DNA of 64,000 nucleotides, from sequence record OZ195776.1; one strand, given 5' to 3'. The notes below the pieces were generated by a model. The model searched no databases and was not told the origin of the DNA. It worked only from the letters and a program-made list of their open reading frames with translations. Made by a program: the position numbers and the translations under genes. How positions within the stretch are numbered: position 1 is the first letter of the stretch; every line of letters begins with the position of its first letter. Below are positions 1 through 64,000 of the stretch, one piece after another.

Positions 1-243
1 GTTCATACAATTGATGAAATCATGGTTCGTGTTAAACAAGTAGTTGAATCAACTGATATGCTGACTTCTCTTGGTCTAACTGATGCAAACATCAACGAAC
101 TAATGGATTGGTTGGAAGATAACCTTGACCAACTACGTAGCCTTTCACTTCGTACTTGCTTGCATATCGCTGATATGATCAAGACAAGCCCATCACAATG
201 GAAGATGCTTGCGAAAATGACCATGCTTCGCAAAGGTCGCTAA
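1..243 (+). CDS. C-terminal part of a probable AAA-family ATPase (5'-truncated)
   Basis: Frame open from base 1; 'ELMDWLEDNLDQLRSLSLRTCLHIADM' resembles the C-terminus of an ATPase conserved in large myophages (recalled, not searched). Confidence 0.4.
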   Translation, partial: VHTIDEIMVRVKQVVESTDMLTSLGLTDANINELMDWLEDNLDQLRSLSLRTCLHIADMIKTSPSQWKMLAKMTMLRKGR

Positions 244-263
244 GAAAACCCAAATCAAACAAC

Positions 264-285
264 AAAGCCTTCTTCGGAAGGCTTT
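264..285 (+). terminator. Rho-independent terminator with UUCG loop
   Basis: aaagcctt-c-ttcg-g-aaggcttt directly after the stop codon. Confidence 0.65.
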
Positions 286-288
286 CCT

Positions 289-296
289 CATAAATA
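289..296 (+). promoter_or_regulatory. T4-type late promoter variant (CATAAATA)
   Basis: One mismatch to TATAAATA, just upstream of the AGGAGG RBS of gp2. Confidence 0.55.
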
Positions 297-312
297 CGTG
301 AGGAGGGTGTAT

Positions 313-990
313 ATGGCCAAAAGAGTAGATCCAGATCCTCGTGTTCGTAAGTTGCTTAAACAACTCGACTTCGAAAAAGATAAAGGCAATTGGAAGAAAG
401 TTGCTGATATCGCTATGAAGTTGAACGCACTTGAACAAGAGAATCCTGAAAAATATCGTATCACGCTTAAACAGTACCTTGCGCGTCTCGGCATGAAACC
501 CGGCGATGCTAAGTCTCAGGAATGGTTTAAACGCACATACGGACAATTAAAACGCAAGAAGTTTAAACCAGAAGACATGAAGATTGGTGGTTTATACTTC
601 TACAAATACAAACCGGAAACGGAAGGTACGTGGGATTTCGCACCATTGATGTTGAATCTTGGTCCTCATAAAACTAGAAACGGACATACGATTATGTTGG
701 GTTTGAACTTGCACTATATTCCTGCGAATAAACGTGCTAAGATTCTAATCTCATTAAGCGATCTGATGGTATTAGGTTCACGCCAACGTTTACTTTCACA
801 AAGTCGTATGGCAAAGTTGACGTGGGAAATCGTGAAGAAAGAACTTGGTATCAATATCGCCAAGCTATTGATTCATAGTTACCGTCTCGATCGTTTCCAA
901 TCTGCACCAGAAGAAATCCACCCAGCAGACTTTGCGAGTGTGATTCGTATGCCGTTGCAGAAATTCAAAGCAGTTAAACGAAAGTCATGA
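313..990 (+). CDS. 2: DNA end protector protein (T4 gp2-like)
   Basis: GGLYFYKY...WDFAPL...LGLNLHYIP motif typical of gp2; RBS aggagg before ATG 313. Confidence 0.8.
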   Translation: MAKRVDPDPRVRKLLKQLDFEKDKGNWKKVADIAMKLNALEQENPEKYRITLKQYLARLGMKPGDAKSQEWFKRTYGQLKRKKFKPEDMKIGGLYFYKYKPETEGTWDFAPLMLNLGPHKTRNGHTIMLGLNLHYIPANKRAKILISLSDLMVLGSRQRLLSQSRMAKLTWEIVKKELGINIAKLLIHSYRLDRFQSAPEEIHPADFASVIRMPLQKFKAVKRKS

Positions 991-997
991 GGAATAC

Positions 998-2287
998 ATG
1001 AAAAAAAGACCATTAACGGACATCATGAATAACGAAGCGTTGGACTTCGCACTTTATACTTTGCATCATCGTGCACTACCAAGCATGATTGATGGGTGCA
1101 AGCCAGTTCACCGTTTCGTTTTGTATAGCACGCTGAAAGATGCGAAATCGGAATTTGCAAAGGTTGCTGCGTTAGGTAGTAACGTTGCCAAACTCGGATA
1201 CAACCACGGTGAAGTAAGTGCACAGGATGCATTGAAACTAATGGCCGCTGAATGGACGAACAATCTTCCATTGGTAGCTGGTCGTGGTAACTTCGGTTCA
1301 CGAATGATTCAGGATTCTGCTGCTGCACGTTACGTGTATGCGAAGATGCACCCGAACTTTCCGAAGTACTTCAAAGACATCGAGTTGTCGCCAGAGCATC
1401 CAGATCCGGAACATGTACCACCAGCGTTTTACGTTCCTGTAATTCCGGTCGTCCTTGTGAATGGTATGTTGGGTATCGCTACTGGCTACTCGACAAAGAT
1501 TTACCCTCATGATTTGGATTGGGTAAAAAAAGCTGTTACGGAACACCTCGCTGGTAAAGAAATCAGCGAACCTGTAGTAAGCTGGCCTTGCTTCGATGGT
1601 GAAATTACGTACGATGGAACCAAGTACACTCAGCACGGAACGTTCGATGTTTCTGGACTAACTGCTGTGGTTACTGAAATTCCAACTACATACGATCATC
1701 CGAAGTATTGTGCTGTTCTCGACAAGTTGGTGGATGAAGGCAAGATAAGTAGCTGGACCGATGAAACGTCGGATACGTTTCAGTTTCGAGTTCGTTTCAA
1801 ACGAGGCAGTAACATGACAGACGACTTCATTAAGAAGACGTTGAAGCTAACAAAGTCATTTACGCCAAATGTGAACGTAATCAACCAGCACAACCGTCTT
1901 GCAAGTTACGACGACGTGCGTGATCTGGTCAAAGATTTCGTTGACTTCCGTCTTGAGTTCCTTGAAGATCGTATCTCTAACGGTCTAAAAACGTCTCTAA
2001 GACGTTCTTCGTTAGCAGATGCAAAAGTGCATTTCATTAAGTCTGTAATCGCGGGAGAGACGATTCTACACGGTAAAACGAAGGCTGTTTTAACGAAAGA
2101 ATTGTCAATTCAAGATAACCTTAAACCATACGTTTCTGAGTTATTGGCTATGACAGTTGATAAGATGACTTCGGACGAAGTAAAGCGTCTGGAGAAGGAA
2201 GCGAACGATGCTCGGAAAGAACACGAGTATTGGCAAAAGACGACTCCAAAAAAAGAGTACGTCAAAGACATTAAGGAAATACAATGA
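998..2287 (+). CDS. 52: DNA topoisomerase II medium subunit (gp52, GyrA/ParC-like)
   Basis: RALPSMIDGCKPVHR, YNHGEVS, GNFGSR, AAARY catalytic Tyr motif. Confidence 0.96.
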   Translation: MKKRPLTDIMNNEALDFALYTLHHRALPSMIDGCKPVHRFVLYSTLKDAKSEFAKVAALGSNVAKLGYNHGEVSAQDALKLMAAEWTNNLPLVAGRGNFGSRMIQDSAAARYVYAKMHPNFPKYFKDIELSPEHPDPEHVPPAFYVPVIPVVLVNGMLGIATGYSTKIYPHDLDWVKKAVTEHLAGKEISEPVVSWPCFDGEITYDGTKYTQHGTFDVSGLTAVVTEIPTTYDHPKYCAVLDKLVDEGKISSWTDETSDTFQFRVRFKRGSNMTDDFIKKTLKLTKSFTPNVNVINQHNRLASYDDVRDLVKDFVDFRLEFLEDRISNGLKTSLRRSSLADAKVHFIKSVIAGETILHGKTKAVLTKELSIQDNLKPYVSELLAMTVDKMTSDEVKRLEKEANDARKEHEYWQKTTPKKEYVKDIKEIQ

Positions 2288-2466
2288 AACACGCACCACA
2301 GGTAAAAATCGAACAAATCGTACTTGAAGGCTATTCAACGTGCGACTGTTGTAGCAAAACTGGACCTGGTATTCAGATTCATTCAAACTGCTACTCTTCA
2401 ATGCGCTTATGTAAATTATGCGTAACTTCGATGAAAGAATCGTTTGACGGTGAAGACGAAGAATAG
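2284..2466 (+). CDS. Small Cys-rich hypothetical protein (possible Zn finger)
   Basis: CDCC...LCKLC; ATGA overlap with gp52 stop. Confidence 0.6.
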   Translation: MKHAPQVKIEQIVLEGYSTCDCCSKTGPGIQIHSNCYSSMRLCKLCVTSMKESFDGEDEE

Positions 2467-2514
2467 TAATATGATGCCGTAGCGCGTTGCTACGGCTCAA
2501 TTGAGGAAATTATT

Positions 2515-2814
2515 GTGAAGAAATTGTTAACTACCGCACTATTAGTGTGCGCACTTCCCGCATCCGCAAATGGCTTATTGGTCGTCGAAAAGATTGACGC
2601 TGCTCATGTAGTATACGTCAAAGAAGTTACAGACTTCTGCAAAGATATCGCCAACGACACAAAGACTCGCATGGTTACCGCATCATCGATGGGTGGTTAT
2701 GACCGTCCACATGTAATAGGCAACGAATCGTACGAATCTGCGATCATCTCCTGTACCAACAAATTCCGAAACATCGAACTCTTTATGGTCCAACAAGGTA
2801 AGAAGGCAAAATAA
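2515..2814 (+). CDS. Hypothetical exported protein
   Basis: GTG start after gagg; signal-peptide-like MKKLLTTALLVCALPASA. Confidence 0.65.
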   Translation: MKKLLTTALLVCALPASANGLLVVEKIDAAHVVYVKEVTDFCKDIANDTKTRMVTASSMGGYDRPHVIGNESYESAIISCTNKFRNIELFMVQQGKKAK

Positions 2815-3062
2815 TGGATATCAATATCGTTGTAGACAACGAATTTGTTCAACCTACCGACGCTCCTACATTATTTGATGATGTTCCGTTGACGATCATT
2901 CCAGCATCATTTACAATGACTGACCTTGTAGTGGAGCTTGGATTGTTCAAATCAAAATCACAAGCACGTAAAGCAGGGCGCGTAGGACCAATTCCAACTG
3001 GGTGGTCAGAATTAAAAGGTAACAAGAAAACATTCTTGTTCGTATGGAATCCAACAGAGTAA
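2814..3062 (+). CDS. Small protein with S4-like RNA-binding motif
   Basis: DLVVELGLFKSKSQARK resembles the S4 helix motif of the TyrRS C-terminus; TAATG coupling. Confidence 0.55.
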   Translation: MDINIVVDNEFVQPTDAPTLFDDVPLTIIPASFTMTDLVVELGLFKSKSQARKAGRVGPIPTGWSELKGNKKTFLFVWNPTE

Positions 3063-3066
3063 TTTT

Positions 3067-3969
3067 ATGAAAAATACAAACAAAATTCGTTATTCAGAAA
3101 TGTTCATGTCAGTCCAAGGTGAAGGCGCTTATACAGGTCGTCTTTCAGTTTGGATTCGTATGCACAAATGTAATCTACAGTGTCGTGGTTTCTCTCAACC
3201 AGATCCGTTAGATCGTAGTACTTGGAAACTTGAGTACGATGAATTTGCAAAATCTGACCAATTGATTGCTCTGCAGAAAATCGAAGATCTACCAGTGTTC
3301 AAAAGCGGTTGTGATTCGTACTACTCTTGGCATCCTGCATTCAAACGTTTCATGTTTGAAGATAGCGCAGAAGACATTGCAACACAGTTGCTTGATCTAA
3401 CACCACAAAAGTCTTTTGTGTGTCAACCAGCAAATGCTGACGTTCATCTTTGTTTCACCGGTGGTGAGGCGATGATTAACCAAGACAACATTCAAGCAAT
3501 CATCGAAGAGCTGATTGACGGTGGGGATTTCCCAACGCACATCACAATCGAAACAAATGGTACTCAGAAAATGCGTCCGCATTTCCGTAACTTCTTGCAA
3601 ATGATTCGTGAAGAACATGGCGTGAAGGTTACATTCAGCATGAGTCCTAAGCTACCAAGTGTAACTGGTGAAAGTGCGAAGAAAACAATTCGTCCAGAAG
3701 TGGTTCGTTCATACGAAGAAGCTGGTTACAACAGTTTCTTGAAGTTTGTAGTGAATCCTGACGAGCGTTCTTGGAACGACCTAGACAAAGCAGTAGCGAT
3801 GTATCGTGAAGCTGGCGTGACTGTTCCGATTTGGGTAATGCCAGTTGGTGCTACGCAGCAAGAACAAGAATCTCATGCTGGTGAATTGGCTAACCGAGCA
3901 ATTGCTCTTGGTTACAATGTTTCTGCTCGTGTTCACAATTACCTTTGGGGTAATGCAGTTGGTGTTTAA
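3067..3969 (+). CDS. queE: 7-carboxy-7-deazaguanine synthase (QueE-like radical SAM)
   Basis: YSEMFMSVQGEG, RMHKCNLQC...GCDS, FTGGE, IETNG, SPKL, RVHNYLWGN motifs. Confidence 0.88.
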   Translation: MKNTNKIRYSEMFMSVQGEGAYTGRLSVWIRMHKCNLQCRGFSQPDPLDRSTWKLEYDEFAKSDQLIALQKIEDLPVFKSGCDSYYSWHPAFKRFMFEDSAEDIATQLLDLTPQKSFVCQPANADVHLCFTGGEAMINQDNIQAIIEELIDGGDFPTHITIETNGTQKMRPHFRNFLQMIREEHGVKVTFSMSPKLPSVTGESAKKTIRPEVVRSYEEAGYNSFLKFVVNPDERSWNDLDKAVAMYREAGVTVPIWVMPVGATQQEQESHAGELANRAIALGYNVSARVHNYLWGNAVGV

Positions 3970-3982
3970 TTTCGAATAAGTG

Positions 3983-4010
3983 TTGCCTTTGAGATAGAGT
4001 CCTGTAATAT
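3983..4010 (+). promoter_or_regulatory. Sigma70-like early promoter
   Basis: TTGCCT-16 nt-TAATAT upstream of the ORF at 4056. Confidence 0.4.
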
Positions 4011-4055
4011 GGGCTCTGTCGGCCAACAAAGGCTACTAACTTTCGGAGAGACGTT

Positions 4056-4535
4056 ATGAACATCACTAATCTTGAAAAAGCAATGATTTTGGCAATTCCT
4101 GAATCAGAATACGCAGACAACTTCGATCACTCAGAACCTTGTCGTTTTGATTGTAACGTATGGACTTGGTCTGTTGTTGAAACTGCTCAAGACAAAGGTG
4201 TGATTTCGTCTCTTGTTAAGAAAGACATCGTAACCGTTTCTGGAGATGGAAACGATTCTGCAATTCTGTTTACCGAAATGGGAATGGAGTTGTGGAACAA
4301 GTTTTACAACGAAACTGATTCATCAAAAACTCGTCCGGAATACACGGAAGGTTCTAAAATGAACTATGTTCGTGAGTTATTGGTGTGGCTTACAGATAAC
4401 AAAGTCGTGTTTAAACGCGGTGAGTTGTCTGAGTTAATCTGCACTGAAACTGGTTTAGGGAAGAATACAGTTTCAAGTTACCTTCACACTCACTTGAAGG
4501 AAGTGTACCAAGCGTACAAAACAGCCGTTGAATAA
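4056..4535 (+). CDS. Hypothetical protein, possible C-terminal HTH
   Basis: RBS ggag; 159 aa ORF; ELSELICTETGLGKNTVSSYLH. Confidence 0.7.
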   Translation: MNITNLEKAMILAIPESEYADNFDHSEPCRFDCNVWTWSVVETAQDKGVISSLVKKDIVTVSGDGNDSAILFTEMGMELWNKFYNETDSSKTRPEYTEGSKMNYVRELLVWLTDNKVVFKRGELSELICTETGLGKNTVSSYLHTHLKEVYQAYKTAVE

Positions 4536-4569
4536 CGGCTCTTTAAATCTCTAAGTGTAAAGGTATTAT

Positions 4570-4836
4570 ATGTTGTTAGTGTTTGGCCATGTTATTGGCA
4601 CTATTGGTATGGTTCTCGTTTGTATTGCGTTTTGGTTAACTACGTCAGAACGACGTAAACCAACAGACAACGATTACCTTTGGATTAACTTAACCGGCGC
4701 AATTCTGCTGTTGGGTAGTCTTCTAATTAATTTTAACCTTGGATCGTTCATGATTGAAATCTTTTGGTGTGCAATCTCGATCCATGGACTTTGGGTAAAC
4801 TATAGGAAAAACAATGGAAAACAACTGGGTAGCTAA
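4570..4836 (+). CDS. Small multi-pass membrane protein (CBU_0592-like)
   Basis: Three hydrophobic segments; YLWINLTGAILLLGSL...FMIEIFWCAISIHGL pattern. Confidence 0.7.
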   Translation: MLLVFGHVIGTIGMVLVCIAFWLTTSERRKPTDNDYLWINLTGAILLLGSLLINFNLGSFMIEIFWCAISIHGLWVNYRKNNGKQLGS

Positions 4837-4942
4837 ACACGCACGCGACTTCAACAAGGCAACTGTTCAAGTTGACCGTAAGAAGAAGCAAAAGCGTATG
4901 ACTAAGCGTAAAATGAAACATAAGGGGAAACTCGATGTTTAA
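4814..4942 (+). CDS. 42-aa basic protein (not in the supplied ORF track)
   Basis: Translated by hand: MENNWVAKHARDFNKATVQVDRKKKQKRMTKRKMKHKGKLDV; RBS agga; resembles small basic proteins of T4-like phages. Confidence 0.65.
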   Translation: MENNWVAKHARDFNKATVQVDRKKKQKRMTKRKMKHKGKLDV

Positions 4943-5321
4943 TGGTATTAACTCTCTGATGAGAATGAATCGTAAGGCGCCGGTGGTTCCGCCTCCGGCA
5001 CCTATTTCAGACCTTAACGCTTATGCTACACCACCATTTTTCAAGCCTGACCCAGAACCAACTCGTCCAAAGAACGACGTTGAAATATTTTTCGATCAGT
5101 GCGCGTCATTTGATTGGTACCATGAATTTTCAGATGACCATTCTAAATGGTTAGAAGGCTCACGAGCGCTTGCGCAACTCGAAGCAACAGCGAGAGCTAG
5201 AGAGGTATTCCGTGAAATCTACATTGACTGGAGAGTCTACATGTTTTCCGGCGAAAACTTCGGTACGGAACGTGCACCAAAACCAAATATAAAAAATTAT
5301 ACGGTAACTGTTGATGCATAA
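4935..5321 (+). CDS. Hypothetical protein
   Basis: 128 aa ORF coupled to its neighbours. Confidence 0.7.
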   Translation: MFNGINSLMRMNRKAPVVPPPAPISDLNAYATPPFFKPDPEPTRPKNDVEIFFDQCASFDWYHEFSDDHSKWLEGSRALAQLEATARAREVFREIYIDWRVYMFSGENFGTERAPKPNIKNYTVTVDA

Positions 5322-5589
5322 TGATGCTTTAGGTAAGGTAATGGAAATCGGAGATATTGCTATAAGAATTTCGCAATATCTCGTATCGGCTGAACCAGTC
5401 GTAATTGTAGGTTTTACAAAAGAACGAGTGAAAATAAATGACGGAGCTGTTGTCGATTCATCTTGTTTGGTAGTAATATCTGCTCAGCTTTACGCAAACG
5501 GAGGGGACATATGGACCCATAGTTTGCACGCAAAATATAGTGAGCAAATTGCTCAAGGTTTAAAACGTCTTTCTAAACAAAAATCATAG
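5314..5589 (+). CDS. Hypothetical protein
   Basis: ORF overlapping the upstream stop; ATG at 5314. Confidence 0.65.
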   Translation: MHNDALGKVMEIGDIAIRISQYLVSAEPVVIVGFTKERVKINDGAVVDSSCLVVISAQLYANGGDIWTHSLHAKYSEQIAQGLKRLSKQKS

Positions 5590-5601
5590 GAACAATATAT
5601 C

Positions 5602-5898
5602 ATGACTACAAAAACTACTAACCCAATCGTTGCTTTCTTCGCTAAACTTTTCGGCGGTAAATCAGAACCACGTACAGTTGGTGCAATCCTTCTGGAAATG
5701 GAAAATCGCGTGAAAGAGCTTAACGAACGTGCATCATTTGAAAAAGCTGAGCAAGCAAAGAACGACGCGGAAGCTAAACGTGTTCGTGAAGAAGCTGCGA
5801 AGAAAGAGCAAGAACTTGCTGATAAGAACACCGAACTAGGTGAGTCAATCGAGCGTGCGAATCGCGTAGCAGAACGCATGTCTGGTTTTATCGAATAA
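5602..5898 (+). CDS. Hypothetical coiled-coil protein
   Basis: RBS agga; charged helical sequence. Confidence 0.7.
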   Translation: MTTKTTNPIVAFFAKLFGGKSEPRTVGAILLEMENRVKELNERASFEKAEQAKNDAEAKRVREEAAKKEQELADKNTELGESIERANRVAERMSGFIE

Positions 5899-5916
5899 CA
5901 CCAAAAGCCCAATTAC

Positions 5917-5941
5917 AAAACCCGCCTAGTGCGGGTTTTTT
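5917..5941 (+). terminator. Rho-independent terminator
   Basis: aaaacccgc-ctagt-gcgggtttttt. Confidence 0.8.
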
Positions 5942-5974
5942 GTATCCCTTAAATATGTTTTTAAGGAGGGCAAT

Positions 5975-6460
5975 ATGAAAAAAGCCAAACACTTTAAGAT
6001 TTACGAGTTAGTCTCGCGTGAGATCTACGAACGTCGTGGTGAAAGAGCGTGGCAACTAATCGATCCTCTTTTGATTGACACTCTCGACGCTCTACGTGAA
6101 CAATTCGGTCCTTGTACAATTAACAATTGGAAATGGAATGGGGTATATCATCAGAGTGGACTGCGTGATAATGGACATTACAAGTCGCTTTCAAAGTATC
6201 ACGAATCTCTAAGTCAGCACAAGTACGGCAGAGCCGCTGATTGTAAATTCAAGAACCATTCCGCACAAGAAGTACGCAAATACATTCTGGAGCATCCAGA
6301 GCAATTCCCACACATCACGTTCTTGGAAACAGGACCGTTGAATAGTGGTAAGGCAATGAATTGGGTACACGTCGATGTTCGAAATGGCGACGGTATTGTT
6401 TGTTGGAGTCCTGGAGAGGGCGCAATGAAGAAAGAAGACGTAATCCGTAGAAAACTGTAA
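5975..6460 (+). CDS. Peptidase M15 family Zn peptidase (candidate endolysin)
   Basis: GLR...SQHKYGRAAD...WVHVD Zn-binding motifs. Confidence 0.85.
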   Translation: MKKAKHFKIYELVSREIYERRGERAWQLIDPLLIDTLDALREQFGPCTINNWKWNGVYHQSGLRDNGHYKSLSKYHESLSQHKYGRAADCKFKNHSAQEVRKYILEHPEQFPHITFLETGPLNSGKAMNWVHVDVRNGDGIVCWSPGEGAMKKEDVIRRKL

Positions 6461-6480
6461 CTTAACCAGATAGGTGTCTT

Positions 6481-7185
6481 ATGGGCAAGAAAAAGCAAAC
6501 AGAACATCACGCTCCTAAAGTAGAGCTTCTTACGTTTAATCAAGAACAATATGCATCAGCGCTAGAAGCGCCAGTGCAAGACGACGGTTCTGATGCGTTT
6601 GTGTTCGCAATTGGTTCCGCAGGTACTGGTAAAACGTGGTTGGCGACAACCCTTGGTGCTGACTTATACAGCATGTTTGGATACACCCAGTTTGTTATCA
6701 TCAAGCCAACACTATCGTGTGGCGAAGAACTTGGATATCTACCAGGTACTCTTGAAGAGAAGATGCAACCTTGGATCGAAACCGTGGTTCAGCCGTTGAA
6801 AGACCGCTTGGGCGTAGACAAATTCAACTGCGATTGGAATAAGCGTATTTTTGCAGAACCTCTGCAATTTGTGCGTGGTAAGACGTTTGACAATTGTTTC
6901 ATCATCGTTGACGAAGCTCAAAACTTGACCAAGACAGAAGTTAAGACCATCATGACTCGTATCGGCGAAGGCAGCAAGATGGTGTTCTGTGGCGACCTTA
7001 AACAGGACGACCACAAAATGATCTACCGTACAGGTCAGAAAGAGATTTCTGGGTTGGCTTGGATCATCAATGAAATCCAACGTCAGCAACGTAGCGGCAT
7101 CGAAATCATTGAGTTCACCAACAAAGACGTTGTTCGTTCTGGTGCTTGTAAAATGGCTCTTGACATCATCGACAAAGCAGAGTAG
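6481..7185 (+). CDS. phoH: PhoH family ATPase
   Basis: GSAGTGKT, LGYLPGTLEEKMQPW, FVRGKTF, IIVDEAQN, RIGEGSK, GDLKQ. Confidence 0.95.
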   Translation: MGKKKQTEHHAPKVELLTFNQEQYASALEAPVQDDGSDAFVFAIGSAGTGKTWLATTLGADLYSMFGYTQFVIIKPTLSCGEELGYLPGTLEEKMQPWIETVVQPLKDRLGVDKFNCDWNKRIFAEPLQFVRGKTFDNCFIIVDEAQNLTKTEVKTIMTRIGEGSKMVFCGDLKQDDHKMIYRTGQKEISGLAWIINEIQRQQRSGIEIIEFTNKDVVRSGACKMALDIIDKAE

Positions 7186-7189
7186 TAAA

Positions 7190-7498
7190 ATGTACCTAAG
7201 ACTCACTGACTTGGGGAACTTCGACGTTCTTACAAGTCACATGTACGACGCGGCTGGTAACAAGATTGATCGAGATTTGATGCTCGGGGATGTTGTCACT
7301 ATTAACGAAACAGTAGATAATACTGTTCCTGGCGGCGTCTACACGCGAATAACTCGTGTATCAGATAAGAGTTGGATTACTGTGATGGGTCATGTCTTGT
7401 TCGATCGTTCATCTAAGATGTATCGAATGAAAGAAGACCGATTCCGAATGCAGTTTGAAAAACTCAAAGCCAGAGAAGTGGCTGATATCGTTAATTGA
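7190..7498 (+). CDS. Hypothetical protein
   Basis: ATG 7190 just after the phoH stop; followed by a terminator. Confidence 0.65.
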   Translation: MYLRLTDLGNFDVLTSHMYDAAGNKIDRDLMLGDVVTINETVDNTVPGGVYTRITRVSDKSWITVMGHVLFDRSSKMYRMKEDRFRMQFEKLKAREVADIVN

Positions 7499-7503
7499 TT
7501 TTT

Positions 7504-7528
7504 AAAGCCGGCTTGTCCGGCTTTTTTT
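7504..7528 (+). terminator. Rho-independent terminator
   Basis: aaagccgg-cttgt-ccggcttttttt. Confidence 0.8.
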
Positions 7529-7542
7529 GTTTTGATGGGAAC

Positions 7543-8217
7543 ATGATAGAGAATACCTCAATACCTCTTAATCTGCACAACGTTTCCAACTACCAGTGGC
7601 AATACGTCGATTCCACACGACTAAGTTACGAGCATATTCGATGTGCTTGTAATACTTGGTTTGATAATAGATCGACGGAAAACGACAGAAGCGATTTGGT
7701 AGTTGAAATCAGTTTAATGGATGCAGAAGTACAGCGTTTTCACGACTCTGTAAGGCTATATGCCAACTTTAAGCCTCATGATAAGGCAAATGGTGGTTTT
7801 ATGCGAACGAAGCGCTTAAAACACGATTTTAGAACGTTCTACGATGCACAGGAGGTTTGGTTCAAACAGATCCTTGCGGAACATCGAGTTGATGTGAAGC
7901 AGCGAAATGGAACAATGCGTAAGAAGAACCCAGTATTTTACACATGTGGCATTCGACCAGCTAAGATAAGAAAAACGTTGAATAAAGGATGTGGTTTGGT
8001 GATAATGGATACGGACGGAATTACACCTAAAGTATTCGCAATCGCAATCGGCAACGTTAGATACACATTCGAAGCAATGGACAGTTTAGGTAACGGTGCT
8101 TGTAATGCACAACAAGGTAGAAAAGTTGTTGACGTTAGCGAGTGTATCGATTACAATGACGATGTTGAAGATTGGGATTTTGATTCAGAAATCGAAGATT
8201 TATTATTAGACGAGTGA
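7543..8217 (+). CDS. Hypothetical protein
   Basis: ATG 7543 after ggga, downstream of the terminator; acidic C-terminus. Confidence 0.65.
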   Translation: MIENTSIPLNLHNVSNYQWQYVDSTRLSYEHIRCACNTWFDNRSTENDRSDLVVEISLMDAEVQRFHDSVRLYANFKPHDKANGGFMRTKRLKHDFRTFYDAQEVWFKQILAEHRVDVKQRNGTMRKKNPVFYTCGIRPAKIRKTLNKGCGLVIMDTDGITPKVFAIAIGNVRYTFEAMDSLGNGACNAQQGRKVVDVSECIDYNDDVEDWDFDSEIEDLLLDE

Positions 8218-8227
8218 GTATTACATA

Positions 8228-9073
8228 ATGGAAACTATTAACCGTAAAAACTTTACAAATGGCTTTGTTGCTGCATTGGCATTAGAAGATGGGATGAAAA
8301 TCGAAACCACAGCTACTTGCCTACCAGTCGCTACCGAAATGCGTGGTACTGGTCGAACAGACAATCGAGTCGATTACAACAATCACGACGATGTCAATTG
8401 GAAGCAAAAGTACATGATTGGTGTATCCACTCAAAGTGGTTGTCCAGTTAAGTGTAAGTTCTGTGCGGTTAATAAGCTGACTGAGAAACAAGGTTGGCGT
8501 AATCTAACTACAGAAGAAATCATCGAACAAGTTCAGTGGGCTATTGACGAGAGTGGTCACAATCCCAACGATGCTGAAATCTTCCGTGTGTTGTTTACTC
8601 GAATGGGTGAACCGGCAATGAACGTGAAGAACGTAATCGAAGCTGCTCGAATTCTGAAAGTGCAATTCCCACACGTACGCATTCAAATCAGTACAATTGG
8701 TTTTGGTGTACACAGCCGTCGTCTTGTTATTGAGTTGGCAAAACTAACAGAAGAGTTCGATGATGAGTTCATTGAACTTCAATTCAGCATTCATAGCACA
8801 GACAACGAGTTCCGCAAATGGTTGCAACACAACGGTGTGCTCGAGAACGAGACGATTAGTAACTTGATCGCCGCCCATTGGCAACCTGAAAAACGCAATT
8901 GGAAGGTTACGCTGAATTTTGCACTCGCGGAAGATACTCCATTTGATGTAGCGAAGCTACGTGAGCAATTCAACCCAGAGCAAGTTTTCATCAAAGTTTC
9001 TCCTATCAACGAGAATAGCGAATCTGATGACAACGGCATTAAAAGTCTATTCAAAAATGAAAACACAATTTAA
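8228..9073 (+). CDS. RlmN/Cfr-like radical SAM enzyme lacking the C-terminal Cys segment
   Basis: IET..., VSTQSGCPVKCKFC (CxxxCxxC), RMGEP, ISTIG, FSIHSTDNEFR motifs of the RlmN family; ends before the AACGQL region. Confidence 0.85.
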   Translation: METINRKNFTNGFVAALALEDGMKIETTATCLPVATEMRGTGRTDNRVDYNNHDDVNWKQKYMIGVSTQSGCPVKCKFCAVNKLTEKQGWRNLTTEEIIEQVQWAIDESGHNPNDAEIFRVLFTRMGEPAMNVKNVIEAARILKVQFPHVRIQISTIGFGVHSRRLVIELAKLTEEFDDEFIELQFSIHSTDNEFRKWLQHNGVLENETISNLIAAHWQPEKRNWKVTLNFALAEDTPFDVAKLREQFNPEQVFIKVSPINENSESDDNGIKSLFKNENTI

Positions 9074-9083
9074 AGGTATTATT

Positions 9084-9308
9084 ATGAACGGTAATGACGT
9101 AATGAAAGAAGTAAAAGAAGCTGGCTTTGACGCGGGTTTAGCGATCGCAACCGATGCTGAAGTAAACGCGGGTGCAGCGTGCGGTCAAATGGCAATTCTT
9201 GATGAAGTAAAAGAAGCGGGGTTCGATGCAGGTCTTGCAATCGCAACTGACGCGGAAGTGGATGCTGGTGCAGCATGTGGTCAAATGGCAATTTTGGAAG
9301 ATGCATAA
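9084..9308 (+). CDS. 74-aa peptide with two copies of an RlmN C-terminal-like AACGQ module
   Basis: Own RBS (aaggt) and ATG; 2 x 32-aa repeat EVKEAGFDAGLAIATDAEV[N/D]AGAACGQMAIL[D/E]. Confidence 0.85.
   Translation: MNGNDVMKEVKEAGFDAGLAIATDAEVNAGAACGQMAILDEVKEAGFDAGLAIATDAEVDAGAACGQMAILEDA
9108..9299 (+). repeat. Tandem 96-bp coding repeat (2 copies)
   Basis: 9108-9203 and 9204-9299: 30/32 aa identical, many synonymous nucleotide differences. Confidence 0.9.
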
Positions 9309-9562
9309 TGAGTAAGAAGCAGTTCAACCCAGCAGTTATTGAATTAGCAAAAGACATCGCAGCGTTTGCATCCATCACGGCCAAGGTCGGATTCGAAGAT
9401 TGTCTGACCAACCAAAAGTTATTTGTTGAAATGTGTAACGAAGCAGGATTTACCACAGTATCTGGTAAGCCACTAACTCAAATGAATTTCCGTCATATGA
9501 TGGGTCGATTGCCCGACGAAGTGAAACTAGAAATACGTGATTCGTTTGACTTCAACGCATAA
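9308..9562 (+). CDS. Hypothetical protein (possible DNA-binding)
   Basis: TAATG coupling; GFTTVSGKPLTQMNFRHM resembles recombinase-type DNA-binding helices. Confidence 0.6.
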   Translation: MSKKQFNPAVIELAKDIAAFASITAKVGFEDCLTNQKLFVEMCNEAGFTTVSGKPLTQMNFRHMMGRLPDEVKLEIRDSFDFNA

Positions 9563-9565
9563 AGG

Positions 9566-9589
9566 AAAAGCCGCATATGCGGCTTTTTT
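9566..9589. terminator. Bidirectional terminator between convergent genes
   Basis: aaaagccgc-atat-gcggctttttt. Confidence 0.8.
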
Positions 9590-9971
9590 ATTTTGTTATC
9601 TTAGACTCAAGTTTACCAACAGTCACTACAAGCTGGTTAGTGGTCTTGGTTAAGTTGTTCGTAGCAATTGTTAAGTTTTCAAGCGCTGTTGTCATTTTAG
9701 CGTTCGCCACTTCAAGATTGTTAATACGATCAAGCGTAATATTCTGAGCCTTTGTTAGGCTACTGAATTGCTGTTCTTTTGTCAAAATCTGACGTTCAAG
9801 TACAGCGATGCGCGTGTCTTTGTTAGCATCTTCTTGAATAAGATATCGTCTCTCGTCCATAGCCTTTGATAAGTCTTTGATATCGTCGTTCATGACGTAC
9901 AAAGCACCAATGGCGGGGATTGCGATGGCGAGTATGGTTAGTAAGTTCTTTCTGATCCAGTTGGTATCCAT
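9588..9971 (-). CDS. Membrane-anchored coiled-coil protein (possible holin/lysis protein)
   Basis: Single N-terminal TM (LLTILAIAIPAIGALYVM) plus coiled coil; follows the tail-fibre genes, where T4 has its holin. Confidence 0.5.
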   Translation of the reverse strand: MDTNWIRKNLLTILAIAIPAIGALYVMNDDIKDLSKAMDERRYLIQEDANKDTRIAVLERQILTKEQQFSSLTKAQNITLDRINNLEVANAKMTTALENLTIATNNLTKTTNQLVVTVGKLESKITK

Positions 9972-10033
9972 AGGATTTCCCTTAGATTAGTGGAGACAAT
10001 CCTGTCCCCACTTAGCTTATAGTTCAATGATAT

Positions 10034-13000
10034 TTAACGTTTGAAAAAGTCCAACAGCTTGCGCCACGTTGGTTTCTTCAATTGCTCGATTTGCTCTTGC
10101 TGCTCTTTTATAGCCTCAACTAACAAACCTACCATATTACCATACGCCACTGAATACTTGGCATCTGCGTCGTCCTCAGTAGGACCGCCCAATACAGCTT
10201 CTGGTAACACCTCAAGCACTTCCTGTGCAATAACACCCGTTTGACGCGAACAATCATCATCGATTCTGTCGTAGGTGTAGCCACCTAATTTCATCACTTT
10301 CTCTAACGGATTCTCAATCTTTTTGATGTTCGTCTTAACACGAAGATCTGAATATGCAGTAACGTTACCAGTACAAGTCAAGTCACCTGTGGATGATAGG
10401 GACATTTTCTCGACATACGTTACCGTTTCGCTACCAGCTGCGATACTACTATCAGTAGACCACTTCATTGCTGAGTTAACAGCATCGTTTGCTACTTCGA
10501 TTTCCCACGCACTACCATCTTCTCTTGATTGATCATGAGCAAGACCGCCACCAAATCTCAAACCAACGTTGCCGCCACCATCGTTCGTGAATACTTTCAT
10601 AGCACCGATAATAGCATCACCACCATTGGCATCACCTATCACCAACGAAGAATCGCCAATGTCGTTGATCTTCACACCAGCAGCAAAAGTAATCTTACCA
10701 GCAGCGGTATCACCTGCATCACTTCTCAGGAATTGACTTGCTTGTAATCCGTCAACCTTATCCGAGTCTGTGGCCTTTCCGTCACTTCTTAGGAACTGGG
10801 TTGAATTCAATCCATCCAATAGATCCGAATCAGCAGCTTTCGCGGTAATACCAAGATATCGAGCATCTCCCTCGGATTTACTGTATACGCCAACGTGTGT
10901 TCTAACGGCACCCATGTCACTACAGAATCGAACGTAATTGTCACTACTGCTATTGACACGATATGCAATCGCACCAGCGATCGTAGTTTGATTATTGTAA
11001 GTTGGACGAAGCAATCGACAATAAATGTCACCAGAACTGTTTCGTGCAGCGATTGTATTAGCGGTTCCACCCGTAGCTGATTGCAAACCATCCAACAGAT
11101 CAGCATCTAATCCACTACCAGCGCCATCGTTATTTGCGTTCCAAATCTCATGATCGGTACCGCCGCTATCTCTCCACACAGGAGGATTTTGACTGGCTAG
11201 TCTAACATCAGCACGTCCAGTACTACCCAGATACGCCGACGTCGCATTTACTTGAAGCAATGGCTTGTTGTCAGAACCGTAAATCGTATTCATTGAATTG
11301 ATTCGTTGGTTAAACGTTGCGATTGCTGAGTACGTATTAACAGCAGTCCATGTTTGGGCTTTTGTTAATTCACCAAATGCAGTACGCTGAGCGCCATCTA
11401 ACAAATCCGCATCAAGTCCACTACCAGTACCATCGTTACCAGCATGCCAAACTTCGTTGTCAAGAATCTTCAATCCGGTTTGAGACAACTGCATTACGTT
11501 GGTGCTTGCGGTATTCGAGTTGTAATGGTAGTCCCAATTGAACGTTGCTTGCGCAGATGTTCCGTATCTATGCGCGTTTAACAACCAACCATAGCCTGCG
11601 GCAGATGTCGATGATGCGAATGCAATCGAAGTACGGCCAGTTGTATTGGTTGTAGTGCTCGGTTGCAATACAATAGATGCTGCATCAAAGATCGTGCCAT
11701 TTGTTTGTGCTTTTGTAATATGAACTTTGTTTTTTGATACGATTCTGTTGTTGAAGTCGTTGTTACCAGTCCATGTATTAGCACCAGCTAATTTACCAAA
11801 TGATGCGTGGTCGTAACCATCCAACGAGTTTGCTTCTTGAGCATACGTGTATGCGTTTGAAATCGTCGTGCTTAGGTCTGGAATTGCGGTTGCATCGATA
11901 CTGATGTCCCAACCGTCGTTCCAACGATTTGTATCTGAGTCACCGTACCCATGTTGGAAATCTCGAATCGATACTTGGGTGTATGACCAACTCGTTGTTG
12001 ATTCACCGATCCAAACGCAGCAATTTGTACCATCGTGACCAAAGCGTACGTTGTAATTGTTGCCCTTTGGACCCACAATCGCAGCGCTTGCGTTCACCCA
12101 CGTAGACGAGCTACCGTAGTTGTAACCACCAATCAACACCGAAAATGTATGCCCAGTTGTATACTCATACACATCCACCCAGAATTTCATCATGGTGCTT
12201 GTCCACGATACAGGCAATGTAACTTTGATATATCCAGTTGAGGTTGAGGTTGTTGTTTCAAAATGACCACCACCGACTGAGTGATGAATACGACCGGTAC
12301 GGATACCGTTTGCCGCGCCGACGCTAAGGTTATTCGACATACCAACATCTTGGTCGCTTCGTAGGAATTGACTTCCTTGCAATCCGTCAACAGTGTCGGC
12401 ATTCAGACCGCTACCAGGACCGTCGTTCCCAGCGTGCCATACTTTATTACCGTTGTATTGAATTGCATCGGTTTGACTACCAGCCCCACCATTGATTTTC
12501 AGAATGTTCTGACCGGACTTGATGTGAACGGTACGACTAGTTTCATTGTCATTCGAATCCGCATTCAGCCAAATATCACCAACTGAAGTTAGCGTAATAT
12601 CCGTTGAGTTGAACTGCAACTCATAACTCGACGCTGCTCCTCGAATGTTGTTTGTGCCCATTGTTAACAGGCCAGTCATCGTATCGCCTGAAGCGTTTAT
12701 GTAACGCGCGTCTAGCGTAGTGTAACTATTGGCTGTAAAGATTTCCTTACCTAGCCAATTGAACGTAGATCCGCTAGCTACAAAACCGTTAGTTGCGGTG
12801 GATCCAACTTGAAATCCCCCATCTGTTCTTACAAAGCTGTTACCGAAATACACGCCTGATGTTGAATCGCCAGTGTCGTTAATTCGCAACCAACTGTCAG
12901 TGGTTCGTACGACAGTTTTGCCAGCTACTTTGAAGTTGGTAACTTTGAAGTCTGCATTACCGTTGTCTAATATGAATCGCTGAGTACCTGTGGTATCTTC

Positions 13001-13372
13001 TCTGATACCAAACTTAGATCCATCTACAATAACGTACCACTTTTTGCTACCCTCAGTCAGAGTCAGACGTGGTGACGTACCTTGGATTTCGATATCATTG
13101 CTGGTAACTGTCAACTTACCAGACATCGTATCGCCGTTTTTGCTTACATAGCCTGCACCGTTGATAGGAGCAAACCTTGCATCAGATTCGGTTTTCGTAT
13201 ACGCACTTGTAGTTCCTCCATTTCCTAATTCACCAGGAAGCGGAGTATCGTGCTCGGTATATATTTTGTAGCCTGAGTAGCGGACCGTCTCACCTTGCGT
13301 TTGAAAGCGCAGATTTCCGCTGTGCCAGACCAGATTTCCGCCAATTGACGTTGACGATCTTAACTCTGCCAT
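10034..13372 (-). CDS. Long tail fibre distal subunit (gp37-like) with C-terminal S74 autocleaving chaperone
   Basis: Start MAELRSS at 13372; repeated WHAGNDGxGSGLDADxxDG fibre motifs; YSDLRVKTNI...GYTY...GVIAQE...VAYGNMVGLLVEAIKE. Confidence 0.85.
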   Translation of the reverse strand: MAELRSSTSIGGNLVWHSGNLRFQTQGETVRYSGYKIYTEHDTPLPGELGNGGTTSAYTKTESDARFAPINGAGYVSKNGDTMSGKLTVTSNDIEIQGTSPRLTLTEGSKKWYVIVDGSKFGIREDTTGTQRFILDNGNADFKVTNFKVAGKTVVRTTDSWLRINDTGDSTSGVYFGNSFVRTDGGFQVGSTATNGFVASGSTFNWLGKEIFTANSYTTLDARYINASGDTMTGLLTMGTNNIRGAASSYELQFNSTDITLTSVGDIWLNADSNDNETSRTVHIKSGQNILKINGGAGSQTDAIQYNGNKVWHAGNDGPGSGLNADTVDGLQGSQFLRSDQDVGMSNNLSVGAANGIRTGRIHHSVGGGHFETTTSTSTGYIKVTLPVSWTSTMMKFWVDVYEYTTGHTFSVLIGGYNYGSSSTWVNASAAIVGPKGNNYNVRFGHDGTNCCVWIGESTTSWSYTQVSIRDFQHGYGDSDTNRWNDGWDISIDATAIPDLSTTISNAYTYAQEANSLDGYDHASFGKLAGANTWTGNNDFNNRIVSKNKVHITKAQTNGTIFDAASIVLQPSTTTNTTGRTSIAFASSTSAAGYGWLLNAHRYGTSAQATFNWDYHYNSNTASTNVMQLSQTGLKILDNEVWHAGNDGTGSGLDADLLDGAQRTAFGELTKAQTWTAVNTYSAIATFNQRINSMNTIYGSDNKPLLQVNATSAYLGSTGRADVRLASQNPPVWRDSGGTDHEIWNANNDGAGSGLDADLLDGLQSATGGTANTIAARNSSGDIYCRLLRPTYNNQTTIAGAIAYRVNSSSDNYVRFCSDMGAVRTHVGVYSKSEGDARYLGITAKAADSDLLDGLNSTQFLRSDGKATDSDKVDGLQASQFLRSDAGDTAAGKITFAAGVKINDIGDSSLVIGDANGGDAIIGAMKVFTNDGGGNVGLRFGGGLAHDQSREDGSAWEIEVANDAVNSAMKWSTDSSIAAGSETVTYVEKMSLSSTGDLTCTGNVTAYSDLRVKTNIKKIENPLEKVMKLGGYTYDRIDDDCSRQTGVIAQEVLEVLPEAVLGGPTEDDADAKYSVAYGNMVGLLVEAIKEQQEQIEQLKKPTWRKLLDFFKR

Positions 13373-13410
13373 TTTATGTTCCTTTAGGTATATGTTTCTA
13401 TTTAGCAGAT

Positions 13411-13438
13411 AAAGAAAAAGCACCCGAAGGTGCTCTTT
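13411..13438 (-). terminator. Rho-independent terminator (UUCG loop)
   Basis: Minus strand gagcacc-ttcg-ggtgctttttcttt. Confidence 0.8.
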
Positions 13439-13439
13439 A

Positions 13440-14606
13440 TTAATGAAGCTGAGCTTTTAGGTCTTCGACCGTTTGCATCAACATCTCTACTTTATTATTC
13501 AGTCCCTCAATCGCAGCAGCTTGAACTGCTACAAGACGACCGTAATCAAGCGTTTTGTAATTTTCACCAGATAGTGATTCATTACCATCTGGATTGTTGT
13601 CGAACGGAGCAAGTGGAGTAACTTCTGGATAATCTTTAGAGACCTTATCAGCAAGCAATCCAATCTCAATCTTATCCATGTTGAATCCAGCCAAACGATT
13701 GGCTGTCTCGTTCCAAGTGTATTTCACCTTATCCCAACTCAGTACCTGTTTGAGAGCCGTGTCTGGATCAAGATGTTCGACAATGTCTTTTAAACGTCCA
13801 TCAGAAGCGTACGCTATTACGTTACCTGTAGCAGATACATCAACCGTCGTCGTTAGTGTTCCAGTGATTGCAACACCGCCAGTCGCTGTTTGTAGTTTAG
13901 TGCTACCAGCGAACAATAAGTCAGCAGAACCCGTCGCCTGACAACGCAAATACCACTGCGAGTCGGTATCGTTGTATATGCCACTAGAGCTACCATCTGC
14001 CATGTAAGACCACAATTGCGAATCAGAAGCATTTGATATTTGAATACCTCCCCAACCGGTTGTTGTTGATTTGATTTGCAATAGTCCGGCACGGTCTGTT
14101 GATTCTTTTAACGTATTGGTACCAACAACAAATGATGTTGCTGATGCAGGACCTTCAACATCCAGTCCAGCTCCAGCAACCTGCAACGTATTATCTCCAA
14201 CGAGAATCAATCGCGCATCATAATCTTCTGTGCCGTTACTGAAGTCGATGTGTGGGCTTGCTTCACCTGCACCTTGAAGTTGGATCTGTGGATCGTTCGC
14301 AGAAGAAACACCAATGTAAACACCACGTTGGGTTTGAGACGTACCTAGACTACCATTGAATTTACCATATCCAGTGTTGACTAATAAGTTGCCACCAACA
14401 TCAACATCACCAACGACAGATAGGTCATCACCAAACGTTGCCAACCTTGCATTGACTATTAAGTTGCCGTCAATGGTCGTATCGCCCTTCACGGTCAAAT
14501 CAACACCAATGGTAGCCGTTCCATCCACCATTAGATTTTTGTTTATTCTACCATCAGCGGTGACCAGAAGGTCACCGTAAACAGTACTACTCGATAATTG
14601 AGCCAT
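13440..14606 (-). CDS. Tail fibre/adhesin with C-terminal S74 chaperone
   Basis: Beta-helix-like N-terminal repeats; ASDGRLKDI...LDYGRLVAVQAAAIEGL. Confidence 0.75.
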   Translation of the reverse strand: MAQLSSSTVYGDLLVTADGRINKNLMVDGTATIGVDLTVKGDTTIDGNLIVNARLATFGDDLSVVGDVDVGGNLLVNTGYGKFNGSLGTSQTQRGVYIGVSSANDPQIQLQGAGEASPHIDFSNGTEDYDARLILVGDNTLQVAGAGLDVEGPASATSFVVGTNTLKESTDRAGLLQIKSTTTGWGGIQISNASDSQLWSYMADGSSSGIYNDTDSQWYLRCQATGSADLLFAGSTKLQTATGGVAITGTLTTTVDVSATGNVIAYASDGRLKDIVEHLDPDTALKQVLSWDKVKYTWNETANRLAGFNMDKIEIGLLADKVSKDYPEVTPLAPFDNNPDGNESLSGENYKTLDYGRLVAVQAAAIEGLNNKVEMLMQTVEDLKAQLH

Positions 14607-17600
14607 TATACTTCCTTAATTTCGTGTACCGACACAGACCCATCTTCGTATATGGACATCGGAGATTCATTTGCAATGTAACTATTTAGTCTCAATGCTT
14701 CTTCCTCAGTCAATGCACGATCGTACGCTCGAATTGAACGAATTACCGAGCCTGGAATCTGGTCGCAGAACGTACCCACATACGACCTACCCAAATCAAA
14801 AGACGGATCGTGAGTTGTTGGAACTTTATCCCAAATCGTCTGAGCGCCTGATTTACTTCCGTTTATGTAATGATGTGACGTTGCAGTTCCATCACCATCC
14901 AACGCGTATGTGAATATCCACACCGCTCGCTCATCTGCAGCAAATGCACCTGCAGTGTGGATGCTATATCCGCCACTACCTTGATTGGAGTCCTTGTACA
15001 CTTGAACGTTTCCACTTTGGTCGAAGTTCACCGCGAACTCGTGCGTATAGTGCGTTTCTAATAGGCCAGTTCGACCACCATCAATTGTGCCATGAGGTCC
15101 TGGAACGAAATCGACTACCAACGTAATCTCTCCGGTTAGATCGGCCTTCCCAGCAATGTCACCGCAACTGTAATAGCCACCAATCAATCCACGACCATCG
15201 TGCACAGCACCTTGAGATGTTCCATCAATGCCGTTTCCAGATAAGTCGGTAGCATCGCCACGAGTAAAGTCCCAATACCCAACCAATCCTTCGGTAACGC
15301 CCACTTCACTAACCTCACCAAATTTAGCAACGCCAGTTTCGGTAACGCCCAAATGCGTAGAAAAGTCCTGCGAGTAGGCATCGGATGTTGTTGTTGTGGC
15401 GTTGTTTTTCCACCACTCCGTATATTTCCGACCACCCTTCTCTGCAATCATAGCGTAATGATCACGAGAATGAGTTACTTTGGAAATTTCAGTGGCTCCA
15501 AACGCATCGCTCATACAGGTGTTGATCTCAGCGGATGTATACATTGAATCGTATGAGTGGAATCCGCACAAATAACCATCCGGAATACCATTTACAAACT
15601 CAATGAATTTCTCATCCGCAGTATCAACAACAACCACAGTAGTTGGAGTCGTTGGATCATCAATGTAATCAATGATGTAATCATCATCGGTGTACAAATC
15701 GAAGTTTGCATACGCCCAAGGTTTTAGCGCTCGGTCAAATACAACAACGTTAATCCCACGCGTACGATACCCCACACGAGTACCATCAACAAAGAATCCA
15801 GAATCACCACGGTTTGGCGAATTGCCACCGGTACCAATTACTTTGAGATTGACTGATTCGCCTAACGGAGCGTCCAATCGCTCATTGAATTCACTGGCAA
15901 CTAACATTCCAGTATCTGACAACGATGCTTTTGTTTCGTACATAGCTTTCACGTCATCTGCAGAAAGAGCAGTTGCGTACACTCGAACATCATCCAATGT
16001 CAACTCTTTTGAGTAGTAACTTGCTGGTGGATTGTAGAACTGACCCATGCGCAATTCCGTACCAACCGTCAGGGTACCGGCATGAGTTGCACTACCAACT
16101 TGAACACCGTCAATGTATCCACGCATCGTAGTTCCATCAAATGTGGATGTTAGTAGATGCCAATTCCCATCTAGTAAACCAGATCCCCAGTTATACACTT
16201 TACGAGAACCGCTGATATTAAATCCACATCGAATGCTACCGCCAGATGATATCGACATTTCATAACGAGCATCGTTGATATTAAACGGAATGTGATATGC
16301 ATCACCACCAGTAACGGAAGTCTTTATCCAACACGACATCGTTACTCGATTTGAACCGCCTACGTTACATGGCGCATACGCAGCAGAATCATCAAAGTAA
16401 AATGCGCCCCCACCACTAGCAGAGTCCTTGGTCCAAACCGGAGCTCCTACCGAATATACCATACCAGCATCATACTCGTGACCAGATGAATCTCGAATCG
16501 TTGCTGTTGGATTTTCACCAATAGTAAATTTAGTTGCTTTTGGTCTGCGCTCAATCTGAACATTATCAATCCACTGCGTACTACCATCTGCGCTATAATG
16601 TCCGTAAAAATACACGGTCATGTTTTTTGTAATGTCAATTGTGCTTGGAATCGTTGTTGCGTACTCTTGACGTTCCCACTGACCAACATTCGTCTGGGTG
16701 TGGGTTTTCTTGCCTGGTAACCACGTCCGACTACCACTTGTATTGTATACATAAAACCCAACGTTTTGACCTGCTCCAGAAACGTTAACTTTTTGATCCC
16801 ATGAAACGACGATATCGTCATCAGTTGTGAATCCGAGATCGTCTAGGTTACCACCAGTTGCAGTAATTCCCATCCAACGCTTAGCATGACCAAATTGACC
16901 ATTGTCGTTGATGTGTTTTTGACAAGGTGAACCATCTTTGCCTTCACGCACCCATTGACCATGATAACCAATGGTCGGATCAGGAACACCACTATTGTAC
17001 CCACTTGAAAATCCAGATACGGTTAACGCGTTCGGATGTAAAGCAGCGTTCCAACCAGGATCGTAGTTTTCATTCGTAACCGAGTCTCCAGTCGGGTCTG
17101 ATTTTAGATTGTCAGTCACATCCACTTGATGATTGAAATCGTAATGAATTGCCAAACCCTTGGATAGGTCCTTGATTTCTTTTACTGATAACGTTTCTGA
17201 GTAGAATCGAATGTCTTGCATGTACGCATCGGAGTTAGCACCTCCTCCACCAATTCGCATATCTGGTGGCTCTGGCATGGGCGGAGCGTGCATATTGCCA
17301 CTTGATAATAAATTGCCGTTCAGATAACAGTACCACTTTGTACCATCCAACTGCCAAACGTAGTGATTCCATTCTGCCTTGGCGGTTCCGGCAATATTGC
17401 TGTTTGTGTACAATGCTCCATTCACCGCATCATTGCGACCTATCGAACAATACATGTCCTGGCCGCCACCGGTAGTAACATTACCACGTTCCCAACGACG
17501 ATCGTATACGCCATCGTGCCAATGAATCAGATTTGCCCAAGACCCTACGCTATCATATTCATACAAAAAGAACGACATCGCGAAGATGCCGCTATTCATG

Positions 17601-17779
17601 TACGCGTCTTTAAGTCGCTGAGGCCAGAGGATGTTCAATTCCCCAGAACTCAAATCAGCACATTTACCAAACATGCCACCGTCAACTAAACCTAACGTAT
17701 CGATTTCTTTTGTTGTAACGTTTCTGCTCCAATCGTCAGTATCAACGTGGAGCGGAAACCATGCTTCTAATTGTGCCAT
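14606..17779 (-). CDS. Large virion lectin-like protein (multiple LamG/concanavalin A domains, ILEI-like insert)
   Basis: WNHYVWQLDGTKWYCYLNG, WHLLTSTFDGTTMRGYIDG, LDDVRVYATALS, IRAYDRALT. Confidence 0.75.
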   Translation of the reverse strand: MAQLEAWFPLHVDTDDWSRNVTTKEIDTLGLVDGGMFGKCADLSSGELNILWPQRLKDAYMNSGIFAMSFFLYEYDSVGSWANLIHWHDGVYDRRWERGNVTTGGGQDMYCSIGRNDAVNGALYTNSNIAGTAKAEWNHYVWQLDGTKWYCYLNGNLLSSGNMHAPPMPEPPDMRIGGGGANSDAYMQDIRFYSETLSVKEIKDLSKGLAIHYDFNHQVDVTDNLKSDPTGDSVTNENYDPGWNAALHPNALTVSGFSSGYNSGVPDPTIGYHGQWVREGKDGSPCQKHINDNGQFGHAKRWMGITATGGNLDDLGFTTDDDIVVSWDQKVNVSGAGQNVGFYVYNTSGSRTWLPGKKTHTQTNVGQWERQEYATTIPSTIDITKNMTVYFYGHYSADGSTQWIDNVQIERRPKATKFTIGENPTATIRDSSGHEYDAGMVYSVGAPVWTKDSASGGGAFYFDDSAAYAPCNVGGSNRVTMSCWIKTSVTGGDAYHIPFNINDARYEMSISSGGSIRCGFNISGSRKVYNWGSGLLDGNWHLLTSTFDGTTMRGYIDGVQVGSATHAGTLTVGTELRMGQFYNPPASYYSKELTLDDVRVYATALSADDVKAMYETKASLSDTGMLVASEFNERLDAPLGESVNLKVIGTGGNSPNRGDSGFFVDGTRVGYRTRGINVVVFDRALKPWAYANFDLYTDDDYIIDYIDDPTTPTTVVVVDTADEKFIEFVNGIPDGYLCGFHSYDSMYTSAEINTCMSDAFGATEISKVTHSRDHYAMIAEKGGRKYTEWWKNNATTTTSDAYSQDFSTHLGVTETGVAKFGEVSEVGVTEGLVGYWDFTRGDATDLSGNGIDGTSQGAVHDGRGLIGGYYSCGDIAGKADLTGEITLVVDFVPGPHGTIDGGRTGLLETHYTHEFAVNFDQSGNVQVYKDSNQGSGGYSIHTAGAFAADERAVWIFTYALDGDGTATSHHYINGSKSGAQTIWDKVPTTHDPSFDLGRSYVGTFCDQIPGSVIRSIRAYDRALTEEEALRLNSYIANESPMSIYEDGSVSVHEIKEV

Positions 17780-17786
17780 TTTTCAC

Positions 17787-20006
17787 CTATACAAATTTAA
17801 AGTCAATTGACTTAGTAGAACTGTTGTAACTTACGGACGCTTTGGTAACCATAGCTTCTGCAAATTGCACTTCACCATTGGTTGTGATGTTACCACTATC
17901 CAAATCAACCGCTGCTCTTGCTGTTCCAGATCCACGATATTCGAATGAATTACTCGAGGTGTTCCAATACAATCCCCAGTTTGTAGCAGTCTTTAGCCAA
18001 TACTTACTCGAATCGTTGTACGTAATGCCACCATTGTTGCTATTGATGGTTAGATCGCCACCATTGATGGTTAGATCGCCACCAACTGTTGTATTGCCGG
18101 TCGTTGATAAAGTACCAGCAAATTCAGCAGAACCACGGACCAGTTTCAACCAACGGGTAAACGTGCTTGATGTTGCGCTCGTATCGTAATCACCAAACTC
18201 CATGTACTCAGTGCCGTTATCGTCCCAAGTAGAGAAACGCATGTATCCAGAATTCGAACCGCCCTTCATTTCGATGAATCCACCATCGCTTGATCCAGGT
18301 AATTGGAATTGGATTTGCGACACACTGGTCAAGCTCGTGTGATTATGCGAATCGTCAGCAACAGTAGCAGTCAACGAAACATTCGCCGTACCATCCATTG
18401 AAACAGAGCCACTCACATCACCAGCTAACGTCAGTGTTCTTGCGGTAGTCCACTTGTCAGCGTTTGGATGATATCCATCGTTGAATACCCATTGATCCAC
18501 CCCACCATGCCACACAGATAGCTTTCTACCAGCAGATGAACCAGATCCGTGTACTCGAGTGTGCGTTTCTGCGCCGGTTGAATTACCAATGCGTAGAATA
18601 TTATCAGCAGCAGTGTCAATCAGACGCTGGCCAGTGCGTGTCTGGAAGTTCTGAGCTCGAATGTTTGTACCAGTTAGTATGCCGGTCATCGTGTCGCCAG
18701 TAACGTTCAAGTAACGATTATCAAGCGTTGAGTAATCTCCAGCGTGGAATATGGCATTTCCTTTGTAACTAACGCCGTTATGATCCACGTAAAACGTCGA
18801 TACCCAAGCACCACCAGTTTTATACTGAACATTGAATTTGGACGAGTCGGAGTCGTTGTCATTATCCACTCGAACCATCAGTCCGCCGTCATCCACAACC
18901 AAATTCACAACGTCATCACCAGTGTTTGATGACGCATTACGTTTTAAACGGAATCCGGTACTGGTATCGAACTCAGTTGCACCGTTGAACTCCGACGTTG
19001 CGGTTGTTAGGAAATTACCAGTCACGCCTGCAAATGACCAAGTATCTCCAGATAGCTTATTGCCACGAACGAGGATGTTGTCGCCAGACGTGTTGCCCAG
19101 ATACGTGTTGGTTGCATACAGATACGTGTTCTGAACGTCTGATTGAATGTAGAAGTCACCGCCCTTATACGAAACTCGAGTACTGGAGTCGTTGAAGAAG
19201 TATCCAGAAGAACGATCTACAGATGCGTACAAACGACTACCTTGGACATATCGACTCGCGATTAAATCAGACGTTGCTCTTGCTGTGCCGTAAAACGCCG
19301 ATACGTAGTCGCTACTTCCAGCTCGTGTAAACGATAGGATGTTATCACCACCACCGTTGTTAATGAACATGACTGACGAATCTTCCATCGTACCCATCAT
19401 GCTGATTAGCGTATCACTTGAGGTGCCTGAGTGGTCAACTTGAATCATGCCATCAGTGACATGAAGCGTTGGTACGTTTAGCGTACCGGTCATTGTATCG
19501 CCAGCAGTGTTTACGTAACGACCATCCAATGTATTGTTGATATTGCCTGTGTGCAACATCGTGTATGTATTTGCACCATTAAAGTAATTAAAGTTACCGC
19601 TATGGTCCATTTGCCAGTATTTCGGACTCGCTCCGTATGTACTACCAAAACGGAGTTCGTTGCTACCAATACCACCACCAGTGCCCATGTAACGAATTTG
19701 CCACGCGTAGTGAGTATCAGCTTTACCATTACCCATACTAATCCACGAATCAGTGCTGCTGAATGCTGTATTGGTCAAATCCAGCTGTTCGCCCGCGTTT
19801 GTAATGCGTAGCGCACCAGTCATAGTATCACCGGAACGTTTAACAACCGACGTCGTTAAATCCGTGTGTGGGTCTGGCTTATCGTGTTCTGTGTAAATTT
19901 TATAGCCGGAGTAACGAATCGTCTCACCTTGAGTATCAAAACGAAGATTTCCGCTATGCCATACTAAGTTTCCGCCGATTGAGGTCGACGATCTTAACTC
20001 TGCCAT
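17787..20006 (-). CDS. Tail fibre protein (same N-terminal module as the 13372 gene)
   Basis: MAELRSSTSIGGNLVWHSGNLRF...YSGYKIYTEHD; YVNTAGDTMTG fibre repeats. Confidence 0.8.
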   Translation of the reverse strand: MAELRSSTSIGGNLVWHSGNLRFDTQGETIRYSGYKIYTEHDKPDPHTDLTTSVVKRSGDTMTGALRITNAGEQLDLTNTAFSSTDSWISMGNGKADTHYAWQIRYMGTGGGIGSNELRFGSTYGASPKYWQMDHSGNFNYFNGANTYTMLHTGNINNTLDGRYVNTAGDTMTGTLNVPTLHVTDGMIQVDHSGTSSDTLISMMGTMEDSSVMFINNGGGDNILSFTRAGSSDYVSAFYGTARATSDLIASRYVQGSRLYASVDRSSGYFFNDSSTRVSYKGGDFYIQSDVQNTYLYATNTYLGNTSGDNILVRGNKLSGDTWSFAGVTGNFLTTATSEFNGATEFDTSTGFRLKRNASSNTGDDVVNLVVDDGGLMVRVDNDNDSDSSKFNVQYKTGGAWVSTFYVDHNGVSYKGNAIFHAGDYSTLDNRYLNVTGDTMTGILTGTNIRAQNFQTRTGQRLIDTAADNILRIGNSTGAETHTRVHGSGSSAGRKLSVWHGGVDQWVFNDGYHPNADKWTTARTLTLAGDVSGSVSMDGTANVSLTATVADDSHNHTSLTSVSQIQFQLPGSSDGGFIEMKGGSNSGYMRFSTWDDNGTEYMEFGDYDTSATSSTFTRWLKLVRGSAEFAGTLSTTGNTTVGGDLTINGGDLTINSNNGGITYNDSSKYWLKTATNWGLYWNTSSNSFEYRGSGTARAAVDLDSGNITTNGEVQFAEAMVTKASVSYNSSTKSIDFKFV

Positions 20007-20048
20007 TTTATGTTCCTTCTCGTATATTTTTCTATTTATGGCAGATAC

Positions 20049-20073
20049 AAAAAAAGCGCCAAAAGGCGCTTTC
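20049..20073 (-). terminator. Rho-independent terminator
   Basis: Minus strand agcgcc-tttt-ggcgcttttttt. Confidence 0.75.
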
Positions 20074-20088
20074 TTAATTTAATCATTT

Positions 20089-20775
20089 TTACTGCTGGAG
20101 CTCACGTTCCAATTCGTAAGATTTACACTTCGCAACTTCGAGCATTACGTCACTGTAATCTTCGTCAGTTAGGAACTGCTTATTGTCTGTCAGACCAATC
20201 AACTTCACTTTAGCTCGGTTACAAGTCTTAGAAGCAGCGATTAGACGATCGTACAACGCCGGTTCAAGAACGTTTTCAACTTCACCGCTCATCGTTTTGT
20301 CTTCATCAATCACAACAACCTGTGTTGGAACAACAGTAACTGACTGAGCTGTTTCAACACCACACAAACGTTCCATTGTATTGCCGTATGTGTTCTTGAA
20401 CTGATTCGTGATAAACTTAGGACGTTGTTCTTCCAAACGATCTGGATATTGAATCGTGTATGCTAGCTCATCTTTCTTGATTTCATCGTAGTAATCACAG
20501 AACGGATACTTGCTCATGTCTGGTTTCGTTGACGTGAAGCCGTTACCAGCTTTTGCCGAACGAACATTTGAGATGCGATCTTCGTTCATCTTCTGAATCG
20601 TGATTTCGTACGACATTGCACGGTCACTGTTGATAAAGAAGTCACCGTCGTATGCTTTGAACATTGCCTTTTCGATAGGCGACACGTGATACTTTGCAAC
20701 TTCGTAGTCTGAACGACCACAAGCTGTTAGTAGAAGACCAAGACCGATAATTGCAATAGATTTTACGAGTTTCAT
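20089..20775 (-). CDS. Putative lipoprotein
   Basis: Signal peptide II with lipobox LTAC. Confidence 0.75.
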   Translation of the reverse strand: MKLVKSIAIIGLGLLLTACGRSDYEVAKYHVSPIEKAMFKAYDGDFFINSDRAMSYEITIQKMNEDRISNVRSAKAGNGFTSTKPDMSKYPFCDYYDEIKKDELAYTIQYPDRLEEQRPKFITNQFKNTYGNTMERLCGVETAQSVTVVPTQVVVIDEDKTMSGEVENVLEPALYDRLIAASKTCNRAKVKLIGLTDNKQFLTDEDYSDVMLEVAKCKSYELERELQQ

Positions 20776-21683
20776 AGTAGCTCCAATTTTAAGTAAACAC
20801 CGCCAGACACTTTATTTGCACCGTAGTAAGAAGTGCACTTGTAACGCCCTGGCTTAACTTTGACGATATCATAGCTGCCTTTCTCAGGAACGTCAACGTT
20901 ATTTTTACGACATTGCTCTTCTAAAATCTGAACGTCTACCATGCTCGTCCACCAAAGGTCAGTACAAACATAACCAACTTCAACTGCGTCAGGACCGCCG
21001 AGTGGTTTAGCTTCATCAGTTTCTTCATCGTAAGCAGAACCGATTAGAATCGTTCCGTCGTGATCCCAGATACGTGGACAGCTATTGCCGACAAATGAGT
21101 AGAAGAAACCGTAATCAGCATACGCTTCTGTGGTTTTACGAAGACCGATAAAACGATTGACGTCGTAGTCGTGGCCATCGTTATCACAAATCGTACGCAT
21201 TTCGCCAATGTAGTCGTTTACGTACAGCTCACCGGATGGACAATCGATGATTACTTCAAACGCTTCCAGACGTTGCTGACAAGGTTCGGATACACAGGTA
21301 ACAGTTTGACCTTTCAGCTCAAACGTAATGGTCTCACCACAAGTATCACAACCATGATAAGAAGGAGTCTTGATTACCACAACATCTTCACCTTTCAACG
21401 CTGCAACCAGTTTATCGGATTGTAGACGATGGAAGTATGGTTCGAAGTTGTACACAGAATGACCGTTTTGGTCTTTGCGATTGGCGTGTTTGAAAATCTT
21501 CTTCACGAGAGAATCCAGGAACAGAGCAGCATGATCACCAAACTCTACTTGAATCGCATCTACGTACTGGATTTGTTCTTCCAACGAAGGAAGTTTAGCT
21601 TTGTTATCAAAGATGTATTTGTTGCTAAATTCACTAACCGAAAATGTATCAGACATGTTATTCTCACTATATTTTAGAGACAA
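20772..21683 (-). CDS. Hypothetical protein (start uncertain, possibly MSDTF)
   Basis: About 300 aa ORF with CDTC/C motifs. Confidence 0.65.
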   Translation of the reverse strand: MSLKYSENNMSDTFSVSEFSNKYIFDNKAKLPSLEEQIQYVDAIQVEFGDHAALFLDSLVKKIFKHANRKDQNGHSVYNFEPYFHRLQSDKLVAALKGEDVVVIKTPSYHGCDTCGETITFELKGQTVTCVSEPCQQRLEAFEVIIDCPSGELYVNDYIGEMRTICDNDGHDYDVNRFIGLRKTTEAYADYGFFYSFVGNSCPRIWDHDGTILIGSAYDEETDEAKPLGGPDAVEVGYVCTDLWWTSMVDVQILEEQCRKNNVDVPEKGSYDIVKVKPGRYKCTSYYGANKVSGGVYLKLELL

Positions 21684-21706
21684 AAAAGGCGGGATTTCCC
21701 GCCTTT
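21682..21706 (-). terminator. Rho-independent terminator
   Basis: Minus strand aaaggcggg-aaat-cccgcctttttt. Confidence 0.75.
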
Positions 21707-21713
21707 CAAAGGT

Positions 21714-23156
21714 TTAACCGCGGAAGAATTCCAGATCGTAGCGCTCGTTGCCAACCGCTTGCATCATGATCTTCACAGGTTCAAGCTCACCACCCAACAA
21801 GTTGGTTAGGATGCTTGGCGAACAGCCGCTTACTAGAGCAGTGCCCACTTCACCAGACTTAACTGGTACGTTGCCGATACGACCACGTAGGTTCCAGAAA
21901 ACCAGTTGTGGCATTTCGTAACCAGCTCGAGCGTACTCTTGCTTGATTACTTCCAAGTTGGTCTTCTGACCACCGCCCCAGTAACCTGCACCAGCTTGGT
22001 CGAATTCCATGTCTGACAGAATCAGCATCTTGGTTGGTAGGTCTTCTTGCGATAGACCCGCTTGAACTGCACGTTGCAATAGGACTCGGAAGACCTTGTT
22101 CACGTCAGTCGACATGTTTTCGCCTGAGCGATCCATGTTCATTAGGCGTTCGTGCAACGTTGCACCTTTCAGTGCGTGGAAGTGTGGGTCGCTTGAGAAC
22201 GAAATGAATTGGTTCTGGAAGATACCTTCATTGCGCTCTGCGATGTAAATGCCCAAAGACATTGCAACATCTTTACAAGTTACCGAACCAGTACCTGCGT
22301 TGATTGGAGTCTGCATAGAGCCAGACACGTCAACGATTGGCATGATGCGTTCGTCGCTACCTTCCATGTAGTTAGGTAGAGCCTTCCACTGTGCATCCGC
22401 TACGCGAGCATCACCTCGGTTGACTGACTTAACAATGTCGTATGGGTAAACCGCACCAGCGTTGATCTTCTCAGTGCCTTTTTCAAGACCTTGAATGTAC
22501 TGAGTGTACGTTTCCTGAGCGTTGCGACCAAACGCTTTTTGGTATCGAGCAGAAGCTACCGATGGTAGTTTGCCGAATTCAATTGCGTCCCACTCACGAG
22601 CACACATCTTCTGTTCAACGGTATCAGACAACATTGACAGAATCTTACGAAGCTGTTTGTTCTTGATATCAGCAGCTTTTGCAAGCGCTTTGAAGACATG
22701 ACCGTTTGCAGACTTCTCACGAGGAGTCCACTTCGCAGCAAGGCCGTTGCGCTCGTTTACCAACGCGTTCAGCCAAAGAGCTTCTGCATCAGCTTGAACT
22801 TGCGTACCAAAGGCAACCACAAGATCATCCCAACGACCAAGAGCTGGAACTTTGAACATTACTGCTCGCGCCAAATCTGGTTTCTCGTTACACAGTTTTG
22901 CGAATACCGTACGGAATACGTTACGCTCACCTGCACCACCACGAACGTCACGAGCCCACATCAAGATGCGAGTTGCAACTTCTTGGTTTTCACCGAACGC
23001 TCGGCTAAACAGAGTTACTGCTTCATCAGGAGTACGGCGAAGCGCACCAGCTGTGAAGAACCAGTCCAGACAAGCTGTACCGGATGTTGAATGTGTTACC
23101 GCACCGTTTTCAGTACGTGCGTCGTTTGTTTGCATTGCGTTCATAAAGTTGCTCAT
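21714..23156 (-). CDS. DUF2828-type Ro60/TROVE-like vWA protein
   Basis: T.NGA...STSG.ACLDWF, WARDVRGGAGER, GRWDDL, AAKWTPRE, IVDVSGSM MIDAS, ILSDMEFD, FWNLR. Confidence 0.85.
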   Translation of the reverse strand: MSNFMNAMQTNDARTENGAVTHSTSGTACLDWFFTAGALRRTPDEAVTLFSRAFGENQEVATRILMWARDVRGGAGERNVFRTVFAKLCNEKPDLARAVMFKVPALGRWDDLVVAFGTQVQADAEALWLNALVNERNGLAAKWTPREKSANGHVFKALAKAADIKNKQLRKILSMLSDTVEQKMCAREWDAIEFGKLPSVASARYQKAFGRNAQETYTQYIQGLEKGTEKINAGAVYPYDIVKSVNRGDARVADAQWKALPNYMEGSDERIMPIVDVSGSMQTPINAGTGSVTCKDVAMSLGIYIAERNEGIFQNQFISFSSDPHFHALKGATLHERLMNMDRSGENMSTDVNKVFRVLLQRAVQAGLSQEDLPTKMLILSDMEFDQAGAGYWGGGQKTNLEVIKQEYARAGYEMPQLVFWNLRGRIGNVPVKSGEVGTALVSGCSPSILTNLLGGELEPVKIMMQAVGNERYDLEFFRG

Positions 23157-23196
23157 TTTCAGAAATCCTATTTTCAAATGTGTGCTGTATAATTTC

Positions 23197-23502
23197 TTAA
23201 CAGCGTGGCATTACCACGCCATTTTTATGGATAGTAATTTTCAGACCGTTTCCAGTCTTATTGATGCGAACGTTCTTGTAGCCGTTTTGACGAAGAAGCT
23301 CGCTAATAATCTGACTACCCATATTCTGAGTGTCTTCGAGATGGTGTTGTATGTCCATTTCTAAGGGGAACTCTACACCATCTTTTAAAGAAGTAAACCC
23401 TTTATCCATTTCTTTTGAATAAAAATCAGTTAGAGTTTGGCGAACGTCGTGGTTTCGCTGTGTAATCTGCTTGTTCAGATCATCGTAATGAGGAATTGTC
23501 AT
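23197..23502 (-). CDS. Hypothetical protein
   Basis: Start re-assigned to MTIPHYDD (23502). Confidence 0.6.
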   Translation of the reverse strand: MTIPHYDDLNKQITQRNHDVRQTLTDFYSKEMDKGFTSLKDGVEFPLEMDIQHHLEDTQNMGSQIISELLRQNGYKNVRINKTGNGLKITIHKNGVVMPRC

Positions 23503-23821
23503 TGTTTGCCTTAATAATAATTCGGAACATTCGATTCGAATCGCTGAATCGGCTGTCTGGTTCGTATCCAGGGACTTTAACTTCTGCGTTTCTAAAGCCA
23601 TGTAATGCCAGAAGTTCGCGCACTTGGTCAGCATGAGCTTCTGTCGTTTTGTTAACACATCCAATTTTGATGTGGAAATCAAATGGGAATTTCCCATTTA
23701 ACATACCAGAAAAGAACTTTTCAATTTCTTCACTAGCTTGTTTCTTCACCGTTTCCAGCTCACGAGCGTAACTCGCATCTGAAAGTGATTTAACTGCGTC
23801 GTACGTGATCATTACCACCAC
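23480..23821 (-). CDS. Hypothetical protein
   Basis: ORF within a coupled operon. Confidence 0.6.
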   Translation of the reverse strand: MVVMITYDAVKSLSDASYARELETVKKQASEEIEKFFSGMLNGKFPFDFHIKIGCVNKTTEAHADQVRELLALHGFRNAEVKVPGYEPDSRFSDSNRMFRIIIKANNDNSSLR

Positions 23822-24318
23822 CCTTTATTAGCTTGATCAATCCAGAATTGACGCACGTTTGGTTGTGCATCTTCCCAACAAGAAGTTGTTGGAATCGCTT
23901 CGCGGTACTCATTGTAGAGCTTTTGAGCACGATCTAACATGCGACGAGCGTGCACGTCTGCAGGTTTCGCGAACACGTTTGCACGAACATCAACGGTAAC
24001 AAAGTTGGTAGAGTCACCTGTGCAGTGCATCGCGCGAGCTTTGATAATTTCAACCCAAACATTGTCGTTGTGAACTGCACGAACGATACCAAGTTTCTTG
24101 GTATCGTCACAATCGTTATACATCGGACGAGCAAGACCATCAATCGGAGGAATACCGAAACCATCCCAGCCGTCATCTTTAGCAGAATCAGGTACTAACT
24201 CCCACTCATTAGGAGAAAAGTAGTTGCGTTTGGCTTCCTTACCCCACTGCGATGTAATGTTCTTCGCTCGGATTAGACGAATCTGAGTTGAAGGTTTGTA
24301 ATGATTTGCGTTTAGCAT
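23812..24318 (-). CDS. Hypothetical protein
   Basis: 168 aa ORF. Confidence 0.65.
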   Translation of the reverse strand: MLNANHYKPSTQIRLIRAKNITSQWGKEAKRNYFSPNEWELVPDSAKDDGWDGFGIPPIDGLARPMYNDCDDTKKLGIVRAVHNDNVWVEIIKARAMHCTGDSTNFVTVDVRANVFAKPADVHARRMLDRAQKLYNEYREAIPTTSCWEDAQPNVRQFWIDQANKGWW

Positions 24319-24644
24319 TCTTTAACCTTTTTCTTTGGAATTGGATCATTGGTAAACAAACGATCACCTTTAGAAGCAATAATGATATCGATTTGAGTGA
24401 TATACATTGGAGCACGAGCAAAACTTTGCATCATACAACTTGCACCGGACGTACCCTCTTCGAATTTGTCGTAGAGACCTAACAGACCAGCAGCATTGCC
24501 CAATAGAGTTGGGATGCGCTCAACGCTTACATCAAGCGTTTCTGCGATTTGAGGATACGTCAGACCACCAAGAAACAGTTTGCCAGCGTAAAGTGAACGA
24601 CCTTGCTTGTTAAGACGTTGTTTGATTTTGCCTACTTGATACAT
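24312..24644 (-). CDS. Hypothetical HTH protein
   Basis: LTYPQIAETLDVSVERI; RBS ggag. Confidence 0.65.
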   Translation of the reverse strand: MYQVGKIKQRLNKQGRSLYAGKLFLGGLTYPQIAETLDVSVERIPTLLGNAAGLLGLYDKFEEGTSGASCMMQSFARAPMYITQIDIIIASKGDRLFTNDPIPKKKVKEC

Positions 24645-24709
24645 AATTTACTCTCCAAATGCTTTGTCAATGCCCTGCATCTTACAGGGCTCAATTTTTA
24701 AGTCAACTA

Positions 24710-25039
24710 TTATTTTCGAACAAATAGCGAACCAATTTGACGATATTGTTGTGTGTATTCCAATAGCTTGCTCATTTTCATACGAGCAACAGGATTTGAT
24801 GTTACCAACATTACACGATGCGGCAAGTTGTTAGCATCAATCGCACACGATAAGATATCGTATCCTTCGTGACCAGGAGTTTCATCATCCAAGTCGTTAT
24901 CCATCAACAATGTAATGTCTTGCAAGTTTGTGTGTTTAACAAAGGACATTCCCTCATCAAACGTACGAATCACCAGCTTTTTGTCACTAGGACGTACGAA
25001 CTGATTGATGTCTCGGAGATCGTCGATTAGTACGAACAT
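24710..25039 (-). CDS. Cyclic-phosphate processing receiver-domain protein
   Basis: VLIDDLR...LLMDNDLD...GYDIL...VTSNPVAR matches the LDDxR/DHDLG/GYD/SANPVG family pattern. Confidence 0.7.
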   Translation of the reverse strand: MFVLIDDLRDINQFVRPSDKKLVIRTFDEGMSFVKHTNLQDITLLMDNDLDDETPGHEGYDILSCAIDANNLPHRVMLVTSNPVARMKMSKLLEYTQQYRQIGSLFVRK

Positions 25040-25280
25040 GTATTACCTTCTCTTTAAATTGAACCAACATGCGATGGCTGAAATCGTCAGGATGCTCGTT
25101 CAACAATTCTGCGTTTCGCCAAAGCCCACACTCGTTACGGACTGCTCGTCCAAGACCCATGTGGTAACGACTCGGGTCCGATTCCAAGAAAGCATCTTGA
25201 ACTTCAGATTCCGTGTGATTCCACGCTTCGGATAGAAACTTTTGACAGCGACGTTCCAAAATAGTAATGATGATAGCCAT
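24987..25280 (-). CDS. Hypothetical protein (DUF6794-like)
   Basis: YHMGLGRAVRNECGLW motif. Confidence 0.5.
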   Translation of the reverse strand: MAIIITILERRCQKFLSEAWNHTESEVQDAFLESDPSRYHMGLGRAVRNECGLWRNAELLNEHPDDFSHRMLVQFKEKVIHVRTNRRSPRHQSVRTS

Positions 25281-25331
25281 AACAACCTCTTTTCATAAGT
25301 AATTACAATCATTATCCATTTTGATACGAGG

Positions 25332-25619
25332 ATGTCAACGGTGAAAACTAAAATAAACATAGGAAAACGTTTGAAAGCGGTAAAGAACGCATTTGATGCG
25401 CGCCGTTTCAGAAAGATGAGTGGCTTGGAGACAAAGCTAATGAAAGCGGAACGTGACTTGAATTACAAGGATGCTAAGAAATATGCGTTTGAATTGCGCG
25501 ACTACGCAACGAAGAGTATGAGAAAGGCGACTTCTGATGAGGAACGCAACCACGTTCAAGGTTACATTGACAAGGCGAAGCAGTCGTTGTACGAATTGAC
25601 AATCAATCACGCCATATAA
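25332..25619 (+). CDS. Hypothetical basic protein
   Basis: RBS gagg; ends at a bidirectional terminator. Confidence 0.6.
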   Translation: MSTVKTKINIGKRLKAVKNAFDARRFRKMSGLETKLMKAERDLNYKDAKKYAFELRDYATKSMRKATSDEERNHVQGYIDKAKQSLYELTINHAI

Positions 25620-25621
25620 AG

Positions 25622-25647
25622 AAAAAGCCGCTATATAGCGGCTTTTT
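25622..25647. terminator. Bidirectional terminator
   Basis: aaaaagccgc-tatata-gcggcttttt. Confidence 0.8.
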
Positions 25648-25648
25648 A

Positions 25649-25861
25649 TTAGGATTTACGTCGTAGTTTCTGAGAGATCGTTTGATCTACAACCGTGGAG
25701 TAAGTTAGATGTCTTTTGTAGAACTTTTTGTCGTGATTGGTGCATTCGAATCGATTGATCTCTTTGCGAATTTTCGCAAGTACTTTGTTCAACGATTTAC
25801 GAAGGCTGCACACTTCTGAAAGGTTCATACGGTTTAGGTCATCTGCTGTTAGGAATTCCAT
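25649..25861 (-). CDS. Hypothetical protein
   Basis: 70 aa ORF with RBS gagg. Confidence 0.6.
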   Translation of the reverse strand: MEFLTADDLNRMNLSEVCSLRKSLNKVLAKIRKEINRFECTNHDKKFYKRHLTYSTVVDQTISQKLRRKS

Positions 25862-25948
25862 GATTGTTACCTCTATTGATTGACAAAAAAAGAGGGAGCA
25901 AGGAATCGAACCTCGATGTACCAGTCTCCCTCATAGGAGAACGACTAG

Positions 25949-26155
25949 TTAATACGCCAACATCATTGCACGACGCATACGTTCTTTTTCGGTTAGCTCT
26001 TCTTCGACAACATCGACTTTCGGAGCTTCTTCCGGTTCTTTCTTAGCGCCACCTTTAGCTTCAATGCTATCCCACAAAGGACTGTTGCGCCACTTTTCAT
26101 TGTGCCCGTTTCCAGCGCCACGACCTTCACGAGCATGAGATTTGAAATTACTCAT
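25949..26155 (-). CDS. Hypothetical protein
   Basis: Start MSNFKSH (26155) overlapping the upstream stop. Confidence 0.55.
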   Translation of the reverse strand: MSNFKSHAREGRGAGNGHNEKWRNSPLWDSIEAKGGAKKEPEEAPKVDVVEEELTEKERMRRAMMLAY

Positions 26156-26348
26156 TTGACTTCCTGGTTGCAGCACGCACAGTAGCGGCAGCCGCAACTG
26201 CACCAGCGACTTTAGCACCAGTCTTTGCACGACTACCAGCCTTGCGCGCGCCAGATTTCACTTTGCGTTTAACACGATCGCGTCTACGCTCTTTTGGCTT
26301 CTCTTCTTCCATAAATTGGTCGAAGGTTTTAAGTTTGGACATATCCAT
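26148..26348 (-). CDS. Small basic protein, internal-head-protein-like N-terminus
   Basis: KLKTFDQFMEE resembles the T4 capsid-targeting sequence; Arg/Lys-rich. Confidence 0.6.
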   Translation of the reverse strand: MDMSKLKTFDQFMEEEKPKERRRDRVKRKVKSGARKAGSRAKTGAKVAGAVAAAATVRAATRKSNE

Positions 26349-26383
26349 AACATCTCTCCTTTGAGTATTATGGACTATTTAAG

Positions 26384-26776
26384 CTAATCAGCAAATGGGT
26401 CCGACAAGTCATGTGCCAAACGAACGCGGTGCTTCTTGGAGACTCGGAATCCAGCTCGGTCAATGACTTCATCCAAGTTAATCCAATTCTTCATATTAAG
26501 CTCGAGATACTTTCCACTGCCGTGCCACGTACGATCACATACGATACGCGTACCAATGGACTGGTATTTTCCAGCAATAGTAGCGTACATCGTTTCTTCT
26601 TTCGTCTCGTACATAAAATCCCCATGTATAACGCGTATTCTAACGCGTGAGAACGATTCTACACCGAGGAACTCGTTGGAGATGAATCCGTTTACAGATA
26701 ATTTCATAAACGTCTGAGAATCCGGCATATCGCGGATTCTCTTCATCTTTTCAATTGATACTCGTTTGTTTATCAT
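26384..26776 (-). CDS. Hypothetical protein
   Basis: 130 aa ORF; ATGA overlap with the Sir2 gene. Confidence 0.65.
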   Translation of the reverse strand: MINKRVSIEKMKRIRDMPDSQTFMKLSVNGFISNEFLGVESFSRVRIRVIHGDFMYETKEETMYATIAGKYQSIGTRIVCDRTWHGSGKYLELNMKNWINLDEVIDRAGFRVSKKHRVRLAHDLSDPFAD

Positions 26777-27570
26777 AAGTCCATTCGCTTTTCAATATCT
26801 TCACGAACCAATTCGAACCCACGAGATGCTCCAAACGGAATCTTGCGGTCGATGATTGGCATGGCCATTGTCATTTCAGAGTAACCGTTCGACGGCATGT
26901 ACTCAGAATCTTCTGGATCGTACTCAGGGATCGCAGGATCAATCATGATTTTGTACGGGTATGGGTTTGTTGAGAAGAACCAACCAACGTAGTCGACGAC
27001 GCTTAGCTGCGTACCAACAACCACTACAGTGTCTTGAGGTCGAACTGCACCAGCACCACGTAGCAAAGAATTCATTTTCTCGTAGGCAGGCGCCATCTCA
27101 CCAAAGAAGATTACATCTGGCTTGGCGTTTAATTCAAACGTACGTGAATCGATACGGTCTTTCTCGTAATCGTACGCTGCGTAACCGATGTCTTTCGAAT
27201 CGCAATCAGGCGTCGTGTAGTCAGTAACGACTTTGGTCAGCTCACCATGAATATGCAGTACGTCTTCAACGCCAGCGCGTTCAAGCAAGTCTGATACATT
27301 TGCAGTAATGTTGATAACACGATCTTTACCGTATTTCTTTTGCATTTCAGCAATGAAATGGTGCGCTGCGTTTGGCTCAACATTTCCAAGTTGCATACGA
27401 CGTTCGTTATAGAACGAATGCACTTTTTCGTAGTTCTGAGCCCACGTACGGATGTTACAGACTTCGTTCAAATCAAACTTATCCCAGGTACCACCAGTAT
27501 CACGAAAGGTATTGATGCCAGACTCTTTGTCCAGACCAGCACCACTTAAAATAAAAAGTCTTGGTAACAT
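26773..27570 (-). CDS. Sir2/CobB-family NAD-dependent deacylase
   Basis: ILSGAGLDKESGINTFRD, PNAAH, TANVSDLLERAG, HIHGEL, KPDVIFFGE, VVVGT. Confidence 0.9.
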   Translation of the reverse strand: MLPRLFILSGAGLDKESGINTFRDTGGTWDKFDLNEVCNIRTWAQNYEKVHSFYNERRMQLGNVEPNAAHHFIAEMQKKYGKDRVINITANVSDLLERAGVEDVLHIHGELTKVVTDYTTPDCDSKDIGYAAYDYEKDRIDSRTFELNAKPDVIFFGEMAPAYEKMNSLLRGAGAVRPQDTVVVVGTQLSVVDYVGWFFSTNPYPYKIMIDPAIPEYDPEDSEYMPSNGYSEMTMAMPIIDRKIPFGASRGFELVREDIEKRMDL

Positions 27571-27579
27571 CAGTTACTC

Positions 27580-28263
27580 CTATGTGTATTGTTGCATTAA
27601 CTCATCACGAAACGCTTGTTTACGTTTCTCTTCACGCTTTTGTTGTTTGGCAGCTTGCGCTTGTCGTTGTCTACATACCACAAACCACAACGCATTCGCA
27701 ATCACTCGATTCTCAGTCTCGGTAAAACAAGAAGGAATGGTCATTTCAAAACGACCAATGTGATTATTGTAAACAGCCACGAATTTAACTTGCGTGTCTT
27801 TATCTACAATAACACATGAACTGCCGTGTCTAAAGCCCTCAGTTTGGGTCGCAATGTGAAAACGTGTTGGTGTATTGATCATTTTATCGATTATAGCAAT
27901 AGCAGGTTCTTCAACATCGTATTTGAAATCATCAGCAGTCATCATACGGTATTTTGCATAATCTGCACGCATTTCGATCATTTTCTTGGCATTAATTGCC
28001 CAAGGGTTCTCGTAACAATTACCAATGCGACGATGGTTACGGTAGCCAGGACTAAAGCCAGAATTGTCAGGTTGCGTAACGACGTACATCTTGTAAATCG
28101 AAGCAGGACTGTTCAAGAAGGTTTGGAAGTATTTGTGTTTGGGATTTTGGCTTATAAAGCCGCCAATGGTTCCATCACCGTAAGCGTGGACATTGATTTG
28201 AGGTTTGCAAAGAGGGGTGTGAAGAATACTATGGATGTATTCTTGTGCTGTGGTAGTTGACAT
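27580..28263 (-). CDS. Hypothetical protein
   Basis: 227 aa ORF with RBS aggag. Confidence 0.7.
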   Translation of the reverse strand: MSTTTAQEYIHSILHTPLCKPQINVHAYGDGTIGGFISQNPKHKYFQTFLNSPASIYKMYVVTQPDNSGFSPGYRNHRRIGNCYENPWAINAKKMIEMRADYAKYRMMTADDFKYDVEEPAIAIIDKMINTPTRFHIATQTEGFRHGSSCVIVDKDTQVKFVAVYNNHIGRFEMTIPSCFTETENRVIANALWFVVCRQRQAQAAKQQKREEKRKQAFRDELMQQYT

Positions 28264-28289
28264 AACGTTCTCCTTTGATTGATACGGAG

Positions 28290-28318
28290 ATATTAAGCCA
28301 ACTACGTTTTCAGGTCAA
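28290..28318 (-). promoter_or_regulatory. Sigma70-like early promoter
   Basis: Minus strand TTGACC-17 nt-TAATAT. Confidence 0.6.
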
Positions 28319-28321
28319 CGA

Positions 28322-28525
28322 TTAATCCATTCGGGTTAATTCGTGATCGCGAACTTTCTGACCATTACGAGTGTTTTCGTATAATCGATCTGCGCGGATG
28401 TAAGACCAGTCGTAAGGCGAACCATCACGGTGAGCAGCAAGTCGGTAACATACCGATGCAATGTTGCGTCCACGATGATCCTTATCCAACTGGAATAGAT
28501 TTTTGACAACCTTTAGTAAATTCAT
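28322..28525 (-). CDS. Hypothetical protein
   Basis: 67 aa ORF, RBS ggag. Confidence 0.55.
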   Translation of the reverse strand: MNLLKVVKNLFQLDKDHRGRNIASVCYRLAAHRDGSPYDWSYIRADRLYENTRNGQKVRDHELTRMD

Positions 28526-28556
28526 GCTAGTTCTCCAATTAATAAACTCCGGATAA

Positions 28557-28580
28557 AGAAAAACCCGCTCGAGGCGGGTT
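28557..28580 (-). terminator. Rho-independent terminator
   Basis: Minus strand aacccgcc-tcga-gcgggtttttcttt. Confidence 0.65.
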
Positions 28581-28698
28581 ATTTATTGAAGCGATGGCGT
28601 GACAAGCACCATTGAATTTGTGTATAGATTCGCTTGCGGCAATCCTACTGCATACCAGTCTTACCTGGTCCTATATGAGTCACACTTCAAAAATCTTA

Positions 28699-29046
28699 TT
28701 AATCGTAGTACCACCAGAAACCGATGTACTTTTTAGCTTTATCGTAGAAGTCCCAGTTATTTTCAGGATCTTTCCAGAATCGAGCTTGTTGCTGTTGCCA
28801 ATGTGAACGTCTCGCTTTACGAGTGTACCACTTGACTGCAGCGGATTCTTTGTAGTTGTGGTCTGTTTCTTCAACCAAGCACCAAGAGTCATACTCATCT
28901 TCTGTGTTAATCCAATTAGCGTAACGCTCTGGATCCTCATCGTAACGATTGCGAAGCCCGTAATCCATACGGTTGATGTATTCGTCTAATGCTCCGTGAC
29001 GACGCCACGGACGGTTACCTTTTTGCTTACGATATGTTTTTGACAC
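28699..29046 (-). CDS. Hypothetical protein
   Basis: MSKTYRKQKG...; RBS gagg. Confidence 0.65.
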   Translation of the reverse strand: MSKTYRKQKGNRPWRRHGALDEYINRMDYGLRNRYDEDPERYANWINTEDEYDSWCLVEETDHNYKESAAVKWYTRKARRSHWQQQQARFWKDPENNWDFYDKAKKYIGFWWYYD

Positions 29047-29105
29047 TTTTGATTTCCTCTATTGATGACATTCAATAGAAAAAATCGTTCTCAAAATAAT
29101 TCATT

Positions 29106-29369
29106 TTAGCTACCTGTAAACAAGAATGATATCAAACTACCCAAGTCTCCAAAAGACGTGGCACCAAAAGAAAATCCTGATATCCACATTGAAACTGTGA
29201 ATAAAAGTGAAACAAAATGAACACCGAGTGCTCCAAGTTCCATCATTCTTACCGTGTTGCTACTGTTGTATGCTAACGTCAATGCGTTGATTATCAAGAT
29301 TCCGTACCAAGGTACATGAACGCCTATCATCCAACCAATGACAACAAAAAAGATGCTTACGACCACCAT
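29106..29369 (-). CDS. Small membrane protein
   Basis: Three hydrophobic segments. Confidence 0.6.
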   Translation of the reverse strand: MVVVSIFFVVIGWMIGVHVPWYGILIINALTLAYNSSNTVRMMELGALGVHFVSLLFTVSMWISGFSFGATSFGDLGSLISFLFTGS

Positions 29370-29661
29370 TATATAAATTCCTCACAATGAATTTGTGGAT
29401 GCCACTACCATCCTGCACATATTGAATCTTACATTCTGACGTGTGCACGTGCCGCGTGGTTCTCTTTCGATAATTTATACACCACTGAGACTCATAAGAG
29501 GTGTTTGACTGCATACCCAATTCCATCAGTCGCTACTGGCACCAAAACTTCCTTCAAACCAGCTCCCCTGCAGGTTGATCAACTCTATCTCACGACAGTA
29601 TTTGACCTATACTTCTTTAACGTCAGTGCAGACCCGACGATTACACAGTTAAGTGATAATG

Positions 29662-29737
29662 TGGTGGAAGTGGTGGGACTCGAACCCACGACCGACGGCT
29701 TATCGGGCCGGCGCTCTACCAACTGAGCTACACTTCC
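29662..29737 (-). tRNA. tRNA-Ile(GAT)
   Basis: Cloverleaf folded by hand; loop CCGATAA (C33); CCA encoded. Confidence 0.88.
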
Positions 29738-29744
29738 ATTAATA

Positions 29745-29820
29745 TGGTGCACCCTACTGGAATCGAACCAGTGACGCGAAGATCTTCAATCTACCGCTCT
29801 ACCATCTGAGCTAAGGGTGC
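29745..29820 (-). tRNA. tRNA-Phe(GAA)
   Basis: Cloverleaf; loop TTGAAGA; CCA. Confidence 0.92.
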
Positions 29821-30029
29821 ATATTGTATTCGTTTATATCAAAATCGGTTAACGACTCAACGAGAATAGTTGCTTTGTAACCTACGTACAATTCATCTCC
29901 GTACCACAAGTCGGTGCATTCCTCTACAATATAAGAAGAACCAAGAACGATGTGCTTGATGTTAAAGAATTGCAAATTGCGTTCAAGAACTGTTTTAGCT
30001 CTATCTGTCAATGGTTTGATTTTGATCAT
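29811..30029 (-). CDS. Hypothetical protein between tRNAs
   Basis: 72 aa ORF, RBS aggag. Confidence 0.55.
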   Translation of the reverse strand: MIKIKPLTDRAKTVLERNLQFFNIKHIVLGSSYIVEECTDLWYGDELYVGYKATILVESLTDFDINEYNMHP

Positions 30030-30060
30030 AACATTCTCCTATTTGGAGAATATTTATAAT

Positions 30061-30136
30061 TGGAGCGAATGATGAGGTTCGAACTCACGACCTGTTGCTT
30101 GGCAAGCAACCGCTCTACCAACTGAGCTACATTCGC
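30061..30136 (-). tRNA. tRNA-Gly(GCC)
   Basis: Cloverleaf; loop TTGCCAA; CCA. Confidence 0.93.
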
Positions 30137-30597
30137 ATTTGAACTTTTCGGTTCCCGTGTATATTTTGTATGTGGCACGGACCACAACCCCTACGCCTTG
30201 GTGCGTCAATGGAGCTAGTATTCGTTATCAAGTGCTGCTTCCATGTGCTACTCCTTATAGGTTTTCCAAACCCTGATTTCGCACTCTCGGCAGTTTCTAC
30301 GTCAACTTTTCTTCCGATATCCTTTTGAAACACTCACTATCCAGTTGGATTCGCATTGCTAAGTGAGGTCCGCATCCTTAATCGATTTGTCGTACACCTG
30401 AAAATTTTAATTGCTTTGATCGAACAAATTCTTTATTGCTTTCAAATTAGTCAAATCAACTTGAAGTTGCCGTAGCATTACTTCGTTCTTTGTTGATTTA
30501 ATCTGCCTCTCCAAATCCTTTATCAGAAATCCAATAGATGACTTGGTGATATTGAAATAGTTTATATTGAAACTCGCATCTGTTAAACCTTTTTGTT

Positions 30598-30674
30598 TGG
30601 TGGATAGTGCTGGATTTGAACCAGCGACCAACGGATTATGATTCCGACGAACTACCAGACTGTTCTAACTATCC
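30598..30674 (-). tRNA. tRNA-Met(CAT), probably elongator
   Basis: Cloverleaf; loop ATCATAA; CCA. Confidence 0.85.
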
Positions 30675-30676
30675 AA

Positions 30677-30752
30677 TGGTGGAGAATATCGGAATCGAAC
30701 CGATGACCTCCTCCTTGCAAGGGAGGCGCTCTACCAACTGAGCTAAGACCCC
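30677..30752 (-). tRNA. tRNA-Ala(TGC)
   Basis: G3-U70 wobble; loop TTGCAA; CCA. Confidence 0.92.
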
Positions 30753-30846
30753 ATTTATTAAATTCAAGATTGTCTATTGCAGGTGTCCGGACTTACTACT
30801 GCATAAAGCTGCTGCCTTCGTTACCTGGTTCAACAATCTTGGAAAC

Positions 30847-30924
30847 TGGCAGGAGATGTGGGACTCGAACCCAACAACCTTCGGATTTGGAATCCGCTGC
30901 TCTACCAATTAGAGCTAATCTCCT
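30847..30924 (-). tRNA. tRNA-Trp(CCA)
   Basis: Cloverleaf; loop TTCCAAA; CCA. Confidence 0.92.
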
Positions 30925-30978
30925 ATTGATGATTTTATGTTTTTAACGTGGAGATAATCAACAACTCTCACAATCAAT

Positions 30979-31054
30979 TGGGGTGACCTGCGGGGTTCGA
31001 ACCCGCGACCGCCGGAATCACAATCCAGAGCTCTACCAACTGAGCTAAGGCCAC
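30979..31054 (-). tRNA. tRNA-His(GTG)
   Basis: Loop TTGTGAT; C73 discriminator. Confidence 0.92.
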
Positions 31055-31299
31055 ATCTAAAAACACTCAACGAATGCGCTTAGATGTGATTGCCTCACAT
31101 CGAATAGTTTCTCGGACTATTCCAAGACTCTGTTACAAGTCACCGCCCTATTCTATCTGTTGTTATACTCGTGAAGGGTACCGAGTGGTCTTTTGCAAAA
31201 CTATCAAGAGTTTAGCTTCGTGCAAGGCTCTTGGACCTTCTACCGATTAGCGATCGGTATTTCCAGCAATAGAACTAATCGCTCTACTCGTAAAGTTTT

Positions 31300-31410
31300 G
31301 AAGAATGATGGGAATTGAACCCACTTCGGATAACAGCATTGTAAAGAGGCTATCGATTATTTCCTACCGGCTTGTTTCAGACCTGCATTTCCTCTTTGCG
31401 AGCATTCTTT
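31300..31410 (-). ncRNA. tRNA-like RNA with non-tRNA central domain (T4 RNA C/D-like placement)
   Basis: Acceptor AAGAATG/CATTCTT and T arm GTGGG-TTCAATT-CCCAT, but no canonical D or anticodon arm. Confidence 0.5.
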
Positions 31411-31415
31411 CAAAT

Positions 31416-31506
31416 TGGCGGAGAGACAGAGACTCGAACTCTGACGACGCTATTAACATCGAACGGCTTTCAAGGCCGCGGCAGTACCAATTATGCTTAC
31501 CTCTCC
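31416..31506 (-). tRNA. tRNA-Ser(TGA)
   Basis: Long variable arm; loop CTTGAAA; CCA. Confidence 0.92.
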
Positions 31507-31512
31507 AGAATA

Positions 31513-31597
31513 TGGTGCGCAGGGTGGGACTCGAACCCACACGCCCTAAGGCCACGGAATCTAAATCCGCGTTGTCTACCAATTCCAGCACCTGCGC
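31513..31597 (-). tRNA. tRNA-Leu(TAG)
   Basis: Variable arm; loop TTTAGAT; CCA. Confidence 0.93.
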
Positions 31598-31599
31598 AT

Positions 31600-32015
31600 G
31601 TTATTTCTACACCAGACAATAGGACTTACTTCGACTTATTCCAACGTCTAACGTATTAGCTTCACAAGGTCGTCACCTATCATATTCGGATTCACCGTGG
31701 TTGCCACCTATTCGATATAACGTCATCGAAAACGACCTGGTATTCACAAGGGCATAATGCCTATTTCCAAGTAAACCAACTTCGTCGTAATCATGCTAAA
31801 GAGCAAGAATCGAGGTAGTTACCTAATCAACACTCCGTAGAGCTGTTTCCAAGTATTGAAAACGCATCAAAGAGGCGTGGCCTATCATTCTTAGTTAGGT
31901 TTTATTGTTTGCTGGACACTGTCTTCTGTGCAGAACTTTTAATGTGGTTGTTTTTACGATTTCAAGAGAGCCACACTTCCTTGAGTAACCGTCCTAATCA
32001 AGTTAGGAAGGATAA
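31600..32015 (-). ncRNA. About 415-nt structured non-coding RNA (GOLLD/ROOL-like setting, family unassigned)
   Basis: No ORF; multiple nested stems (cttcct/aggaag, cctaa/ttagg, tgtgg/ccaca); between two tRNAs. Confidence 0.5.
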
Positions 32016-32017
32016 TA

Positions 32018-32094
32018 TGGCGGATCCTCAGGGATTTGAACCCCGAACCTTGCGCTTAACAGGCGCCCGCTCTAACCATTGGAGCTAAGGATCC
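32018..32094 (-). tRNA. tRNA-Asn(GTT)
   Basis: Loop CTGTTAA; CCA. Confidence 0.93.
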
Positions 32095-32100
32095 GTAATA

Positions 32101-32177
32101 TGGCGCACCGAGTAGGACTCGAACCTACCTCAATCCTCGTTCGTAGCGAGGTGCCAATCCAGATTGACTACCGGTGC
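32101..32177 (-). tRNA. tRNA-Arg(ACG)
   Basis: Loop CTACGAA; CCA. Confidence 0.9.
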
Positions 32178-32184
32178 AAAAATT

Positions 32185-32261
32185 TGGCGGGTGTGACGGG
32201 ATTTGAACCCGCTACCTACGACGTGACAGGCCGTTATGCAAACCAACTACACCTCACACCC
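32185..32261 (-). tRNA. tRNA-Asp(GTC)
   Basis: Loop CTGTCAC; CCA. Confidence 0.92.
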
Positions 32262-32262
32262 T

Positions 32263-32478
32263 TTAAGAAACTACATGTACAATACCTAGGATTGGAAGAA
32301 CTATAAACCAACAAAGCAAAATTAAGAAGAACAATCCTGTACCAATGATACCAGGTAATTGCTTTAGACGATATCCCCAAAGTCCATACTTCTTGATCTG
32401 TTTCTGACGTTCTAACTCTGCTCGACGAGCGATATTCTCGGAGCTAAAGTAGTTCAGTATATCTCTTGTATCAAACAT
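32263..32478 (-). CDS. Small membrane protein
   Basis: C-terminal hydrophobic helix; lies between tRNAs. Confidence 0.55.
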   Translation of the reverse strand: MFDTRDILNYFSSENIARRAELERQKQIKKYGLWGYRLKQLPGIIGTGLFFLILLCWFIVLPILGIVHVVS

Positions 32479-32493
32479 ATAATTCTCATAAAC

Positions 32494-32571
32494 TGGTCGG
32501 AACTGTAGGATTCGAACCTACGACCCCTTGCTCCCAAAGCAAGCGCTGCTACCAAACTGAGCTAAGTTCCG
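32494..32571 (-). tRNA. tRNA-Pro(TGG)
   Basis: Loop TTTGGGA; C1-G72; CCA. Confidence 0.93.
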
Positions 32572-32646
32572 AAAATAACTGGATACGTTTGTCTTTTTTT
32601 TCAAATAAAAAATTAGATTTAATGTTTGCTGAATGTATCCATAAAC

Positions 32647-32722
32647 TGGCTGGCGTAGGAGGACTCGAACCTCCGACCATCGGTATCAAAAACCGATGCG
32701 CTACCAACTGCGCTATACGCCA
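32647..32722 (-). tRNA. tRNA-Gln(TTG)
   Basis: Loop TTTTGAT; U1-A72; CCA. Confidence 0.92.
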
Positions 32723-32729
32723 ATAAAAC

Positions 32730-32806
32730 TGGTGGGTGTAGAAGGACTCGAACCTTCGACCACTCGATTAAAAGTCGAGTGCTCTAACCAACTGAGCTAC
32801 ACACCC
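32730..32806 (-). tRNA. tRNA-Lys(TTT)
   Basis: Loop CTTTTAA; CCA. Confidence 0.94.
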
Positions 32807-32878
32807 AAATCTTGTAACTGAGATAAGCATCTCATGTTTCCATTTGAAAGTAAACCAGTTATTTGATTTACTTTGAAA

Positions 32879-32955
32879 TGGAAGCGGGAGGTGGATTTGA
32901 ACCACCGACCTTTGGGTTATGAGCCCAATAAGCTACCAGACTGCTCCATCCCGCT
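32879..32955 (-). tRNA. tRNA-fMet(CAT), initiator-like
   Basis: Three consecutive G-C pairs (GGG/CCC) in the anticodon stem; loop CTCATAA. Confidence 0.88.
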
Positions 32956-32961
32956 ACAATT

Positions 32962-33045
32962 TGGTGGGAACACATACCTCCGTGGGCTTATCAACAATAC
33001 TTCACTGACTCGTAAAGTTGATTACCTTCTCCGAAGAGAACTCCC
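32962..33045 (-). pseudogene. Degenerate tRNA-like element, possibly tRNA-Val(TAC)
   Basis: GGGA.../...TCCC-A-CCA ends and a TT-TAC-GA loop, but no TTCGA T-loop. Confidence 0.4.
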
Positions 33046-33051
33046 ATAATT

Positions 33052-33128
33052 TGGTTCTCGAGACGGGAATCGAACCCGCTAATCCCACCTTGAAAGGGTG
33101 GTGACTCAACCAGATGGTCTGCCCGAGA
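33052..33128 (-). tRNA. tRNA-Glu(TTC)
   Basis: Loop CTTTCAA; CCA. Confidence 0.9.
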
Positions 33129-33134
33129 ATTGTT

Positions 33135-33220
33135 TGGTGGGCCATCCTGGACTCGAACCAGGAACTCCGTGAGGAGGACGGATTTACAATCCGCTGCAAT
33201 CGCCATTCTGCCAACGACCC
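33135..33220 (-). tRNA. tRNA-Tyr(GTA)
   Basis: Variable arm; loop TTGTAAA; CCA. Confidence 0.92.
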
Positions 33221-33245
33221 AATGTATTTTTAACTAATGTTATCC

Positions 33246-33320
33246 TGGTGCTCTGTGACGGATTCGAACCGCCGTCACCTCATTACAAGTGAGGTGCTAA
33301 ACCAACTCAGCTAACAGAGC
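33246..33320 (-). tRNA. tRNA-Thr(TGT)
   Basis: Loop CTTGTAA; CCA. Confidence 0.92.
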
Positions 33321-33372
33321 AACGTATTTGTAGTTATTATCCAGCATTCCAGCTGGTTGTAAACTTGAAAGC

Positions 33373-33402
33373 AAAAAAAAAGCCGCTTTAATAAGCGGCT
33401 TC
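33373..33402 (-). terminator. Rho-independent terminator inside the tRNA cluster
   Basis: Minus strand agccgctt-atta-aagcggct followed by a T9 run. Confidence 0.8.
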
Positions 33403-33431
33403 TATAAATCTTTGGAATATAGAAGACGCAG

Positions 33432-33488
33432 TTAGCTCGCAGGATTTGTTTCGTAAATGTAAAATTTTTGAAGTGAATGTGCGAACAT
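33432..33488 (-). CDS. 18-aa mini ORF (possible leader peptide)
   Basis: MFAHSLQKFYIYETNPAS with RBS aaggaa, just upstream of the terminator. Confidence 0.35.
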   Translation of the reverse strand: MFAHSLQKFYIYETNPAS

Positions 33489-33610
33489 AATTGATTCCTT
33501 TGGGAAAAATAAACTTTTTTTCTTTCTCTTACTTTATATATAACAGCTTACTCAAGGATTCGGCTGTTTTAAACAAAAAATTTGAATTTTTTTCAAATTA
33601 ATTTAGAATG

Positions 33611-33702
33611 TGGCGGAAGGAGAGGGACTCGAACCCTCAGACCGGCTATTAACCAGTCGATTCCTTAGCAGGGAACTCCGATACCAATTATGGGATCCTT
33701 CC
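33611..33702 (-). tRNA. tRNA-Ser(GCT)
   Basis: Long variable arm; loop CTGCTAA; CCA. Confidence 0.92.
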
Positions 33703-33712
33703 GTTGTATATC

Positions 33713-33797
33713 TGGTACGGGTAGCGGGAGTCGAACCCGCACCTCCTAAGAGAGTGGATTTTAAGTCCACAGCATATGCCAATTTCGCCATACCCGT
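33713..33797 (-). tRNA. tRNA-Leu(TAA)
   Basis: Loop CTTAAAA; variable arm; CCA. Confidence 0.92.
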
Positions 33798-33804
33798 ATA
33801 AATT

Positions 33805-33891
33805 TGGTGCCAGTGGCCGGACTCGAACCGGCACGGTATTTCTACCACAGGATTTTGAATCCTGCGCGCCTACCAATTACGCCACACTGGC
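33805..33891 (-). tRNA. tRNA-Leu(CAA)
   Basis: Loop TTCAAAA; variable arm; CCA. Confidence 0.92.
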
Positions 33892-33892
33892 T

Positions 33893-33970
33893 TGGAGCTG
33901 CGTGAGGGATTCGAACCCCCGAAGCTTGGATTTGCAATCCAGTACATTAGACCAACTCTGCCAACACAGC
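33893..33970 (-). tRNA. tRNA-Cys(GCA)
   Basis: Loop TTGCAAA; U73; CCA. Confidence 0.9.
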
Positions 33971-34057
33971 ATTTTTCAAGTTCACACTTTTGATTAGTAC
34001 GGTAGTGACTCTCCGTAATGTGGTGACCCGCCGTGGACTCGAACCACGCCCTATCGA

Positions 34058-34534
34058 TTATTCTGAACGCTCTGTGCGTCTGCGTCTATACGTTGATGTT
34101 TGTGAATGACAATTTGGACACAACCAGGATAGGTTTTCCTTCCGATTATCGTTGCTAATTCCATTAACATGTTCCAGCTCCAATGTAAGAGGTTTCCCAT
34201 TCCAAGTATCCGGAATTCCACACTCATCACAGTGGTTTCGATAGAACCCTAATCGAATTGATATTTGTCGGGCGCTGCTACGAGGTGCAGTGCAATTCTC
34301 TACAAAGAACGATTCTTCGGTGTGTGAAAATTTATTACGCTTAAACGTCTTTTTAACATCAAAGTGTTCAGTAGACACGTCGTACTTATCACACAGCACT
34401 TTCAATCGATTTATATTGTATGTACAGACCGTTATACCAACACCACGGCACACATCACTCCAACAAAACGAATCACTTGCTACGGTGATTAGCTGTTCTA
34501 ACGTATAGTGCTTAAAATCTTTATTGCTTTTCAT
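34058..34534 (-). CDS. HNH homing endonuclease
   Basis: CDEC...LELEHVNGISNDNRKENLSWLCPNCH; stop codon overlaps the tRNA 3' exon. Confidence 0.92.
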   Translation of the reverse strand: MKSNKDFKHYTLEQLITVASDSFCWSDVCRGVGITVCTYNINRLKVLCDKYDVSTEHFDVKKTFKRNKFSHTEESFFVENCTAPRSSARQISIRLGFYRNHCDECGIPDTWNGKPLTLELEHVNGISNDNRKENLSWLCPNCHSQTSTYRRRRTERSE

Positions 34535-34540
34535 TTTCTA

Positions 34541-34578
34541 CTCCTACTGCTGATGTGTTATTTATACAGCAGTAGGAG
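34541..34578 (-). promoter_or_regulatory. Late promoter TATAAATA inside an RBS-sequestering hairpin
   Basis: 12-bp inverted repeat ctcctactgctg/cagcagtaggag; loop holds TATAAATA (34566-34559); 3' arm holds AGGAG 6 nt before the ATG. Confidence 0.85.
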
Positions 34579-34627
34579 ATAATGAGTCGATTGCTCTCAA
34601 CCAGGTGAGCTATCGGGCCACATAAAC

Positions 34628-34704
34628 TGGAGCAAGTGACGGGACTCGAACCCGCGACCACCGACTTGGAAGGACGGAACTCTACCAACTGAGTTTACAC
34701 TTGC
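34628..34704 (-). tRNA. tRNA-Gly(TCC)
   Basis: Loop CTTCCAA; CCA. Confidence 0.9.
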
Positions 34705-34710
34705 AAAACT

Positions 34711-34815
34711 GGATGTACAAAATAGCTCACCATTACCTCAACCCAGAGTAACGTTAGTCTTTTACGACTTGGCTCCTGATATGTAATTTTAGGTTATTGT
34801 TTGCGGTAGACATCC
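34711..34815 (-). ncRNA. Permuted copy of the tRNA mini-intron element flanking about 70 nt of non-tRNA sequence
   Basis: Minus strand GGATG-TCTACCGCAA-AC-AAT ... TATTTTGTA-CATCC. Confidence 0.6.
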
Positions 34816-34843
34816 AAGGTCGAACCTTGACGAATCAAGATCT

Positions 34844-35173
34844 TTAAAACTGTTCACCTTTCGGCTCTTCGGTATTTAGAAGAGTAACCAAATCGTTTAG
34901 CGCATTATACTTGTTTATTTCAAGTTTTGTCGCTGGACGAAGGATTTCAGTGCTTTCCCAAGAATGAGATGTGTAGTGTTCAACATCATGAACCCAATCC
35001 CAATTGTGTAGATATGCACTATCCGGAAGTTTAATGGAATGTTTGAAGTTGGTTTTCAACTTACGTAAAAGAGTATCTGTGCTAACTGAGCCAGAGTAAA
35101 CCGCTTTTGCCAATTGTTCATCGGTAATTCGCAATTTTCTTGTAACCAGTTCGCTACCTTCAATCATGTTCAT
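34844..35173 (-). CDS. Hypothetical protein (paralog of the 35170 gene)
   Basis: Shared TDEQL..A...GS and LR.AT..EI..Y.A.N.L motifs. Confidence 0.7.
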   Translation of the reverse strand: MNMIEGSELVTRKLRITDEQLAKAVYSGSVSTDTLLRKLKTNFKHSIKLPDSAYLHNWDWVHDVEHYTSHSWESTEILRPATKLEINKYNALNDLVTLLNTEEPKGEQF

Positions 35174-35481
35174 TTCTTCATCCCGTATTCGTGACGTAGA
35201 ACATTGATTGCATCATAGATCGCAATCTCACCCATTGTTGCTTTGCGAAGAAACTTCTTCTCGATCCAGCGACCGGTACCATCCATATCTTGGTGGTAAT
35301 GCCAATTGCCGTGTTCTAAGAATGCTTCTTTACGAAGCTCACCTTGCTTGCGCAGGTTCAATCCAAGTTTGTCAATCAGAACCTCAGATGGTATAGAACC
35401 GTCTGAGAACGCTTCTAAGAGCTGTTCGTCTGTAACTTGAATCTCACAAGGAACAAGACGAGTACCTTTAATAGTATTCAT
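35170..35481 (-). CDS. Hypothetical protein (paralog of the 34844 gene)
   Basis: Same shared motifs; RBS gagg. Confidence 0.7.
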   Translation of the reverse strand: MNTIKGTRLVPCEIQVTDEQLLEAFSDGSIPSEVLIDKLGLNLRKQGELRKEAFLEHGNWHYHQDMDGTGRWIEKKFLRKATMGEIAIYDAINVLRHEYGMKK

Positions 35482-35500
35482 TATATCCTCTTTAAATGAG

Positions 35501-35576
35501 TGGCACGCCTGGAGGGATTCGAACCCACGACCCGAAACTTAGAAGGTTCCTGCTCTTCCAACTGAGCTACAAGCGC
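35501..35576 (-). tRNA. tRNA-Arg(TCT)
   Basis: Loop CTTCTAA; CCA. Confidence 0.93.
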
Positions 35577-35577
35577 A

Positions 35578-36051
35578 TTATTTCAACGTAAATTTCAAAT
35601 TGCGATAATTGTACTTAGAGCCGTTATTACGACAAGTGTTAGTCCAGAAGTCACTCCAATCAATTTTGACGGGACATTTATCTGATCCAACGCGAGTACA
35701 GAACACATCCAAGTGCGGATATTTCAATTGCAGGTTAGCTGCCGTTTGGCGAACTGCCAGTGCATGCTCAGTACGTCTTTTAGCAAGTTCTCTACGAGAG
35801 TACGTGTTTTGCCAAAAATGACTACGCCAAATATTAACACGCTTCTCATCCCAACCCATGCTAAACGAATGTTCAACATAACCAGATAATTTACCAGTTT
35901 TAGGGTCACGAGCGAATATTGCGTAACAACGATGTCGAGTGAAATCGGTTCGTTCATATTTGTCGCAGTTAATAACGTTACCTTTCTTGGTGGTACGAGA
36001 GTGTTTAATCATCGGACACCTCGAAAGATTTAAAGCGTTTATCGAACTCAC
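35578..36051 (-). CDS. Hypothetical basic protein (start may be MIKHSR)
   Basis: Long ORF between RNA genes. Confidence 0.6.
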   Translation of the reverse strand: MSSINALNLSRCPMIKHSRTTKKGNVINCDKYERTDFTRHRCYAIFARDPKTGKLSGYVEHSFSMGWDEKRVNIWRSHFWQNTYSRRELAKRRTEHALAVRQTAANLQLKYPHLDVFCTRVGSDKCPVKIDWSDFWTNTCRNNGSKYNYRNLKFTLK

Positions 36052-36190
36052 TTAGACAAGTATCAGCCCAAGACGTTGCTACGTCTTTTTCTCTGCAATC
36101 ATTTGCATTTGCTGTTGATGTCCACGCTCGAACCCACACATCACGACGTTGTTCTTCGTGACGAGCTTCTGCTTTTGTAAATTTTGGCAT
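36005..36190 (-). CDS. Hypothetical protein
   Basis: MPKFTKAEARHEEQRRDVW..., RBS gagg. Confidence 0.6.
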   Translation of the reverse strand: MPKFTKAEARHEEQRRDVWVRAWTSTANANDCREKDVATSWADTCLSEFDKRFKSFEVSDD

Positions 36191-36206
36191 TTTAATTTCC
36201 TCTTGA

Positions 36207-36475
36207 TGCCCCACCGTGGATTCGAACCACGCAGTCCATTCATTTTCCTAATACGCAAGGGGCTTGTTAGATTTAGAACCTTAACGTCAATAGAAACTAC
36301 AATTCATCGCTTTCCTGGTGTTAATAACTAACACTGCTTTCACACCAGTAATTACTCAACTCTGTATCTCAATGAAACAAGTTCGTCGGTGAAATTGTCG
36401 TTAATTAGACGACGCATTCTCGGAACAAGTTAGTCTGAGCATGACCATGTCAACGGTCTCCAGTTAGAATGGGGC
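36207..36475 (-). ncRNA. tRNA-like RNA with a large internal domain (5' end uncertain)
   Basis: 3' CGTGG-TTCGAAT-CCACG-GTGGGGC-A pairs with GCCCCAT 270 nt upstream; a closer alternative is GCCCCTT at about 36265. Confidence 0.4.
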
Positions 36476-36497
36476 TTTGTTTAATACATAATGTAAT

Positions 36498-36616
36498 CGG
36501 CCGGTGTAGGACTCGAACCTACGACCACGAGCTTAACGGGCTATTGAGTTTAGTGTGCGGTATCGATTCTTGACAGAATCATTTCATACGTGCTCTACCA
36601 ACTGAGCTAACCGGCC
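36498..36616 (-). tRNA. tRNA-Asn(GTT) with a 46-nt insert (36543-36588) at position 28/29
   Basis: Removing the insert gives stem CG|AGC / GCTCG with loop CCGTTAA. Confidence 0.8.
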
Positions 36617-36626
36617 ATAATTTATT

Positions 36627-37034
36627 TTACTCTGATTTAACATCCAAAGTAAACAGTTTTGCATTGCTTTCTTTCATCGGTTGAACGCCGACTATTTCTT
36701 CTGCAAGTAACGATGGGACAACTTGCTTCGGAATTTTGACGGTAACGCCACTTTCCTTTGCTTGCTCGCGAAGTTCTTTTGAACGTTCACGTAACATTGC
36801 AAGATGTTCTTCACGTTTTGTTACTATGTCATCAAGGTGCTCGTCGATAGTACCGATTTCGTACTTCTCACCGTAAGCAAAGGCAGTATGCCAGTGAATC
36901 TTTTTAAATTCAGCAATCTGCTTGATGTCTTTGATGACGCGTACTTCGTCGTAAACCCAACCACAGTTGATACATTCAATTGCGATTTGATCTCCGTTTT
37001 CATCGAAGAATAAAGCGTTACTTGGTAAACTCAT
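36627..37034 (-). CDS. Hypothetical protein
   Basis: 135 aa ORF. Confidence 0.65.
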   Translation of the reverse strand: MSLPSNALFFDENGDQIAIECINCGWVYDEVRVIKDIKQIAEFKKIHWHTAFAYGEKYEIGTIDEHLDDIVTKREEHLAMLRERSKELREQAKESGVTVKIPKQVVPSLLAEEIVGVQPMKESNAKLFTLDVKSE

Positions 37035-37060
37035 AATATAATCTCACGAAATAAAACAAT

Positions 37061-37190
37061 TGGTAGAGGGTGCAGGATTCGAACCTGCGCCACGGAATTT
37101 AAGAGTTTCAATGCAATTTTGGTTGCCGCAACTATTCTTTCCAGAATAATGTTTGTGCTACGTGTGCTTGCCGTTTTACACCAACCCTCT
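37061..37190 (-). tRNA. tRNA-Lys(CTT)-like with a 51-nt insert (37110-37160) at position 28/29
   Basis: Removing the insert gives CG|GAA / TTCCG around A-CTCTTAA-A; CCA encoded. Confidence 0.7.
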
Positions 37191-37289
37191 ACGAATTGTT
37201 CTAGTTGATAGATTCTGAGTTCATCTTTCACACTCAAGGTTCTATCGGACCTGCGGCTAAGTGACTAAGCTTCGCCGTTAAAATAAACA

Positions 37290-37431
37290 GGATGTACAAA
37301 TCTTCTGGTGCGTTTTCCAATTCGCTACCTCCCCGTCGATACATTATTGGTGGGGAGGGTTGGGATTCGAACCCAACTCATCACAAAAGTGAACCAGTTC
37401 TACTCGATTAATATTACGCTGTAGACATCCT
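37290..37431 (-). tRNA. Circularly permuted class II tRNA (Leu-like) flanked by the split mini-intron
   Basis: Minus-strand order: intron 3' half, 3' exon (variable arm, T arm, CCA at 37348-37350), 13-nt linker, 5' exon GGGGAGGTAGCGAATTGGAAAACGCACC, intron 5' half. Confidence 0.7.
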
Positions 37432-37436
37432 TAAAT

Positions 37437-37515
37437 TGGCCAGTAGTAAGGGACTCGAACCCAAGCACGGACTCCACGAGGGCGACTGCTTTACCTAACA
37501 TAAGCTAAACTACTT
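37437..37515 (-). pseudogene. Degenerate tRNA (anticodon stem unpaired; possibly Arg TCG)
   Basis: Acceptor, D and T arms and CCA present; anticodon arm does not pair. Confidence 0.55.
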
Positions 37516-37522
37516 TCAAATT

Positions 37523-37641
37523 TGGCGCGTGTGACAGGACTCGAACCTGTGACCTCCGGCGGGATTAATGTAATTGCTGTAACGATTCATTACTGAATCC
37601 ATTTATTAGGCCGGCATTCTAACCAACTGAATTACACACGC
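37523..37641 (-). tRNA. tRNA-Asp-like with a 42-45 nt insert in the anticodon loop (about 37564-37608)
   Basis: Asp-type D arm (ATTC/GAAT), stem CCGGC/GCCGG; same insert consensus; possible mature loop CT-ATC-CC. Confidence 0.7.
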
Positions 37642-37659
37642 GATGTTAAAAACAATTTG

Positions 37660-37780
37660 AGCAGCGTACAGGATTCGAACCTGTGTTACCTCCTGGAAAT
37701 GGAATTAGCGTTAGTTGCTGAAAGCATCTTTACCAAGATACATTGCTTTTAGGTGTCCTAGGCCACTAGACGAACGCTGC
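37660..37780 (-). tRNA. tRNA-Glu(TTC) with a 48-nt insert (37704-37751) at position 28/29
   Basis: Removing the insert gives CC|TCC / GGAGG with loop ATTTCCA; Glu-type D arm. Confidence 0.8.
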
Positions 37781-37807
37781 TCAAATTGTTTTTATTAAGT
37801 CTTATTG

Positions 37808-37931
37808 CCGGCGGGGCTGGATTCGAACCAGCGACCTCGTGCTCCCTATGCAATTAATAATTGGTTGCGGTACCCAATCTTTTCAGATTGGTTTATTAAT
37901 ACGCGCGCTAACCTGACTGCGCTACCCGCCG
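37808..37931 (-). tRNA. tRNA-Pro(AGG) with a 49-nt insert (37853-37901) at position 28/29
   Basis: Removing the insert gives CG|TGC / GCACG with loop ATAGGGA; Pro-type body. Confidence 0.8.
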
Positions 37932-38010
37932 GCAATAAGACCTAATTGTGTTCATATCTTCCCAAAGAGACAGCAACGATATGACTGGGCTGCTTAATCA
38001 ACTTGCGGTT

Positions 38011-38039
38011 ACTATATAATCAAATGATTCAGAAGTAAA
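38011..38039 (-). promoter_or_regulatory. T4-early-type sigma70 promoter (tRNA cluster)
   Basis: Minus strand (G)TTTACT-17 nt-TATAGT. Confidence 0.7.
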
Positions 38040-38120
38040 CCGTTTTTTACATCTTCCTAAAAGAGGCGGTAACGATGTAACAGGACCGCTTTTGCAACCG
38101 TAGTTGCTTCAACAGGGCTT

Positions 38121-38149
38121 ACTATCTGATAGTTAATTTCAAAAGTAAA
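38121..38149 (-). promoter_or_regulatory. Second tandem early-type promoter
   Basis: Minus strand (G)TTTACT-17 nt-GATAGT. Confidence 0.6.
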
Positions 38150-38159
38150 CCGCTTTTTT

Positions 38160-38420
38160 CTACATCCGAGATGGATCAAGAATGATGCCAGCTTCGGATA
38201 CTCCACAACGTTGAGCTTCCTGCATATTTTGCAATTGGGCAACAGCGTGTTGAAGTTCTGTTAGAAGTTTTTCGTACATACTCTGATTGTCTTTTAGTAG
38301 CGCAATCTGATCCGACTGCATGCCAACAATGTAAGTCAACAGAATGACGTTTTCCGGATCGGTAAGTGATTCCGGATCTTCGTGGTACTTAGCAAGTACC
38401 AATTGAGTTTCATTATCCAT
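38160..38420 (-). CDS. Hypothetical coiled-coil protein
   Basis: Start re-assigned to MDNETQL (38420). Confidence 0.6.
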   Translation of the reverse strand: MDNETQLVLAKYHEDPESLTDPENVILLTYIVGMQSDQIALLKDNQSMYEKLLTELQHAVAQLQNMQEAQRCGVSEAGIILDPSRM

Positions 38421-38466
38421 AGTAAATCTCATTTGACAACAATTAATTTGTGATTTAATTATACGC

Positions 38467-38498
38467 AAAGAAAAAGCGGGATAAACCCGCTTCTTTTT
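38467..38498 (-). terminator. Rho-independent terminator
   Basis: Minus strand aagcggg-tttat-cccgctttttcttt. Confidence 0.75.
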
Positions 38499-38787
38499 AG
38501 TGATCTTCCGAACCGTATTCCCAATCGTCATACAATTCATCAGCACCCTTTTCGTTTCTTCCTACCCAGATATCTTCCGGTTCCAGAACATTCACATCAG
38601 AGCCATTTACAACGCCCCAGAACACGATATACTCGCCGTTACGTTTGATTGCTTTGAATACATAACTGTTCTTCGGAACTGCCTTAGAATCGAATCTACG
38701 GCGTTCTACGACCGTTTCGATAGCATGAGCAAGATTAACGAATCTCCAGTTCATAGTTGCTTCTGAATAGAAGTCCATAAAACCCAT
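38497..38787 (-). CDS. Hypothetical protein
   Basis: 96 aa ORF, RBS aggag. Confidence 0.65.
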   Translation of the reverse strand: MGFMDFYSEATMNWRFVNLAHAIETVVERRRFDSKAVPKNSYVFKAIKRNGEYIVFWGVVNGSDVNVLEPEDIWVGRNEKGADELYDDWEYGSEDH

Positions 38788-38789
38788 CG

Positions 38790-39218
38790 TTATCTCCTTG
38801 TAAGCAAGAAATTACCGTTGCTGAATGAATACGCATATCCAATATCGCCAGCAAATCGTCTAGTTAAACGCTCATAGAGTTTCTTACGTGACGGTTCGTT
38901 ATCTGCCGCCTCGAAGTACAAATACATTGGTTGGTGATCGTGTAGCACCTCACGTACACCAGCTAACACTGTTCCCAATACAGTCAACTCACTGCCCGTA
39001 CCAGTAATACTCATATCTTGACCACGATCTCCAATTAACGCGAAGCTAATCGTCATCATGTCTTTCTGATATTCATACGAGGTTGTTAGTACGTACGTTT
39101 CTCCACCCACTTCAAACTCACCGTGTGATTGGTCGTGGGTATAGTTGTTGCTGTGATTCCAACGAATTGGTACAGATCTCTTGAGCGCCTCAACCATGTA
39201 TGTTTGAAGCGTCTTCAT
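38790..39218 (-). CDS. Hypothetical protein, paralog family 1 of 3, capsid-targeting-like N-terminus
   Basis: MKTLQTYMVEA; shared F.VG..Y...V...V...P..F.A...SRKKLY.RL..RFA...GY domain. Confidence 0.75.
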   Translation of the reverse strand: MKTLQTYMVEALKRSVPIRWNHSNNYTHDQSHGEFEVGGETYVLTTSYEYQKDMMTISFALIGDRGQDMSITGTGSELTVLGTVLAGVREVLHDHQPMYLYFEAADNEPSRKKLYERLTRRFAGDIGYAYSFSNGNFLLTRR

Positions 39219-39219
39219 A

Positions 39220-39921
39220 TTACCATTCCTCGAATGTAGCGTAAGCGTCATCGATATCGTCAGTTACGTACGAATCATCTTGATCAAGAATAATGTGACG
39301 TTTGCTTGTACCACGAACCACACCTGAGATAACAACAACATCGAAGCCGTCTTGCGACATGCCAAGAATTACCATTTCTTTACCAGGTTTCAACCAACGG
39401 AACTCACGAACTTCGAATGGGAACATCAAATCGTTTGAGTTATCGATTGCCAATTGCACTTCTTCTTCTGTCCATTCTGCATCTTTGCGTTGTGCACGAA
39501 CAAGAGTGTATTTGTTGCGATCGATTGTAAATGTGTAACCAGCGTCTTCTGCAAAGCGCTTAACAAGACGGTCGTACAATTTCTTACGGCTATCTCGTTT
39601 GTCGTCATGTTCGTAAGCAGTGAAGAAAATCTTCGTCGGGCTCTTGCGATCAATGTACTCTTTCACAGCTTTTAAAACTGAGGTGATAACTTTTAGCGTT
39701 TCGCTTGGTGAACCAGTTACGTTATTCGCAGAGACATTCATTCTGCCGCGTTCATTAACAGAACCGTAAGCTACTTCGGTGTATCCACCAAAACCAGCAA
39801 ATTCAATCACATACTGCGTTGAACCAACACGGAAGTTCGCGTCGTTGTCGTTTTTCCATTGAATTGGTGCGGCTTTCGCTAAGTCAAGCGCTTCCACCAT
39901 AAATTGTTTAAAGTCGTTCAT
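39220..39921 (-). CDS. Hypothetical protein, paralog family 2 of 3
   Basis: MNDFKQFMVEA; same domain plus a C-terminal extension. Confidence 0.75.
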   Translation of the reverse strand: MNDFKQFMVEALDLAKAAPIQWKNDNDANFRVGSTQYVIEFAGFGGYTEVAYGSVNERGRMNVSANNVTGSPSETLKVITSVLKAVKEYIDRKSPTKIFFTAYEHDDKRDSRKKLYDRLVKRFAEDAGYTFTIDRNKYTLVRAQRKDAEWTEEEVQLAIDNSNDLMFPFEVREFRWLKPGKEMVILGMSQDGFDVVVISGVVRGTSKRHIILDQDDSYVTDDIDDAYATFEEW

Positions 39922-39925
39922 TTCA

Positions 39926-40705
39926 TTACCTATCGTATTCGATGCGATGCTTATCAAGCACCTTGTAAGTTTCTGGATTTTTGAAAGATGTGCGCATATG
40001 TTTGACGTAACCGTTGGAGTAACCGTTAGCAGCCATCATCTCTCCAATCATTTTATCCAACGTGTCGACGTAATCGCCAAGAGGACCGATATGAGATAGA
40101 TCAACCACACCAGTAGTTGGTTCGTCTTCCATTGGATGAATGTTTACCACAACACCACCTGCGCCATTCGAGAACATACCAACACGTTTTTGGTCATTCT
40201 GATAGTTGATATCGTACAACACGCCTTTTGGAGCGTCTTTAACCAAATCATATTGCATTTTGTTCTTGAACGTGGCTGTTGATAACGAGTAACCGTATTG
40301 TTTACCCATTTTCTTAAACAACATCGAATACAGACGTTCGCGCTTCTTACGAAACTCTTCGTTTGAATCAGGATATGCCCAAGTTTGAATGCGAGTTGGT
40401 GAACACCAATCCATTGCTTGTTTTGCTGCTTCAATAACTGTCGCGAAAACTTGCAAAGCGTTATCGGTGTCTGTTTGATCGTTTGTCCAATCTCGCTTAG
40501 ATGCATCGAACGCCATGAAATGAATTTCCATGAGGTCGCTGGTCTTTTCCTCTGTCACGCCGCGATGAATAACGATCGCTTTGTACATCACCTTACCAAC
40601 TTGAAATATCCCCTCAAGTGGTCGATCGGAACGAACAGCATTGCTTTTCCAAGTAATCCGAGCTGGTTTATCAAACGCTTCAGTTAAGAAGGTTCTGAAT
40701 TCCAT
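39926..40705 (-). CDS. Hypothetical protein, paralog family 3 of 3
   Basis: MEFRTFLTEA; same domain plus a different extension. Confidence 0.75.
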   Translation of the reverse strand: MEFRTFLTEAFDKPARITWKSNAVRSDRPLEGIFQVGKVMYKAIVIHRGVTEEKTSDLMEIHFMAFDASKRDWTNDQTDTDNALQVFATVIEAAKQAMDWCSPTRIQTWAYPDSNEEFRKKRERLYSMLFKKMGKQYGYSLSTATFKNKMQYDLVKDAPKGVLYDINYQNDQKRVGMFSNGAGGVVVNIHPMEDEPTTGVVDLSHIGPLGDYVDTLDKMIGEMMAANGYSNGYVKHMRTSFKNPETYKVLDKHRIEYDR

Positions 40706-40758
40706 TTGATTTCCTTTTAATATAGCTATATGGGACTACTTATACAAAAAGAGCGCCA

Positions 40759-41214
40759 TTAGGCGCTCTTCTCAACCCAGTCTAAATCCAGTGGTTCGCT
40801 ATACTCGTCAATTAAATTGATGGGTTGCGAAATGTCCAGTGGTTTGACTGCATCGTCATATGACAATGTTATGTGTGCGTTGTACTCAGGAAAATCGTGA
40901 GTACCGCCTGCATCGATTAAATCATCGTGTCGATTTTTCAACCCTTCCGATTTCAATTTAACGATGACTACTGACTTGCCTTCTTGATCTTTCCAACTAT
41001 CAACTCGATAGGCTTCCGCGTCATACGAGTTACCGGTAGATGGAACTTCAATCCCATTACGACTGTATAACACAGTCGCGTGAAACTTACTTGATTCAAG
41101 AGGATTGTTCAGTTTGAGCGTTTTCTGCAGCTCTTGTAACCATTCAGAGCTCGCAGAGTCTACTTTGACACCAACATAAGTGCCTTGGTTTTCAAGAAAC
41201 TGCTGAAACTTCAT
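40759..41214 (-). CDS. 57B: Anti-CBASS nuclease Acb1 (gp57B, 2H phosphoesterase)
   Basis: FHATVLYSR and HDFPEYNAHITLSY (two HxT motifs), EYSEPLDLDW C-terminus as in T4 57B. Confidence 0.9.
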   Translation of the reverse strand: MKFQQFLENQGTYVGVKVDSASSEWLQELQKTLKLNNPLESSKFHATVLYSRNGIEVPSTGNSYDAEAYRVDSWKDQEGKSVVIVKLKSEGLKNRHDDLIDAGGTHDFPEYNAHITLSYDDAVKPLDISQPINLIDEYSEPLDLDWVEKSA

Positions 41215-41483
41215 TACTCGCCTTCTGCTTCGGTCTCAACCGGTTCGTAAGCTGCAAGTTTTTCTTTTAGCTCAACAACACGATCGATGTAATTTTGTAG
41301 AGATTGTGCATCTTCGCCTTCGATAGAAAGCAATTCTGCTAGAATATTCACAAATTGAGAAATGTGCTGACGCTCACCGTTAAGAGCTTCTTGAAGATCG
41401 AATGTACGAACTTTCAGTTCTTTTAGTTGGCCGTTCAGCGCTTCAAATTGTTTTTCAGGGGTTTGTTGCATTTTAATCACCAT
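41214..41483 (-). CDS. 57A: Tail fibre assembly chaperone (gp57A-like)
   Basis: Coiled coil LKELKVRTFDLQE; immediately upstream of 57B as in T4. Confidence 0.7.
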   Translation of the reverse strand: MVIKMQQTPEKQFEALNGQLKELKVRTFDLQEALNGERQHISQFVNILAELLSIEGEDAQSLQNYIDRVVELKEKLAAYEPVETEAEGE

Positions 41484-41546
41484 TGTTTAAACAGGATGAG
41501 CTTTCGCTCGGATACATGTACTTAGATTTAAAATTGTATAGTAAAT

Positions 41547-41852
41547 CTACTCAGGATAAACTTCGTCGTTCATATAATCTGCAAAGTCATCTTCTTCTGC
41601 GGCAATACCGTCAAGTACGTTTAGCATATCCGAAATGCTTAACATATTGTGTTCCGCTAGTACAAAGTAGTAGACTTCGTCGTAACTTACCGAGTAGCCA
41701 AGCGATTTACTTGTTGTTAAAATAATTTCTGTTGCTTCCGAGTACGGGAATATTCTTTCTTTCGTATCGAAATCGTCTCCACCAGCTACGTCTGTCGGCT
41801 CATAACCGTAAGGCGCAAGTGAGTGGGCCAGTGCTTTAATGTGGTCATTCAT
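41547..41852 (-). CDS. Hypothetical acidic protein
   Basis: 101 aa ORF, RBS ggagg. Confidence 0.65.
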   Translation of the reverse strand: MNDHIKALAHSLAPYGYEPTDVAGGDDFDTKERIFPYSEATEIILTTSKSLGYSVSYDEVYYFVLAEHNMLSISDMLNVLDGIAAEEDDFADYMNDEVYPE

Positions 41853-42068
41853 AACGACCTCCGTTTGTTAATTGTGCATTCATAGTACAGCATCAACCAG
41901 CACGGATAAACCACAGCCCACTTGACCAGAACCACCATCCCTTATATAAATTATAAAATTATTAAAAGCCTTTTTTTAAACCCCTAATATAATAACTACT
42001 ATAAGAAGCTGGCGGATTTTAGCGCCAGTTCGTATTGGATTGGTGGTTTATAATCGCTAGTAAATCGA

Positions 42069-42587
42069 TTATGCTACTGGTCCAACTAAAGTTTTGCCGT
42101 CCATTAACATATCGAAATATGAATACTCGAATGTTACATCACAAGTAATTGCATCGACATCACCTTGTTCCGTATAAGTCCATTCAATATCCCCAATGGA
42201 TTTTGGAAAAGGATTGATAAACTTAAATGATGCCATTATCTTGTCCTTGTTATTATCAAGGATATGCAAAAGCATAGTAGCTGGAATCTTGCCTTCAAAT
42301 TCACTACCACCTGTTGGATTGTTCATTGTAAGCATCCAAGAAAGTAATTCCTTGTATGTTAAAAGTTCCTCGTCAACGATAAATGTGATAGTTAAGTCAT
42401 CGTAGCTAGTTGCAGAACCAGCTACATGATTGTTTGCAATCTTGGCATACTTCGGACCATTTACTATAGGAGCAATCTCTAGCGATACTCCTGGAATAGT
42501 CAAATTCTGAATCTGCCAAACGAAGTTATCAAATGCCGAATCTGGAATATCCAATCGGAAGTTGTTCTTCATTGCTAGATTTTTCAT
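42069..42587 (-). CDS. 3: Tail tube terminator / sheath stabilizer (gp3)
   Basis: NFRLDIP...Q...IPGVSL...YDDLTITFIVDEEL..YKEL..WM...F.Y.YF. Confidence 0.88.
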   Translation of the reverse strand: MKNLAMKNNFRLDIPDSAFDNFVWQIQNLTIPGVSLEIAPIVNGPKYAKIANNHVAGSATSYDDLTITFIVDEELLTYKELLSWMLTMNNPTGGSEFEGKIPATMLLHILDNNKDKIMASFKFINPFPKSIGDIEWTYTEQGDVDAITCDVTFEYSYFDMLMDGKTLVGPVA

Positions 42588-44524
42588 AAAGCACCGCCTG
42601 GTCTTGATGTTTTAGCAGAACCACTAGTTGTTAGTGGTGCACTCATTGAAACTTTGGAACTACTATCTGATACGCTATTGTTAGTAACTTGGTTTTGAAC
42701 AACGACTTGTTGTCTTTGCATTTCAGCACCATTTAATTTACGATTTGCGTTTTCTAATTCCAACGATCGTCTACGTGCATCCATGACTTGGAGACGTGCC
42801 CACAAACGTTCTTCTTCTGGAGTTGATAAATCATCTTGTTTGCGATTCAACAATGCTTTCATCTCTTCATCCGTCATTGTTTGAAGAGCTAGGTTATCGT
42901 TCAAGTTTTCAATTGAAGTGCCAACTGCATCTAGTGGATGACCAATCGTATCGCGAATATCCTTGCCAACCTGCTTAACAGAATCAACGGTCGCCTTCGC
43001 AGCATCTTGAACATACTCTTGTTTCATACGTTCAGCCATTCGCTCGCTTAATTCCATCTGAGCTTTATCGATTTCCGATTGACGTTTTTCTGAATCAGCA
43101 ATCATCTCTTCGCCGGTATCGCCGAACCCTGGAATGTAGCTAATCATTTTACCGATGCCTAACTTAACATCATTCATCATGTCTTCGATAGAAAGGATCA
43201 TGTACTGGAAAGCGTCAGGAATCGATGCAAACGCACCTATGACCTTATTAACACCATTGATGACCATCATGAAGTTGTTCTTCACTGTTTCAATATACCA
43301 TTCAACTCCGCTTATAACAGAATCTAGCATACCTTCTGGCATCATCTCTGCGATGTCGGATCCAGTATCGGTAAACCAACCCGTAATAGAACCTATAACA
43401 CTACTAAACCAGCCAGTTATGTTTTGCCATAGAGCAGCTCTCTTTTTGGGGTCTCCAAAAATACTAGCTAATCCAGCAAATATACGATCGAACTCTTCTT
43501 CAAATATCTTGTATATTGAGTATCCGGCGACCAATCCAATTAGGACCACAGGGTTCATCATCATACCAATGACGCGCGTTAATCCCATAAATGTTTGACG
43601 GACCAGTGTAACAAACCATTTCGAAATGGTGCCACGGAAGTCAATCATCAACTCACCGGTACCTTTTGAAAGTAGACCAAGTCCCTTTAAGGACCCCGAA
43701 ACCACTCTCGCCATGCCACCAAGCAATTTATTCGATGTAGCTAATGCTCCAACCTTACTTGATAAGAACATCAATCCACTTGATGCCATCACAAAGCCCG
43801 TACCAACAAACGTCAGTATTTTCTGCCACATAGAGACATTCGGACCGATTAAATGGGTTAGGATGCGACGTACGTTATCGCCTAAAGTACGTTGAAATTT
43901 ATTTGATTCTTTCCAACGAGCTGTTGCGGTTTTACGAGCACGAGTATCTGTAATTAAGTTGTATGTGAATATCTTGTTGTACAAACCAGAAACCCAACCA
44001 ACTGTTAGTGGTGCGTTCTGTCCTGTAGATGCGTTCAGATAATCCTGCATCCCTTGTTGAGCCAGCTTCTGCATCGCTGCATCGCGTCTCATTTCCTTCG
44101 TGCTATTCGTAACTGTGTCAATCAGTCGTTGTTCGAGAGTAACCATTCGAATAAAGCCATTTTTCGTAGCTGTTTTAATCGAATCCCAAGTGTTCTGCAT
44201 TTTCAAGAAATGCGAGTTGAAGTCCAAAGCTGCAACGATGGTATCGCGTACGTTTTGCAACGCAGCAGACATTCTGCTTTGTTGACTCTGCCATGCCTCT
44301 TGCCACTTCACAAATAAACTTTTCTGTGCTTCCGCTTGCTTGTCGTTAGCACCAAACGCTTCTACCAGTTTATCGAAAATTTTGCTTGTGGTTAAATCAA
44401 CGTTGCTTGTGTACATCGCAACGCGTTGCATGGAGGCTGCTTCTGGACTATCGTCAGATTGCATAACGATGAGATCGAGACGTGCGATAATCTCATCAAT
44501 CTGCTTTTTATTGTCCGATGCCAT
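42584..44524 (-). CDS. 29: Tape measure / baseplate hub protein (gp29-like)
   Basis: 646 aa helical protein with hydrophobic segments, downstream of gp26/gp51. Confidence 0.65.
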   Translation of the reverse strand: MASDNKKQIDEIIARLDLIVMQSDDSPEAASMQRVAMYTSNVDLTTSKIFDKLVEAFGANDKQAEAQKSLFVKWQEAWQSQQSRMSAALQNVRDTIVAALDFNSHFLKMQNTWDSIKTATKNGFIRMVTLEQRLIDTVTNSTKEMRRDAAMQKLAQQGMQDYLNASTGQNAPLTVGWVSGLYNKIFTYNLITDTRARKTATARWKESNKFQRTLGDNVRRILTHLIGPNVSMWQKILTFVGTGFVMASSGLMFLSSKVGALATSNKLLGGMARVVSGSLKGLGLLSKGTGELMIDFRGTISKWFVTLVRQTFMGLTRVIGMMMNPVVLIGLVAGYSIYKIFEEEFDRIFAGLASIFGDPKKRAALWQNITGWFSSVIGSITGWFTDTGSDIAEMMPEGMLDSVISGVEWYIETVKNNFMMVINGVNKVIGAFASIPDAFQYMILSIEDMMNDVKLGIGKMISYIPGFGDTGEEMIADSEKRQSEIDKAQMELSERMAERMKQEYVQDAAKATVDSVKQVGKDIRDTIGHPLDAVGTSIENLNDNLALQTMTDEEMKALLNRKQDDLSTPEEERLWARLQVMDARRRSLELENANRKLNGAEMQRQQVVVQNQVTNNSVSDSSSKVSMSAPLTTSGSAKTSRPGGAL

Positions 44525-44696
44525 TTTTCATTTGTTCCTCTTTTTGTTTGATGTGTTGTGTTAACAACATCGCGTATATTTCCCGCTCGAACGGAAGCAT
44601 ATCCTCCACATCTCTCAAGGAAAAGCTCCCGTGTTCAACGAGAGCAAAGTTTTCCTGGTAGTATTCTTGTAGAGAATGACGCCCGAGCGTTACACG
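44508..44696 (-). CDS. 51: gp51-like hub/tape-measure chaperone, no own start codon (probable -1 frameshift product)
   Basis: Hand translation RVTLGRHSLQEYYQENFALVEHGSFSLRDVEDMLPFEREIYAMLL...; frame closed upstream by TGA TGA. Confidence 0.75.
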   Translation of the reverse strand, partial: RVTLGRHSLQEYYQENFALVEHGSFSLRDVEDMLPFEREIYAMLLTQHIKQKEEQMKNGIGQ

Positions 44697-45571
44697 AAAA
44701 AATCATCAATGCCGCTAAGTGCAATCTTTTCAAAATTACCACACTTAGGACATTTCACATCAATAAACACGGTCAAACGTGGAGTTTGGTCGATAAAGTC
44801 ACGAATTTGTGTAAACGCAGCAATACTCAACTGATCCATGATCTGAACCAACATACCTTGCTGTTGCAATTCCTGTTTCGTGTACATAGTATCACCTACA
44901 TGCACTTCGCTAATCGCTTCTGTTGCTAAGTTAAACAACCCGATTGACGTGGTTGGATCATTTTCTTCGAATCCGCGAATGTTTGGGTGTTTCAATTTGA
45001 TTGCCACCTGGTCATTCACTTTAACCATGTCCGAACCAGCAAACGGTGTTACGAACGTCTTGTTCAAGTCAATCTCACAGCGAATACGTTCGCCACAAAC
45101 CTTCTCATCCGGACGTAGTAGTTCGTCAACCAGTTCATCTGCCGTCATTTCGCGTTCTGGCTCAGGACGTACAATTAAATCAGCAAATTCGTCACCTTCC
45201 GCGATTGCATCGCTACGCACTTGTTTGCGTTCGTCGATAATCGCTTGTAGTTCTTCATCGGATTTAGGCGCAGCACAGTGGTATTCTGCTGTTAACACAG
45301 GAGAACCGTTGCTATTTGCGTACATCTGAACAAACAGATATTCTGCATCTGCCACATGCAAATCTTCAATCTTGACATCAGATAGAATGCTTTTCTCGAG
45401 ACATTGCTCAATTGCATCGATTTTCTGTTCAGACTCGTTAGCCAAGTTAAGCAACTTGTGCTCACCTGCCGTCAATGAACGCATTTTAATCACTTCGCCA
45501 GATTGCGGTAGAGTTACCGTGGTATGTGGCGTTTTCATTACATTCAAATCGAATTTTTTCATTTCAGTCAT
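44690..45571 (-). CDS. 26: Baseplate hub assembly protein (gp26)
   Basis: LPQSGEVIKMRSLTAGEHKLL, DAEYLF...S.G, IKLKHP, KCPKCG...LSGIDDFF. Confidence 0.88.
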   Translation of the reverse strand: MTEMKKFDLNVMKTPHTTVTLPQSGEVIKMRSLTAGEHKLLNLANESEQKIDAIEQCLEKSILSDVKIEDLHVADAEYLFVQMYANSNGSPVLTAEYHCAAPKSDEELQAIIDERKQVRSDAIAEGDEFADLIVRPEPEREMTADELVDELLRPDEKVCGERIRCEIDLNKTFVTPFAGSDMVKVNDQVAIKLKHPNIRGFEENDPTTSIGLFNLATEAISEVHVGDTMYTKQELQQQGMLVQIMDQLSIAAFTQIRDFIDQTPRLTVFIDVKCPKCGNFEKIALSGIDDFFV

Positions 45572-45583
45572 TTCATTATTCCT

Positions 45584-46417
45584 TTATAAACCAATGCCGT
45601 TTAAAGCACCTAACGATGCGTTATATTTCGAACCAAAATCAGTGTTTGCGTCTGCAATTTGGTCGAATGTGTTGCCTTTGATGATACTAGCCATCTCTTC
45701 ACTGATCGCATTAACGTAGTTGAATGTGCTGAATGTAAATTCAACTTCAAACGTTGATACTTCGTTGTTATTCTCGTAAGATAACTCAACGTCGCCAATT
45801 CTCATTGGAAACGCTTTGGATAGCGATGTTACTGTAGCTGGATCACCATTGCGCTTTAATGTAATTATCTCGATGCTTTTTTCGTACTCAGCCGCAAATG
45901 CAACTTGACACGTAGTTGAGCTAAAGATCGATTTCTGCCAGGCCAACATAATCTGGCGTTCTTCGTGACCAGGTGATAGATAGAATTGCATCGTTACAGT
46001 TCCAGAATCCTTACCTTTAACCACTTTTTGAGTTTTGCGACGTTGATAGTCTGACTCAACTTCAAGTGTACGTCCTGGTAGATTTGCACCTTTGGCCATC
46101 ATTGCTAATTTAGCTTCTCTTGTCGGATCAGCGCCAAAATAATCAGCTACCATTGAAGAAGCATCACCGTTCAACACACCCTTAATGCCGGTACGTTTCA
46201 AAGCACCAAATTGAGAGCGAACTTCTGATGCAGTTTTTAGCGCACTATCTGCTGCTTTGAACCACCCATCGACTTGATCTAGTGTACCTTGTGGACTACC
46301 CACCACACCATTGTTGTTGATGTAGTTTTCGAGAGATGGAAACGCCACCAAGTACAAATTACTTCGTGCTACGTCGTCCTGATCCATCTTTGCAACAAAT
46401 TGCCTTACGCTAAACAT
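45584..46417 (-). CDS. 54: Baseplate-tail tube initiator (gp54)
   Basis: ARSNLYLV, ANLPGR, FPMRIGDVELSYENNNEVSTFEVEFTF. Confidence 0.8.
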   Translation of the reverse strand: MFSVRQFVAKMDQDDVARSNLYLVAFPSLENYINNNGVVGSPQGTLDQVDGWFKAADSALKTASEVRSQFGALKRTGIKGVLNGDASSMVADYFGADPTREAKLAMMAKGANLPGRTLEVESDYQRRKTQKVVKGKDSGTVTMQFYLSPGHEERQIMLAWQKSIFSSTTCQVAFAAEYEKSIEIITLKRNGDPATVTSLSKAFPMRIGDVELSYENNNEVSTFEVEFTFSTFNYVNAISEEMASIIKGNTFDQIADANTDFGSKYNASLGALNGIGL

Positions 46418-46418
46418 G

Positions 46419-46871
46419 TTACACCTTCAATCCTATTAATTTTCGTAAAGACACTTCAGTTAAAACCTTAAATGTCCAACCCTTCTGTCTGGCAAATTTC
46501 GACGCCGCTTCCCATTTATCCGAATTCACTTTAAACGTGTATGCTTCGTGCAACAATCGCTTCTTGGCTTTCTCGGTCATGCGTTGAGGCTTCTCAGGTG
46601 GCTTGGTTTCCTTGAGAGGTTTGATTTCGAAGATAAACTCACGTCCATCTTCCAACTTCATGTAAATGTCCATAAAGTAGCGACGTTTCTTGCCGTCTGC
46701 TGTACTGAAATATGGAATTACTATGGTTTCTGACCCCCATCTGACCACGGCCGGATTATTGTCTAACCATCTAAACATCGACAATTCCCACGAACTGCGA
46801 TACTCAATGTTACTCAAGTTGCCTTTGTATTTGCTCAGATTACGAGGCTTGTATTTTCCACTATATGCCAT
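46419..46871 (-). CDS. 4: Head completion protein (gp4, TnsA-like)
   Basis: MAYSGKYKP.N..KYKG...YRSSWE...W.SE...IPY...RYFMD...EIKP...KW.AA. Confidence 0.93.
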   Translation of the reverse strand: MAYSGKYKPRNLSKYKGNLSNIEYRSSWELSMFRWLDNNPAVVRWGSETIVIPYFSTADGKKRRYFMDIYMKLEDGREFIFEIKPLKETKPPEKPQRMTEKAKKRLLHEAYTFKVNSDKWEAASKFARQKGWTFKVLTEVSLRKLIGLKV

Positions 46872-46895
46872 AATACCTCCAAACTCTGTGTCTAC

Positions 46896-46903
46896 TATTT
46901 ATA
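46896..46903 (-). promoter_or_regulatory. T4 late promoter TATAAATA (divergent AATAAATA on + strand at 46912-46919)
   Basis: Exact consensus upstream of gene 4. Confidence 0.8.
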
Positions 46904-46922
46904 GCAACGACAATAAATAGGT

Positions 46923-46970
46923 GAGGAAAACAAATGGCGAAGAAAACAAATGGCGAGGAAAACAAATGGA
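46923..46970 (+). repeat. 3 x 16-bp tandem repeat, each unit an RBS plus ATG
   Basis: gaggaaaacaaatggc / gaagaaaacaaatggc / gaggaaaacaaatgga. Confidence 0.9.
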
Positions 46971-48051
46971 TAATTTTATTGGTGGTGATTTGTGGGATAG
47001 TATCGTTGGTACGAATACGAACCCAGTTCAGCCAAAAGGTGGTACCCAATCAACCACACAACCAGCGGAATTCAAACAAGCGGAGTTGAATTTGGATGAA
47101 CAGCAGAATTTTGTGTATCCATCCAACTTGCTACAAGATAGCGAACACAACAGCTTCTTCGTTTACCGTGCTTACGATTTGAGCAGCTCTACGCGTCAAT
47201 ATTACGGAAATATGCGTAGCTCGTTCACATCCACAACGAAGAAAACAACAACCGATCAGAATGATAGTAAGACGCAAGAACTACTAGCGGTAATCACACT
47301 AAACTCTCCTTTGTTGCAAGAAGAATTAGCTCACGATTTTGGCGAACATGCAACTAGTGTAGCTGCAGATTTCGTTCAAAACATGATGAACGTGAAGGGT
47401 GGGGATACGATTGGCGAGACAGTGTCAAACGTAGCAGGTACTGCCAAATCCGCTGGATTACAAGGTGCGGGTGGTTTAGTTGCAAACATGCAACGTGGAT
47501 TGATTGAATCAGGACAAGGTGGTTCTGCAGCTCAATTGAGGAAAAGCAGCACCGTGTTAGCGGATTACGCATCGACTACGGCGTTCAAAGGTACATCTCT
47601 ACGTACACAAACCGTTGAATATACGTTCAATCCAACTAGCGTCGAGGAATTGAAAATCGTTGGTGGTATTTTACGAACCTTTATGCGTCTATCGTTAGCT
47701 ACTCGCTCTCAATTATCTCTTCCAGTTGAAGTGGAGAATCGTGAGTTCCAAAAAGGATATGGCAAATACGCGACGCTATTGAAAACACCTCCGGTATGGA
47801 TGATTGAAGAAGTTTCAGATGATCCGGCAGCATCGTTCCGATACACGCCACGATTTGTATTTGGACCGGCTGGTATCACAAGTGTTCGTATCAATCGCAC
47901 GCCAGATCAATACTGGAAAACGTTTGTAGGTTCTGCTGGCGATTCAGCTTCGATCGTTATGGAGGTTACATTTACTGAATTGATTCCGATGGATCGTGAT
48001 GTATACGATGCTGACCTGAAGAGCTCGATTCGTGGTTACACAGGAGAATAA
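46966..48051 (+). CDS. 48: Baseplate tail tube cap (gp48)
   Basis: LRTQTVEYTFNP.S..E, PPVWMIE, FGPAGITSVRINRTP, MEVTFTE. Confidence 0.85.
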   Translation: MDNFIGGDLWDSIVGTNTNPVQPKGGTQSTTQPAEFKQAELNLDEQQNFVYPSNLLQDSEHNSFFVYRAYDLSSSTRQYYGNMRSSFTSTTKKTTTDQNDSKTQELLAVITLNSPLLQEELAHDFGEHATSVAADFVQNMMNVKGGDTIGETVSNVAGTAKSAGLQGAGGLVANMQRGLIESGQGGSAAQLRKSSTVLADYASTTAFKGTSLRTQTVEYTFNPTSVEELKIVGGILRTFMRLSLATRSQLSLPVEVENREFQKGYGKYATLLKTPPVWMIEEVSDDPAASFRYTPRFVFGPAGITSVRINRTPDQYWKTFVGSAGDSASIVMEVTFTELIPMDRDVYDADLKSSIRGYTGE

Positions 48052-48053
48052 TA

Positions 48054-48632
48054 ATGATATTTTCATTATTGGACACAGTTACGTATGGCGGTAAACAAAC
48101 CGCTGACATTTTTCGGAATTTAAACTATTACCACAAACAAGTGATTGGTAATTTTGATACAGTAACGTACCAAGTTGTTGGCGATTCTCGTCCCGAGCAA
48201 ACAGCTTATGAGATATACGGCGATCCGTCGTTGTATTGGATTTTATTGTTGATTAATGGTGATGTGGATCCTTATTACGATTGGTTGTTGCCAAACGAAA
48301 CGACGATTGCTACTTCGGAATATCGATACGAGGATGTTGGTGGCGCTGACGTGGTTCACCACTGGGTTGATGAAAAAGGACGCTGGTGGTACGACGTTAT
48401 CGAAGATCCAGACAAACCATTACAGTGGTACAACAGATACGATTTTCTAAACAACGCTCCAGAAGACGGCCAATTGGACAAACGTCAATTATTATATGTT
48501 GGTGTTATGACTCCAGTATCTCGTCGTGAGCATGATTTTAACGTGAATGAGCGTAATCGTACGATTGAAATTCTTCACCCAAGTGACGTTTCGTCGTATA
48601 TCAGCTCATTCTTAGCAATTGCAGGAGTGTAA
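48054..48632 (+). CDS. 53: Baseplate wedge protein (gp53)
   Basis: RPEQTAYEIYGDPSLYWILLLING..DPYYDW, VHHWVD. Confidence 0.92.
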   Translation: MIFSLLDTVTYGGKQTADIFRNLNYYHKQVIGNFDTVTYQVVGDSRPEQTAYEIYGDPSLYWILLLINGDVDPYYDWLLPNETTIATSEYRYEDVGGADVVHHWVDEKGRWWYDVIEDPDKPLQWYNRYDFLNNAPEDGQLDKRQLLYVGVMTPVSRREHDFNVNERNRTIEILHPSDVSSYISSFLAIAGV

Positions 48633-48635
48633 CAA

Positions 48636-49913
48636 ATGTTAGCCAAGCAATCCTTATCTCCGGCGGAGAATTATCTAGTATCTCGGGTGCACATTCGTGG
48701 TGTTGATAAAATCGCTGATATGACAGACACGCTAGTCAAACTTGATATCTATGAGACGTTGGATGGTTTGGTTAGTGGAATGGTAGCTCTAAACGATACA
48801 ATTGGCGTAGTGGATGATCTACTGATGATGGGCTACGAAGCAATTGATATTGAATTTGCATCCGGTGTTGGTAATACATACGAAAGAGTATTCAAGAAAT
48901 CATTTCGATTGACCAACATATCGCGATCTCAAAACGGACCATCTTCTCAGGAATTTATCCTGATTACGTTCGCGAATAATATGATCGTGACTAACGACCT
49001 CATTAAACGTCCGTACGTATTCAAAGCGACGAGTATTTCGGCAATGATTAAGGCGATTTTGGATGGAATGGGCGATGAGACACCGACTTATGAAATTGAA
49101 GATACTCTATATCAACGAGATTACGTCCGTCATATCGCCAAACCACTCGATACGATATTCGATTTGAAAGATCATGCATCTAGTCGTGATAGCGATAGCT
49201 GTCATTTCTTGTTCTACGAAGATCGTGATAGTGTCAAGTTTAAGTCATTAGGTACGTTGCGCGCGCAGGATTACGACTTCATTATTCGTAAAGGTGCATC
49301 GACAGGCGATGAGAAGTTTGATGGTGGTGATACCAATATCCTAACAGCGATTCGTATTTCAATACCAGAACAAACAAATGTTGAGCAAATGTCATCTGGC
49401 ATGTACGGAACTCGTACAATATCACATAGCCTTATTCGCAAGAAGCTGGTCACTAGTGATATTAAACGCACGCAATACGCGGATACTATGGGTGTGATGA
49501 ATGCAGTTCCTCACATGTTTACATCTCCAGAAGCGCTTGCGCCTGAGATGATCGAAACGGAACAACCTCTGAACGTCATTCAGACAATGCCGGCTGATGG
49601 GTTCTATCTGAAATCGGATACTCATACTCTTGGAAACGTGCAGGGTGTTGGTTATATGGAAGATACGTACATTAATGCTAAGAAAATTACCGTAGAGATT
49701 GCAGGGAACACGAATTTAACAGTGGGTAATGTGGTGTGGATGGATTACGCGAGTATTCAATCTGAAGGCACTGCATCTATCATGGCTTCGGGCAAATGGC
49801 TGATACACGATATCCGTCATTCGGTCGATCAAATGGCAAAAGTATTCAAAACCACGATTGATCTGGTTAATGATTCTACGCCAATGAACGCAGTAGCGGG
49901 AGCACAACAATAA
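48636..49913 (+). CDS. 27: Baseplate hub protein (gp27-like)
   Basis: Position between 53 and 5; FLFYED...FKSL, IAGNTNLTVG, GKWLIHDIRH. Confidence 0.7.
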   Translation: MLAKQSLSPAENYLVSRVHIRGVDKIADMTDTLVKLDIYETLDGLVSGMVALNDTIGVVDDLLMMGYEAIDIEFASGVGNTYERVFKKSFRLTNISRSQNGPSSQEFILITFANNMIVTNDLIKRPYVFKATSISAMIKAILDGMGDETPTYEIEDTLYQRDYVRHIAKPLDTIFDLKDHASSRDSDSCHFLFYEDRDSVKFKSLGTLRAQDYDFIIRKGASTGDEKFDGGDTNILTAIRISIPEQTNVEQMSSGMYGTRTISHSLIRKKLVTSDIKRTQYADTMGVMNAVPHMFTSPEALAPEMIETEQPLNVIQTMPADGFYLKSDTHTLGNVQGVGYMEDTYINAKKITVEIAGNTNLTVGNVVWMDYASIQSEGTASIMASGKWLIHDIRHSVDQMAKVFKTTIDLVNDSTPMNAVAGAQQ

Positions 49914-51085
49914 TGTTTATGGGAATGGACGGATTCAAATGGTTTCAAGGTGTAGTTGAAGATCGTATGGATCCATTAAAATTGGGTAGATTGAGAGTTC
50001 GAATGGTCGGACTTCATCCCGAAAAGAAATCATCGATTCAAGGTATTCGTACCGAAGAATTGTTGTGGTGTCATCCAATGCAGCCGATTACTGACGCTGC
50101 TATGAACGGTATTGGTCAAACACCGTTGGGAGTTGTTGAAGGCACGTGGGTGTTTGGATTCTTCCGAGATTGTCAGTTGATGCAAGATCCTGTAATCATT
50201 GGCACCGTTGGTGGGATTCCAGAAGATGCGCCAGTTGGATCTCGTGGATTTAACGATCCTAACGAAAAATATCCAAAATCGGATTTCTTGACAGAGCCTG
50301 ATACAAATCGACTTGCTCGAAATGAGAAAATTGATCAAACGATTGTTCAAGCTAAACGTGATACCGAAGAAGCTGATATTCCAACTGCTGGATATAATGC
50401 AGATGGAACGTCTTACAACGAGCCTACAACGCCGTATAACGCATCATATCCGTTTAATCATGTTCACGAGAGCGAAAGTGGCCACGTAAGCGAAATCGAT
50501 GATACGGCCGGCTCAGAGCGTTTACATACGTACCACAGAACTGGCACATTTGAAGAGATTCATCCTGATGGAAGTAAAGTAACTAAAGTTGTTGGTGATG
50601 ATTATGAAATCGTGGTGAAAGACAAGAAGTGTTATGTGAAAGGTAATTTAAACGTGACCGTGATTGGCGATGCGAATGTGTACGTTCAAGGGAATGTTAC
50701 TCAACAAGTCGATGGAAATTACGAACAGCATATCAAAGGCGATGTGGATCAACATGTTGAGGGTAACGTTACTCAAACAGTTGATTTGAACGTAACTGAG
50801 ACGGTTCATGGAAATGTTACTCAACAAGTCGACGGAAACGTAACGTCCACTATTGATGGGGATGTTAATCAAACCATTAGCGGTGGTACTGGATTAACTC
50901 AGAACGTTTCTAGTGACGTGAGTATCACATGTACAAACTTTACAGTCAACGCTTCGGCAAGTCACTCAACCACAGCTTCTTCTATCTCGAGGTCGGGTAG
51001 CACGATATCGGATGATGGTGGCGGCGCAACAGTAAATCTTGCTGGTGCTGCGTCAATTGACGGCTCAGCAATTAACTTAGGATAA
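49913..51085 (+). CDS. 5: Baseplate hub / spike protein gp5 (no lysozyme domain)
   Basis: WFQGVVEDRMDPLKLGRLRVR OB fold, YPFNHV.ESESGH..E.DDT, VxGNxxxx beta-helix repeats. Confidence 0.93.
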   Translation: MFMGMDGFKWFQGVVEDRMDPLKLGRLRVRMVGLHPEKKSSIQGIRTEELLWCHPMQPITDAAMNGIGQTPLGVVEGTWVFGFFRDCQLMQDPVIIGTVGGIPEDAPVGSRGFNDPNEKYPKSDFLTEPDTNRLARNEKIDQTIVQAKRDTEEADIPTAGYNADGTSYNEPTTPYNASYPFNHVHESESGHVSEIDDTAGSERLHTYHRTGTFEEIHPDGSKVTKVVGDDYEIVVKDKKCYVKGNLNVTVIGDANVYVQGNVTQQVDGNYEQHIKGDVDQHVEGNVTQTVDLNVTETVHGNVTQQVDGNVTSTIDGDVNQTISGGTGLTQNVSSDVSITCTNFTVNASASHSTTASSISRSGSTISDDGGGATVNLAGAASIDGSAINLG

Positions 51086-51090
51086 ACGAC

Positions 51091-51591
51091 ATGGCAGACA
51101 TTCTTCCGCTATTAACTACGTTGGACGAAGTCGTCGAAGGAAATGCAGTGAACGTCTCATTCACTGCAGATTTGGATTCTGCGTTAGGAGAGTCGTTGGT
51201 TGGATTATCAATCACGAACTTCCGTCAAAACGATGGCATCACAGTAGGTACTGCTGATTTCAGTGGCGCTTATCGAGACAGCTTCGATTTGGGTGCTAAT
51301 GGTATTCAATATCGAGATTTGACGGACGATACTCACAAATCGGTTTCGAAGTTTTCCGACTTACCAGCAGATCCAACAACCGCGCATGTGTATATGTTCA
51401 GAGCACCAGCTGTATTACAGACGAACTACACGTACGAGGTTACTTTGGATTATGAAATTACACCAGTTCCGCCAGCACCTCCTACTCCACCAACTCAACA
51501 TCAGTTGGTCAAGACGTACACACAATCAGTACGAGGAACCTGGGATATGTGGGGAACTCAACTCAAAGATTACATTGCGAGGGGCAACTGA
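51091..51591 (+). CDS. 5.1: gp5.1-like protein
   Basis: Position between 5 and the PAAR gene; W..W...L..YI C-terminus. Confidence 0.7.
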   Translation: MADILPLLTTLDEVVEGNAVNVSFTADLDSALGESLVGLSITNFRQNDGITVGTADFSGAYRDSFDLGANGIQYRDLTDDTHKSVSKFSDLPADPTTAHVYMFRAPAVLQTNYTYEVTLDYEITPVPPAPPTPPTQHQLVKTYTQSVRGTWDMWGTQLKDYIARGN

Positions 51592-51887
51592 TGCCAGCAT
51601 TAGCAAAAGCAGGTGATCCGACCACGGGTCATGGAACATACCCACCGACCACAGTATCTGGTGGAAGCAGCAAAGTGTCTGCAGATGGAATTGCGGTATT
51701 GTCAGTGGACAACGTAATCCATGATGGGCACACGAATACAGTAAAGCCGTACGATTTTCATCAAGGTACTGGCGTATCTGGATCGAGTAAGGTGTTTATC
51801 GAAGGAAGTCCAGCACTTCGGATCGGTGATACGTTATCTTGTGGTGATACAATCGCTGGCGGTAGTGGTAAAACAAACGGAGCATAA
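51591..51887 (+). CDS. 5.4: PAAR spike tip (gp5.4)
   Basis: GDPTTGHG.YPPT, H...H, GSSKVFIEGSPALRIGD.LSCG. Confidence 0.9.
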   Translation: MPALAKAGDPTTGHGTYPPTTVSGGSSKVSADGIAVLSVDNVIHDGHTNTVKPYDFHQGTGVSGSSKVFIEGSPALRIGDTLSCGDTIAGGSGKTNGA

Positions 51888-51891
51888 TCAA

Positions 51892-52314
51892 ATGGCAGTT
51901 ACAGAATTAGACACTCTATTGTTGGGTCGTTATCACTACAGCGATATTCCGGCAAATTTTGGTAAATCAGTTGCGTCAAATGATTTGGCAGCATCTTACG
52001 ATTTACGTGCAATCAACGAATCCTTGTTGGGTCTTGTACAGACAACTAAAGGCGAACGCCTGTTTCAACCAACAGTTGGGTGTAATATTAACAAACAATT
52101 GTTCGAAAATATCAACCCCGCTGCTGCGTTCACTATTAAGTATAACATTGAAACTACAATTCAGCAGTATGAACCTCGTGTGCAGATTCAGCAAGTTGAC
52201 GTTTCGCCGATATACGATCAGAACACTTATCTTGTGACAGTTCGATATCGATTGCGTACTGACGTCAATAAAGAATACGAGTTCTCATCTCAACTTAGAC
52301 AAGGATTGGTATAA
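51892..52314 (+). CDS. 25: Baseplate wedge subunit gp25
   Basis: AINESL..L..T.KGERLFQP..GC...LFE...YEPRV. Confidence 0.92.
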   Translation: MAVTELDTLLLGRYHYSDIPANFGKSVASNDLAASYDLRAINESLLGLVQTTKGERLFQPTVGCNINKQLFENINPAAAFTIKYNIETTIQQYEPRVQIQQVDVSPIYDQNTYLVTVRYRLRTDVNKEYEFSSQLRQGLV

Positions 52315-54278
52315 TGTCAGACAATTACAACTTGCCGGTAGCATCCGGCTCGTTTGAAACAATCAAGCAAGATTTAATTCAGTACATGAATTCGCAAACT
52401 GAATTTAAAGACTACGATTTTACCGGTAGTCGTCTGAACGTCTTGGTTGATTTGCTTGCGTACAATACGATGTACATGCAGCATTACTCAAACGCTGCTT
52501 TGATGGAAGGGTTTATTCGAACCGCTCAGAGACACAGCAGCGTAGTACAACACGCTCAGGATATGGGATACAACCCATCTTCTATAAGCGCATCAACAAA
52601 TACAATCGGCATTACAGCGTATCATGCTGCAAATCCAACAGAAATCACTCTACCAACAGGTACTCGATTTTCTGCGGATGTAGATCAGCTAACATACTAC
52701 CCGTTTGTAACTTGGGATCCGCATATCCTAATTGGTGTCCGTGAAGATCCACTTGATCCACTATCTCCTATGGTGTATCGCGGTAACATATCGTTAGTCC
52801 AGGGTACACTAGGACGTTACGAGACGGCATTTGATTCAACACAATCGATTCAGATAAAAGATCCTGATTTGGACCGTCAGTTCGTTCGCGTATTCGTTGA
52901 TGCTCAAGAATGGACAAACTGGACGGACAAAAGTATCGTAAACACCAATGGTGGTAGTAACGTATTCTACTTGAGAGAGACTGTTGATGGCCACACCGAA
53001 GTTTACTTTGGCGAAGGCGCTACCACTGACTTTGTTGAGTCAGGAAACGCGTATGATCCTCAATACATTGGTGGCGCAAAACCAGTGAATGGACAGAACG
53101 TAGTTGTTCAGTACGTTAAAACATCTGGTCCACTAGCGAACGGCTCACGACGCTTTACATTTGCGGATGATATCGAAAACTTCGTGTTGGATGATGCAAA
53201 TATCTCTGATAACCCTAATAACGATGCAAACTTCACAGGTTCACTTGGCGGTGGTTATCCAGAAGGCACTGAGCGTATTCGAGAGCTTGCTCAAATCTAC
53301 CGCGAATCTCAACGTCGTTGTGTTACAAAACTAGATTACGAAACGTTCGTTTCTCAGCGTTACGGTAATATCGTTCAAGCGATTCAAGCGTACGGTGATA
53401 GCGAAAGACCTGGCTACGTATTCATTAGTATCAAACCAAAAAGTGGATTGACGCTTCCTCAAGTCGTGCGTGAAGATATCGAAGCGTATTTGCAGGAATT
53501 CAACATTGTGACGGTAACTCCGAAAGTGGTAGATCCTGAATATTTGTACATTCGACACAATTTACGCGTCAACTATCGTATTGGTTCGTTATCAGAAGGT
53601 GCGGATTACTTGAAGTCTGCGATTACTGCGGCGATATCCGAGTATTATTCTCGAGAAGTTGAGATATTCGAAGCATCGTATCACACGTCACGTATGTTGT
53701 CATTTGTTGATGCTTCTCATGCGTCAATTCTTGGTAGCCGATGTGATATTTCACTTATCCGTGAAATTGAAACGTTCTCGCAAACTCCAATGGCTGGTAC
53801 GAGCTTCTTGAATCCGATTCAAGAGCGTAGCTTAACCACAGGAAATATGCTGTATCTGACCAAGGATTATAATGTTCAATTGAAGTCTACAGCAAGACGT
53901 GGTGGCGAAACAACCGCGGATGTGGGTTGGTTAGTACTTGGTCCGTTTGCACCAGGTGACGTAACGAACGCAACTGATCCAGAAACTGGAGAACCAACAG
54001 GTCCATACACAGGCGACGATTTTGATCGAGTTCCGGATGGTAACCGTACGGAATATTACCGAGTTGGTACAATCAATTACGTTACTGGTATGATGGATTA
54101 CAACTTTGGTGTGTTGGGTATCAACACTGAAGAATGGGATTCTGTTGGATCTGGATACGTGACATTTGAAGTATCGCCAGTGCGTACAAACGTATACACA
54201 AGTGGCGGAAGTCTAATTGTGTATGAAAATGATTTGCGTCCAGACTACACAACCATAGTGCTAGAAGGAATTTCTTAA
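52314..54278 (+). CDS. 6: Baseplate wedge subunit gp6
   Basis: FETIKQDL...EFKDYDFTGSRLNVLVDLLAYNT, Q.RCVT..DY. Confidence 0.95.
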   Translation: MSDNYNLPVASGSFETIKQDLIQYMNSQTEFKDYDFTGSRLNVLVDLLAYNTMYMQHYSNAALMEGFIRTAQRHSSVVQHAQDMGYNPSSISASTNTIGITAYHAANPTEITLPTGTRFSADVDQLTYYPFVTWDPHILIGVREDPLDPLSPMVYRGNISLVQGTLGRYETAFDSTQSIQIKDPDLDRQFVRVFVDAQEWTNWTDKSIVNTNGGSNVFYLRETVDGHTEVYFGEGATTDFVESGNAYDPQYIGGAKPVNGQNVVVQYVKTSGPLANGSRRFTFADDIENFVLDDANISDNPNNDANFTGSLGGGYPEGTERIRELAQIYRESQRRCVTKLDYETFVSQRYGNIVQAIQAYGDSERPGYVFISIKPKSGLTLPQVVREDIEAYLQEFNIVTVTPKVVDPEYLYIRHNLRVNYRIGSLSEGADYLKSAITAAISEYYSREVEIFEASYHTSRMLSFVDASHASILGSRCDISLIREIETFSQTPMAGTSFLNPIQERSLTTGNMLYLTKDYNVQLKSTARRGGETTADVGWLVLGPFAPGDVTNATDPETGEPTGPYTGDDFDRVPDGNRTEYYRVGTINYVTGMMDYNFGVLGINTEEWDSVGSGYVTFEVSPVRTNVYTSGGSLIVYENDLRPDYTTIVLEGIS

Positions 54279-57200
54279 TGGCAACAGCAACTATTCCGGC
54301 GCCTCCTGTAAGGGAGGTGGCCATCACCACCTTAACAAGTCACTTCGCGCGTATCAACTGGGAAACGGTTGGTGAGGGTTTCCGTTACGAAATTCAATAC
54401 CGTTCTGGTGCGTCGTCAGAAGATGTACAAAAAGAGAATTATCGTTCAGTTTATCCAAATCCATGGACCGGCGAAACCACGTATTTCACGACTATTTCAC
54501 CAGAGGTAAAATTCTGGCAGTTTCGTGTGCGTGCAGTATACAAAGGCTTTTTGGATGGGGAATGGTCGGAATCGTTGATTGGCCAATCGGCTATCGAAAA
54601 TACATACGATTTATTCTCACAAACTGAGTTTACTCCTGCTACGTCGTTTATTCAAAACCGATTGGAGCAGAACAATGAAGCATACTTGAATCCACTAAAC
54701 ACGCTTCAAGCAACGCTATGTCGTCCTGGATACTTGTTTGATCCAGCAATGACTGATTATCGCGCAGCACAAAACTTCTTCGTAACGAATCCGAAATTCA
54801 GTGCGAATTACGGAACGATTCCTCAGGTGTGTAATCCAATTACACAAAACCGTCAGGTGCCTGCAGTGATTGATGATGTAATCTACGTTTTCGAGAAGTG
54901 GCAAGAAGTGTGTAAGATTTCAAACGATGGTGGAGCAACTTGGCAAACGTACGATGCGTTGAACGATCGAATTGGATTTCCAGTTTACAACTGCGTTGTT
55001 CAGCAAAACGATACTTTCAGCTACGTACTTGGTTACAATAACCTAATTCAAGGCGTTAGTTCATCCGACGTTGATTTCTCTCATGATAACGGTACTCAGT
55101 ATTCTTACGCGTCGGTCGATTTGACATTTGATAAATTGGATTACGACTTGGGATTCGGGTTCGAGGTTGAACGATTCACAAACTTGGCACCATTACCACC
55201 ACAAGTTACTCAGAAAGCTGATGCATTTGCTGTTGATAACATAATGACGGTTGTCAACTATAATAACACTTGGGTTTGGCACAATAACCGTGTTCCTGAC
55301 ATTGACGATAACGTGTCTTCTCCACACTATGGTGAGCGTTTATTCAGATACACTGGTCACGATGGTAGCAACAATCCAATATACGAACAGGGTGTAATTG
55401 TACCAAATGATTCGTCTCGTCCTGAATTTGACGAGAATACGAGTCCAGTTGCTGTTAAAAAGATGCAATACTTCATCGACCCTACTGGCAATGCTGAGCC
55501 AGGTAATGACATTGGTGCGATATACGCATTGGTAATGGGCGAGTGGATCTTAGATGCTGACGGTAACCGTGCTGGTGTTGTAGATCCAAACGAAATCCGT
55601 GGTATTTGGAGATTGAATCGCACACCGGTACAAGATTCAGATGGTGTGGTTGTAGATTTCACGAACTTTTCTTGGACTCGTGTATACGGCGAAAGTATCG
55701 TTGAGCGTCAATCCGTAAATGAATTCTCGACAATATCTCGCGATGAAACTCATCTAATCGTTGGTCACGACCTCATTCCTTTTGTAGGTGAGCCAGGAAC
55801 ACCATTGTACGATAGTCGTCAACAATCAAGTGGAGCTTCTGTGAAACTTGTGAATGGCGATTTTGATAACACGGTTGGTGGTTGGACTGCGATCAATGCA
55901 GGATATACGCTAACGTGGGATGATACAAATGGTCGAGCTCGTGTTGATTCAGTATCAGCGTCTGACGATAAACCTGAGATTATCAGCTCTGGTAATCCAA
56001 TGACGATTACTTCAGGTTCGTTGTACCAAATTGGCGCTAATTTTGATATGGAAGGTACCAACGTCGTGCCTAAAATTGTTATTCGTGAAGCGGGCAACCT
56101 ATCGAATATCATTCATACGATTTCCGGAGCCGCGACTAACGGAACGAGCAACAATCAACAACTAGTTAATGAATATTGGTCAAGTACGTTTAGTGGTGAT
56201 GTTGTGGTTGGTCTTCAATCGGATGCATCAGCAGCTACTGAGTCACCAGAAACAATATCAACGTGGTTTGATAACGCTCGATTTGGTGGATATCACTCTC
56301 AGCCAAAAGATTTCTACGGCACGATCGACGATCCCGAATTGGTGTTGACTGACCCAGACGTGTCTGAGGCTGTTCAGTTCTTCTCTCGTCCATTGTATAC
56401 GACAGAGAAACAACCTGGTCGTCAAATCATCGCTACCACAACGGGCGATGTTGGAGATTGGTCACCAAAACCACAAGACTATTACGGCGCATCGGATTTC
56501 AACTGGATGCAGCGTGGCGGTACTCGTGATGTTAAGAGTTGGGCACTGGAAATCATTTACTTGAAACCAGCAACAACATTTACTGAGGATTTTGACAATG
56601 CTGATGCTGTTCGTTGGAAAGAGACGCAAATCGATGAAACGTACTTGTTCCAAGCACCTGATTTGACCGTTCGCGGATTTAACGGGTATGCTGATGGAGC
56701 AATTATCCACACATCGAATGATGCAAAAGTACTTGGGTACTACAAGTTCCCATATCGCGTGGATGTAACAGCTCCGATTCGTTGGAACCCAACAACCCAC
56801 GTTGTAAGTGGATCGTTGATTGCATATGACCCAATTGTGATTACGCCACCATCTGAAAATGTATTCAAAATCAATGATCCTGAGTTAAGTCAGTTGATTT
56901 ACAAGTTTGCGCCAGAAGCGTACTTGGACAATGATGGATACTTCAAAAAGTTCATTGAATACTACATGCAGTACGTATCGAAGGGTACCAACTCATCGTA
57001 TAATAACCTGTACAACTTGATGAACAGCAAAAATCCATCAACGGAGCAGTATACTGAATACTTGCATAAGATGATTTACCAACGTAACCGTTATCTTGAT
57101 GATGACAAGCGTACGGCTGTTACCAAGTTCTTCTTGGAGCGTCGTGGTGATTTCTACAGCACGAAAGGCATTATCGATTCTTATCAATTCTTGTTTAAGT

Positions 57201-58255
57201 TGCTTTACAACGAAGCAGTTGAAGTTGAAGTTGAATCGCTAAATCGTTTTGAATACTTCTTGGAGGTATCTTCGAATGATGTAACCGCCGATGTTGTTGG
57301 TCGTCGTATGTACTCCGACAACGGTTCTGCTGATATCACGTACTACGAACGTCATTACGAAGACGGCAAACGTTATTGGAAATTCAGCTTAAACAACCTG
57401 ATTGGTTCGTTTGTTGAAGGCGATGAAATACAAATCGATGGTCTTGAGTTCACAGCAACCTCAAGAGGTAGCGTATCAGGCGATATAATCGATTATCAAG
57501 CGAAAGACTTTGCTGATCGAAACAAGTCATATTACGTTATGAAACTACGTAGTGAGATGCAATTGAGCCAGTATTACGACGATGTAATTCGCTTCGTACA
57601 TCCAGTTGGATTCAATTTCGTTGGTATTACAGTACTAACCGCATTGATTAACCAAGGTGTATCAATTGCTCGTGTCGAAAACATTGTAGATTTCTTCTTC
57701 ACCAACCGTGCGGATAGTGGAATCGGCAAGACGTTCCCAGCAATCACGTCTTACTTGGACGTGGACGGCAATCGTCAATATGATGATAAAGGTAACTTAC
57801 TGACCCGTGTTCACCACCTAGCTGGCCAACTTTGTTTGGATCATAGCATTATCGATTATGTAGCTGGTACAACTGGCATTACAGAAACGCAGTATAATGA
57901 CTATTGGGGCAATGATTATTCGATTGCACTCGACGAAACCAAAGCGATTAACGAAACTCGTATAGTCGAAACTGCAACGGGTGATCCGACAGATGAGTGG
58001 GGAGGTTTTACTAGAACAGTGAATCCTGACTTCAACCCAACAGCAACGGTTCGTATGGCAGACGTAAATAACTCAATACAATGGGACTTGACGCCCTATG
58101 ATAGAACCGGTGAAAACGTTCCTGGTTGTGCGTCAGCTTGGGCATCTGTATCGGATATGCGTAACGATCCATCACGTCGATTGAAAGACAATGTTGGTAA
58201 TCCATACGATCCAGAGGTGCCGACTCAGAAACATGTAGGAGATTTGAGTGGCTAA
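54278..58255 (+). CDS. 7: Baseplate wedge initiator gp7
   Basis: Position 6-7-8; FYSTKG...YQFLFKLLYNE.V and VHPVGF motifs. Confidence 0.85.
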   Translation: MATATIPAPPVREVAITTLTSHFARINWETVGEGFRYEIQYRSGASSEDVQKENYRSVYPNPWTGETTYFTTISPEVKFWQFRVRAVYKGFLDGEWSESLIGQSAIENTYDLFSQTEFTPATSFIQNRLEQNNEAYLNPLNTLQATLCRPGYLFDPAMTDYRAAQNFFVTNPKFSANYGTIPQVCNPITQNRQVPAVIDDVIYVFEKWQEVCKISNDGGATWQTYDALNDRIGFPVYNCVVQQNDTFSYVLGYNNLIQGVSSSDVDFSHDNGTQYSYASVDLTFDKLDYDLGFGFEVERFTNLAPLPPQVTQKADAFAVDNIMTVVNYNNTWVWHNNRVPDIDDNVSSPHYGERLFRYTGHDGSNNPIYEQGVIVPNDSSRPEFDENTSPVAVKKMQYFIDPTGNAEPGNDIGAIYALVMGEWILDADGNRAGVVDPNEIRGIWRLNRTPVQDSDGVVVDFTNFSWTRVYGESIVERQSVNEFSTISRDETHLIVGHDLIPFVGEPGTPLYDSRQQSSGASVKLVNGDFDNTVGGWTAINAGYTLTWDDTNGRARVDSVSASDDKPEIISSGNPMTITSGSLYQIGANFDMEGTNVVPKIVIREAGNLSNIIHTISGAATNGTSNNQQLVNEYWSSTFSGDVVVGLQSDASAATESPETISTWFDNARFGGYHSQPKDFYGTIDDPELVLTDPDVSEAVQFFSRPLYTTEKQPGRQIIATTTGDVGDWSPKPQDYYGASDFNWMQRGGTRDVKSWALEIIYLKPATTFTEDFDNADAVRWKETQIDETYLFQAPDLTVRGFNGYADGAIIHTSNDAKVLGYYKFPYRVDVTAPIRWNPTTHVVSGSLIAYDPIVITPPSENVFKINDPELSQLIYKFAPEAYLDNDGYFKKFIEYYMQYVSKGTNSSYNNLYNLMNSKNPSTEQYTEYLHKMIYQRNRYLDDDKRTAVTKFFLERRGDFYSTKGIIDSYQFLFKLLYNEAVEVEVESLNRFEYFLEVSSNDVTADVVGRRMYSDNGSADITYYERHYEDGKRYWKFSLNNLIGSFVEGDEIQIDGLEFTATSRGSVSGDIIDYQAKDFADRNKSYYVMKLRSEMQLSQYYDDVIRFVHPVGFNFVGITVLTALINQGVSIARVENIVDFFFTNRADSGIGKTFPAITSYLDVDGNRQYDDKGNLLTRVHHLAGQLCLDHSIIDYVAGTTGITETQYNDYWGNDYSIALDETKAINETRIVETATGDPTDEWGGFTRTVNPDFNPTATVRMADVNNSIQWDLTPYDRTGENVPGCASAWASVSDMRNDPSRRLKDNVGNPYDPEVPTQKHVGDLSG

Positions 58256-59270
58256 GATTTACAGAAGTACGATTACTACGGAATATCGTACTAAAAACCT
58301 GATGAACTTTTTTGACCAGATCGGCGATACAGCCGATCTGAACACAATTTATTTGATGTTCGGTCGTACGGAAAGTTGGTCAGATCGCGAAGATGAAATT
58401 AACTTCGCTCCTCCGTATCCTGATGATTCAGCGGACGGTCAAGCAGATGCTTGGGCTCGTGCGTTGGGTTTTGTTAAAATTCCAAGAACTCAATTACGTC
58501 CGGTTATTCCACGACGAGATTGGGGTGATCCAGACGTTACGGATCCGCTACGATTTACGTTTGGTGATATTGTGGTTGTGAATACAATCGCTGAAAACAG
58601 TCACCCGAGCGCATATCCTGGATACATGGTATATCGTTGTGTTGATATTCCAGAGACGGATCCAAACAACCCAGCCATTCGTGGCACGTGTAGTAAACCA
58701 GAAATTACCAATAAGTCGGATTGTGTGGCAGTTGGTGGTACTTGGTCTGCTCCGCGTTCACCTGGATTGGAAGAGAATATTCCACACGGTACTGGCAATG
58801 CGGTTAATACCGGCGATGGTTACATTTGGGAATATTTGTACACCATTCCACCAAGCGACGTAATCACTGACGTGACCAACGAATACATCGTATGTCCAAC
58901 TCCGAGTGATGTTATTGGAAATCGGAAAGCATGGGGATTGCATGAAGTAATCACGTTTGATCCGTCTTTGGACAACACAATCTTTAGTGTTGGTGCTACG
59001 CAATTGCGCTTCCGTTCTAAATTAATTGGTGGTGACTTTGCACACTTGTTCGGTCCAGGAAACAACGGATATCGTCAAGTGAATGTGGTACTGAATCCTT
59101 TATTGAAACGTTTGTCGGCAACTGAACCAGCCGTGAAAGCAACTGCGACGACGTACAATCCTGGCGATATTGAAGAAATGACCGGTGAGGTGATTTACAT
59201 GGAGAATCGCCAGCCAATTAAGAAATCAATTGACCAGGTTGAAGAGTTCAACTTGATCTTCCAATTCTAA
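58248..59270 (+). CDS. 8: Baseplate wedge subunit gp8
   Basis: FGRTESWSDRE...PPYP.D, PRRDW, GDGYIWEYLYTIP, GEVIYMENRQPI. Confidence 0.94.
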   Translation: MAKIYRSTITTEYRTKNLMNFFDQIGDTADLNTIYLMFGRTESWSDREDEINFAPPYPDDSADGQADAWARALGFVKIPRTQLRPVIPRRDWGDPDVTDPLRFTFGDIVVVNTIAENSHPSAYPGYMVYRCVDIPETDPNNPAIRGTCSKPEITNKSDCVAVGGTWSAPRSPGLEENIPHGTGNAVNTGDGYIWEYLYTIPPSDVITDVTNEYIVCPTPSDVIGNRKAWGLHEVITFDPSLDNTIFSVGATQLRFRSKLIGGDFAHLFGPGNNGYRQVNVVLNPLLKRLSATEPAVKATATTYNPGDIEEMTGEVIYMENRQPIKKSIDQVEEFNLIFQF

Positions 59271-59279
59271 GGAAACACG

Positions 59280-60233
59280 ATGGGACGTAAAAGACTTGAA
59301 ACTGGTACCGCTGGCTCGGTTGGTACCGGTGACACCATCCATAATGGTGGTAACAAACTACGTGATAATTCAGATGAGTTTTATCACATTTCTGCTGACT
59401 TTGAATTAACAGATGCTGGTGAATCGTATATCCCTGTTCAAGGAGATACCGCACCTCGTCCATTTGCAGATGGTTATTATAACCGCATACCACCGTCAAG
59501 CACAGCCGGTGGTATTGGTGGTCCAAACAACACCAACTTACAAAACAGCATAGTAACGGGTGGCAAATACGACCTAGATTCATCTACTGTCGGTGGTGGT
59601 GGTAATATGATTATTACACTACCTCGAATCGGAGTAGCAGCTGGTCAAGCCAAGCGCGGTGAGCATGTTGTATTCCAGAATACAACTGGATCGTTTTCGG
59701 ACAACCCTCTGGAGCTTCGTCCAGAAGCTGGTCAAGCAATACTGGGTGCAAATACAACAACCGGTTCTTATGTAATTCGAGATAACCACGTGCAGATCGA
59801 TTGTATCGTTACTGATGATGGTACCGGTGCTGCTGCTGAACCACAATGGACGATCAAGATTTCGCCAATTGGTGGGGAGTTTGGTGCTCCTGTTAACCAC
59901 ACAGAATATACAATTCCTAGTGGTGACTCTCGAGTGGTTGACTTGTTTGATGTTAACTCCTATCCAGCAATCAAAATTATGATGTTCGGAGAGAATCGAG
60001 ATACTGGTACTTCATTACCAACGCGTTGGACAGCATCGGAAATTCTGCTATTAAATACAGGCAGTGACGTTTACGTTGATGAATACAGTGTTATCAATTC
60101 AGATTCGGCTTTCGGATCGATGTACTCAATTGCTTGTGATATTTCAACAGGCAGGGTTCGAATGACTGTGACCTCAAACGATGATAACGTATCTGTATCG
60201 ATTAAGTCAATCGAAACAATCCGCTTAGTATAA
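59280..60233 (+). CDS. 9: Baseplate wedge tail-fibre connector gp9
   Basis: GTGDTIHNGGNKLRDN N-terminus; position between 8 and 10. Confidence 0.8.
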   Translation: MGRKRLETGTAGSVGTGDTIHNGGNKLRDNSDEFYHISADFELTDAGESYIPVQGDTAPRPFADGYYNRIPPSSTAGGIGGPNNTNLQNSIVTGGKYDLDSSTVGGGGNMIITLPRIGVAAGQAKRGEHVVFQNTTGSFSDNPLELRPEAGQAILGANTTTGSYVIRDNHVQIDCIVTDDGTGAAAEPQWTIKISPIGGEFGAPVNHTEYTIPSGDSRVVDLFDVNSYPAIKIMMFGENRDTGTSLPTRWTASEILLLNTGSDVYVDEYSVINSDSAFGSMYSIACDISTGRVRMTVTSNDDNVSVSIKSIETIRLV

Positions 60234-60242
60234 GGAAAACCA

Positions 60243-62489
60243 ATGAAGCAGACGATTAACGTCGGTTCTGTGGTTGATGACGGCACTGGCGACTATCTTC
60301 GCGCCAGTTCCATCAAAACCAGAGACAACTTTGACGAAATTTATAGAAACCTGGGCGATGGTGCAAACATCTTCGCGGCAGGTGCATGGAGAACGTGGCG
60401 TTATTCAGCGACGTTCTTAAATGGCGATACAACTTGGGACGACGCTAATCGAGAAGCATACTTCGATGAAGATGGCAATGGTCGTGGTCCATACCTAAAC
60501 TTACGCTTTGGTGAATCGTGGGTTATTGATACTTCGATTGCCTCCGTAGAATTGCAACTACCACCAGGTGTTGAGGAAGTAGATTACGGTAAATCGATTC
60601 GAATTCGTGACGCTCGTGGTACTTGGGATCGCTTTAAAGTAACAATTAAACCAGATCCGCGCGATTCAATCAAACGAGTTGCTGGTAGTTCTTCTGTGGA
60701 ACTGGGCAAATCTGTTGAATTTACAGATGCGTATCAAGATCTAGAGCTAGTGTTTACGCCACCTCGTCATTGGGAATACGTGGCACAGAAATATGTAAAT
60801 GGATTGACGTTCGGCGACGTTCCATCAGTTCTACGTCGTGCTATCTTGGCTCGTGAAGGACAGCGTGATTTTAACATCGAAGCTGAACTAGGTGGTGAGT
60901 ACAACAGCAGTGCTGTGGAAGTGTATCGTCGTGGTAACTTGATGTACTACGGAAGCGCAGGTCTCCAAGACGCTTCAGATTACGGCTCTATTCCATTACA
61001 CACAGTTCCAGCGTGGATTCCAAACAACCCGAATGCGTACATGGTAGGTGATTTGGTTGTTGGTCAAGCTGGTACAGCTTACGACGATCGTATTTGGCAA
61101 TGTAATACAGAACATAACTCGACTGGCGCGTGGGAACCTACGTATTGGACTGAGTTTGCAGATAAGCCTGATTACGCAGAATTTGCTGGATCGACCGCGT
61201 ATACAGCAGGTACAATTGTTTACCAAACAATAGACACGTACGATGAACTATTTGAATGTCTAGTGGCTCATACGTCCGCAGCAGGTACTACTGATCTCAC
61301 CACAGACAACAGATGGCGTCAGATCACAAATGGTGATTTAGCTCCTCTTGATGGTCGTACAATTCGTCTTCGTTTGGGTGCCGTTGAAGGTGATCCGATT
61401 GCTTGTGTGACTTATTTGGCAGATGTGTCGAGTTTCCGAAGCAGTTATGTGATGCGTTCAATACAAGTCGTTGACGAAGGGCACTTGGCAGTTGAAGCAG
61501 TTCCAGGACAGATAGTATCTCGTGTGCTTGAAGATGGAATGCAATTAACTCTTGCTGACTTCGCATTTCCCGCGTATACGCAGTACAATACAGAAACTCT
61601 AGAAGTTCTTGTGAATGGTACGTTGTTAATCCCAGCAAATACGGCAGGTTTGGGTGATGCTAATAGTGGTACTGACTACGATTACGATACTATTCAAGAT
61701 GCTGATGGTCGTTGGAATGGACTTCAATTTAACGAACCGTTAGTTGATTCAGACATCGTAACAATTCGTTGGTTTGATAACGTCATTGGTACGCTATTAA
61801 CGTGGGATGAAGGTCAAGATAACATTCAGAGCCGCTCGCGTGACATATTCGTATCGCGTGACGATTGGAGTGAAATCCGCCGTACAAACACGATGACTTA
61901 CTCGGATCCAGCAAATCCTAATGCGGGCAACGCGACAATCGATCCGGACGCTGAAGTTAACGCACCTGGTAGCAACCTAACTGATTTGATGAAGACAATT
62001 TATCCAATTGGCTCGGTTTACATAAACGCGAATAACCCAAACAATCCGTTCGATTACATGGGCTTTGGTACGTGGGTGCGTTATGGTGAAGGTCAAGCAA
62101 TCGTTGGTTGGAACAGCCAGGATGATGGTACATTCCACCGTAACAACAATAACGGTAACATTGTACAAGCTGGTGGTACTGGCGGCAATATCGGTGTGAC
62201 TCTAGTCGCGGCGAACATTCCAGAACTAATTAGTACAACCAACCCAAATTACGCAAATCCAGGTGATCGAGATATTGGCGACGTTACAGAGCAATATTCT
62301 TTGGTAGCTCGTAGTACCGCGTCTGGTGGTAGCATTAACTTGAATGGTTGTTTGGGCGATCCAACTGACTACACACCGTTGTCATACTACGCAGAAGAAC
62401 CTATCAAGGTAAATCATGGCAATGTAGCAGTGGCGGTAGATGTAGTTCAGCCGTTTATTACAGCCTACACGTGGATAAGGACTGAATAA
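60243..62489 (+). CDS. 10: Baseplate wedge subunit and tail pin gp10
   Basis: MKQTINVGSVVDDGTGDYLR, IYPIGSVYINANNPNNP..YMGFGTW, VQPFITAYTWIR. Confidence 0.94.
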   Translation: MKQTINVGSVVDDGTGDYLRASSIKTRDNFDEIYRNLGDGANIFAAGAWRTWRYSATFLNGDTTWDDANREAYFDEDGNGRGPYLNLRFGESWVIDTSIASVELQLPPGVEEVDYGKSIRIRDARGTWDRFKVTIKPDPRDSIKRVAGSSSVELGKSVEFTDAYQDLELVFTPPRHWEYVAQKYVNGLTFGDVPSVLRRAILAREGQRDFNIEAELGGEYNSSAVEVYRRGNLMYYGSAGLQDASDYGSIPLHTVPAWIPNNPNAYMVGDLVVGQAGTAYDDRIWQCNTEHNSTGAWEPTYWTEFADKPDYAEFAGSTAYTAGTIVYQTIDTYDELFECLVAHTSAAGTTDLTTDNRWRQITNGDLAPLDGRTIRLRLGAVEGDPIACVTYLADVSSFRSSYVMRSIQVVDEGHLAVEAVPGQIVSRVLEDGMQLTLADFAFPAYTQYNTETLEVLVNGTLLIPANTAGLGDANSGTDYDYDTIQDADGRWNGLQFNEPLVDSDIVTIRWFDNVIGTLLTWDEGQDNIQSRSRDIFVSRDDWSEIRRTNTMTYSDPANPNAGNATIDPDAEVNAPGSNLTDLMKTIYPIGSVYINANNPNNPFDYMGFGTWVRYGEGQAIVGWNSQDDGTFHRNNNNGNIVQAGGTGGNIGVTLVAANIPELISTTNPNYANPGDRDIGDVTEQYSLVARSTASGGSINLNGCLGDPTDYTPLSYYAEEPIKVNHGNVAVAVDVVQPFITAYTWIRTE

Positions 62490-63175
62490 TGTCAAGTAAA
62501 GCAGTACAAAGCACTCGTGTCATTTCAAACGAAGCGAGTGCGAAACAATTTAACCAAGATACGGTGTCGGATGCGACGCTATATCCTGGTAACCGATACA
62601 ACTTTAGAGGAGCCGTTTTAGGCGACTCTACGGTTGATGAGATTCGTAACGGTGGTTGGTCACCAAACGCTCAATCAGCTCTAATGCAATTAGCAATGGC
62701 GTCTGTATTACCAGTTGGTAGTTTGTTGATGTCAACTGACGCAACCAACCCGTTTAACACTGAGCAATTTCAAGAAACGATTACGTTCGGCGGCAGCTCT
62801 ACTGTAACATACATTGAATTGTACAATGTGTCAATTGAAGTTGCTGTTGGCGATGCAGGTAATGATGTGGCAGCAAAGGCGTTCGATGCGCTCATCGCTA
62901 CTGATTTGTTTGACATCGATCCAGGTGATTACACACCTGGTACCGCTACGTTTATTTTGAAACACAAATCGTCACGTCCGCATGCTACGCAATACACTAG
63001 CGTACCAACGGTCATCGTTAATCCGGATGGTACCAACACTGGCATTACGGCAGAGACGACTATTACTGGTGCATCGGACGGAGAGTTCTCGGTAGGATAT
63101 GGAGTTTGGAGCTTGTTTCATACCGACACTTCGACGTTCCCTGCGCCTGTATACTACTATCAAAGGACTTCGTAA
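62489..63175 (+). CDS. 11: Baseplate wedge subunit and tail pin gp11
   Basis: Position; LPVGS...P...G.GVW...YYQRT. Confidence 0.82.
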   Translation: MSSKAVQSTRVISNEASAKQFNQDTVSDATLYPGNRYNFRGAVLGDSTVDEIRNGGWSPNAQSALMQLAMASVLPVGSLLMSTDATNPFNTEQFQETITFGGSSTVTYIELYNVSIEVAVGDAGNDVAAKAFDALIATDLFDIDPGDYTPGTATFILKHKSSRPHATQYTSVPTVIVNPDGTNTGITAETTITGASDGEFSVGYGVWSLFHTDTSTFPAPVYYYQRTS

Positions 63176-64000
63176 ATGGCTGGAGAAGGCACCAACACAA
63201 TTGGGCACGTAAGAGACGGTGCCCAGTATATCACACTTACGCCGTTCACGTCAGCAGGCAAGGCATTCGAAGCTGGTGGTGATGTGCAAAGCATAATGGA
63301 GCGATTCGTTCCATCATCGTTGGAGCCGTATCCTGTACCAGGTGATTCGAACTTCCGCGAAGCTGGTTTTGTACGCATCGCAACTGTAGCTGAGGCAGTC
63401 GCTCGCGAATCGGTTACGAGTGTGATGTCACCAAAGAAGTTAAACGATTTGAAGCTGGCGATATCACCCCCGCCAGCTAACTCATACGGATTTCCTAGAT
63501 TAGTATCTGCCGGTGATTTGGATCGTGATTACGCAACATCTGATGGCGAAAAGACAATCCCTTGGAGTCGTTTGTGGGACCTTCGAGGAACTCGACCTGC
63601 GATTACAGATGATTCTGGTAATGATTCTGGCATCGGTGGTACGCCATCTCTAGCTGGATTTACTCGACTAGCAAATACATCAGAATCGCTGACGTACGCG
63701 ACCAACCTATCAATTAGCCCTCGTAATACTTGGGCATTGGTAAATCAAGAAATTCTAACTCGTTGGAATGACGCTCTTGAGACGGACACTGGTATTATTC
63801 GAGGTATTGCTCCAGGCGATGCAAGAAAAGCGGACGTTAGCATTGGATTGACAAACCGAGGTTTGGATTACATGCGCGCTACGCCATCAATCAAATCTCC
63901 ATTTTATCTTCCAGACAATAACGTTGATCGAGAAGACCCACTAGCAGATCAAACCGCGATTACTCCTGGAACAATCAGCACAATTCAAGCAACAGATACG
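63176..64000 (+). CDS. 12: Short tail fibre gp12 (3'-truncated)
   Basis: ATG 63176 after the gp11 stop; MAGEGTNTIGHVRDGAQY; GFVRIATVAEA...SPKKL gp12-type repeats. Confidence 0.8.
   Translation, partial: MAGEGTNTIGHVRDGAQYITLTPFTSAGKAFEAGGDVQSIMERFVPSSLEPYPVPGDSNFREAGFVRIATVAEAVARESVTSVMSPKKLNDLKLAISPPPANSYGFPRLVSAGDLDRDYATSDGEKTIPWSRLWDLRGTRPAITDDSGNDSGIGGTPSLAGFTRLANTSESLTYATNLSISPRNTWALVNQEILTRWNDALETDTGIIRGIAPGDARKADVSIGLTNRGLDYMRATPSIKSPFYLPDNNVDREDPLADQTAITPGTISTIQATDT

Follow-up and report, generated by a model that had tools for sequence, protein, structure and literature searches.

The genes studied here belong to Vibrio phage D479, a T4-like phage, and lie in a 64,000-nt stretch of record OZ195776.1, hereafter the window. 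Two neighbouring genes on the forward strand encode an RlmN/Cfr-like radical SAM core and a small acidic peptide (Table 1); both open reading frames named in the preliminary description of this DNA, the one of 281 aa and the one that follows it, exist as described. The peptide reading frame differs from that of the core and is open from position 8961, and the likely start is the ATG at 9084, which stands 10 nt past the core TAA behind the Shine-Dalgarno-like AAAGG. The two genes are part of an early-type operon with asiA, which is start-stop coupled to the peptide gene (ATAATG) and apparently co-transcribed with it; the candidate hairpin downstream would close this unit. The same core-peptide-asiA arrangement is found in the relative L094.

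Table 1. Features of the radical SAM locus of Vibrio phage D479 (positions in the window)
Feature	Coordinates	Strand	Basis or remark
Candidate sigma-70-like promoter, TTGACG-17-TACAAT	8129..8157	+	Consensus scan, 10/12 matches; ~70 nt 5' of the core gene
RlmN/Cfr-like radical SAM core, 281 aa	8228..9073	+	Pfam, NCBIfam, phmmer, hhalign, AF2
Gly65 codon GGT, at the RlmN C118 position	8420..8422	+	phmmer and profile-profile alignments
CX3CX2C (C72, C76, C79), radical SAM [4Fe-4S] cluster motif	8441..8464	+	Sequence read, Pfam PF04055
10-nt spacer AGGTATTATT	9074..9083	+	With the preceding TAA makes the AAAGG Shine-Dalgarno-like element of the peptide gene
Acidic peptide, 74 aa, pI 4.05, two tandem copies of the RlmN 327-360 equivalent	9084..9308	+	Profile homology; homologous peptides adjoin the core in unrelated phages
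Peptide repeat 1 (MKEVKEAGFDAGLAIATDAEVNAGAACGQMAI); putative carrier Cys33, codon TGC 9180-9182	9102..9197	+	TRF period 96, codon comparison
Peptide repeat 2 (LDEVKEAGFDAGLAIATDAEVDAGAACGQMAI); putative carrier Cys65, codon TGT 9276-9278	9198..9293	+	TRF period 96, codon comparison
asiA, anti-sigma factor	9308..9562	+	Pfam AsiA E 4.6e-27; context, not an enzyme part
Intrinsic-terminator-like hairpin and T-run	9564..9589	+	11-bp stem, 5 G-C pairs

The core is a homologue of RlmN and Cfr. It matches the Pfam model Radical_SAM (E 1e-11), and its three cluster cysteines are invariant in all 54 members of the core family (alignment A5). The top NCBIfam match is RlmN (TIGR00048, E 3.2e-20, model positions 101-298 of 355), and RlmN and Cfr give the only significant matches when the PDB sequences are searched with phmmer. 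Aligned by hhalign to a reference profile of 23 canonical RlmN sequences (E 1.4e-31), the core family covers RlmN 112-315 with its residues 59-264. A short beta-hairpin comes before this region, and the N-terminal helical domain of RlmN is absent. Past the equivalent of RlmN residue ~315 the core ends with a family-specific tail of 17 residues, and the chain holds no C-terminal carrier segment. The scores stay far under the curated RlmN cut-offs (72.4 bits against 290 for TIGR00048, 52 against 633 for PRK11194), so that an RlmN-like reaction is an extrapolation for this protein. AF2 models the core with a pLDDT of 92.5; run with this model alone, Foldseek retrieved only generic folds of the radical SAM type, and RlmN was absent from its 50 best matches. 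The defence models of PADLOC are uninformative: none of them matches the peptide, and the core reaches a marginal E 5e-4 (17 bits). The best PHROG match of the core is phrog_24834 (E 4e-24, profile positions 46-276 of 336), and the C-terminal part of the profile that the core misses is encoded separately in D479. Genes of this kind are presently labelled in databases as 23S rRNA (adenine2503-C2)-methyltransferase or as hypothetical protein.

The missing segment is found on the peptide. As a direct query against PDB sequences and Pfam the D479 peptide retrieves nothing meaningful, and pairwise BLASTP against E. coli RlmN aligns the AACGQ core only (E 0.017); profile methods are therefore needed. 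The profile of the peptide family aligns with RlmN at E 3.8e-5, peptide positions 4-39 matching RlmN 327-360, and this alignment bears out the earlier proposal that the carrier-Cys segment resides on a peptide of its own. TRF resolves the gene into two tandem repeats of 96 nt, each encoding 32 residues that contain AGFDAGLAIATDAEV(N/D)AGAACGQMAIL, and each repeat matches RlmN 327-360, which comprises the last strand of RlmN together with its AACGQ methyl-carrier loop. Between the two copies 21 of 96 nt differ; 14 codons are changed synonymously and 3 non-synonymously. As L094 also carries the two-repeat form, the duplication is seen in two phages, and purifying selection maintains it in both. 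Across the family, in phages whose hosts include Bacteroides, Vibrio and Moorella, the predicted docking strand and the Cys loop are kept and the tail varies, and the peptide tolerates additions at its N- and C-terminal ends.

The division into two genes is not peculiar to D479. Core and peptide occur as a pair in T4-like, FelixO1-like, crAss-like and Moorella phages, and the split system is encoded by hundreds of unrelated phages; its distribution is almost exclusively viral and spans phages of Proteobacteria, Bacteroidota and Firmicutes. In IMG/VR the peptide adjoins the core on the same strand in ~77 of 80 viral loci. In INPHARED the peptide is confined to eight genomes, and these are exactly the ones that encode a close homologue of the core. 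The GTDB genomes contain a separate adjoining peptide in 13 of 15 loci of the type with Gly at the C118 position, and every Cys-type RlmN homologue in the same scan has AACGQ within one chain. Among 1.8 billion proteins the peptide forms 130 clusters at 50% identity, almost all free-standing and 30-130 aa long. The ratio of core to peptide genes is 1:1 in nearly all loci, and the split is kept across cores of only ~38% identity. This recurrence excludes chance. The RlmN-like enzyme is truly divided over two genes, as the preliminary description had suspected. It had also asked whether a frameshift or sequencing error concealed one fused protein. Such an error, or readthrough, is excluded: the core frame is conserved as far as the stop codon, residues N269 and N279 being almost invariant, the stop, spacer and ATG are retained in independent relatives, and one or two genes part core and peptide in Arno18/P778, of which Arno18 is a Pectobacterium phage, and in many crAss-like phages.

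The second departure from RlmN concerns the position of C118. Gly65 of D479 stands opposite C118 of E. coli RlmN (MIGVSTQSGC against TLCVSSQVGC) in both phmmer and profile-profile alignments, and Gly is invariant here in 54 of 54 cores. The class A enzymes are defined by two conserved catalytic cysteines, the carrier C355/C338 and the resolving or base residue C118/C105 (PMC9692996); the D479 core has Gly65 for the latter, and its counterpart of the former is found only on the separate peptide. The loss of C118/C105 in RlmN/Cfr abolishes turnover and traps the adduct (PMC9692996). The cluster cysteines are the sole conserved cysteines of the core, and 42 loci hold no second Cys in either chain. 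With an invariant Gly and no conserved second Cys in core or peptide, the canonical resolution of a putative adduct would be impossible. The earlier reading of the resolving Cys as lost stands for the C118 position and needs one correction: the D479 core contains an additional, clade-specific Cys, C31 (TATCLP). We considered C31, and the CxxxC or Cx6C of some peptides, as a general resolving residue and rejected them, as the 42 loci have none of these.

The extra cysteines also bear on whether the pair could be an ordinary RlmN in two pieces, in which C31 of D479 or the Cys of the second repeat replaces C118 and the product is m2A37 or m2A2503; the 25 tRNAs that the phage encodes would be one example of a substrate. 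D479 is one of the 32 of 54 cores with C31 and has two peptide cysteines to offer, the window contains genes for tRNA-His, Arg(ACG), Asp, Gln and Glu, which are the m2A37 isoacceptors of E. coli, and a fused two-Cys RlmN-like gene adjoins tRNA genes in Stenotrophomonas phage ANB28. C31 is nevertheless replaced by Phe or Tyr in the remaining 22 cores, and given this variability and the loci devoid of any second Cys, neither C31 nor the Cys of the second repeat can be the general solution of the family. The core moreover lacks the N-terminal domain of RlmN, and the hosts of these phages already possess an RlmN. We regard this possibility as improbable.

Natural fusions link the two chains further. 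The protein P0233, found in two samples, is a permuted fusion of the order peptide-linker-core that nests within the split clade of the tree, and its lineage has re-fused peptide and core. In its AF2 model, built from alignment A8, the peptide helix and strand reach pLDDT 80-89 without any alignment coverage, the strand is paired according to DSSP, and the Cys loop stays below 50, like the mobile C355 loop; when the PDB is searched with this model by Foldseek, every one of the first 11 matches is an RlmN or a Cfr. An alignment that joined P0233 with the cores and the peptides (A7) misaligned the N-terminal hairpin of the cores onto the peptide and was discarded. A natural fusion of a methyltransferase (MTase) with the peptide was also found. 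The sister clade of the split family (SH-aLRT 91) consists of the fused RlmN-like proteins of phrog_24834, of ~335 aa, from Bacteroides phages of the Versailles type. Like the D479 type, the 47 loci of this sister family encode neither the N-terminal domain nor C118, and their only four conserved cysteines are those of the cluster and one carrier. They differ from D479 in being a single chain with a C-terminal GFDV..ITCGNA segment, with invariant Thr at the C118 position and an ITCGNA carrier loop in place of Gly and AACGQ. Peptide and core are functionally linked, and the permutation, the MTase-peptide fusion and the fused sister family bind the two into one unit.

RlmN and Cfr themselves (PDB 3RFA, 5HR7, 9P0P) share with the D479 type the CX3CX2C, GEP and SxH motifs of the core, the AACGQ loop bearing the carrier Cys, and the GF-strand element before this loop. 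They differ in having the carrier Cys on the same gene product, Cys (C118/C105) instead of invariant Gly, and an N-terminal helical RNA-recognition domain, whereas the D479-type core has an insertion of ~28 residues before the MIGVS strand and its own C-terminal tail. The RlmN-like proteins of Stenotrophomonas phage ANB28, Salmonella phage Arash and Vibrio phage 166E36-1 (~310 aa) resemble the D479 core in lacking the N-terminal domain. Unlike D479, they keep both catalytic cysteines in one chain (VICCSTQ or TVMC[IV]STQ, and GGGCGQ) and are therefore probably conventional in their chemistry. A conceptual analogy is offered by the 'spare part' glycyl-radical protein GrcA (YfiD), a small separate protein whose radical-bearing segment is like the C-terminus of a larger enzyme. 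GrcA is unrelated to the RlmN-like pair in fold and chemistry and rescues a damaged enzyme, whereas the D479-type core never has the segment in question. The preliminary description knew of no account of such a system, and in the searchable literature we likewise met no RlmN-like system that is split or has a single Cys; the sole relevant remark in Kaminska et al. 2010 is that viruses have Cfr/RlmN homologues.

We consider it probable, from homology and gene organization, that core and peptide form a two-chain radical SAM methyl synthase of class A type, RlmN/Cfr-like, with its Cys arm supplied in trans. The 281-aa core would hold the [4Fe-4S] cluster, bind SAM and make up the RlmN barrel as far as residue ~315. 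The acidic peptide of ~40 residues would dock on the core by a helix and a beta-strand (EAGF-DAGLAIAT) and present a mobile AACGQ loop as the counterpart of the C355 loop. By homology with RlmN/Cfr, the peptide Cys would be S-methylated from SAM, or in some phages perhaps by a dedicated small class I methyltransferase; a second SAM would be cleaved, the 5'-dA radical would take a hydrogen from the S-methyl group, and the resulting S-CH2 radical would attack an sp2 carbon in a target resembling adenine.

The fate of this putative adduct admits more than one reading. The one we tentatively prefer, while granting it somewhat less than an even chance, is a catalytic C-methylation in which a non-cysteine base or solvent deprotonates the intermediate and the peptide serves as the methyl-carrier subunit, either stoichiometric or exchangeable. 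In the current mechanistic view C118 works as a general base and need not form a disulfide (PMC9692996), so that another base could stand in. This view, the fused sister family without C118 and the re-fused P0233 within the split clade all make a stuck adduct a less certain consequence; the first two speak in favour of turnover.

The main rival to turnover, which we hold to be unlikely, is a sacrificial carrier, the idea put forward in the preliminary description. Each reaction would leave the peptide Cys joined as a Cys-S-CH2- thioether to adenine C2 or C8 in RNA or DNA of host or phage, or in a nucleotide, and with the arm split off as a chain of its own the core would be reusable with a fresh peptide; the double-headed peptide of D479 would then allow two shots or the cross-linking of two targets. 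An adduct of this kind is trapped by C118A RlmN (PMC9692996), and such a fate agrees with the invariant Gly, the loci without any second Cys, the maintenance of the split over diverged cores, the selected tandem repeat, the tolerated terminal additions and the fusion to a methyltransferase that could charge the peptide. It sits poorly with the fused sister family and P0233, in which every event would use up a complete enzyme of 315-335 aa, and with the 1:1 gene ratio. A strongly acidic peptide (pI about 4.1-4.4) would make an odd permanent nucleic-acid adduct, the loci share no conserved protease or other partner for processing, and a non-Cys base is chemically admissible. The kept duplication and the MTase-peptide fusion fit an exchangeable carrier arm; together with the persistent split they would also fit a consumable peptide, and the duplication and the fusion do not discriminate turnover from sacrifice.

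The gene neighbourhoods vary. A conserved third gene was sought and rejected: a MoaA/viperin-like radical SAM gene and a small methyltransferase gene are present in only ~37 of 80 loci and absent from D479. The methyltransferase of the four-gene variants has 148 aa. In other phages the core and peptide genes lie among genes of nucleotide metabolism and counter-defence, with NAMPT, NMNAT-Nudix, ThyX, NrdD, RtcB, 5-hmdU-kinase-like and Band_7 as recurrent though inconstant neighbours. With a small peptide, a methyltransferase gene and one or two genes for radical SAM enzymes side by side, such loci recall RiPP clusters, and the D479 peptide finds a faint NCBIfam match to a sactipeptide model (E 0.33). 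On such a RiPP-like reading, also raised in the preliminary description, the peptide would be both substrate and end product; its Cys would be modified by the core, joined in the loci that have them by the second radical SAM enzyme and the methyltransferase. We think this very unlikely. Unlike a RiPP precursor, the peptide is homologous to, and collinear with, the C-terminal segment that belongs to the enzyme family itself, and in relatives it forms one chain with the core; conservation falls on the docking strand and Cys loop instead of the tail; the accessory enzymes are missing from D479 and many other loci; and a non-exhaustive survey of neighbourhoods showed no leader-recognition (RRE) domain, protease or exporter.

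Class A enzymes carry two catalytic cysteines per polypeptide, and in the present family one of these has moved to a peptide of ~40 residues and the other is gone. If the pair turns over, it would represent a second, cysteine-independent resolution of a methylene-bridged intermediate, which would be new. If instead it cross-links, it would be a natural system that couples a peptide covalently to a nucleobase, likewise new. In that case, to which we give a low probability, the peptide would be a genetically encoded single-use methylene donor that the core welds to C2 or C8 of adenine in RNA or DNA of host or phage, or in an adenine-containing signalling nucleotide. Many phages would then carry out programmed conjugation of peptide to nucleic acid or nucleotide early in infection, and the double-headed peptide of D479 would be able to tether two targets. 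For enzymologists, the pair offers a naturally separable methyl-carrier arm, since a peptide that bears a label or a mutation can be supplied in trans. The family points to an unrecognised and widespread early function of phages, possibly RNA or DNA modification or counter-defence.

The core of the system, a 281-aa ORF, and the peptide encoded by the next ORF are recognized by profile comparison as the two halves of an RlmN/Cfr-type enzyme. The core carries a CX3CX2C motif (C72, C76, C79) and matches the Pfam Radical_SAM family (E 1e-11). Its best curated NCBIfam matches are RlmN (TIGR00048, E 3.2e-20, model positions 101-298 of 355) and Cfr, the RlmN score of 72 bits lying far under the family cut-off of 290; RlmN and Cfr are also its only matches among all PDB sequences. 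When 54 members of the core family are compared with 23 canonical RlmN sequences, profile against profile, the alignment pairs core residues 59-264 with RlmN 112-315 (E 1.4e-31), which leaves the core without the N-terminal helical domain of RlmN. The core ends in a 17-residue family-specific tail, just past the strand equivalent to RlmN INLIPWNP. The preliminary description held that the enzyme stops before the carrier-cysteine segment, which occurs twice in the next ORF, and this is borne out: a profile of 21 peptides matches RlmN residues 327-360 (E 3.8e-5, 71% probability; E 6.6e-4 against E. coli RlmN alone). By this alignment the peptide is exactly the piece missing from the core, in the correct order.

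The likely start of the peptide is an ATG 10 nt past the core TAA, preceded by an AAAGG element and in a frame different from that of the core, the peptide frame itself being open from further upstream. The GenBank CDS VPHD479_0342 (93 aa) begins earlier and overlaps the enzyme gene; peptides of relatives start 10-12 nt past the enzyme stop, which makes the later ATG (74 aa) the likely start. The acidic peptide (74 residues, pI 4.05) consists of two 32-residue tandem repeats (TRF period 96), each containing KEAGFDAGLAIATDAEV(N/D)AGAACGQMAIL. The two-repeat form is common to Vibrio phage D479 and L094, a 92%-identical relative with the same PhoH to AsiA context; in relatives with identities of 80% and 74% the peptide is present as one copy, 41-43 aa long. 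Between the two D479 repeats 21 of 96 nt are different, and of the codon changes 14 are synonymous and 3 non-synonymous, against 13 and 3 in L094, so both copies are maintained by selection. An N-terminal hairpin of the core (NGFVAALALEDGMKIETTATC) shares the 19-residue G-F...C spacing of the peptide (AGFDAGLAIATDAEVNAGAAC), and MAFFT placed the two in register; the resemblance may be due to chance or be a relic of an old internal duplication.

Vibrio phage D479 (OZ195776.1), a T4-like phage of 257.8 kb from seawater and oysters, matches window bases 7400-9700 at 100% identity; its deposited record labels both ORFs 'hypothetical protein'. The neighbourhood includes PhoH, topoisomerase II, a DNA end protector, the AsiA anti-sigma factor and a long tail fibre gene. 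Judging by consensus matches, core, peptide and asiA look like a single early-type transcription unit. The Pfam AsiA match starts at residue 22 of the annotated 95-aa ORF, and asiA of L094 has 84 aa and the same kind of start as the ATG overlapping the peptide stop in D479; that ATG is probably the real asiA start, translationally coupled to the peptide gene. The 240-aa ORF immediately 5' of the core belongs to phrog_15600 (E 2e-56), has no Pfam or PADLOC match and is not kept beside the core-peptide module in other lineages. The window also holds a cluster of 25 tRNA genes, with His, Arg(ACG), Asp, Gln and Glu isoacceptors among them, and an extra ARAGORN call with a four-base anticodon (gcaa). 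D479 has at least two more radical SAM genes, one QueE-like and one of 348 aa upstream, outside the window.

Coordinates of the features of the D479 module and related loci
Sequence	Feature	Position	Remark
D479 window	QueE-like radical SAM gene	~3067-3969	
D479 window	240-aa ORF	7495-8217	5' of core
D479 window	Sigma-70-like promoter candidate	8129-8157	5' of core; consensus match
D479 window	Core	8228-9073 (+)	
D479 window	Core N-terminal hairpin	8258-8320	
D479 window	Open peptide frame	from 8961	
D479 window	VPHD479_0342	9027-9308	GenBank start
D479 window	Peptide, likely start	9084-9308 (+)	
D479 window	Peptide segment like hairpin	9120-9182	
D479 window	AsiA ORF as annotated	9275-9562	
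D479 window	Peptide stop/asiA ATG overlap	9306-9310	ATAATG; probable asiA start 9308
D479 window	Strong terminator-like hairpin	9564-9589	3' of asiA
D479 window	tRNA cluster	29662-37746 (-)	
D479 window	Extra ARAGORN call	37659-37746	
D479 record	348-aa radical SAM gene	173070-174116	
L011	Frameshifted peptide gene	3330-3520	
L024	MoaA/viperin-like enzyme and methyltransferase	3280-4047 and 4022-4468	also L014, L015, L023, L145
L091	PF18723/HD flanks	1903-2934 and 4679-5647	
L143	P0233	44-991	then 239-aa radical SAM gene (phrog_17662)

A frameshift or sequencing error as the source of the split, a caveat of the preliminary description, is excluded on four grounds: homologues, co-occurrence, IMG/VR loci and the reading frame of the core, which is conserved up to its stop codon. 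In tblastn searches the core is found in Pectobacterium phages Arno18, Arno162, Wc4 and Wc4-1, Yersinia phage P778 (FelixO1-like, 60% identity), Moorella phage MTATph1 (37%) and the crAss-like Kehishuvirus 'tikkala' (37%), and the peptide search recovers the same eight genomes as the core search and none besides. A 40-43-aa peptide lies directly 3' of the core in MTATph1 and tikkala; an unrelated gene intervenes in Arno18 and P778. Relatives of the core are encoded on 261 IMG/VR contigs, and a same-strand peptide ORF is present in about 77 of the 80 loci examined, either directly downstream or ~1.1 kb downstream past two other genes; among the others, one contig ends too early, one copy is frameshifted and two loci show no peptide within the flank. 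The frameshifted copy, in metagenomic contig L011, is intact in the near-identical L010 and represents either an assembly error or a pseudogene. Among 1.84 billion representative proteins, the peptide profile retrieves 130 clusters at E <= 1e-3 (84 at E <= 1e-10), nearly all free-standing and 30-130 aa long. An independent scan of GTDB genomes agrees: of 15 loci whose core shows MIG[VIA]S (~262-278 aa), 13 encode the peptide separately, and homologues that keep Cys at the C118 position, both canonical RlmN (340-420 aa) and short two-cysteine forms, all have [AG][AG]CGQ in the same chain.

The loss of the resolving cysteine, C118 of E. coli RlmN, also holds across the family. Core MIGVSTQSGC aligns with TLCVSSQVGC of wild-type E. 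coli RlmN (3RF9), which puts Gly65 at the C118 position; it is invariant in 54 of 54 cores, and the position is, by alignment, a constrained glycine. Only the three cluster ligands are cysteines conserved throughout the core family. A fourth core cysteine, C31 (TATCLP), occurs in 32 of 54 cores, D479 among them, and is replaced by Phe or Tyr in the remainder. In the peptide, a second cysteine shortly follows the single invariant one in some lineages (CGQMCLV, CGQLAIICE) and is absent in many. Counting all loci, 42 have neither, which together with the one invariant peptide cysteine makes the family a one-cysteine system with the cysteine in trans. We regard an ordinary RlmN-like role with clade-specific extra cysteines as quite unlikely; another cysteine in the resolving position, as considered earlier, falls away as a family feature, and in D479 only, C31 or the second-repeat cysteine may act as a helper.

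Core and peptide are inherited together and fused in some lineages. Phage RlmN-like proteins further removed from this family consist of one chain of ~310-335 aa and likewise lack the N-terminal domain; those of Stenotrophomonas phage ANB28, Salmonella phage Arash and Vibrio phage 166E36-1 keep both cysteines. In the fused phrog_24834 family (Bacteroides phage Versailles and 46 more IMG/VR loci) Thr invariably takes the place of C118, the C-terminal segment reads GFDV..ITCGNA and only four cysteines are conserved. In a quick maximum-likelihood tree with E. coli RlmN as its root this family groups with the split family (SH-aLRT 91) and the two-cysteine phage group falls outside; the tree, small and no more than suggestive, is consistent with one C118 loss and subsequent gene fission. 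P0233, a 315-aa protein from two samples and sequencing runs, has the peptide at the core N-terminus via a 16-residue linker, a circular permutation relative to RlmN; it is placed inside the split clade and is best explained as a secondary re-fusion. Another natural fusion, P0146, links a 148-aa class I SAM methyltransferase with the peptide and recurs on five or more contigs, which come from three samples. A cellular family of ~300-315 aa from GTDB MAGs (Thermoplasmata, Bacteroidales, Ignavibacteria and others; L162-L195) shows KWV[LI][IV][IV]S..GCP..CKFC with Ile or Val at the C118 position; a pattern search for the CG[QNM] carrier motif found none, and this may be another RlmN-related family without either catalytic cysteine.

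The AF2 model of the D479 core (pLDDT 92.5, pTM 0.91) retrieves only generic radical SAM folds with Foldseek, in our view an idiosyncrasy of the search. The P0233 model (pLDDT 83.7, pTM 0.85) has RlmN or Cfr as all of its top 11 PDB matches (E 2.7e-11 to 1e-6), the others not being significant. Its peptide part, without alignment coverage, forms a helix (residues 2-10) and a strand (14-17) at pLDDT 80-89; a strand call by DSSP means that there is a partner to pair with. Confidence drops to pLDDT < 50 in the Cys loop (residues 21-32), as expected from the mobility of the RlmN C355 loop (PMC9692996).

By homology (PMC9692996), the peptide would dock on the core by strand addition, its cysteine would be methylated from SAM, and the 5'-dA radical would yield an S-CH2 radical adding to an sp2 carbon of an adenine-like substrate. 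In RlmN and Cfr, resolution of the methylene-bridged adduct needs C118 or its Cfr counterpart C105, and C118A protein remains cross-linked to tRNA (5HR7) (PMC9692996). At present C118 is viewed as a general base triggering radical fragmentation (PMC9692996), a task that another base or ordered solvent could take over. Tentatively, the single most likely outcome is catalytic C-methylation in which the adduct is resolved without a cysteine; this reading is favoured by a C118-less clade that includes fused and re-fused enzymes, with the position fixed as Gly or Thr and not drifting. The sacrificial cross-link first proposed, in which the peptide stays bound to its target, ranks next and seems unlikely. 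The split, the kept duplication and the methyltransferase-peptide fusion are consistent with an exchangeable methyl-carrier arm, which is compatible with both catalytic C-methylation and the cross-link. A RiPP-like role, with the free-standing peptide as substrate, is very improbable.

Neighbouring genes differ by phage lineage, core and peptide being the only constant partners. They include NAMPT with NMNAT-Nudix, ThyX, NrdD with NrdG, RtcB, an FkbM methyltransferase, dCTP deaminase and Band_7/SPFH. About 37 of 80 loci, in two distant clades and two gene orders, add a MoaA/viperin-like radical SAM enzyme (~250-265 aa, PADLOC pVip E 4e-13) and a small methyltransferase (148-aa class I SAM). 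Recurrent nucleotide-metabolism and counter-defence neighbours hint at a nucleotide or nucleic-acid target. NAMPT lies directly beside split and fused two-cysteine RlmN-like genes alike (L009-L011, L013, L014, L089), accompanied in L013 and L014 by NMNAT-Nudix, its partner in phage NAD+ salvage. In L091 (core 80% identical) an HD-domain gene and two genes with a 5-hmdU DNA kinase helical domain (PF18723) lie on the flanks of the pair, a thymidine-hypermodification-type context.

Public annotation gives genes of this kind as hypothetical, 'radical SAM protein' or, automatically, '23S rRNA (adenine2503-C2)-methyltransferase'. An early survey only mentions viral Cfr/RlmN homologues (PMC2836569), and full-text literature searches turned up no account of an RlmN-like enzyme that is split, has its Cys in trans or has a single Cys, in agreement with the initial impression of novelty. 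By its sequence the system is clearly derived from the class A radical SAM methylases and would work in the same kind of way, but it does not hold in the enzyme the two catalytic cysteines that define the class, and the core scores below the curated RlmN/Cfr thresholds and lacks their RNA-recognition domain. It represents a real, widespread and apparently undescribed variant, in architecture and in mechanism, of a known enzyme class.

Follow-up and report, generated by a model that had tools for sequence, protein, structure and literature searches.

The interrupted tRNA(CAU) gene of Vibrio phage D479

The window, a stretch of 64,000 nucleotides, corresponds to record positions 186001-250000 of Vibrio phage D479 (OZ195776.1, 257,764 bp), a KVP40-like, T4-related giant phage. 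A minus-strand cluster, in which ARAGORN detects 26 tRNA genes, contains a tRNA gene that is interrupted in its anticodon loop (Table 1). In the record, the ORF within the insert is annotated as 'HNH endonuclease' and the two tRNA halves are without any annotation. When the gene is split between positions 36 and 37 (36/37), the 5' part comprises 38 nt with ...GACTCAT as its last letters and the 3' part 39 nt, starting with AATCGAT and ending with CCA at position 34021. An earlier note on this DNA had claimed that the two halves rejoin into a CAU tRNA. Indeed, the joined halves (77 nt) were folded by ARAGORN into a canonical cloverleaf tRNA(cat) with a single mismatch, A7xG66, which is also present in the intact homologue of locus L017. 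With introns allowed, ARAGORN reported the whole 599-nt stretch as one tRNA with a 522-nt intron. The dinucleotide AT just after C34 (34583-34582) belongs to the exon or to the intron, depending on the register chosen. Since AT is repeated at both junctions, the D479 boundary is ambiguous by up to 2 nt, and splits at 34/35, 35/36 and 36/37 give an identical product.

Two more CAU tRNAs are encoded in the window (30598-30674 and 32879-32955), which by their features look like an elongator Met and an initiator tRNA. It is thus plausible that the interrupted gene is the only Ile2-type tRNA of the window. The KVP40 orthologue is annotated as tRNA-Ile-2, and the GGCCC acceptor with C4-G69 and C5-G68 presumably resembles E. 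coli ileX. Relatives were searched for uninterrupted alleles, as the earlier note had proposed. The orthologous tRNA is unbroken, with the loop CTCATAA, in all eight related phages examined (KVP40, phi-Grn1, nt-1, D482, V07, VS1, VH7D and V09), hence the interrupted state in D479 is derived. The exact D479-type uninterrupted allele was not found in IMG/VR.

Table 1. Features of the interrupted tRNA gene and of the neighbouring mini-intron genes (window coordinates)
Feature	Position	Strand	Remark
Interrupted tRNA(CAU) gene	34619..34021	-	two halves, 522 nt between
5' exon, positions 1 to C34	34584..34619	-	loop start CTC invariant across the family
Intervening sequence, register (c)	34062..34583	-	522 nt, AU at start, GA at end
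Intervening sequence, register (b)	34060..34581	-	
3' exon, A35 to CCA end, register (c)	34021..34061	-	
HNH homing-endonuclease ORF, 158 aa	34058..34534	-	Pfam HNH, PHROG 10822
12-bp hairpin	34541..34578	-	arms 34578..34567 and 34552..34541
SD sequence TAGGAG	34546..34541	-	in hairpin 3' arm, 6 nt before ATG
TATAAATA	34559..34566	-	T4-type late-promoter consensus, in hairpin loop
tRNA-like gene with 42-55-nt insert	36497-36617	-	
tRNA-like gene with 42-55-nt insert	37061-37190	-	
tRNA-like gene with 42-55-nt insert	37523-37641	-	
tRNA-like gene with 42-55-nt insert	37659-37780	-	
tRNA-like gene with 42-55-nt insert	37807-37931	-	

The HNH cassette and its control hairpin

The claim of an HNH ORF inside the anticodon loop was borne out by matches of the ORF to Pfam HNH (23.4 bits, cut-off 21.4) and to PHROG 10822 'HNH endonuclease' (3.4e-36). 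Residues C102, C105, C139, C142, H122, N134 and H143 are invariant across 45 homologues, and the catalytic His/Asn/His and the zinc-binding Cys pairs of an HNH homing endonuclease are all present. A search by sequence revealed no relative of the protein with a solved structure. The stop codon TAA (34060..34058) overlaps U36, A37 and A38. By the coordinates, the insert therefore consists of a hairpin plus the ORF, whose stop shares A37-A38 with the exon, just as the earlier note had it. The 5' junction is separated from the ATG by 47 nt (49 in register (c)), made up of 3 nt, the hairpin (12 bp, loop of 14 nt) and 6 nt. A 126-nt stretch with this hairpin folds at -32.5 kcal/mol (z = -3.2).

Over the whole window the late-promoter motif is not enriched, with 3 occurrences against 2.5 expected; across the family of related inserts described below it recurs in or at the hairpin loop as (N)ATAAATA. 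An equivalent hairpin was found upstream of the HNH gene at 13 of 14 family loci, and an SD-like tetranucleotide is fully or nearly fully base-paired within the 3' arm at all ten loci where one was detected. The D479 annotation lists a late sigma factor and a late-promoter regulator. Hairpins that hide the RBS and harbor an internal late promoter are described for I-TevI, I-TevII, I-TevIII, segB and Aeh1 mobE; in this T4 design the RBS is hidden in read-through transcripts, while late transcripts start within the hairpin and are translated (PMC2988022). As the loop promoter and the paired SD sequence match the T4 design, the hairpin is, judged from its sequence, an expression control of the type used by T4 homing-endonuclease genes. 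The same two features ruled it out as a splicing element.

Phage group I tRNA introns provided a comparison for the search for a ribozyme. Distant relatives of the HNH protein (about 30-40% identity) are encoded within 700-1000-nt group I tRNA introns at L054, L035 and L097, and the HNH ORF is absent from shorter group I tRNA introns at L033 and L078. Positive controls included in the same Rfam run scored 30-65 bits with Intron_gpI in phage tRNA introns, hence the search finds a group I core when one is present. In D479, the region 29000-39000 matched only tRNAs at E<=1 and no intron or ribozyme family, and no such family was matched within 33950-34700 at E<=10. At the family loci L019, L020 and L022 no intron or ribozyme family, RF00028 included, was found at E<=1. 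The earlier note had argued that there is no room for a group I core, and this holds. It had allowed for a group I structure overlooked within the ORF; RNAalifold analysis of a codon alignment of ten family ORFs gave -7.4 kcal/mol and no conserved multi-helix fold. Rfam with its positive controls and RNAalifold together ruled out a group I or other known ribozyme. Group I introns require a G as their last base and a 5' exon U in the P1 G.U pair, and the registers restoring CAU do not conform to this rule, the intron-final base being A at 34/35 and U at 36/37. The ends U...G are obtained only at 33/34, which yields the anticodon AAU instead of CAU. Thus, the insert is a mobile T4-type HNH homing-endonuclease cassette that has its own late promoter and RBS hairpin and lacks a ribozyme.

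Structures that might mark splice sites were also considered. RNAduplex and a manual check revealed no junction pairing common to the whole family. A bulge-helix-bulge (BHB) motif was rejected: a central helix of 4 bp (UUAU with AUAA) can be drawn in D479 only and not for members of the CTT group, and the junction lies at 34/35 to 36/37, as opposed to the eukaryal 37/38. Guide-like pairing between the leader and the ORF 3' end was likewise rejected, being found in some members only and unconserved. In these members the 5' junction or the leader pairs with the Arg-rich ORF 3' end, each time differently: the helix comprises 8 bp in L185, and CUCUUUCG pairs with CGAAGAG in L186 and L188. From 5' junction to hairpin, the leader measures 4-31 nt across the family, and NUUCG is its only conserved part.

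A family of interrupted tRNA(CAU) genes and its probable splice register

The HNH protein has many metagenomic relatives of 45-60% identity, and thirteen distinct HNH proteins, that of D479 included, were inspected. The order of tRNA 5' half, hairpin, HNH gene and tRNA 3' half seen in D479 recurs in nine further unrelated phage contigs (L010, L019, L020, L022, L184, L185, L186, L187 and L188), with inserts of 524-546 nt compared to 522 nt in D479. One more contig, L013, has the same 5' arrangement and has lost the 3' exon beyond the anticodon stem. Three relatives are free-standing: at L017 the ORF extends into the 5' end of a tRNA(CAU) gene that is intact and very similar to the joined exons of D479, at L024 (IMG/VR, 46% identity) the gene lies directly upstream of an intact tRNA(CAU), and at L016 no such tRNA adjoins. 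More generally, tRNA genes were found within 400-700 nt at 132 of 160 loci of relatives (29-61% identity over the best segment). At L185, an RNA ligase gene ends 465 nt upstream of the interrupted tRNA. Searching IMG/VR with D479 peptide patterns revealed no close HNH relatives, a metagenome scan for the HNH gave only relatives of 41% identity or less, and in a collection of 50,697 records no cultured phage besides D479 had an HNH relative above 38% identity among the best matches listed. No description of this arrangement, an HNH gene without a ribozyme in a tRNA anticodon loop, was found in the literature. These HNH cassettes at one tRNA(CAU) site form a conserved, previously undescribed family.

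Within the family, pairwise identity of the HNH proteins is 47-65%, with one pair (L022/L187) at 75%. Among the ten members with both halves complete, standard pairs occupy 205 of 209 cloverleaf cells. The two anticodon-stem strands flank the insert and pair in 50/50 cells; two to three pair types occur at each stem position, and at least seven different stem sequences were counted. L022 and L187 have an unusual D stem in common and entirely different anticodon stems, each fully complementary. This pairing pattern matches what selection on a working tRNA would predict. Alternatively, recent or repeated invasions of intact genes could have left the halves intact. The distance between HNH proteins correlates weakly with that between exons (r = 0.28, p about 0.08, Mantel test).

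The junctions differ in their conservation. On the 5' side, CTC is found in all members, followed by AT (three members), TT (seven) or CT (one). The 3' side reads G-A-A-T-A-A, then the stem, in every member. GAA is the last sense codon in nine of ten tabulated ORFs and in L013, preceded by variable residues. The ORF of L019 ends 5 nt earlier and GAAT is still kept, indicating that the junction is conserved at the nucleotide level; part of this conservation could nevertheless be due to the ORF stop codon. Three registers were compared. Register (a), at 33/34 with an intron-final G, gives the anticodon AAU in all members; register (b), at 36/37, gives CAU, CUU or CCU depending on the member; register (c), at 34/35 with the intron ending in ...GA, gives CAU throughout. 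IMG/VR was scanned for uninterrupted tRNAs with the anticodon stem of L010 and L185. The 118 matches included 32 with CAT, nine with CTT and none with AAT. TRNAs of the CAT class have the GGGCCT... body of the interrupted genes, and their median identity to these is 0.86, compared to 0.78 for the CTT class. As the CAT class is the commonest of the three and the closest to the interrupted genes, the splice register is probably (c), that is C34/N35 ... GA/A35. Register (b) is a less likely choice, and register (a) is very improbable. For D479 itself, (b) and (c) yield the same tRNA.

Possible removal of the insert and comparison with known systems

The earlier note had left two outcomes, protein-mediated splicing or inactivation of the tRNA, and this remains the correct dichotomy. 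T4-like phages commonly encode Pnkp and Rnl1, with or without an insert. D479 Pnkp has kinase and phosphatase domains, D479 Rnl1 carries the tRNA-specific C-terminal domain T4_Rnl1_C, and the phage also encodes Rnl2 and a CCA-adding enzyme. In T4, Pnkp and Rnl1 re-seal tRNAs that were cut in the anticodon loop (PMC7824862). A product annotated as 'RNA ligase', gp57B (40759-41214), was considered as a splicing enzyme and rejected, as it is the anti-CBASS 2H phosphodiesterase Acb1 (Pfam 3.8e-40). Within record positions 1-150000 and 214900-225720, no annotated product carries an EndA-like name, and a candidate for the cutting endonuclease was not found in the D479 annotation searched. EndA-type endonucleases are not known from bacteria or from D479.

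The most likely mechanism, to which we give an even chance, is that proteins make the cuts and that phage Pnkp and Rnl1 seal the ends. The cassette would then behave as an intron taken out by proteins. The pre-tRNA would fold via its acceptor, D, T and anticodon stems, so that the 522-nt insert would form one giant anticodon loop, and in read-through transcripts the hairpin would bar ribosomes from the ORF. A phage- or host-encoded endonuclease would cut after C34 and after the conserved ...GA, Pnkp would heal the ends and Rnl1 would seal the anticodon-loop break, thereby rejoining the tRNA halves. The product would have the loop CUCAUAA, and the spliced 77-nt tRNA would read ...GACUCAUAAUCGAU.... 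The HNH protein, made late from the loop promoter, would cleave the tRNA(CAU) gene of co-infecting relatives wherever it is uninterrupted, and repair would copy the cassette into the cut allele. Such homing is suggested by the presence or absence of the cassette among relatives, by its occurrence at the same site in many contigs and by free-standing copies beside the target. The wider proposal, that these are the first family of mobile, endonuclease-carrying, ribozyme-less and protein-spliced phage tRNA introns, that Pnkp and Rnl1 join the halves and that the mini-inserts nearby share the pathway, is tentative, and we rate it somewhat below even.

The main rival explanation invokes no splicing at all and is unlikely, though a serious contender. 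A selfish HNH gene would have landed in its own target site, inactivating a dispensable tRNA; super-Mendelian inheritance during co-infection would maintain it, and the halves would be intact because the invasions are young. The insert has no ribozyme, and we know of no bacterial or phage enzyme for cutting it out. In keeping with this reading, the 3' exon of L013 has decayed, and at a 36/37 split A35 is replaced by T or C in eight of 11 members. The invariance of the 3' AU before AA next to a variable 5' counterpart is, however, the pattern anticipated if positions 35-36 of a functional tRNA are supplied by the 3' copy. As the relatives at L017 and L024 stand free beside an intact tRNA(CAU), the HNH protein probably targets this gene, which again suits an invasion without splicing. 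Dispensability would agree with the low share of AUA among the codons of the long ORFs of the window (0.52%) and with the expectation that the host has its own tRNA-Ile2. Against it, all eight relatives examined keep the tRNA unbroken, hence it is not obviously dispensable. The weak co-divergence of HNH proteins and exons fits repeated new invasions. Also against the rival, exons as short as 36-41 nt would be expected to undergo co-conversion along with the cassette and to decay alongside it thereafter. The cloverleaf is fully pairable in ten of 11 members despite an HNH divergence of 35-53%, with compensatory changes that straddle the insert.

A cryptic or novel self-splicing RNA, spread over the ORF or assembled from the short leader on the 5' side together with the 3' end, would restore the tRNA as well, and we consider it improbable. 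ORFs that overlap ribozyme cores are known from organellar group I introns, and the residence of distant HNH relatives in group I tRNA introns makes the idea worth weighing. Furthermore, third-codon-position entropy falls to about 0.9-1.05 near the ORF 3' end compared to about 1.4 elsewhere, and several members show lineage-specific pairings between leader and ORF 3' end, such as that of L185. These long-range pairings vary from member to member, however, and the leader is too variable in length and sequence to offer a conserved counterpart beyond NUUCG. The missing Rfam match even at E<=10, the lack of a conserved multi-helix fold in the ten aligned ORFs and the intron-final A or U in CAU-restoring registers speak against such an RNA, too. 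Slightly less probable still, the halves may work unjoined or be joined in trans, the 3' half coming from late transcription that begins inside the hairpin loop, or the gene may be non-decoding and act, for instance, as a decoy for anticodon nucleases. An mRNA initiated at the loop promoter would end in the tRNA 3' half, and the odd loops of the neighbouring tRNA-like genes hint at non-standard roles. Phage tRNAs are described as countering tRNA-targeting defences (PMC10264068). Yet a tRNA nicked in its anticodon would be unable to decode, complementary guides of the kind seen in Nanoarchaeum split tRNAs are not visible, and the invariant junction is explained no better than by cis splicing.

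Textbook knowledge assigns only self-splicing introns to bacteria and their viruses, and protein-spliced tRNA introns to archaea and eukaryotes. IC3 group I introns occur in bacterial tRNA anticodon loops, for example in Azoarcus tRNA-Ile(CAU), Agrobacterium tRNA-Arg(CCU) and cyanobacterial tRNA-Leu(UAA). The Azoarcus intron thus has the same kind of host gene as the D479 insert, and the insertion neighbourhood of the Azoarcus and Agrobacterium introns is presumably at the anticodon itself, as in D479. Phage group I tRNA introns resemble it further in that those at L054, L035 and L097 harbor distant members of the same HNH clade. Unlike group I introns, the D479 insert has no ribozyme core, comprises only 522 nt (477 of ORF and 38 of hairpin) as opposed to 700-1000 nt, and is not G-final in any CAU-restoring register. 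In being a nuclease gene placed among phage tRNA genes, it is akin to T4 SegB and other free-standing homing endonucleases of T4-type tRNA clusters, and HNH endonucleases occur in the tRNA region of T5. As in I-TevI-III, segB and Aeh1 mobE (PMC2988022), the D479 RBS appears to be sequestered in a hairpin with a late promoter. However, free-standing genes are intergenic, whereas the D479 HNH gene interrupts an anticodon loop at a site conserved to the single nucleotide, and its stop codon falls within the exon.

If spliced, the D479 insert would resemble archaeal BHB and eukaryotic tRNA introns as a protein-cut, ligase-sealed intron in or near the anticodon loop, and archaeal rRNA introns with LAGLIDADG genes as a ribozyme-less intron carrying a homing-endonuclease gene. 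It differs from archaeal BHB introns in lacking a family-wide BHB motif, which is partial and confined to D479, and from the 37/38 tRNA introns in its site at 34/35 (or 36/37). In contrast to archaeal and eukaryotic splicing, the ligase would be the ATP-dependent Rnl1 acting with Pnkp. This pair, with T4_Rnl1_C on Rnl1, is shared with the T4 system of PrrC restriction and repair. The favoured 5' splice site 34/35 is also the cut site of several anticodon nucleases (colicin E5, zymocin). Unlike the repair of damaged tRNA in T4, removal of the insert would need a second, precise cut, and we know of nothing that ties the T4 tRNA repair pathway to it.

Some phages may splice tRNAs with proteins, or a selfish gene may repeatedly kill one tRNA. 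What stands out is a family of ribozyme-less inserts in which both tRNA halves keep a working shape, with a member in a cultured phage that has the full heal-and-seal kit. If the insert is spliced, a protein-dependent tRNA splicing pathway would exist in the bacterial world, and Pnkp and Rnl1 would have a role beyond countering anticodon nucleases, with splicing as a native job of the repair machinery. The same nuclease clade is found free-standing beside tRNAs, within tRNAs without a ribozyme and within true group I tRNA introns, and a spliced D479 insert would be a living intermediate for the stepwise association of homing-endonuclease genes with introns. If unspliced, it would be a clear case of a homing endonuclease spreading while destroying its own target gene.

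Neighbouring mini-introns

Five tRNA-like genes near the interrupted gene contain short inserts (Table 1), which at 42-55 nt are too short for any group I core. The genes have counterparts in all KVP40-like phages examined, and in these phages they are annotated as pseudo-tRNAs (PMC3468402), in KVP40 as tRNA-Pseudo-3/4/5. Most of the mini-introns are located at 28/29 in the anticodon stem. Each forms a hairpin of 6-7 bp whose tetraloop is GNNA with a single exception. Downstream of the hairpin come a YNCNGCA motif and then 6-16 nt. The hairpin stem shows compensatory changes between KVP40 and D482. The anticodon loops of the genes measure 7-9 nt and differ between close relatives. The earlier note had assigned to the HNH insert the boundaries TA...AAT and had regarded them as those of the mini-introns. 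These boundaries are literally present at a 36/37 split, but the family comparison favours 34/35, and the likeness to the mini-introns carries little information, as the latter differ in hairpin, motif and position. Membership of the HNH insert in the mini-intron class was accordingly not supported: it has neither the short mini-intron hairpin nor the YNCNGCA motif, and CGCA repeats at the C-terminal end of its ORF are Arg codons. Since hairpin, motif and position are not in common, the HNH insert and the mini-introns are different elements. Short 'enigmatic introns' of no known class are described in tRNAs of Lak megaphages (Devoto et al., 10.1101/356790); with no endonuclease ORF reported, they are nearer to the D479 mini-introns than to the HNH insert.

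Mini-introns in tRNA-like genes

The mini-introns of the window, found in five tRNA-like genes, range in length from 42 to 55 nt. Each is built around a 6-7 bp hairpin with a loop mostly of the form GNNA, followed on the 3' side by a T-N-C-N-GCA motif. In the majority of the five genes the insert lies in the anticodon stem, between positions 28 and 29. Genes of this type are also present in L002, one of the sequences compared with the window.

tRNA-like genes with mini-introns in the window and in L002
Sequence	Coordinates	Strand	Acceptor stem with flanks
Window	36497-36617	minus	
Window	37061-37190	minus	9 bp
Window	37523-37641	minus	
Window	37659-37780	minus	9 bp
Window	37807-37931	minus	9 bp
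L002	693-808		
L002	2359-2482		
L002	2492-2605		
L002	2723-2846		
L002	3111-3233		

The mini-introns were kept in every KVP40-like phage examined, and the hairpin shows compensatory changes. When the insert is taken out, the anticodon loops of these genes comprise 7-9 nt, often lack U33 and differ in both length and sequence among close relatives. On manual reading, the acceptor stem is lengthened to 9 bp by the flanks in three of the window genes.

Contigs with an HNH-interrupted tRNA

L184 is a contig unrelated to the window that carries both halves of an HNH-interrupted tRNA. At a distance of 1.2 kb from the interrupted tRNA lies a 116-nt tRNA-like gene (2981-3096) whose anticodon arm contains an insert of ~40 nt. 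Thus, short and long inserts co-occur outside the KVP40 group. A DUF6934 gene (1718-2176) directly adjoins the interrupted tRNA of this contig. In L185, another family member with both halves, genes for an endonuclease VII and an RNA ligase (PF09414 with a PHA02142 OB domain) are located at 978-2427, just upstream of the interrupted tRNA. The member with a truncated 3' exon, L013 (2397-3195), combines the tRNA 5' half and hairpin with a longer HNH protein of 226 aa; its 3' exon ends after the anticodon stem and is followed by the next tRNA gene.

Further tRNA-like stretches in the cluster

The region at ~37230-37450 (minus strand) of the window is possibly a circularly permuted tRNA-like gene. 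In this region, a linker of 13 nt connects a T arm and acceptor 3' strand, ending in ...CCCTCCCCACCA, to the D arm and the matching 5' strand of the acceptor, which lie after it (GGGGAGGTAGCG...). The region gave a weak Rfam match to 'tmRNA_permuted' (18.6 bits). Rearranged joins were accepted by ARAGORN, but with many differing anticodons. The stretch at 37450-37520 (minus strand) is also tRNA-like, with a T arm ending in ...ACTACTGGCCA; none of the tools called a tRNA here, the sole overlap being a weak YrlA-like match.

Protein genes in and near the tRNA cluster

The gp57B homologue (40759-41214, minus strand) bears the label 'RNA ligase' in PHROGs and related records. This assignment was ruled out, as the protein is Acb1, an anti-CBASS phosphodiesterase (Pfam 3.8e-40). 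Three paralogous ORFs of PHROG 6387 lie in tandem at 38790-40705 (minus strand), one of which has a weak DUF6934 match. Within the tRNA cluster, a small ORF (36627-37034, minus strand) is annotated in the record as 'major head protein', and its C-terminus matches the Pfam family of the Gp23 major capsid protein over the first 40 residues of that family (1.6e-5).

What the first reader, a model, noticed from the sequence alone, without database searches (positions are those of the whole stretch)
34711..34815. Second permuted intron element enclosing a non-tRNA exon: candidate small circular RNA gene
Minus strand: GGATG-TCTACCGCAA-AC-AAT (intron 3' half), about 70 nt with a small hairpin (agtc-gtaaaa-gact), then TATTTTGTA-CATCC (intron 5' half, starting TA). 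The ends re-form the element's central stem. If the element splices, this permuted intron-exon layout yields an about 70-nt circle.
Basis: partly seen in the sequence, partly recalled or inferred. Interest (0 to 1): 0.72.

Follow-up and report, generated by a model that had tools for sequence, protein, structure and literature searches.

The report
Split phage RNA element, no tRNA inside
The two sequence halves are real and belong to an apparently undescribed family of small RNA elements that interrupt or flank tRNA genes in large phages, but nothing shows that the about 70 bases they enclose here are a gene for a functional circular RNA.

Summary
The window is Vibrio phage D479. On the minus strand, 34815-34711 reads as described: helix arm plus TACCGCA motif, 71 nt, then the complementary arm. 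Both ends nearly match (12/13 and 11/11) the ends of element A (37430-37290), which encloses a circularly permuted tRNA. The same helix-plus-motif unit, as a hairpin, interrupts the anticodon stem of five tRNA genes here. Cutting it out in silico restores recognisable tRNAs in 8 of 9 cases tested across D479, KVP40 and CBB. I found a third split copy (C, 32640-32581) with only about 30 A/T-rich nt inside. Similar "empty" copies occur in KVP40, nt-1, CBB and GAP32. The closing helix covaries. Rfam and the literature searches found nothing matching.

So the layout is real and homologous to a permuted-tRNA cassette. The insert, however, is not a tRNA in any permutation. It has no homologue, no excess folding stability and no conserved relative. 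Empty family members show the layout needs no cargo gene.

Most likely this is a processing cassette with decayed or incidental content in the tRNA-Gly leader. A circle of 61-71 nt is possible but untested, and probably a by-product.

The parts
34810..34817 (-). B, closing helix P1, first strand (TTGGATGT). It corresponds to the 3' arm of the hairpin-form element.
   Evidence: Pairs with 34709-34716 as 8 bp including one G-U (sequence). Family P1 covaries. Its outer 3 nt overlap an alternative upstream hairpin at 34829-34815.
34801..34809 (-). B, conserved single-stranded motif (C-TACCGCA-A; family consensus YNCNGCAA)
   Evidence: The same 7-mer TACCGCA occurs in the tRNA introns at 37872 and 36562. 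It is in register with RRAT-NNN in all copies.
34786..34800 (-). B, tail after the motif. ACAA (34800-34797) can pair with TTGT (34720-34717) to form a weak P2. Candidate 3' junctions lie after 34796 (..CAAT|) or after 34786 (..AAAAT|TACAT).
   Evidence: GCAAACAATA is shared with KVP40, nt-1, CBB and GAP32 elements. AAT|TGCAT-type junctions occur in introns D479-1, CBB t15 and GAP32 1668.
34725..34795 (-). B, enclosed 71-nt insert (61 nt with the alternative junction). It contains the hairpin at 34769-34756.
   Evidence: No tRNA in any permutation. No Rfam match. Circular-fold z -0.11 and 0.05. No homologue. 12/13 match of AAAAGACTAACGT to element C.
34717..34724 (-). B, lead (TATTTTGT). It corresponds to the 5' end of the hairpin-form element, and the candidate 5' junction lies before 34724.
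   Evidence: The D479 and several CBB introns start with TA 6-12 nt before the arm.
34709..34716 (-). B, closing helix P1, second strand (ACATCCAG), followed by the trailer GTTTT and tRNA-Gly
   Evidence: TTTGTACATCC is identical in A. The trailer xGTTTxTTT is shared by A, C, KVP40, nt-1 and Mimasvirus copies.
34628..34704 (-). tRNA-Gly(TCC), starting 6 nt after B. B lies in its 5' leader.
   Evidence: ARAGORN and Rfam.
37290..37430 (-). Element A: the same termini enclose a permuted class-II tRNA. Order is 3' half 37404-37348 with encoded CCA, a 13-nt linker, then 5' half 37334-37305.
   Evidence: The best canonical arm after joining is ACCAG-AGTAGAA-CTGGT, which is Leu(UAG)-like. The anticodon assignment is uncertain.
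32581..32640 (-). Element C: a split copy with only about 30 A/T-rich nt inside. It sits between tRNA-Gln and tRNA-Pro.
   Evidence: It is the top hit in the window (30.3 bits, E 4e-5) of a covariance model trained only on CBB and GAP32 elements.
36543..36588 (-). Hairpin-form element (intron) in tRNA-Asn-like gene 36497-36616
37116..37160 (-). Hairpin-form element in the tRNA-like gene at about 37050-37180. Boundaries are uncertain.
   Evidence: Excision did not give an ARAGORN tRNA.
37564..37605 (-). Hairpin-form element in tRNA 37526-37641
   Evidence: The Rfam tRNA model matches with a 45-nt insert.
37704..37751 (-). Hairpin-form element in the tRNA-Glu(UUC)-like gene at about 37659-37781
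37853..37901 (-). Hairpin-form element in tRNA 37808-37931
   Evidence: The Rfam tRNA model matches with a 60-nt insert.

Best explanation
B is a split-configuration copy of a conserved phage RNA element. The element has three parts:
- a 6-8 bp helix (P1);
- an asymmetric loop carrying YNCNGCAA on one strand;
- a weak second helix (P2).

In hairpin configuration the same element sits inside the anticodon stem of at least five tRNA genes of this phage and has to be removed to give a tRNA. In split configuration it flanks a permuted tRNA (A).

Proposed mechanism for B. In the minus-strand polycistronic transcript, B's two halves pair across the insert and rebuild the element. The machinery that removes the hairpin form then cuts at the two inner junctions. 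I take that machinery to be a protein endonuclease plus an RNA ligase; neither is identified. The cuts separate the upstream mRNA from the tRNA-Gly precursor and release the 61-71-nt insert, possibly with its ends joined into a circle.

The insert itself is most likely decayed or incidental cargo, not a gene selected for its sequence.

Shown: the sequences, the homology of the termini, P1 covariation, in-silico restoration of tRNAs, and the absence of a tRNA in B.
Inferred: transcription, cleavage, ligation and circularity.
For: - Termini are homologous to A: 12/13 and 11/11 identical, in the same order.
- A encloses a permuted tRNA with an encoded CCA, which can only work after joining at the anticodon arm.
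- Excision of hairpin-form copies restores tRNAs in 8 of 9 genes from D479, KVP40 and CBB. The junction usually falls after nt 28, inside the anticodon stem.
- P1 is 100% paired, with compensatory changes at 4 of 6 pairs and 0/500 shuffles reaching this. The same trend holds across 38 distinct elements and in RNAalifold.
- Empty split copies are conserved across D479, KVP40, nt-1, CBB and GAP32, often right next to tRNAs.
- B has the same strand, trailer and position as these copies, 6 nt before tRNA-Gly.
- The insert lacks every sign of a selected RNA.
Against: - There is no RNA-level evidence of any kind.
- The covariance model trained on Mimasvirus empty copies does not score B (2.2 bits).
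- The generic signature alone is at chance level.
- B's P2 is only 4 bp.
- Splice-site geometry is not constant among the introns, so B's junctions cannot be fixed.
- An upstream hairpin (34829-34815) competes for 3 nt of P1.
- No close relative of D479 holds an orthologue of B to test for selection.
- No endonuclease or ligase candidate was identified.
Confidence: 0.4

Rival explanations
1. Unspliced structured RNA. The helix-plus-motif is a protein-binding stem, and split copies are stand-alone small RNAs or spacer modules. These would act as a scaffold, decoy, stability element or processing element, in the manner of Y RNAs. B would be a 105-nt member with a non-tRNA inner module.
For: The architecture parallels YrlA-type Y RNAs: paired 5' and 3' ends with a conserved motif on the 5' strand, an inner module that is a tRNA in permuted order, a size of 80-130 nt, and occurrence in phages (PMC4201824). 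The Rfam YrlA model matches the inner module of a CBB element (31.4 bits). Two CBB and GAP32 copies have their own TGnTATAAT promoter about 15 nt upstream. Empty copies also lie between protein genes. A-U and U-A pairs in mid-P1 are invariant in 38 elements, which suggests sequence-specific recognition.
Against: The YrlA motif GNCGAAN0-1G is absent. The YrlA match is far below its gathering score, and tandem tRNAs give the same kind of hit. No Ro60/TROVE gene was looked for or found. This reading does not explain why excision of the hairpin form gives perfect anticodon arms, nor why A encodes CCA.
Confidence: 0.25
2. Functional small circular (or linear) RNA gene. The insert is excised, circularised and acts on its own, for example as a sponge, decoy or guide.
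For: The permuted layout has intact termini. The termini are far better conserved between A and B than the interiors. The insert ends can pair (ACC/GGT plus ATTAC/GTAAT), which would bring the junctions together. Mid-sized split copies with non-tRNA or partial tRNA-like content exist in CBB and GAP32, for example L033:18514.
Against: There is no homologue, no excess stability, no Rfam match and no covariation data. Empty copies show the shell is kept without cargo. The only complementarities found are at chance level.
Confidence: 0.12
3. Inert relic. B is a dead remnant of a permuted tRNA cassette (or of a duplication of A's ends) that is neither folded nor processed.
For: The interior is unalignable to A and to tRNAs. 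P2 is weak. B is unique to D479. There are faint tRNA-like traces, such as GGAGC after TACATA (as in the 3' exon of tRNA 37808-37931) and a D-arm-like GTTGAGGTAATGGTGAGC.
Against: Both termini stay nearly identical to A, and mutually complementary over 8 bp, while the interior has diverged completely. This is unexpected under neutral decay unless there was recent gene conversion. Shell-only copies are conserved between distant phages.
Confidence: 0.18
4. Self-splicing RNA. The roughly 45-nt element is itself a ribozyme, so B is a natural permuted intron-exon that makes a circle without proteins.
For: There are strictly conserved unpaired nucleotides (C-N-G-C-A) next to a conserved helix. No splicing endonuclease is known in bacteria (general knowledge).
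Against: The element is far smaller than any known self-splicing intron. It matches no ribozyme family in Rfam. Splice-site distances from the motif vary, with leads of 6-12 nt and tails of 9-13 nt.
Confidence: 0.05

Closest known systems
Circularly permuted tRNA genes with bulge-helix-bulge termini (Cyanidioschyzon merolae, some archaea) and archaeal BHB introns (from general knowledge; reviewed in PMC4090602 and PMC6379350, which appeared in my search lists but were not read)
   Same: The 3' half precedes the 5' half. Sequences outside the halves pair to rebuild the motif that elsewhere marks ordinary tRNA introns. Maturation is expected through a circular intermediate. The same motif also occurs outside tRNAs.
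   Different: The motif here is a helix plus an asymmetric YNCNGCAA loop, not two 3-nt bulges around 4 bp. Both junctions lie on the same side of P2. The host is a bacteriophage of Vibrio. Introns sit mostly after nt 28, inside the stem. B contains no tRNA.
Permuted intron-exon (PIE) arrangements of group I introns, such as the Anabaena tRNA-Leu and T4 td introns used to make circular RNA (PMC12355055 and PMC12336344, seen as abstracts in a search list)
   Different: There is no group I core. No Rfam group I match was found. The two halves total only 34 nt. Self-splicing is not shown and is unlikely.
YrlA-type bacterial and phage Y RNAs (Rfam RF02553; PMC4201824)
   Same: Ends pair in a stem with a conserved motif on the 5' strand. 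The inner module is a tRNA in permuted order with a capped acceptor stem. The size is 80-130 nt. M. smegmatis YrlA is cut by RNase P and receives CCA.
   Different: The motif differs (GNCGAAN0-1G). No Ro60 gene is known nearby. B lacks the tRNA-like module. The same element also occurs as a hairpin inside real tRNA genes.
HDV-like theta ribozymes next to phage tRNAs (PMC10879173, abstract only)
   Same: Small RNA processing elements attached to tRNA genes of phages.
   Different: Different fold. No Rfam match was found here. Self-cleavage is not shown.
T4 species 1 and 2 stable RNAs (rnaC, rnaD) in the T4 tRNA cluster
   Same: Small non-tRNA RNAs co-transcribed with the tRNAs of a T4-type phage. 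Their function has long been unknown.
   Different: I saw no P1-motif signature in their sequences. Model R1 gave no hit at E<=0.01 in that locus.

Membership tests
Helix-plus-YNCNGCAA element family defined in this report (hairpin form in tRNAs, split form elsewhere) | P1 helix of at least 6 bp whose first strand starts RRAT | tested here: met
   GGATGT/ACATCC, 8 bp with flanks. Pair types fit the covariation table of 38 elements.
Helix-plus-YNCNGCAA element family defined in this report | Motif NNCNGCR 2-4 nt after RRAT-NN, on the strand that follows P1 | tested here: met
   GGAT-GTC-TACCGCA, the same register as five introns, A and C. GCAAACAATA matches KVP40, nt-1, CBB and GAP32.
Helix-plus-YNCNGCAA element family defined in this report | Detected by a covariance model trained on other phages' split copies | tested here: not met
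   R1 gives 2.2 bits on B, against 30.3 bits for C. R1 models short empty copies and handles a 71-nt insert poorly, so this is weak negative evidence.
Helix-plus-YNCNGCAA element family defined in this report | Same strand as, and next to, tRNA genes, with an xGTTTxTTT trailer | tested here: met
   6 nt before tRNA-Gly, with trailer AGTTTT. Compare.
Helix-plus-YNCNGCAA element family defined in this report | Removed or cut at the RNA level | not testable with these tools
   Only in-silico excision of hairpin copies is available.
Permuted tRNA gene | tRNA 3' half, linker and 5' half between the termini | tested here: not met
   ARAGORN finds none in about 1000 junction variants, even at a lowered threshold, whereas A is positive. 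No Rfam tRNA match.
BHB (archaeal/eukaryal) intron | Two 3-nt bulges on opposite strands separated by a 4-bp helix, each holding a splice site | tested here: not met
   By inspection of the nine introns, both junctions lie on the exon side of P2. The loop opposite is 8-13 nt and flank lengths vary.
Group I intron (PIE) | Group I catalytic core (P3-P9) | tested here: not met
   No Rfam group I match at E<=1 or E<=10. The halves total 34 nt.
YrlA / Y RNA | tRNA-like inner domain and GNCGAAN0-1G in the stem | tested here: not met
   B has neither (motif from PMC4201824).
YrlA / Y RNA | Ro60/TROVE gene in the genome | not tested
   Only 10 ORFs near the cluster were scanned, with no TROVE match. 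The rest of the 258-kb genome was not scanned.
Known small self-cleaving ribozymes (hammerhead, twister, twister-sister, pistol, hatchet, hairpin, HDV-like) | Match to the family covariance model | tested here: not met
   No such match.

The most novel reading that the evidence does not exclude
The helix-plus-YNCNGCAA unit is a complete splicing signal that works wherever its two halves can pair. It may even be a protein-independent ribozyme of about 45 nt. B would then be a natural permuted intron-exon that releases a 61-71-nt circular RNA with a role of its own in infection.
Probability: 0.07. Interest if true: 0.92.

Novelty: new variant of a known kind. Interest (0 to 1): 0.58.

Why it matters
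If these elements are removed at the RNA level, they would be tRNA introns of a non-group-I kind. A would be a permuted tRNA gene in a bacterial virus. Neither appears in Rfam 15 or in the papers I could search.

That would imply an unrecognised RNA cut-and-join pathway in infected bacteria. The splice junction usually lies inside the anticodon stem, so the joined exons would form a nick in a duplex. From general knowledge, that is the preferred substrate of T4-type RNA ligase 2, whose natural role is still open. This link is my inference only.

B is useful mainly as a test object. It carries the termini without a tRNA, so it can show whether the element alone is enough for cutting and circularisation.

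Tried and rejected
- **Close relatives of B.** I ran blastn (near and distant) on B and on 2-10 kb around it against 50,697 phage records; only D479 itself matched. The neighbouring 109-aa ORF has no relative in 5.8 billion proteins or in IMG/VR.
- **Pattern scans for the termini.** The IMG/VR hits were all chance matches in coding DNA. The JGI metagenome scans gave zero hits, also for A's tRNA half.
- **Mimasvirus-type pattern with a B-sized gap in IMG/VR.** Three chance hits only.
- **Half-element HMMs (nhmmer).** Too short to be informative.
- **Covariance model R1.** It finds C, KVP40 and nt-1 copies but not B.
- **Composite-pattern statistics.** Not significant.
- **Insert as decayed tRNA.** Local alignment to all tRNAs gives p 0.58, so I keep this only as a faint possibility.
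- **Insert as antisense or sponge.** Only chance-level 9-12-mers were found, including a 10-mer complementary to the next tRNA half.
- **Coding potential.** No ORF of 40 aa or more overlaps B. By my reading of the sequence, the only ATG-initiated frame is a 12-codon ORF with a misplaced Shine-Dalgarno sequence.
- **Promoter and terminator scans.** Counts are at chance. One 10/12 promoter-like site lies at 34933-34904.
- **Enzyme candidates.** Pfam on 10 neighbouring ORFs gave an HNH protein, an Acb1 homologue and a Gp23 fragment, and nothing RNA-splicing related. tblastn of cluster ORFs against the tRNA regions of KVP40, nt-1, CBB and GAP32 gave no shared candidate.
- **T4 rnaC and rnaD.** No shared motif.
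- **Integron attC, terminator and DNA-site readings.** Considered from the sequence and dropped. The element is strand-specific and sits at a fixed place inside tRNA stems.

Full report
**Source and setting.** The window is Vibrio phage D479 (OZ195776.1; record position = window position + 186000). It is a 258-kb T4-type phage, syntenic with KVP40 and nt-1 around its tRNA cluster. The cluster lies on the minus strand between about 29.6 and 38 kb. ARAGORN finds 26 tRNAs. Rfam adds two tRNAs that carry inserts of 45 and 60 nt.

**The observation.** Read on the minus strand, 34815-34711 is as described: GGATG, TCTACCGCAA, AC, AAT, then 71 nt with the hairpin AGTC-GTAAAA-GACT (34769-34756), then TATTTTGTA-CATCC. 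The ends pair over 6 bp, or 8 bp with the two flanking bases on each side. MFE folds also pair the ends, with one mismatch and without the flanking pairs. The element ends 6 nt before tRNA-Gly(TCC) and starts 29 nt after the stop codon of an ORFan gene.

**What the halves are halves of.** Five tRNA genes in the window carry a 42-49-nt insert (about 36497-36616, 37050-37180, 37526-37641, 37659-37781 and 37808-37931). Each insert is a 6-7-bp hairpin followed, in fixed register, by T-R/W-C-N-G-C-A. Related tRNA genes with the same insert exist in two groups of phages:
- KVP40 (annotated as pseudo-tRNAs) and nt-1;
- the Mimasviruses CBB and GAP32.

I removed the insert in silico from nine such genes. 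ARAGORN then recognised a tRNA in eight: Asn(GUU) twice, Lys(UUU), Glu(UUC) twice, a Pro(AGG)-like, a Val(AAC)-like and one with an oversized loop. In most, the junction falls after nucleotide 28, inside the anticodon stem. The 3-bp remainder of the stem covaries between orthologues. I therefore accept that the hairpin form is an intron in the operational sense. No RNA data support this directly.

**The split form.** Element A (37430-37290) has the arm and motif first. Then come a tRNA 3' half ending in an encoded CCA, a 13-nt linker and the matching 5' half. The complementary arm comes last. Doubling the sequence lets ARAGORN find the tRNA. The best canonical arm after joining is Leu(UAG)-like.

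B shares 12 of 13 and 11 of 11 bases with A's two termini, while the interiors do not align. By my calculation such a pair of matches is expected about 2e-6 times in the window.

A motif scan turned up a third split copy, C (32640-32581), between tRNA-Gln and tRNA-Pro. Its arms are GGATAC/GTATCC, a compensatory variant, and only about 30 A/T-rich nt lie inside.

**The family elsewhere.** In CBB and GAP32 the split form is abundant, with at least ten copies per 24-40 kb. Lengths run from 41 to more than 250 nt.
- Long copies enclose tRNAs or tRNA-like modules in permuted order. One has its acceptor stem capped by UUCG. Two are preceded by a TGnTATAAT promoter.
- Short copies (41-63 nt) are essentially empty. 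Some of them lie between protein genes.

I built a covariance model from eleven empty CBB and GAP32 copies. Its top hit in the D479 window is C (30.3 bits, E 4e-5). It also finds empty copies just upstream of tRNA-Asn in KVP40 and nt-1. Those two copies share GCAAACAATA with B, in register with the motif.

The closing helix covaries. It is 100% paired, four of six pairs show changes on both sides, and 0 of 500 shuffles reach this. The alignment was fitted to the model, which favours the structure. RNAalifold on a MAFFT alignment and my table of 38 distinct elements agree. The base pair just outside P1 also switches between G-C, A-U and U-A (my reading).

**Limits of the membership claim.**
- The model does not score B.
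- The generic signature is at chance level in this window.
- B's membership therefore rests on four things: its homology to A at both ends, the shared tail with KVP40, nt-1 and Mimasvirus copies, the shared trailer, and its place in the cluster.

**The insert.**
- It is not a tRNA in any circular permutation or junction choice.
- It matches no Rfam family even at E<=10.
- It folds no better than shuffles, linear or circular.
- It has no significant similarity to the window's tRNAs.
- It has no homologue in phage genomes, IMG/VR or JGI metagenomes.
- It shares a 12/13 stretch with C. It also shows faint resemblance to the 3' exon of tRNA 37808-37931 and to a D arm. Both fit descent from a tRNA-bearing cassette but prove nothing.

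The 3' junction could lie after 34796 (CAAT|, as in several introns) or after 34786 (AAAAT|TACAT, resembling AAT|TGCAT junctions). The circle would be 71 or 61 nt.

**Mechanism.** The element is not a bulge-helix-bulge motif, not a group I intron, and not any ribozyme in Rfam. The lead (6-12 nt) and tail (9-13 nt) vary together. The junctions therefore seem set by where the element meets the exon helix, not by a fixed distance from the motif.

I favour a protein endonuclease plus a ligase, but I could not identify either. After excision the exon ends would form a nick in a duplex. This suits a nick-sealing ligase of the Rnl2 type, which jumbo and T4-type phages often encode (PMC7824862; general knowledge). 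That link is an inference.

An alternative reading is a protein-binding stem as in YrlA Y RNAs (PMC4201824). These have the same overall architecture. Their Rfam model weakly matches a CBB inner module. The motif differs, however, and this reading does not explain the restored anticodon arms or A's encoded CCA.

**Verdict.** The claim of a gene for a circular RNA is not supported. Empty family members show that the shell persists without cargo, and B's insert bears no mark of selection.

The family as a whole seems undescribed in the sources I could search. Rfam 15 has no match, and six literature searches found no paper on phage mini-introns or permuted phage tRNAs. It deserves experimental follow-up, with B as a convenient tRNA-free test case.

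Noticed in passing
window 34021-34620 (-): A tRNA with anticodon CAT is split. Its 5' part is 34620-34580 and its 3' part 34057-34021. The intervening 522 nt (34579-34058) are almost entirely an HNH endonuclease ORF (34534-34058). That ORF is preceded by a strong hairpin whose loop holds TATAAATA, a T4 late-promoter-like sequence. There is no group I match in Rfam. It could be an intron of unknown type or a disrupted gene.
   Followed up: partly
window 37290-37430 (-): A circularly permuted class-II tRNA gene (element A) with an encoded CCA and a 13-nt linker. The joined anticodon loop would read AGUAGAA, with G at position 33.
   Followed up: partly
window 32581-32640 (-): A third split element (C) between tRNA-Gln and tRNA-Pro. 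It has homologues in KVP40 (L032:16487-16540) and nt-1 (L034:20383-20437), both upstream of tRNA-Asn.
   Followed up: yes
L033 (CBB) 17847-24000 and L035 (GAP32) 26875-33533: There are many split elements. Several enclose permuted tRNA or tRNA-like modules, for example L035:31733-31849 (acceptor capped by UUCG) and L033:20591-20726 (joined arm GCUAU-CUAAAAA-AUAGC). Two have their own extended -10 promoter. None is annotated.
   Followed up: partly
window 37808-37931, 37526-37641; L033 18941-19059: Several spliced products would carry unusual anticodon loops: A34 anticodons AGG and AAC, C at position 33 in the Asn-like tRNA, and a 10-nt loop in CBB t15. The loop AUAGGGA is conserved between D479 and GAP32 (L035 about 1690).
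   Followed up: no
window 37437-37514 (-): A tRNA-like sequence with an acceptor stem, D arm and T arm, ending GCCA. Neither ARAGORN nor Rfam calls it, and its anticodon region does not fold canonically.
   Followed up: no
window about 36200-36300 (-): An isolated T-arm-like hairpin (GTGG-TTCGAAT-CCAC) followed by GGTGGGGCA. A possible partner GCCCC lies about 40 nt upstream. It may be another tRNA-like or partial gene.
   Followed up: no
window 40759-41214 (-): The gene annotated 'RNA ligase' in the record is an Acb1 (anti-CBASS 2H phosphoesterase) homologue (Pfam E 4e-40). It corresponds to KVP40 gp57B.
   Followed up: partly
window 36627-37034 (-): A 135-aa ORF inside the tRNA cluster has a C-terminal 37 residues that match the N-terminus of the major capsid protein Gp23. 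The match is just above the Pfam cut-off. The ORF is annotated 'major head protein'.
   Followed up: no
window, after tRNAs (e.g. 34627-34619, 32646-32641, 32493-32485): The tRNAs in the parts of the cluster I read are followed by the same trailer, CCA-GTTTAT(G). The split elements end with a similar xGTTT trailer. This may be a shared processing site.
   Followed up: no
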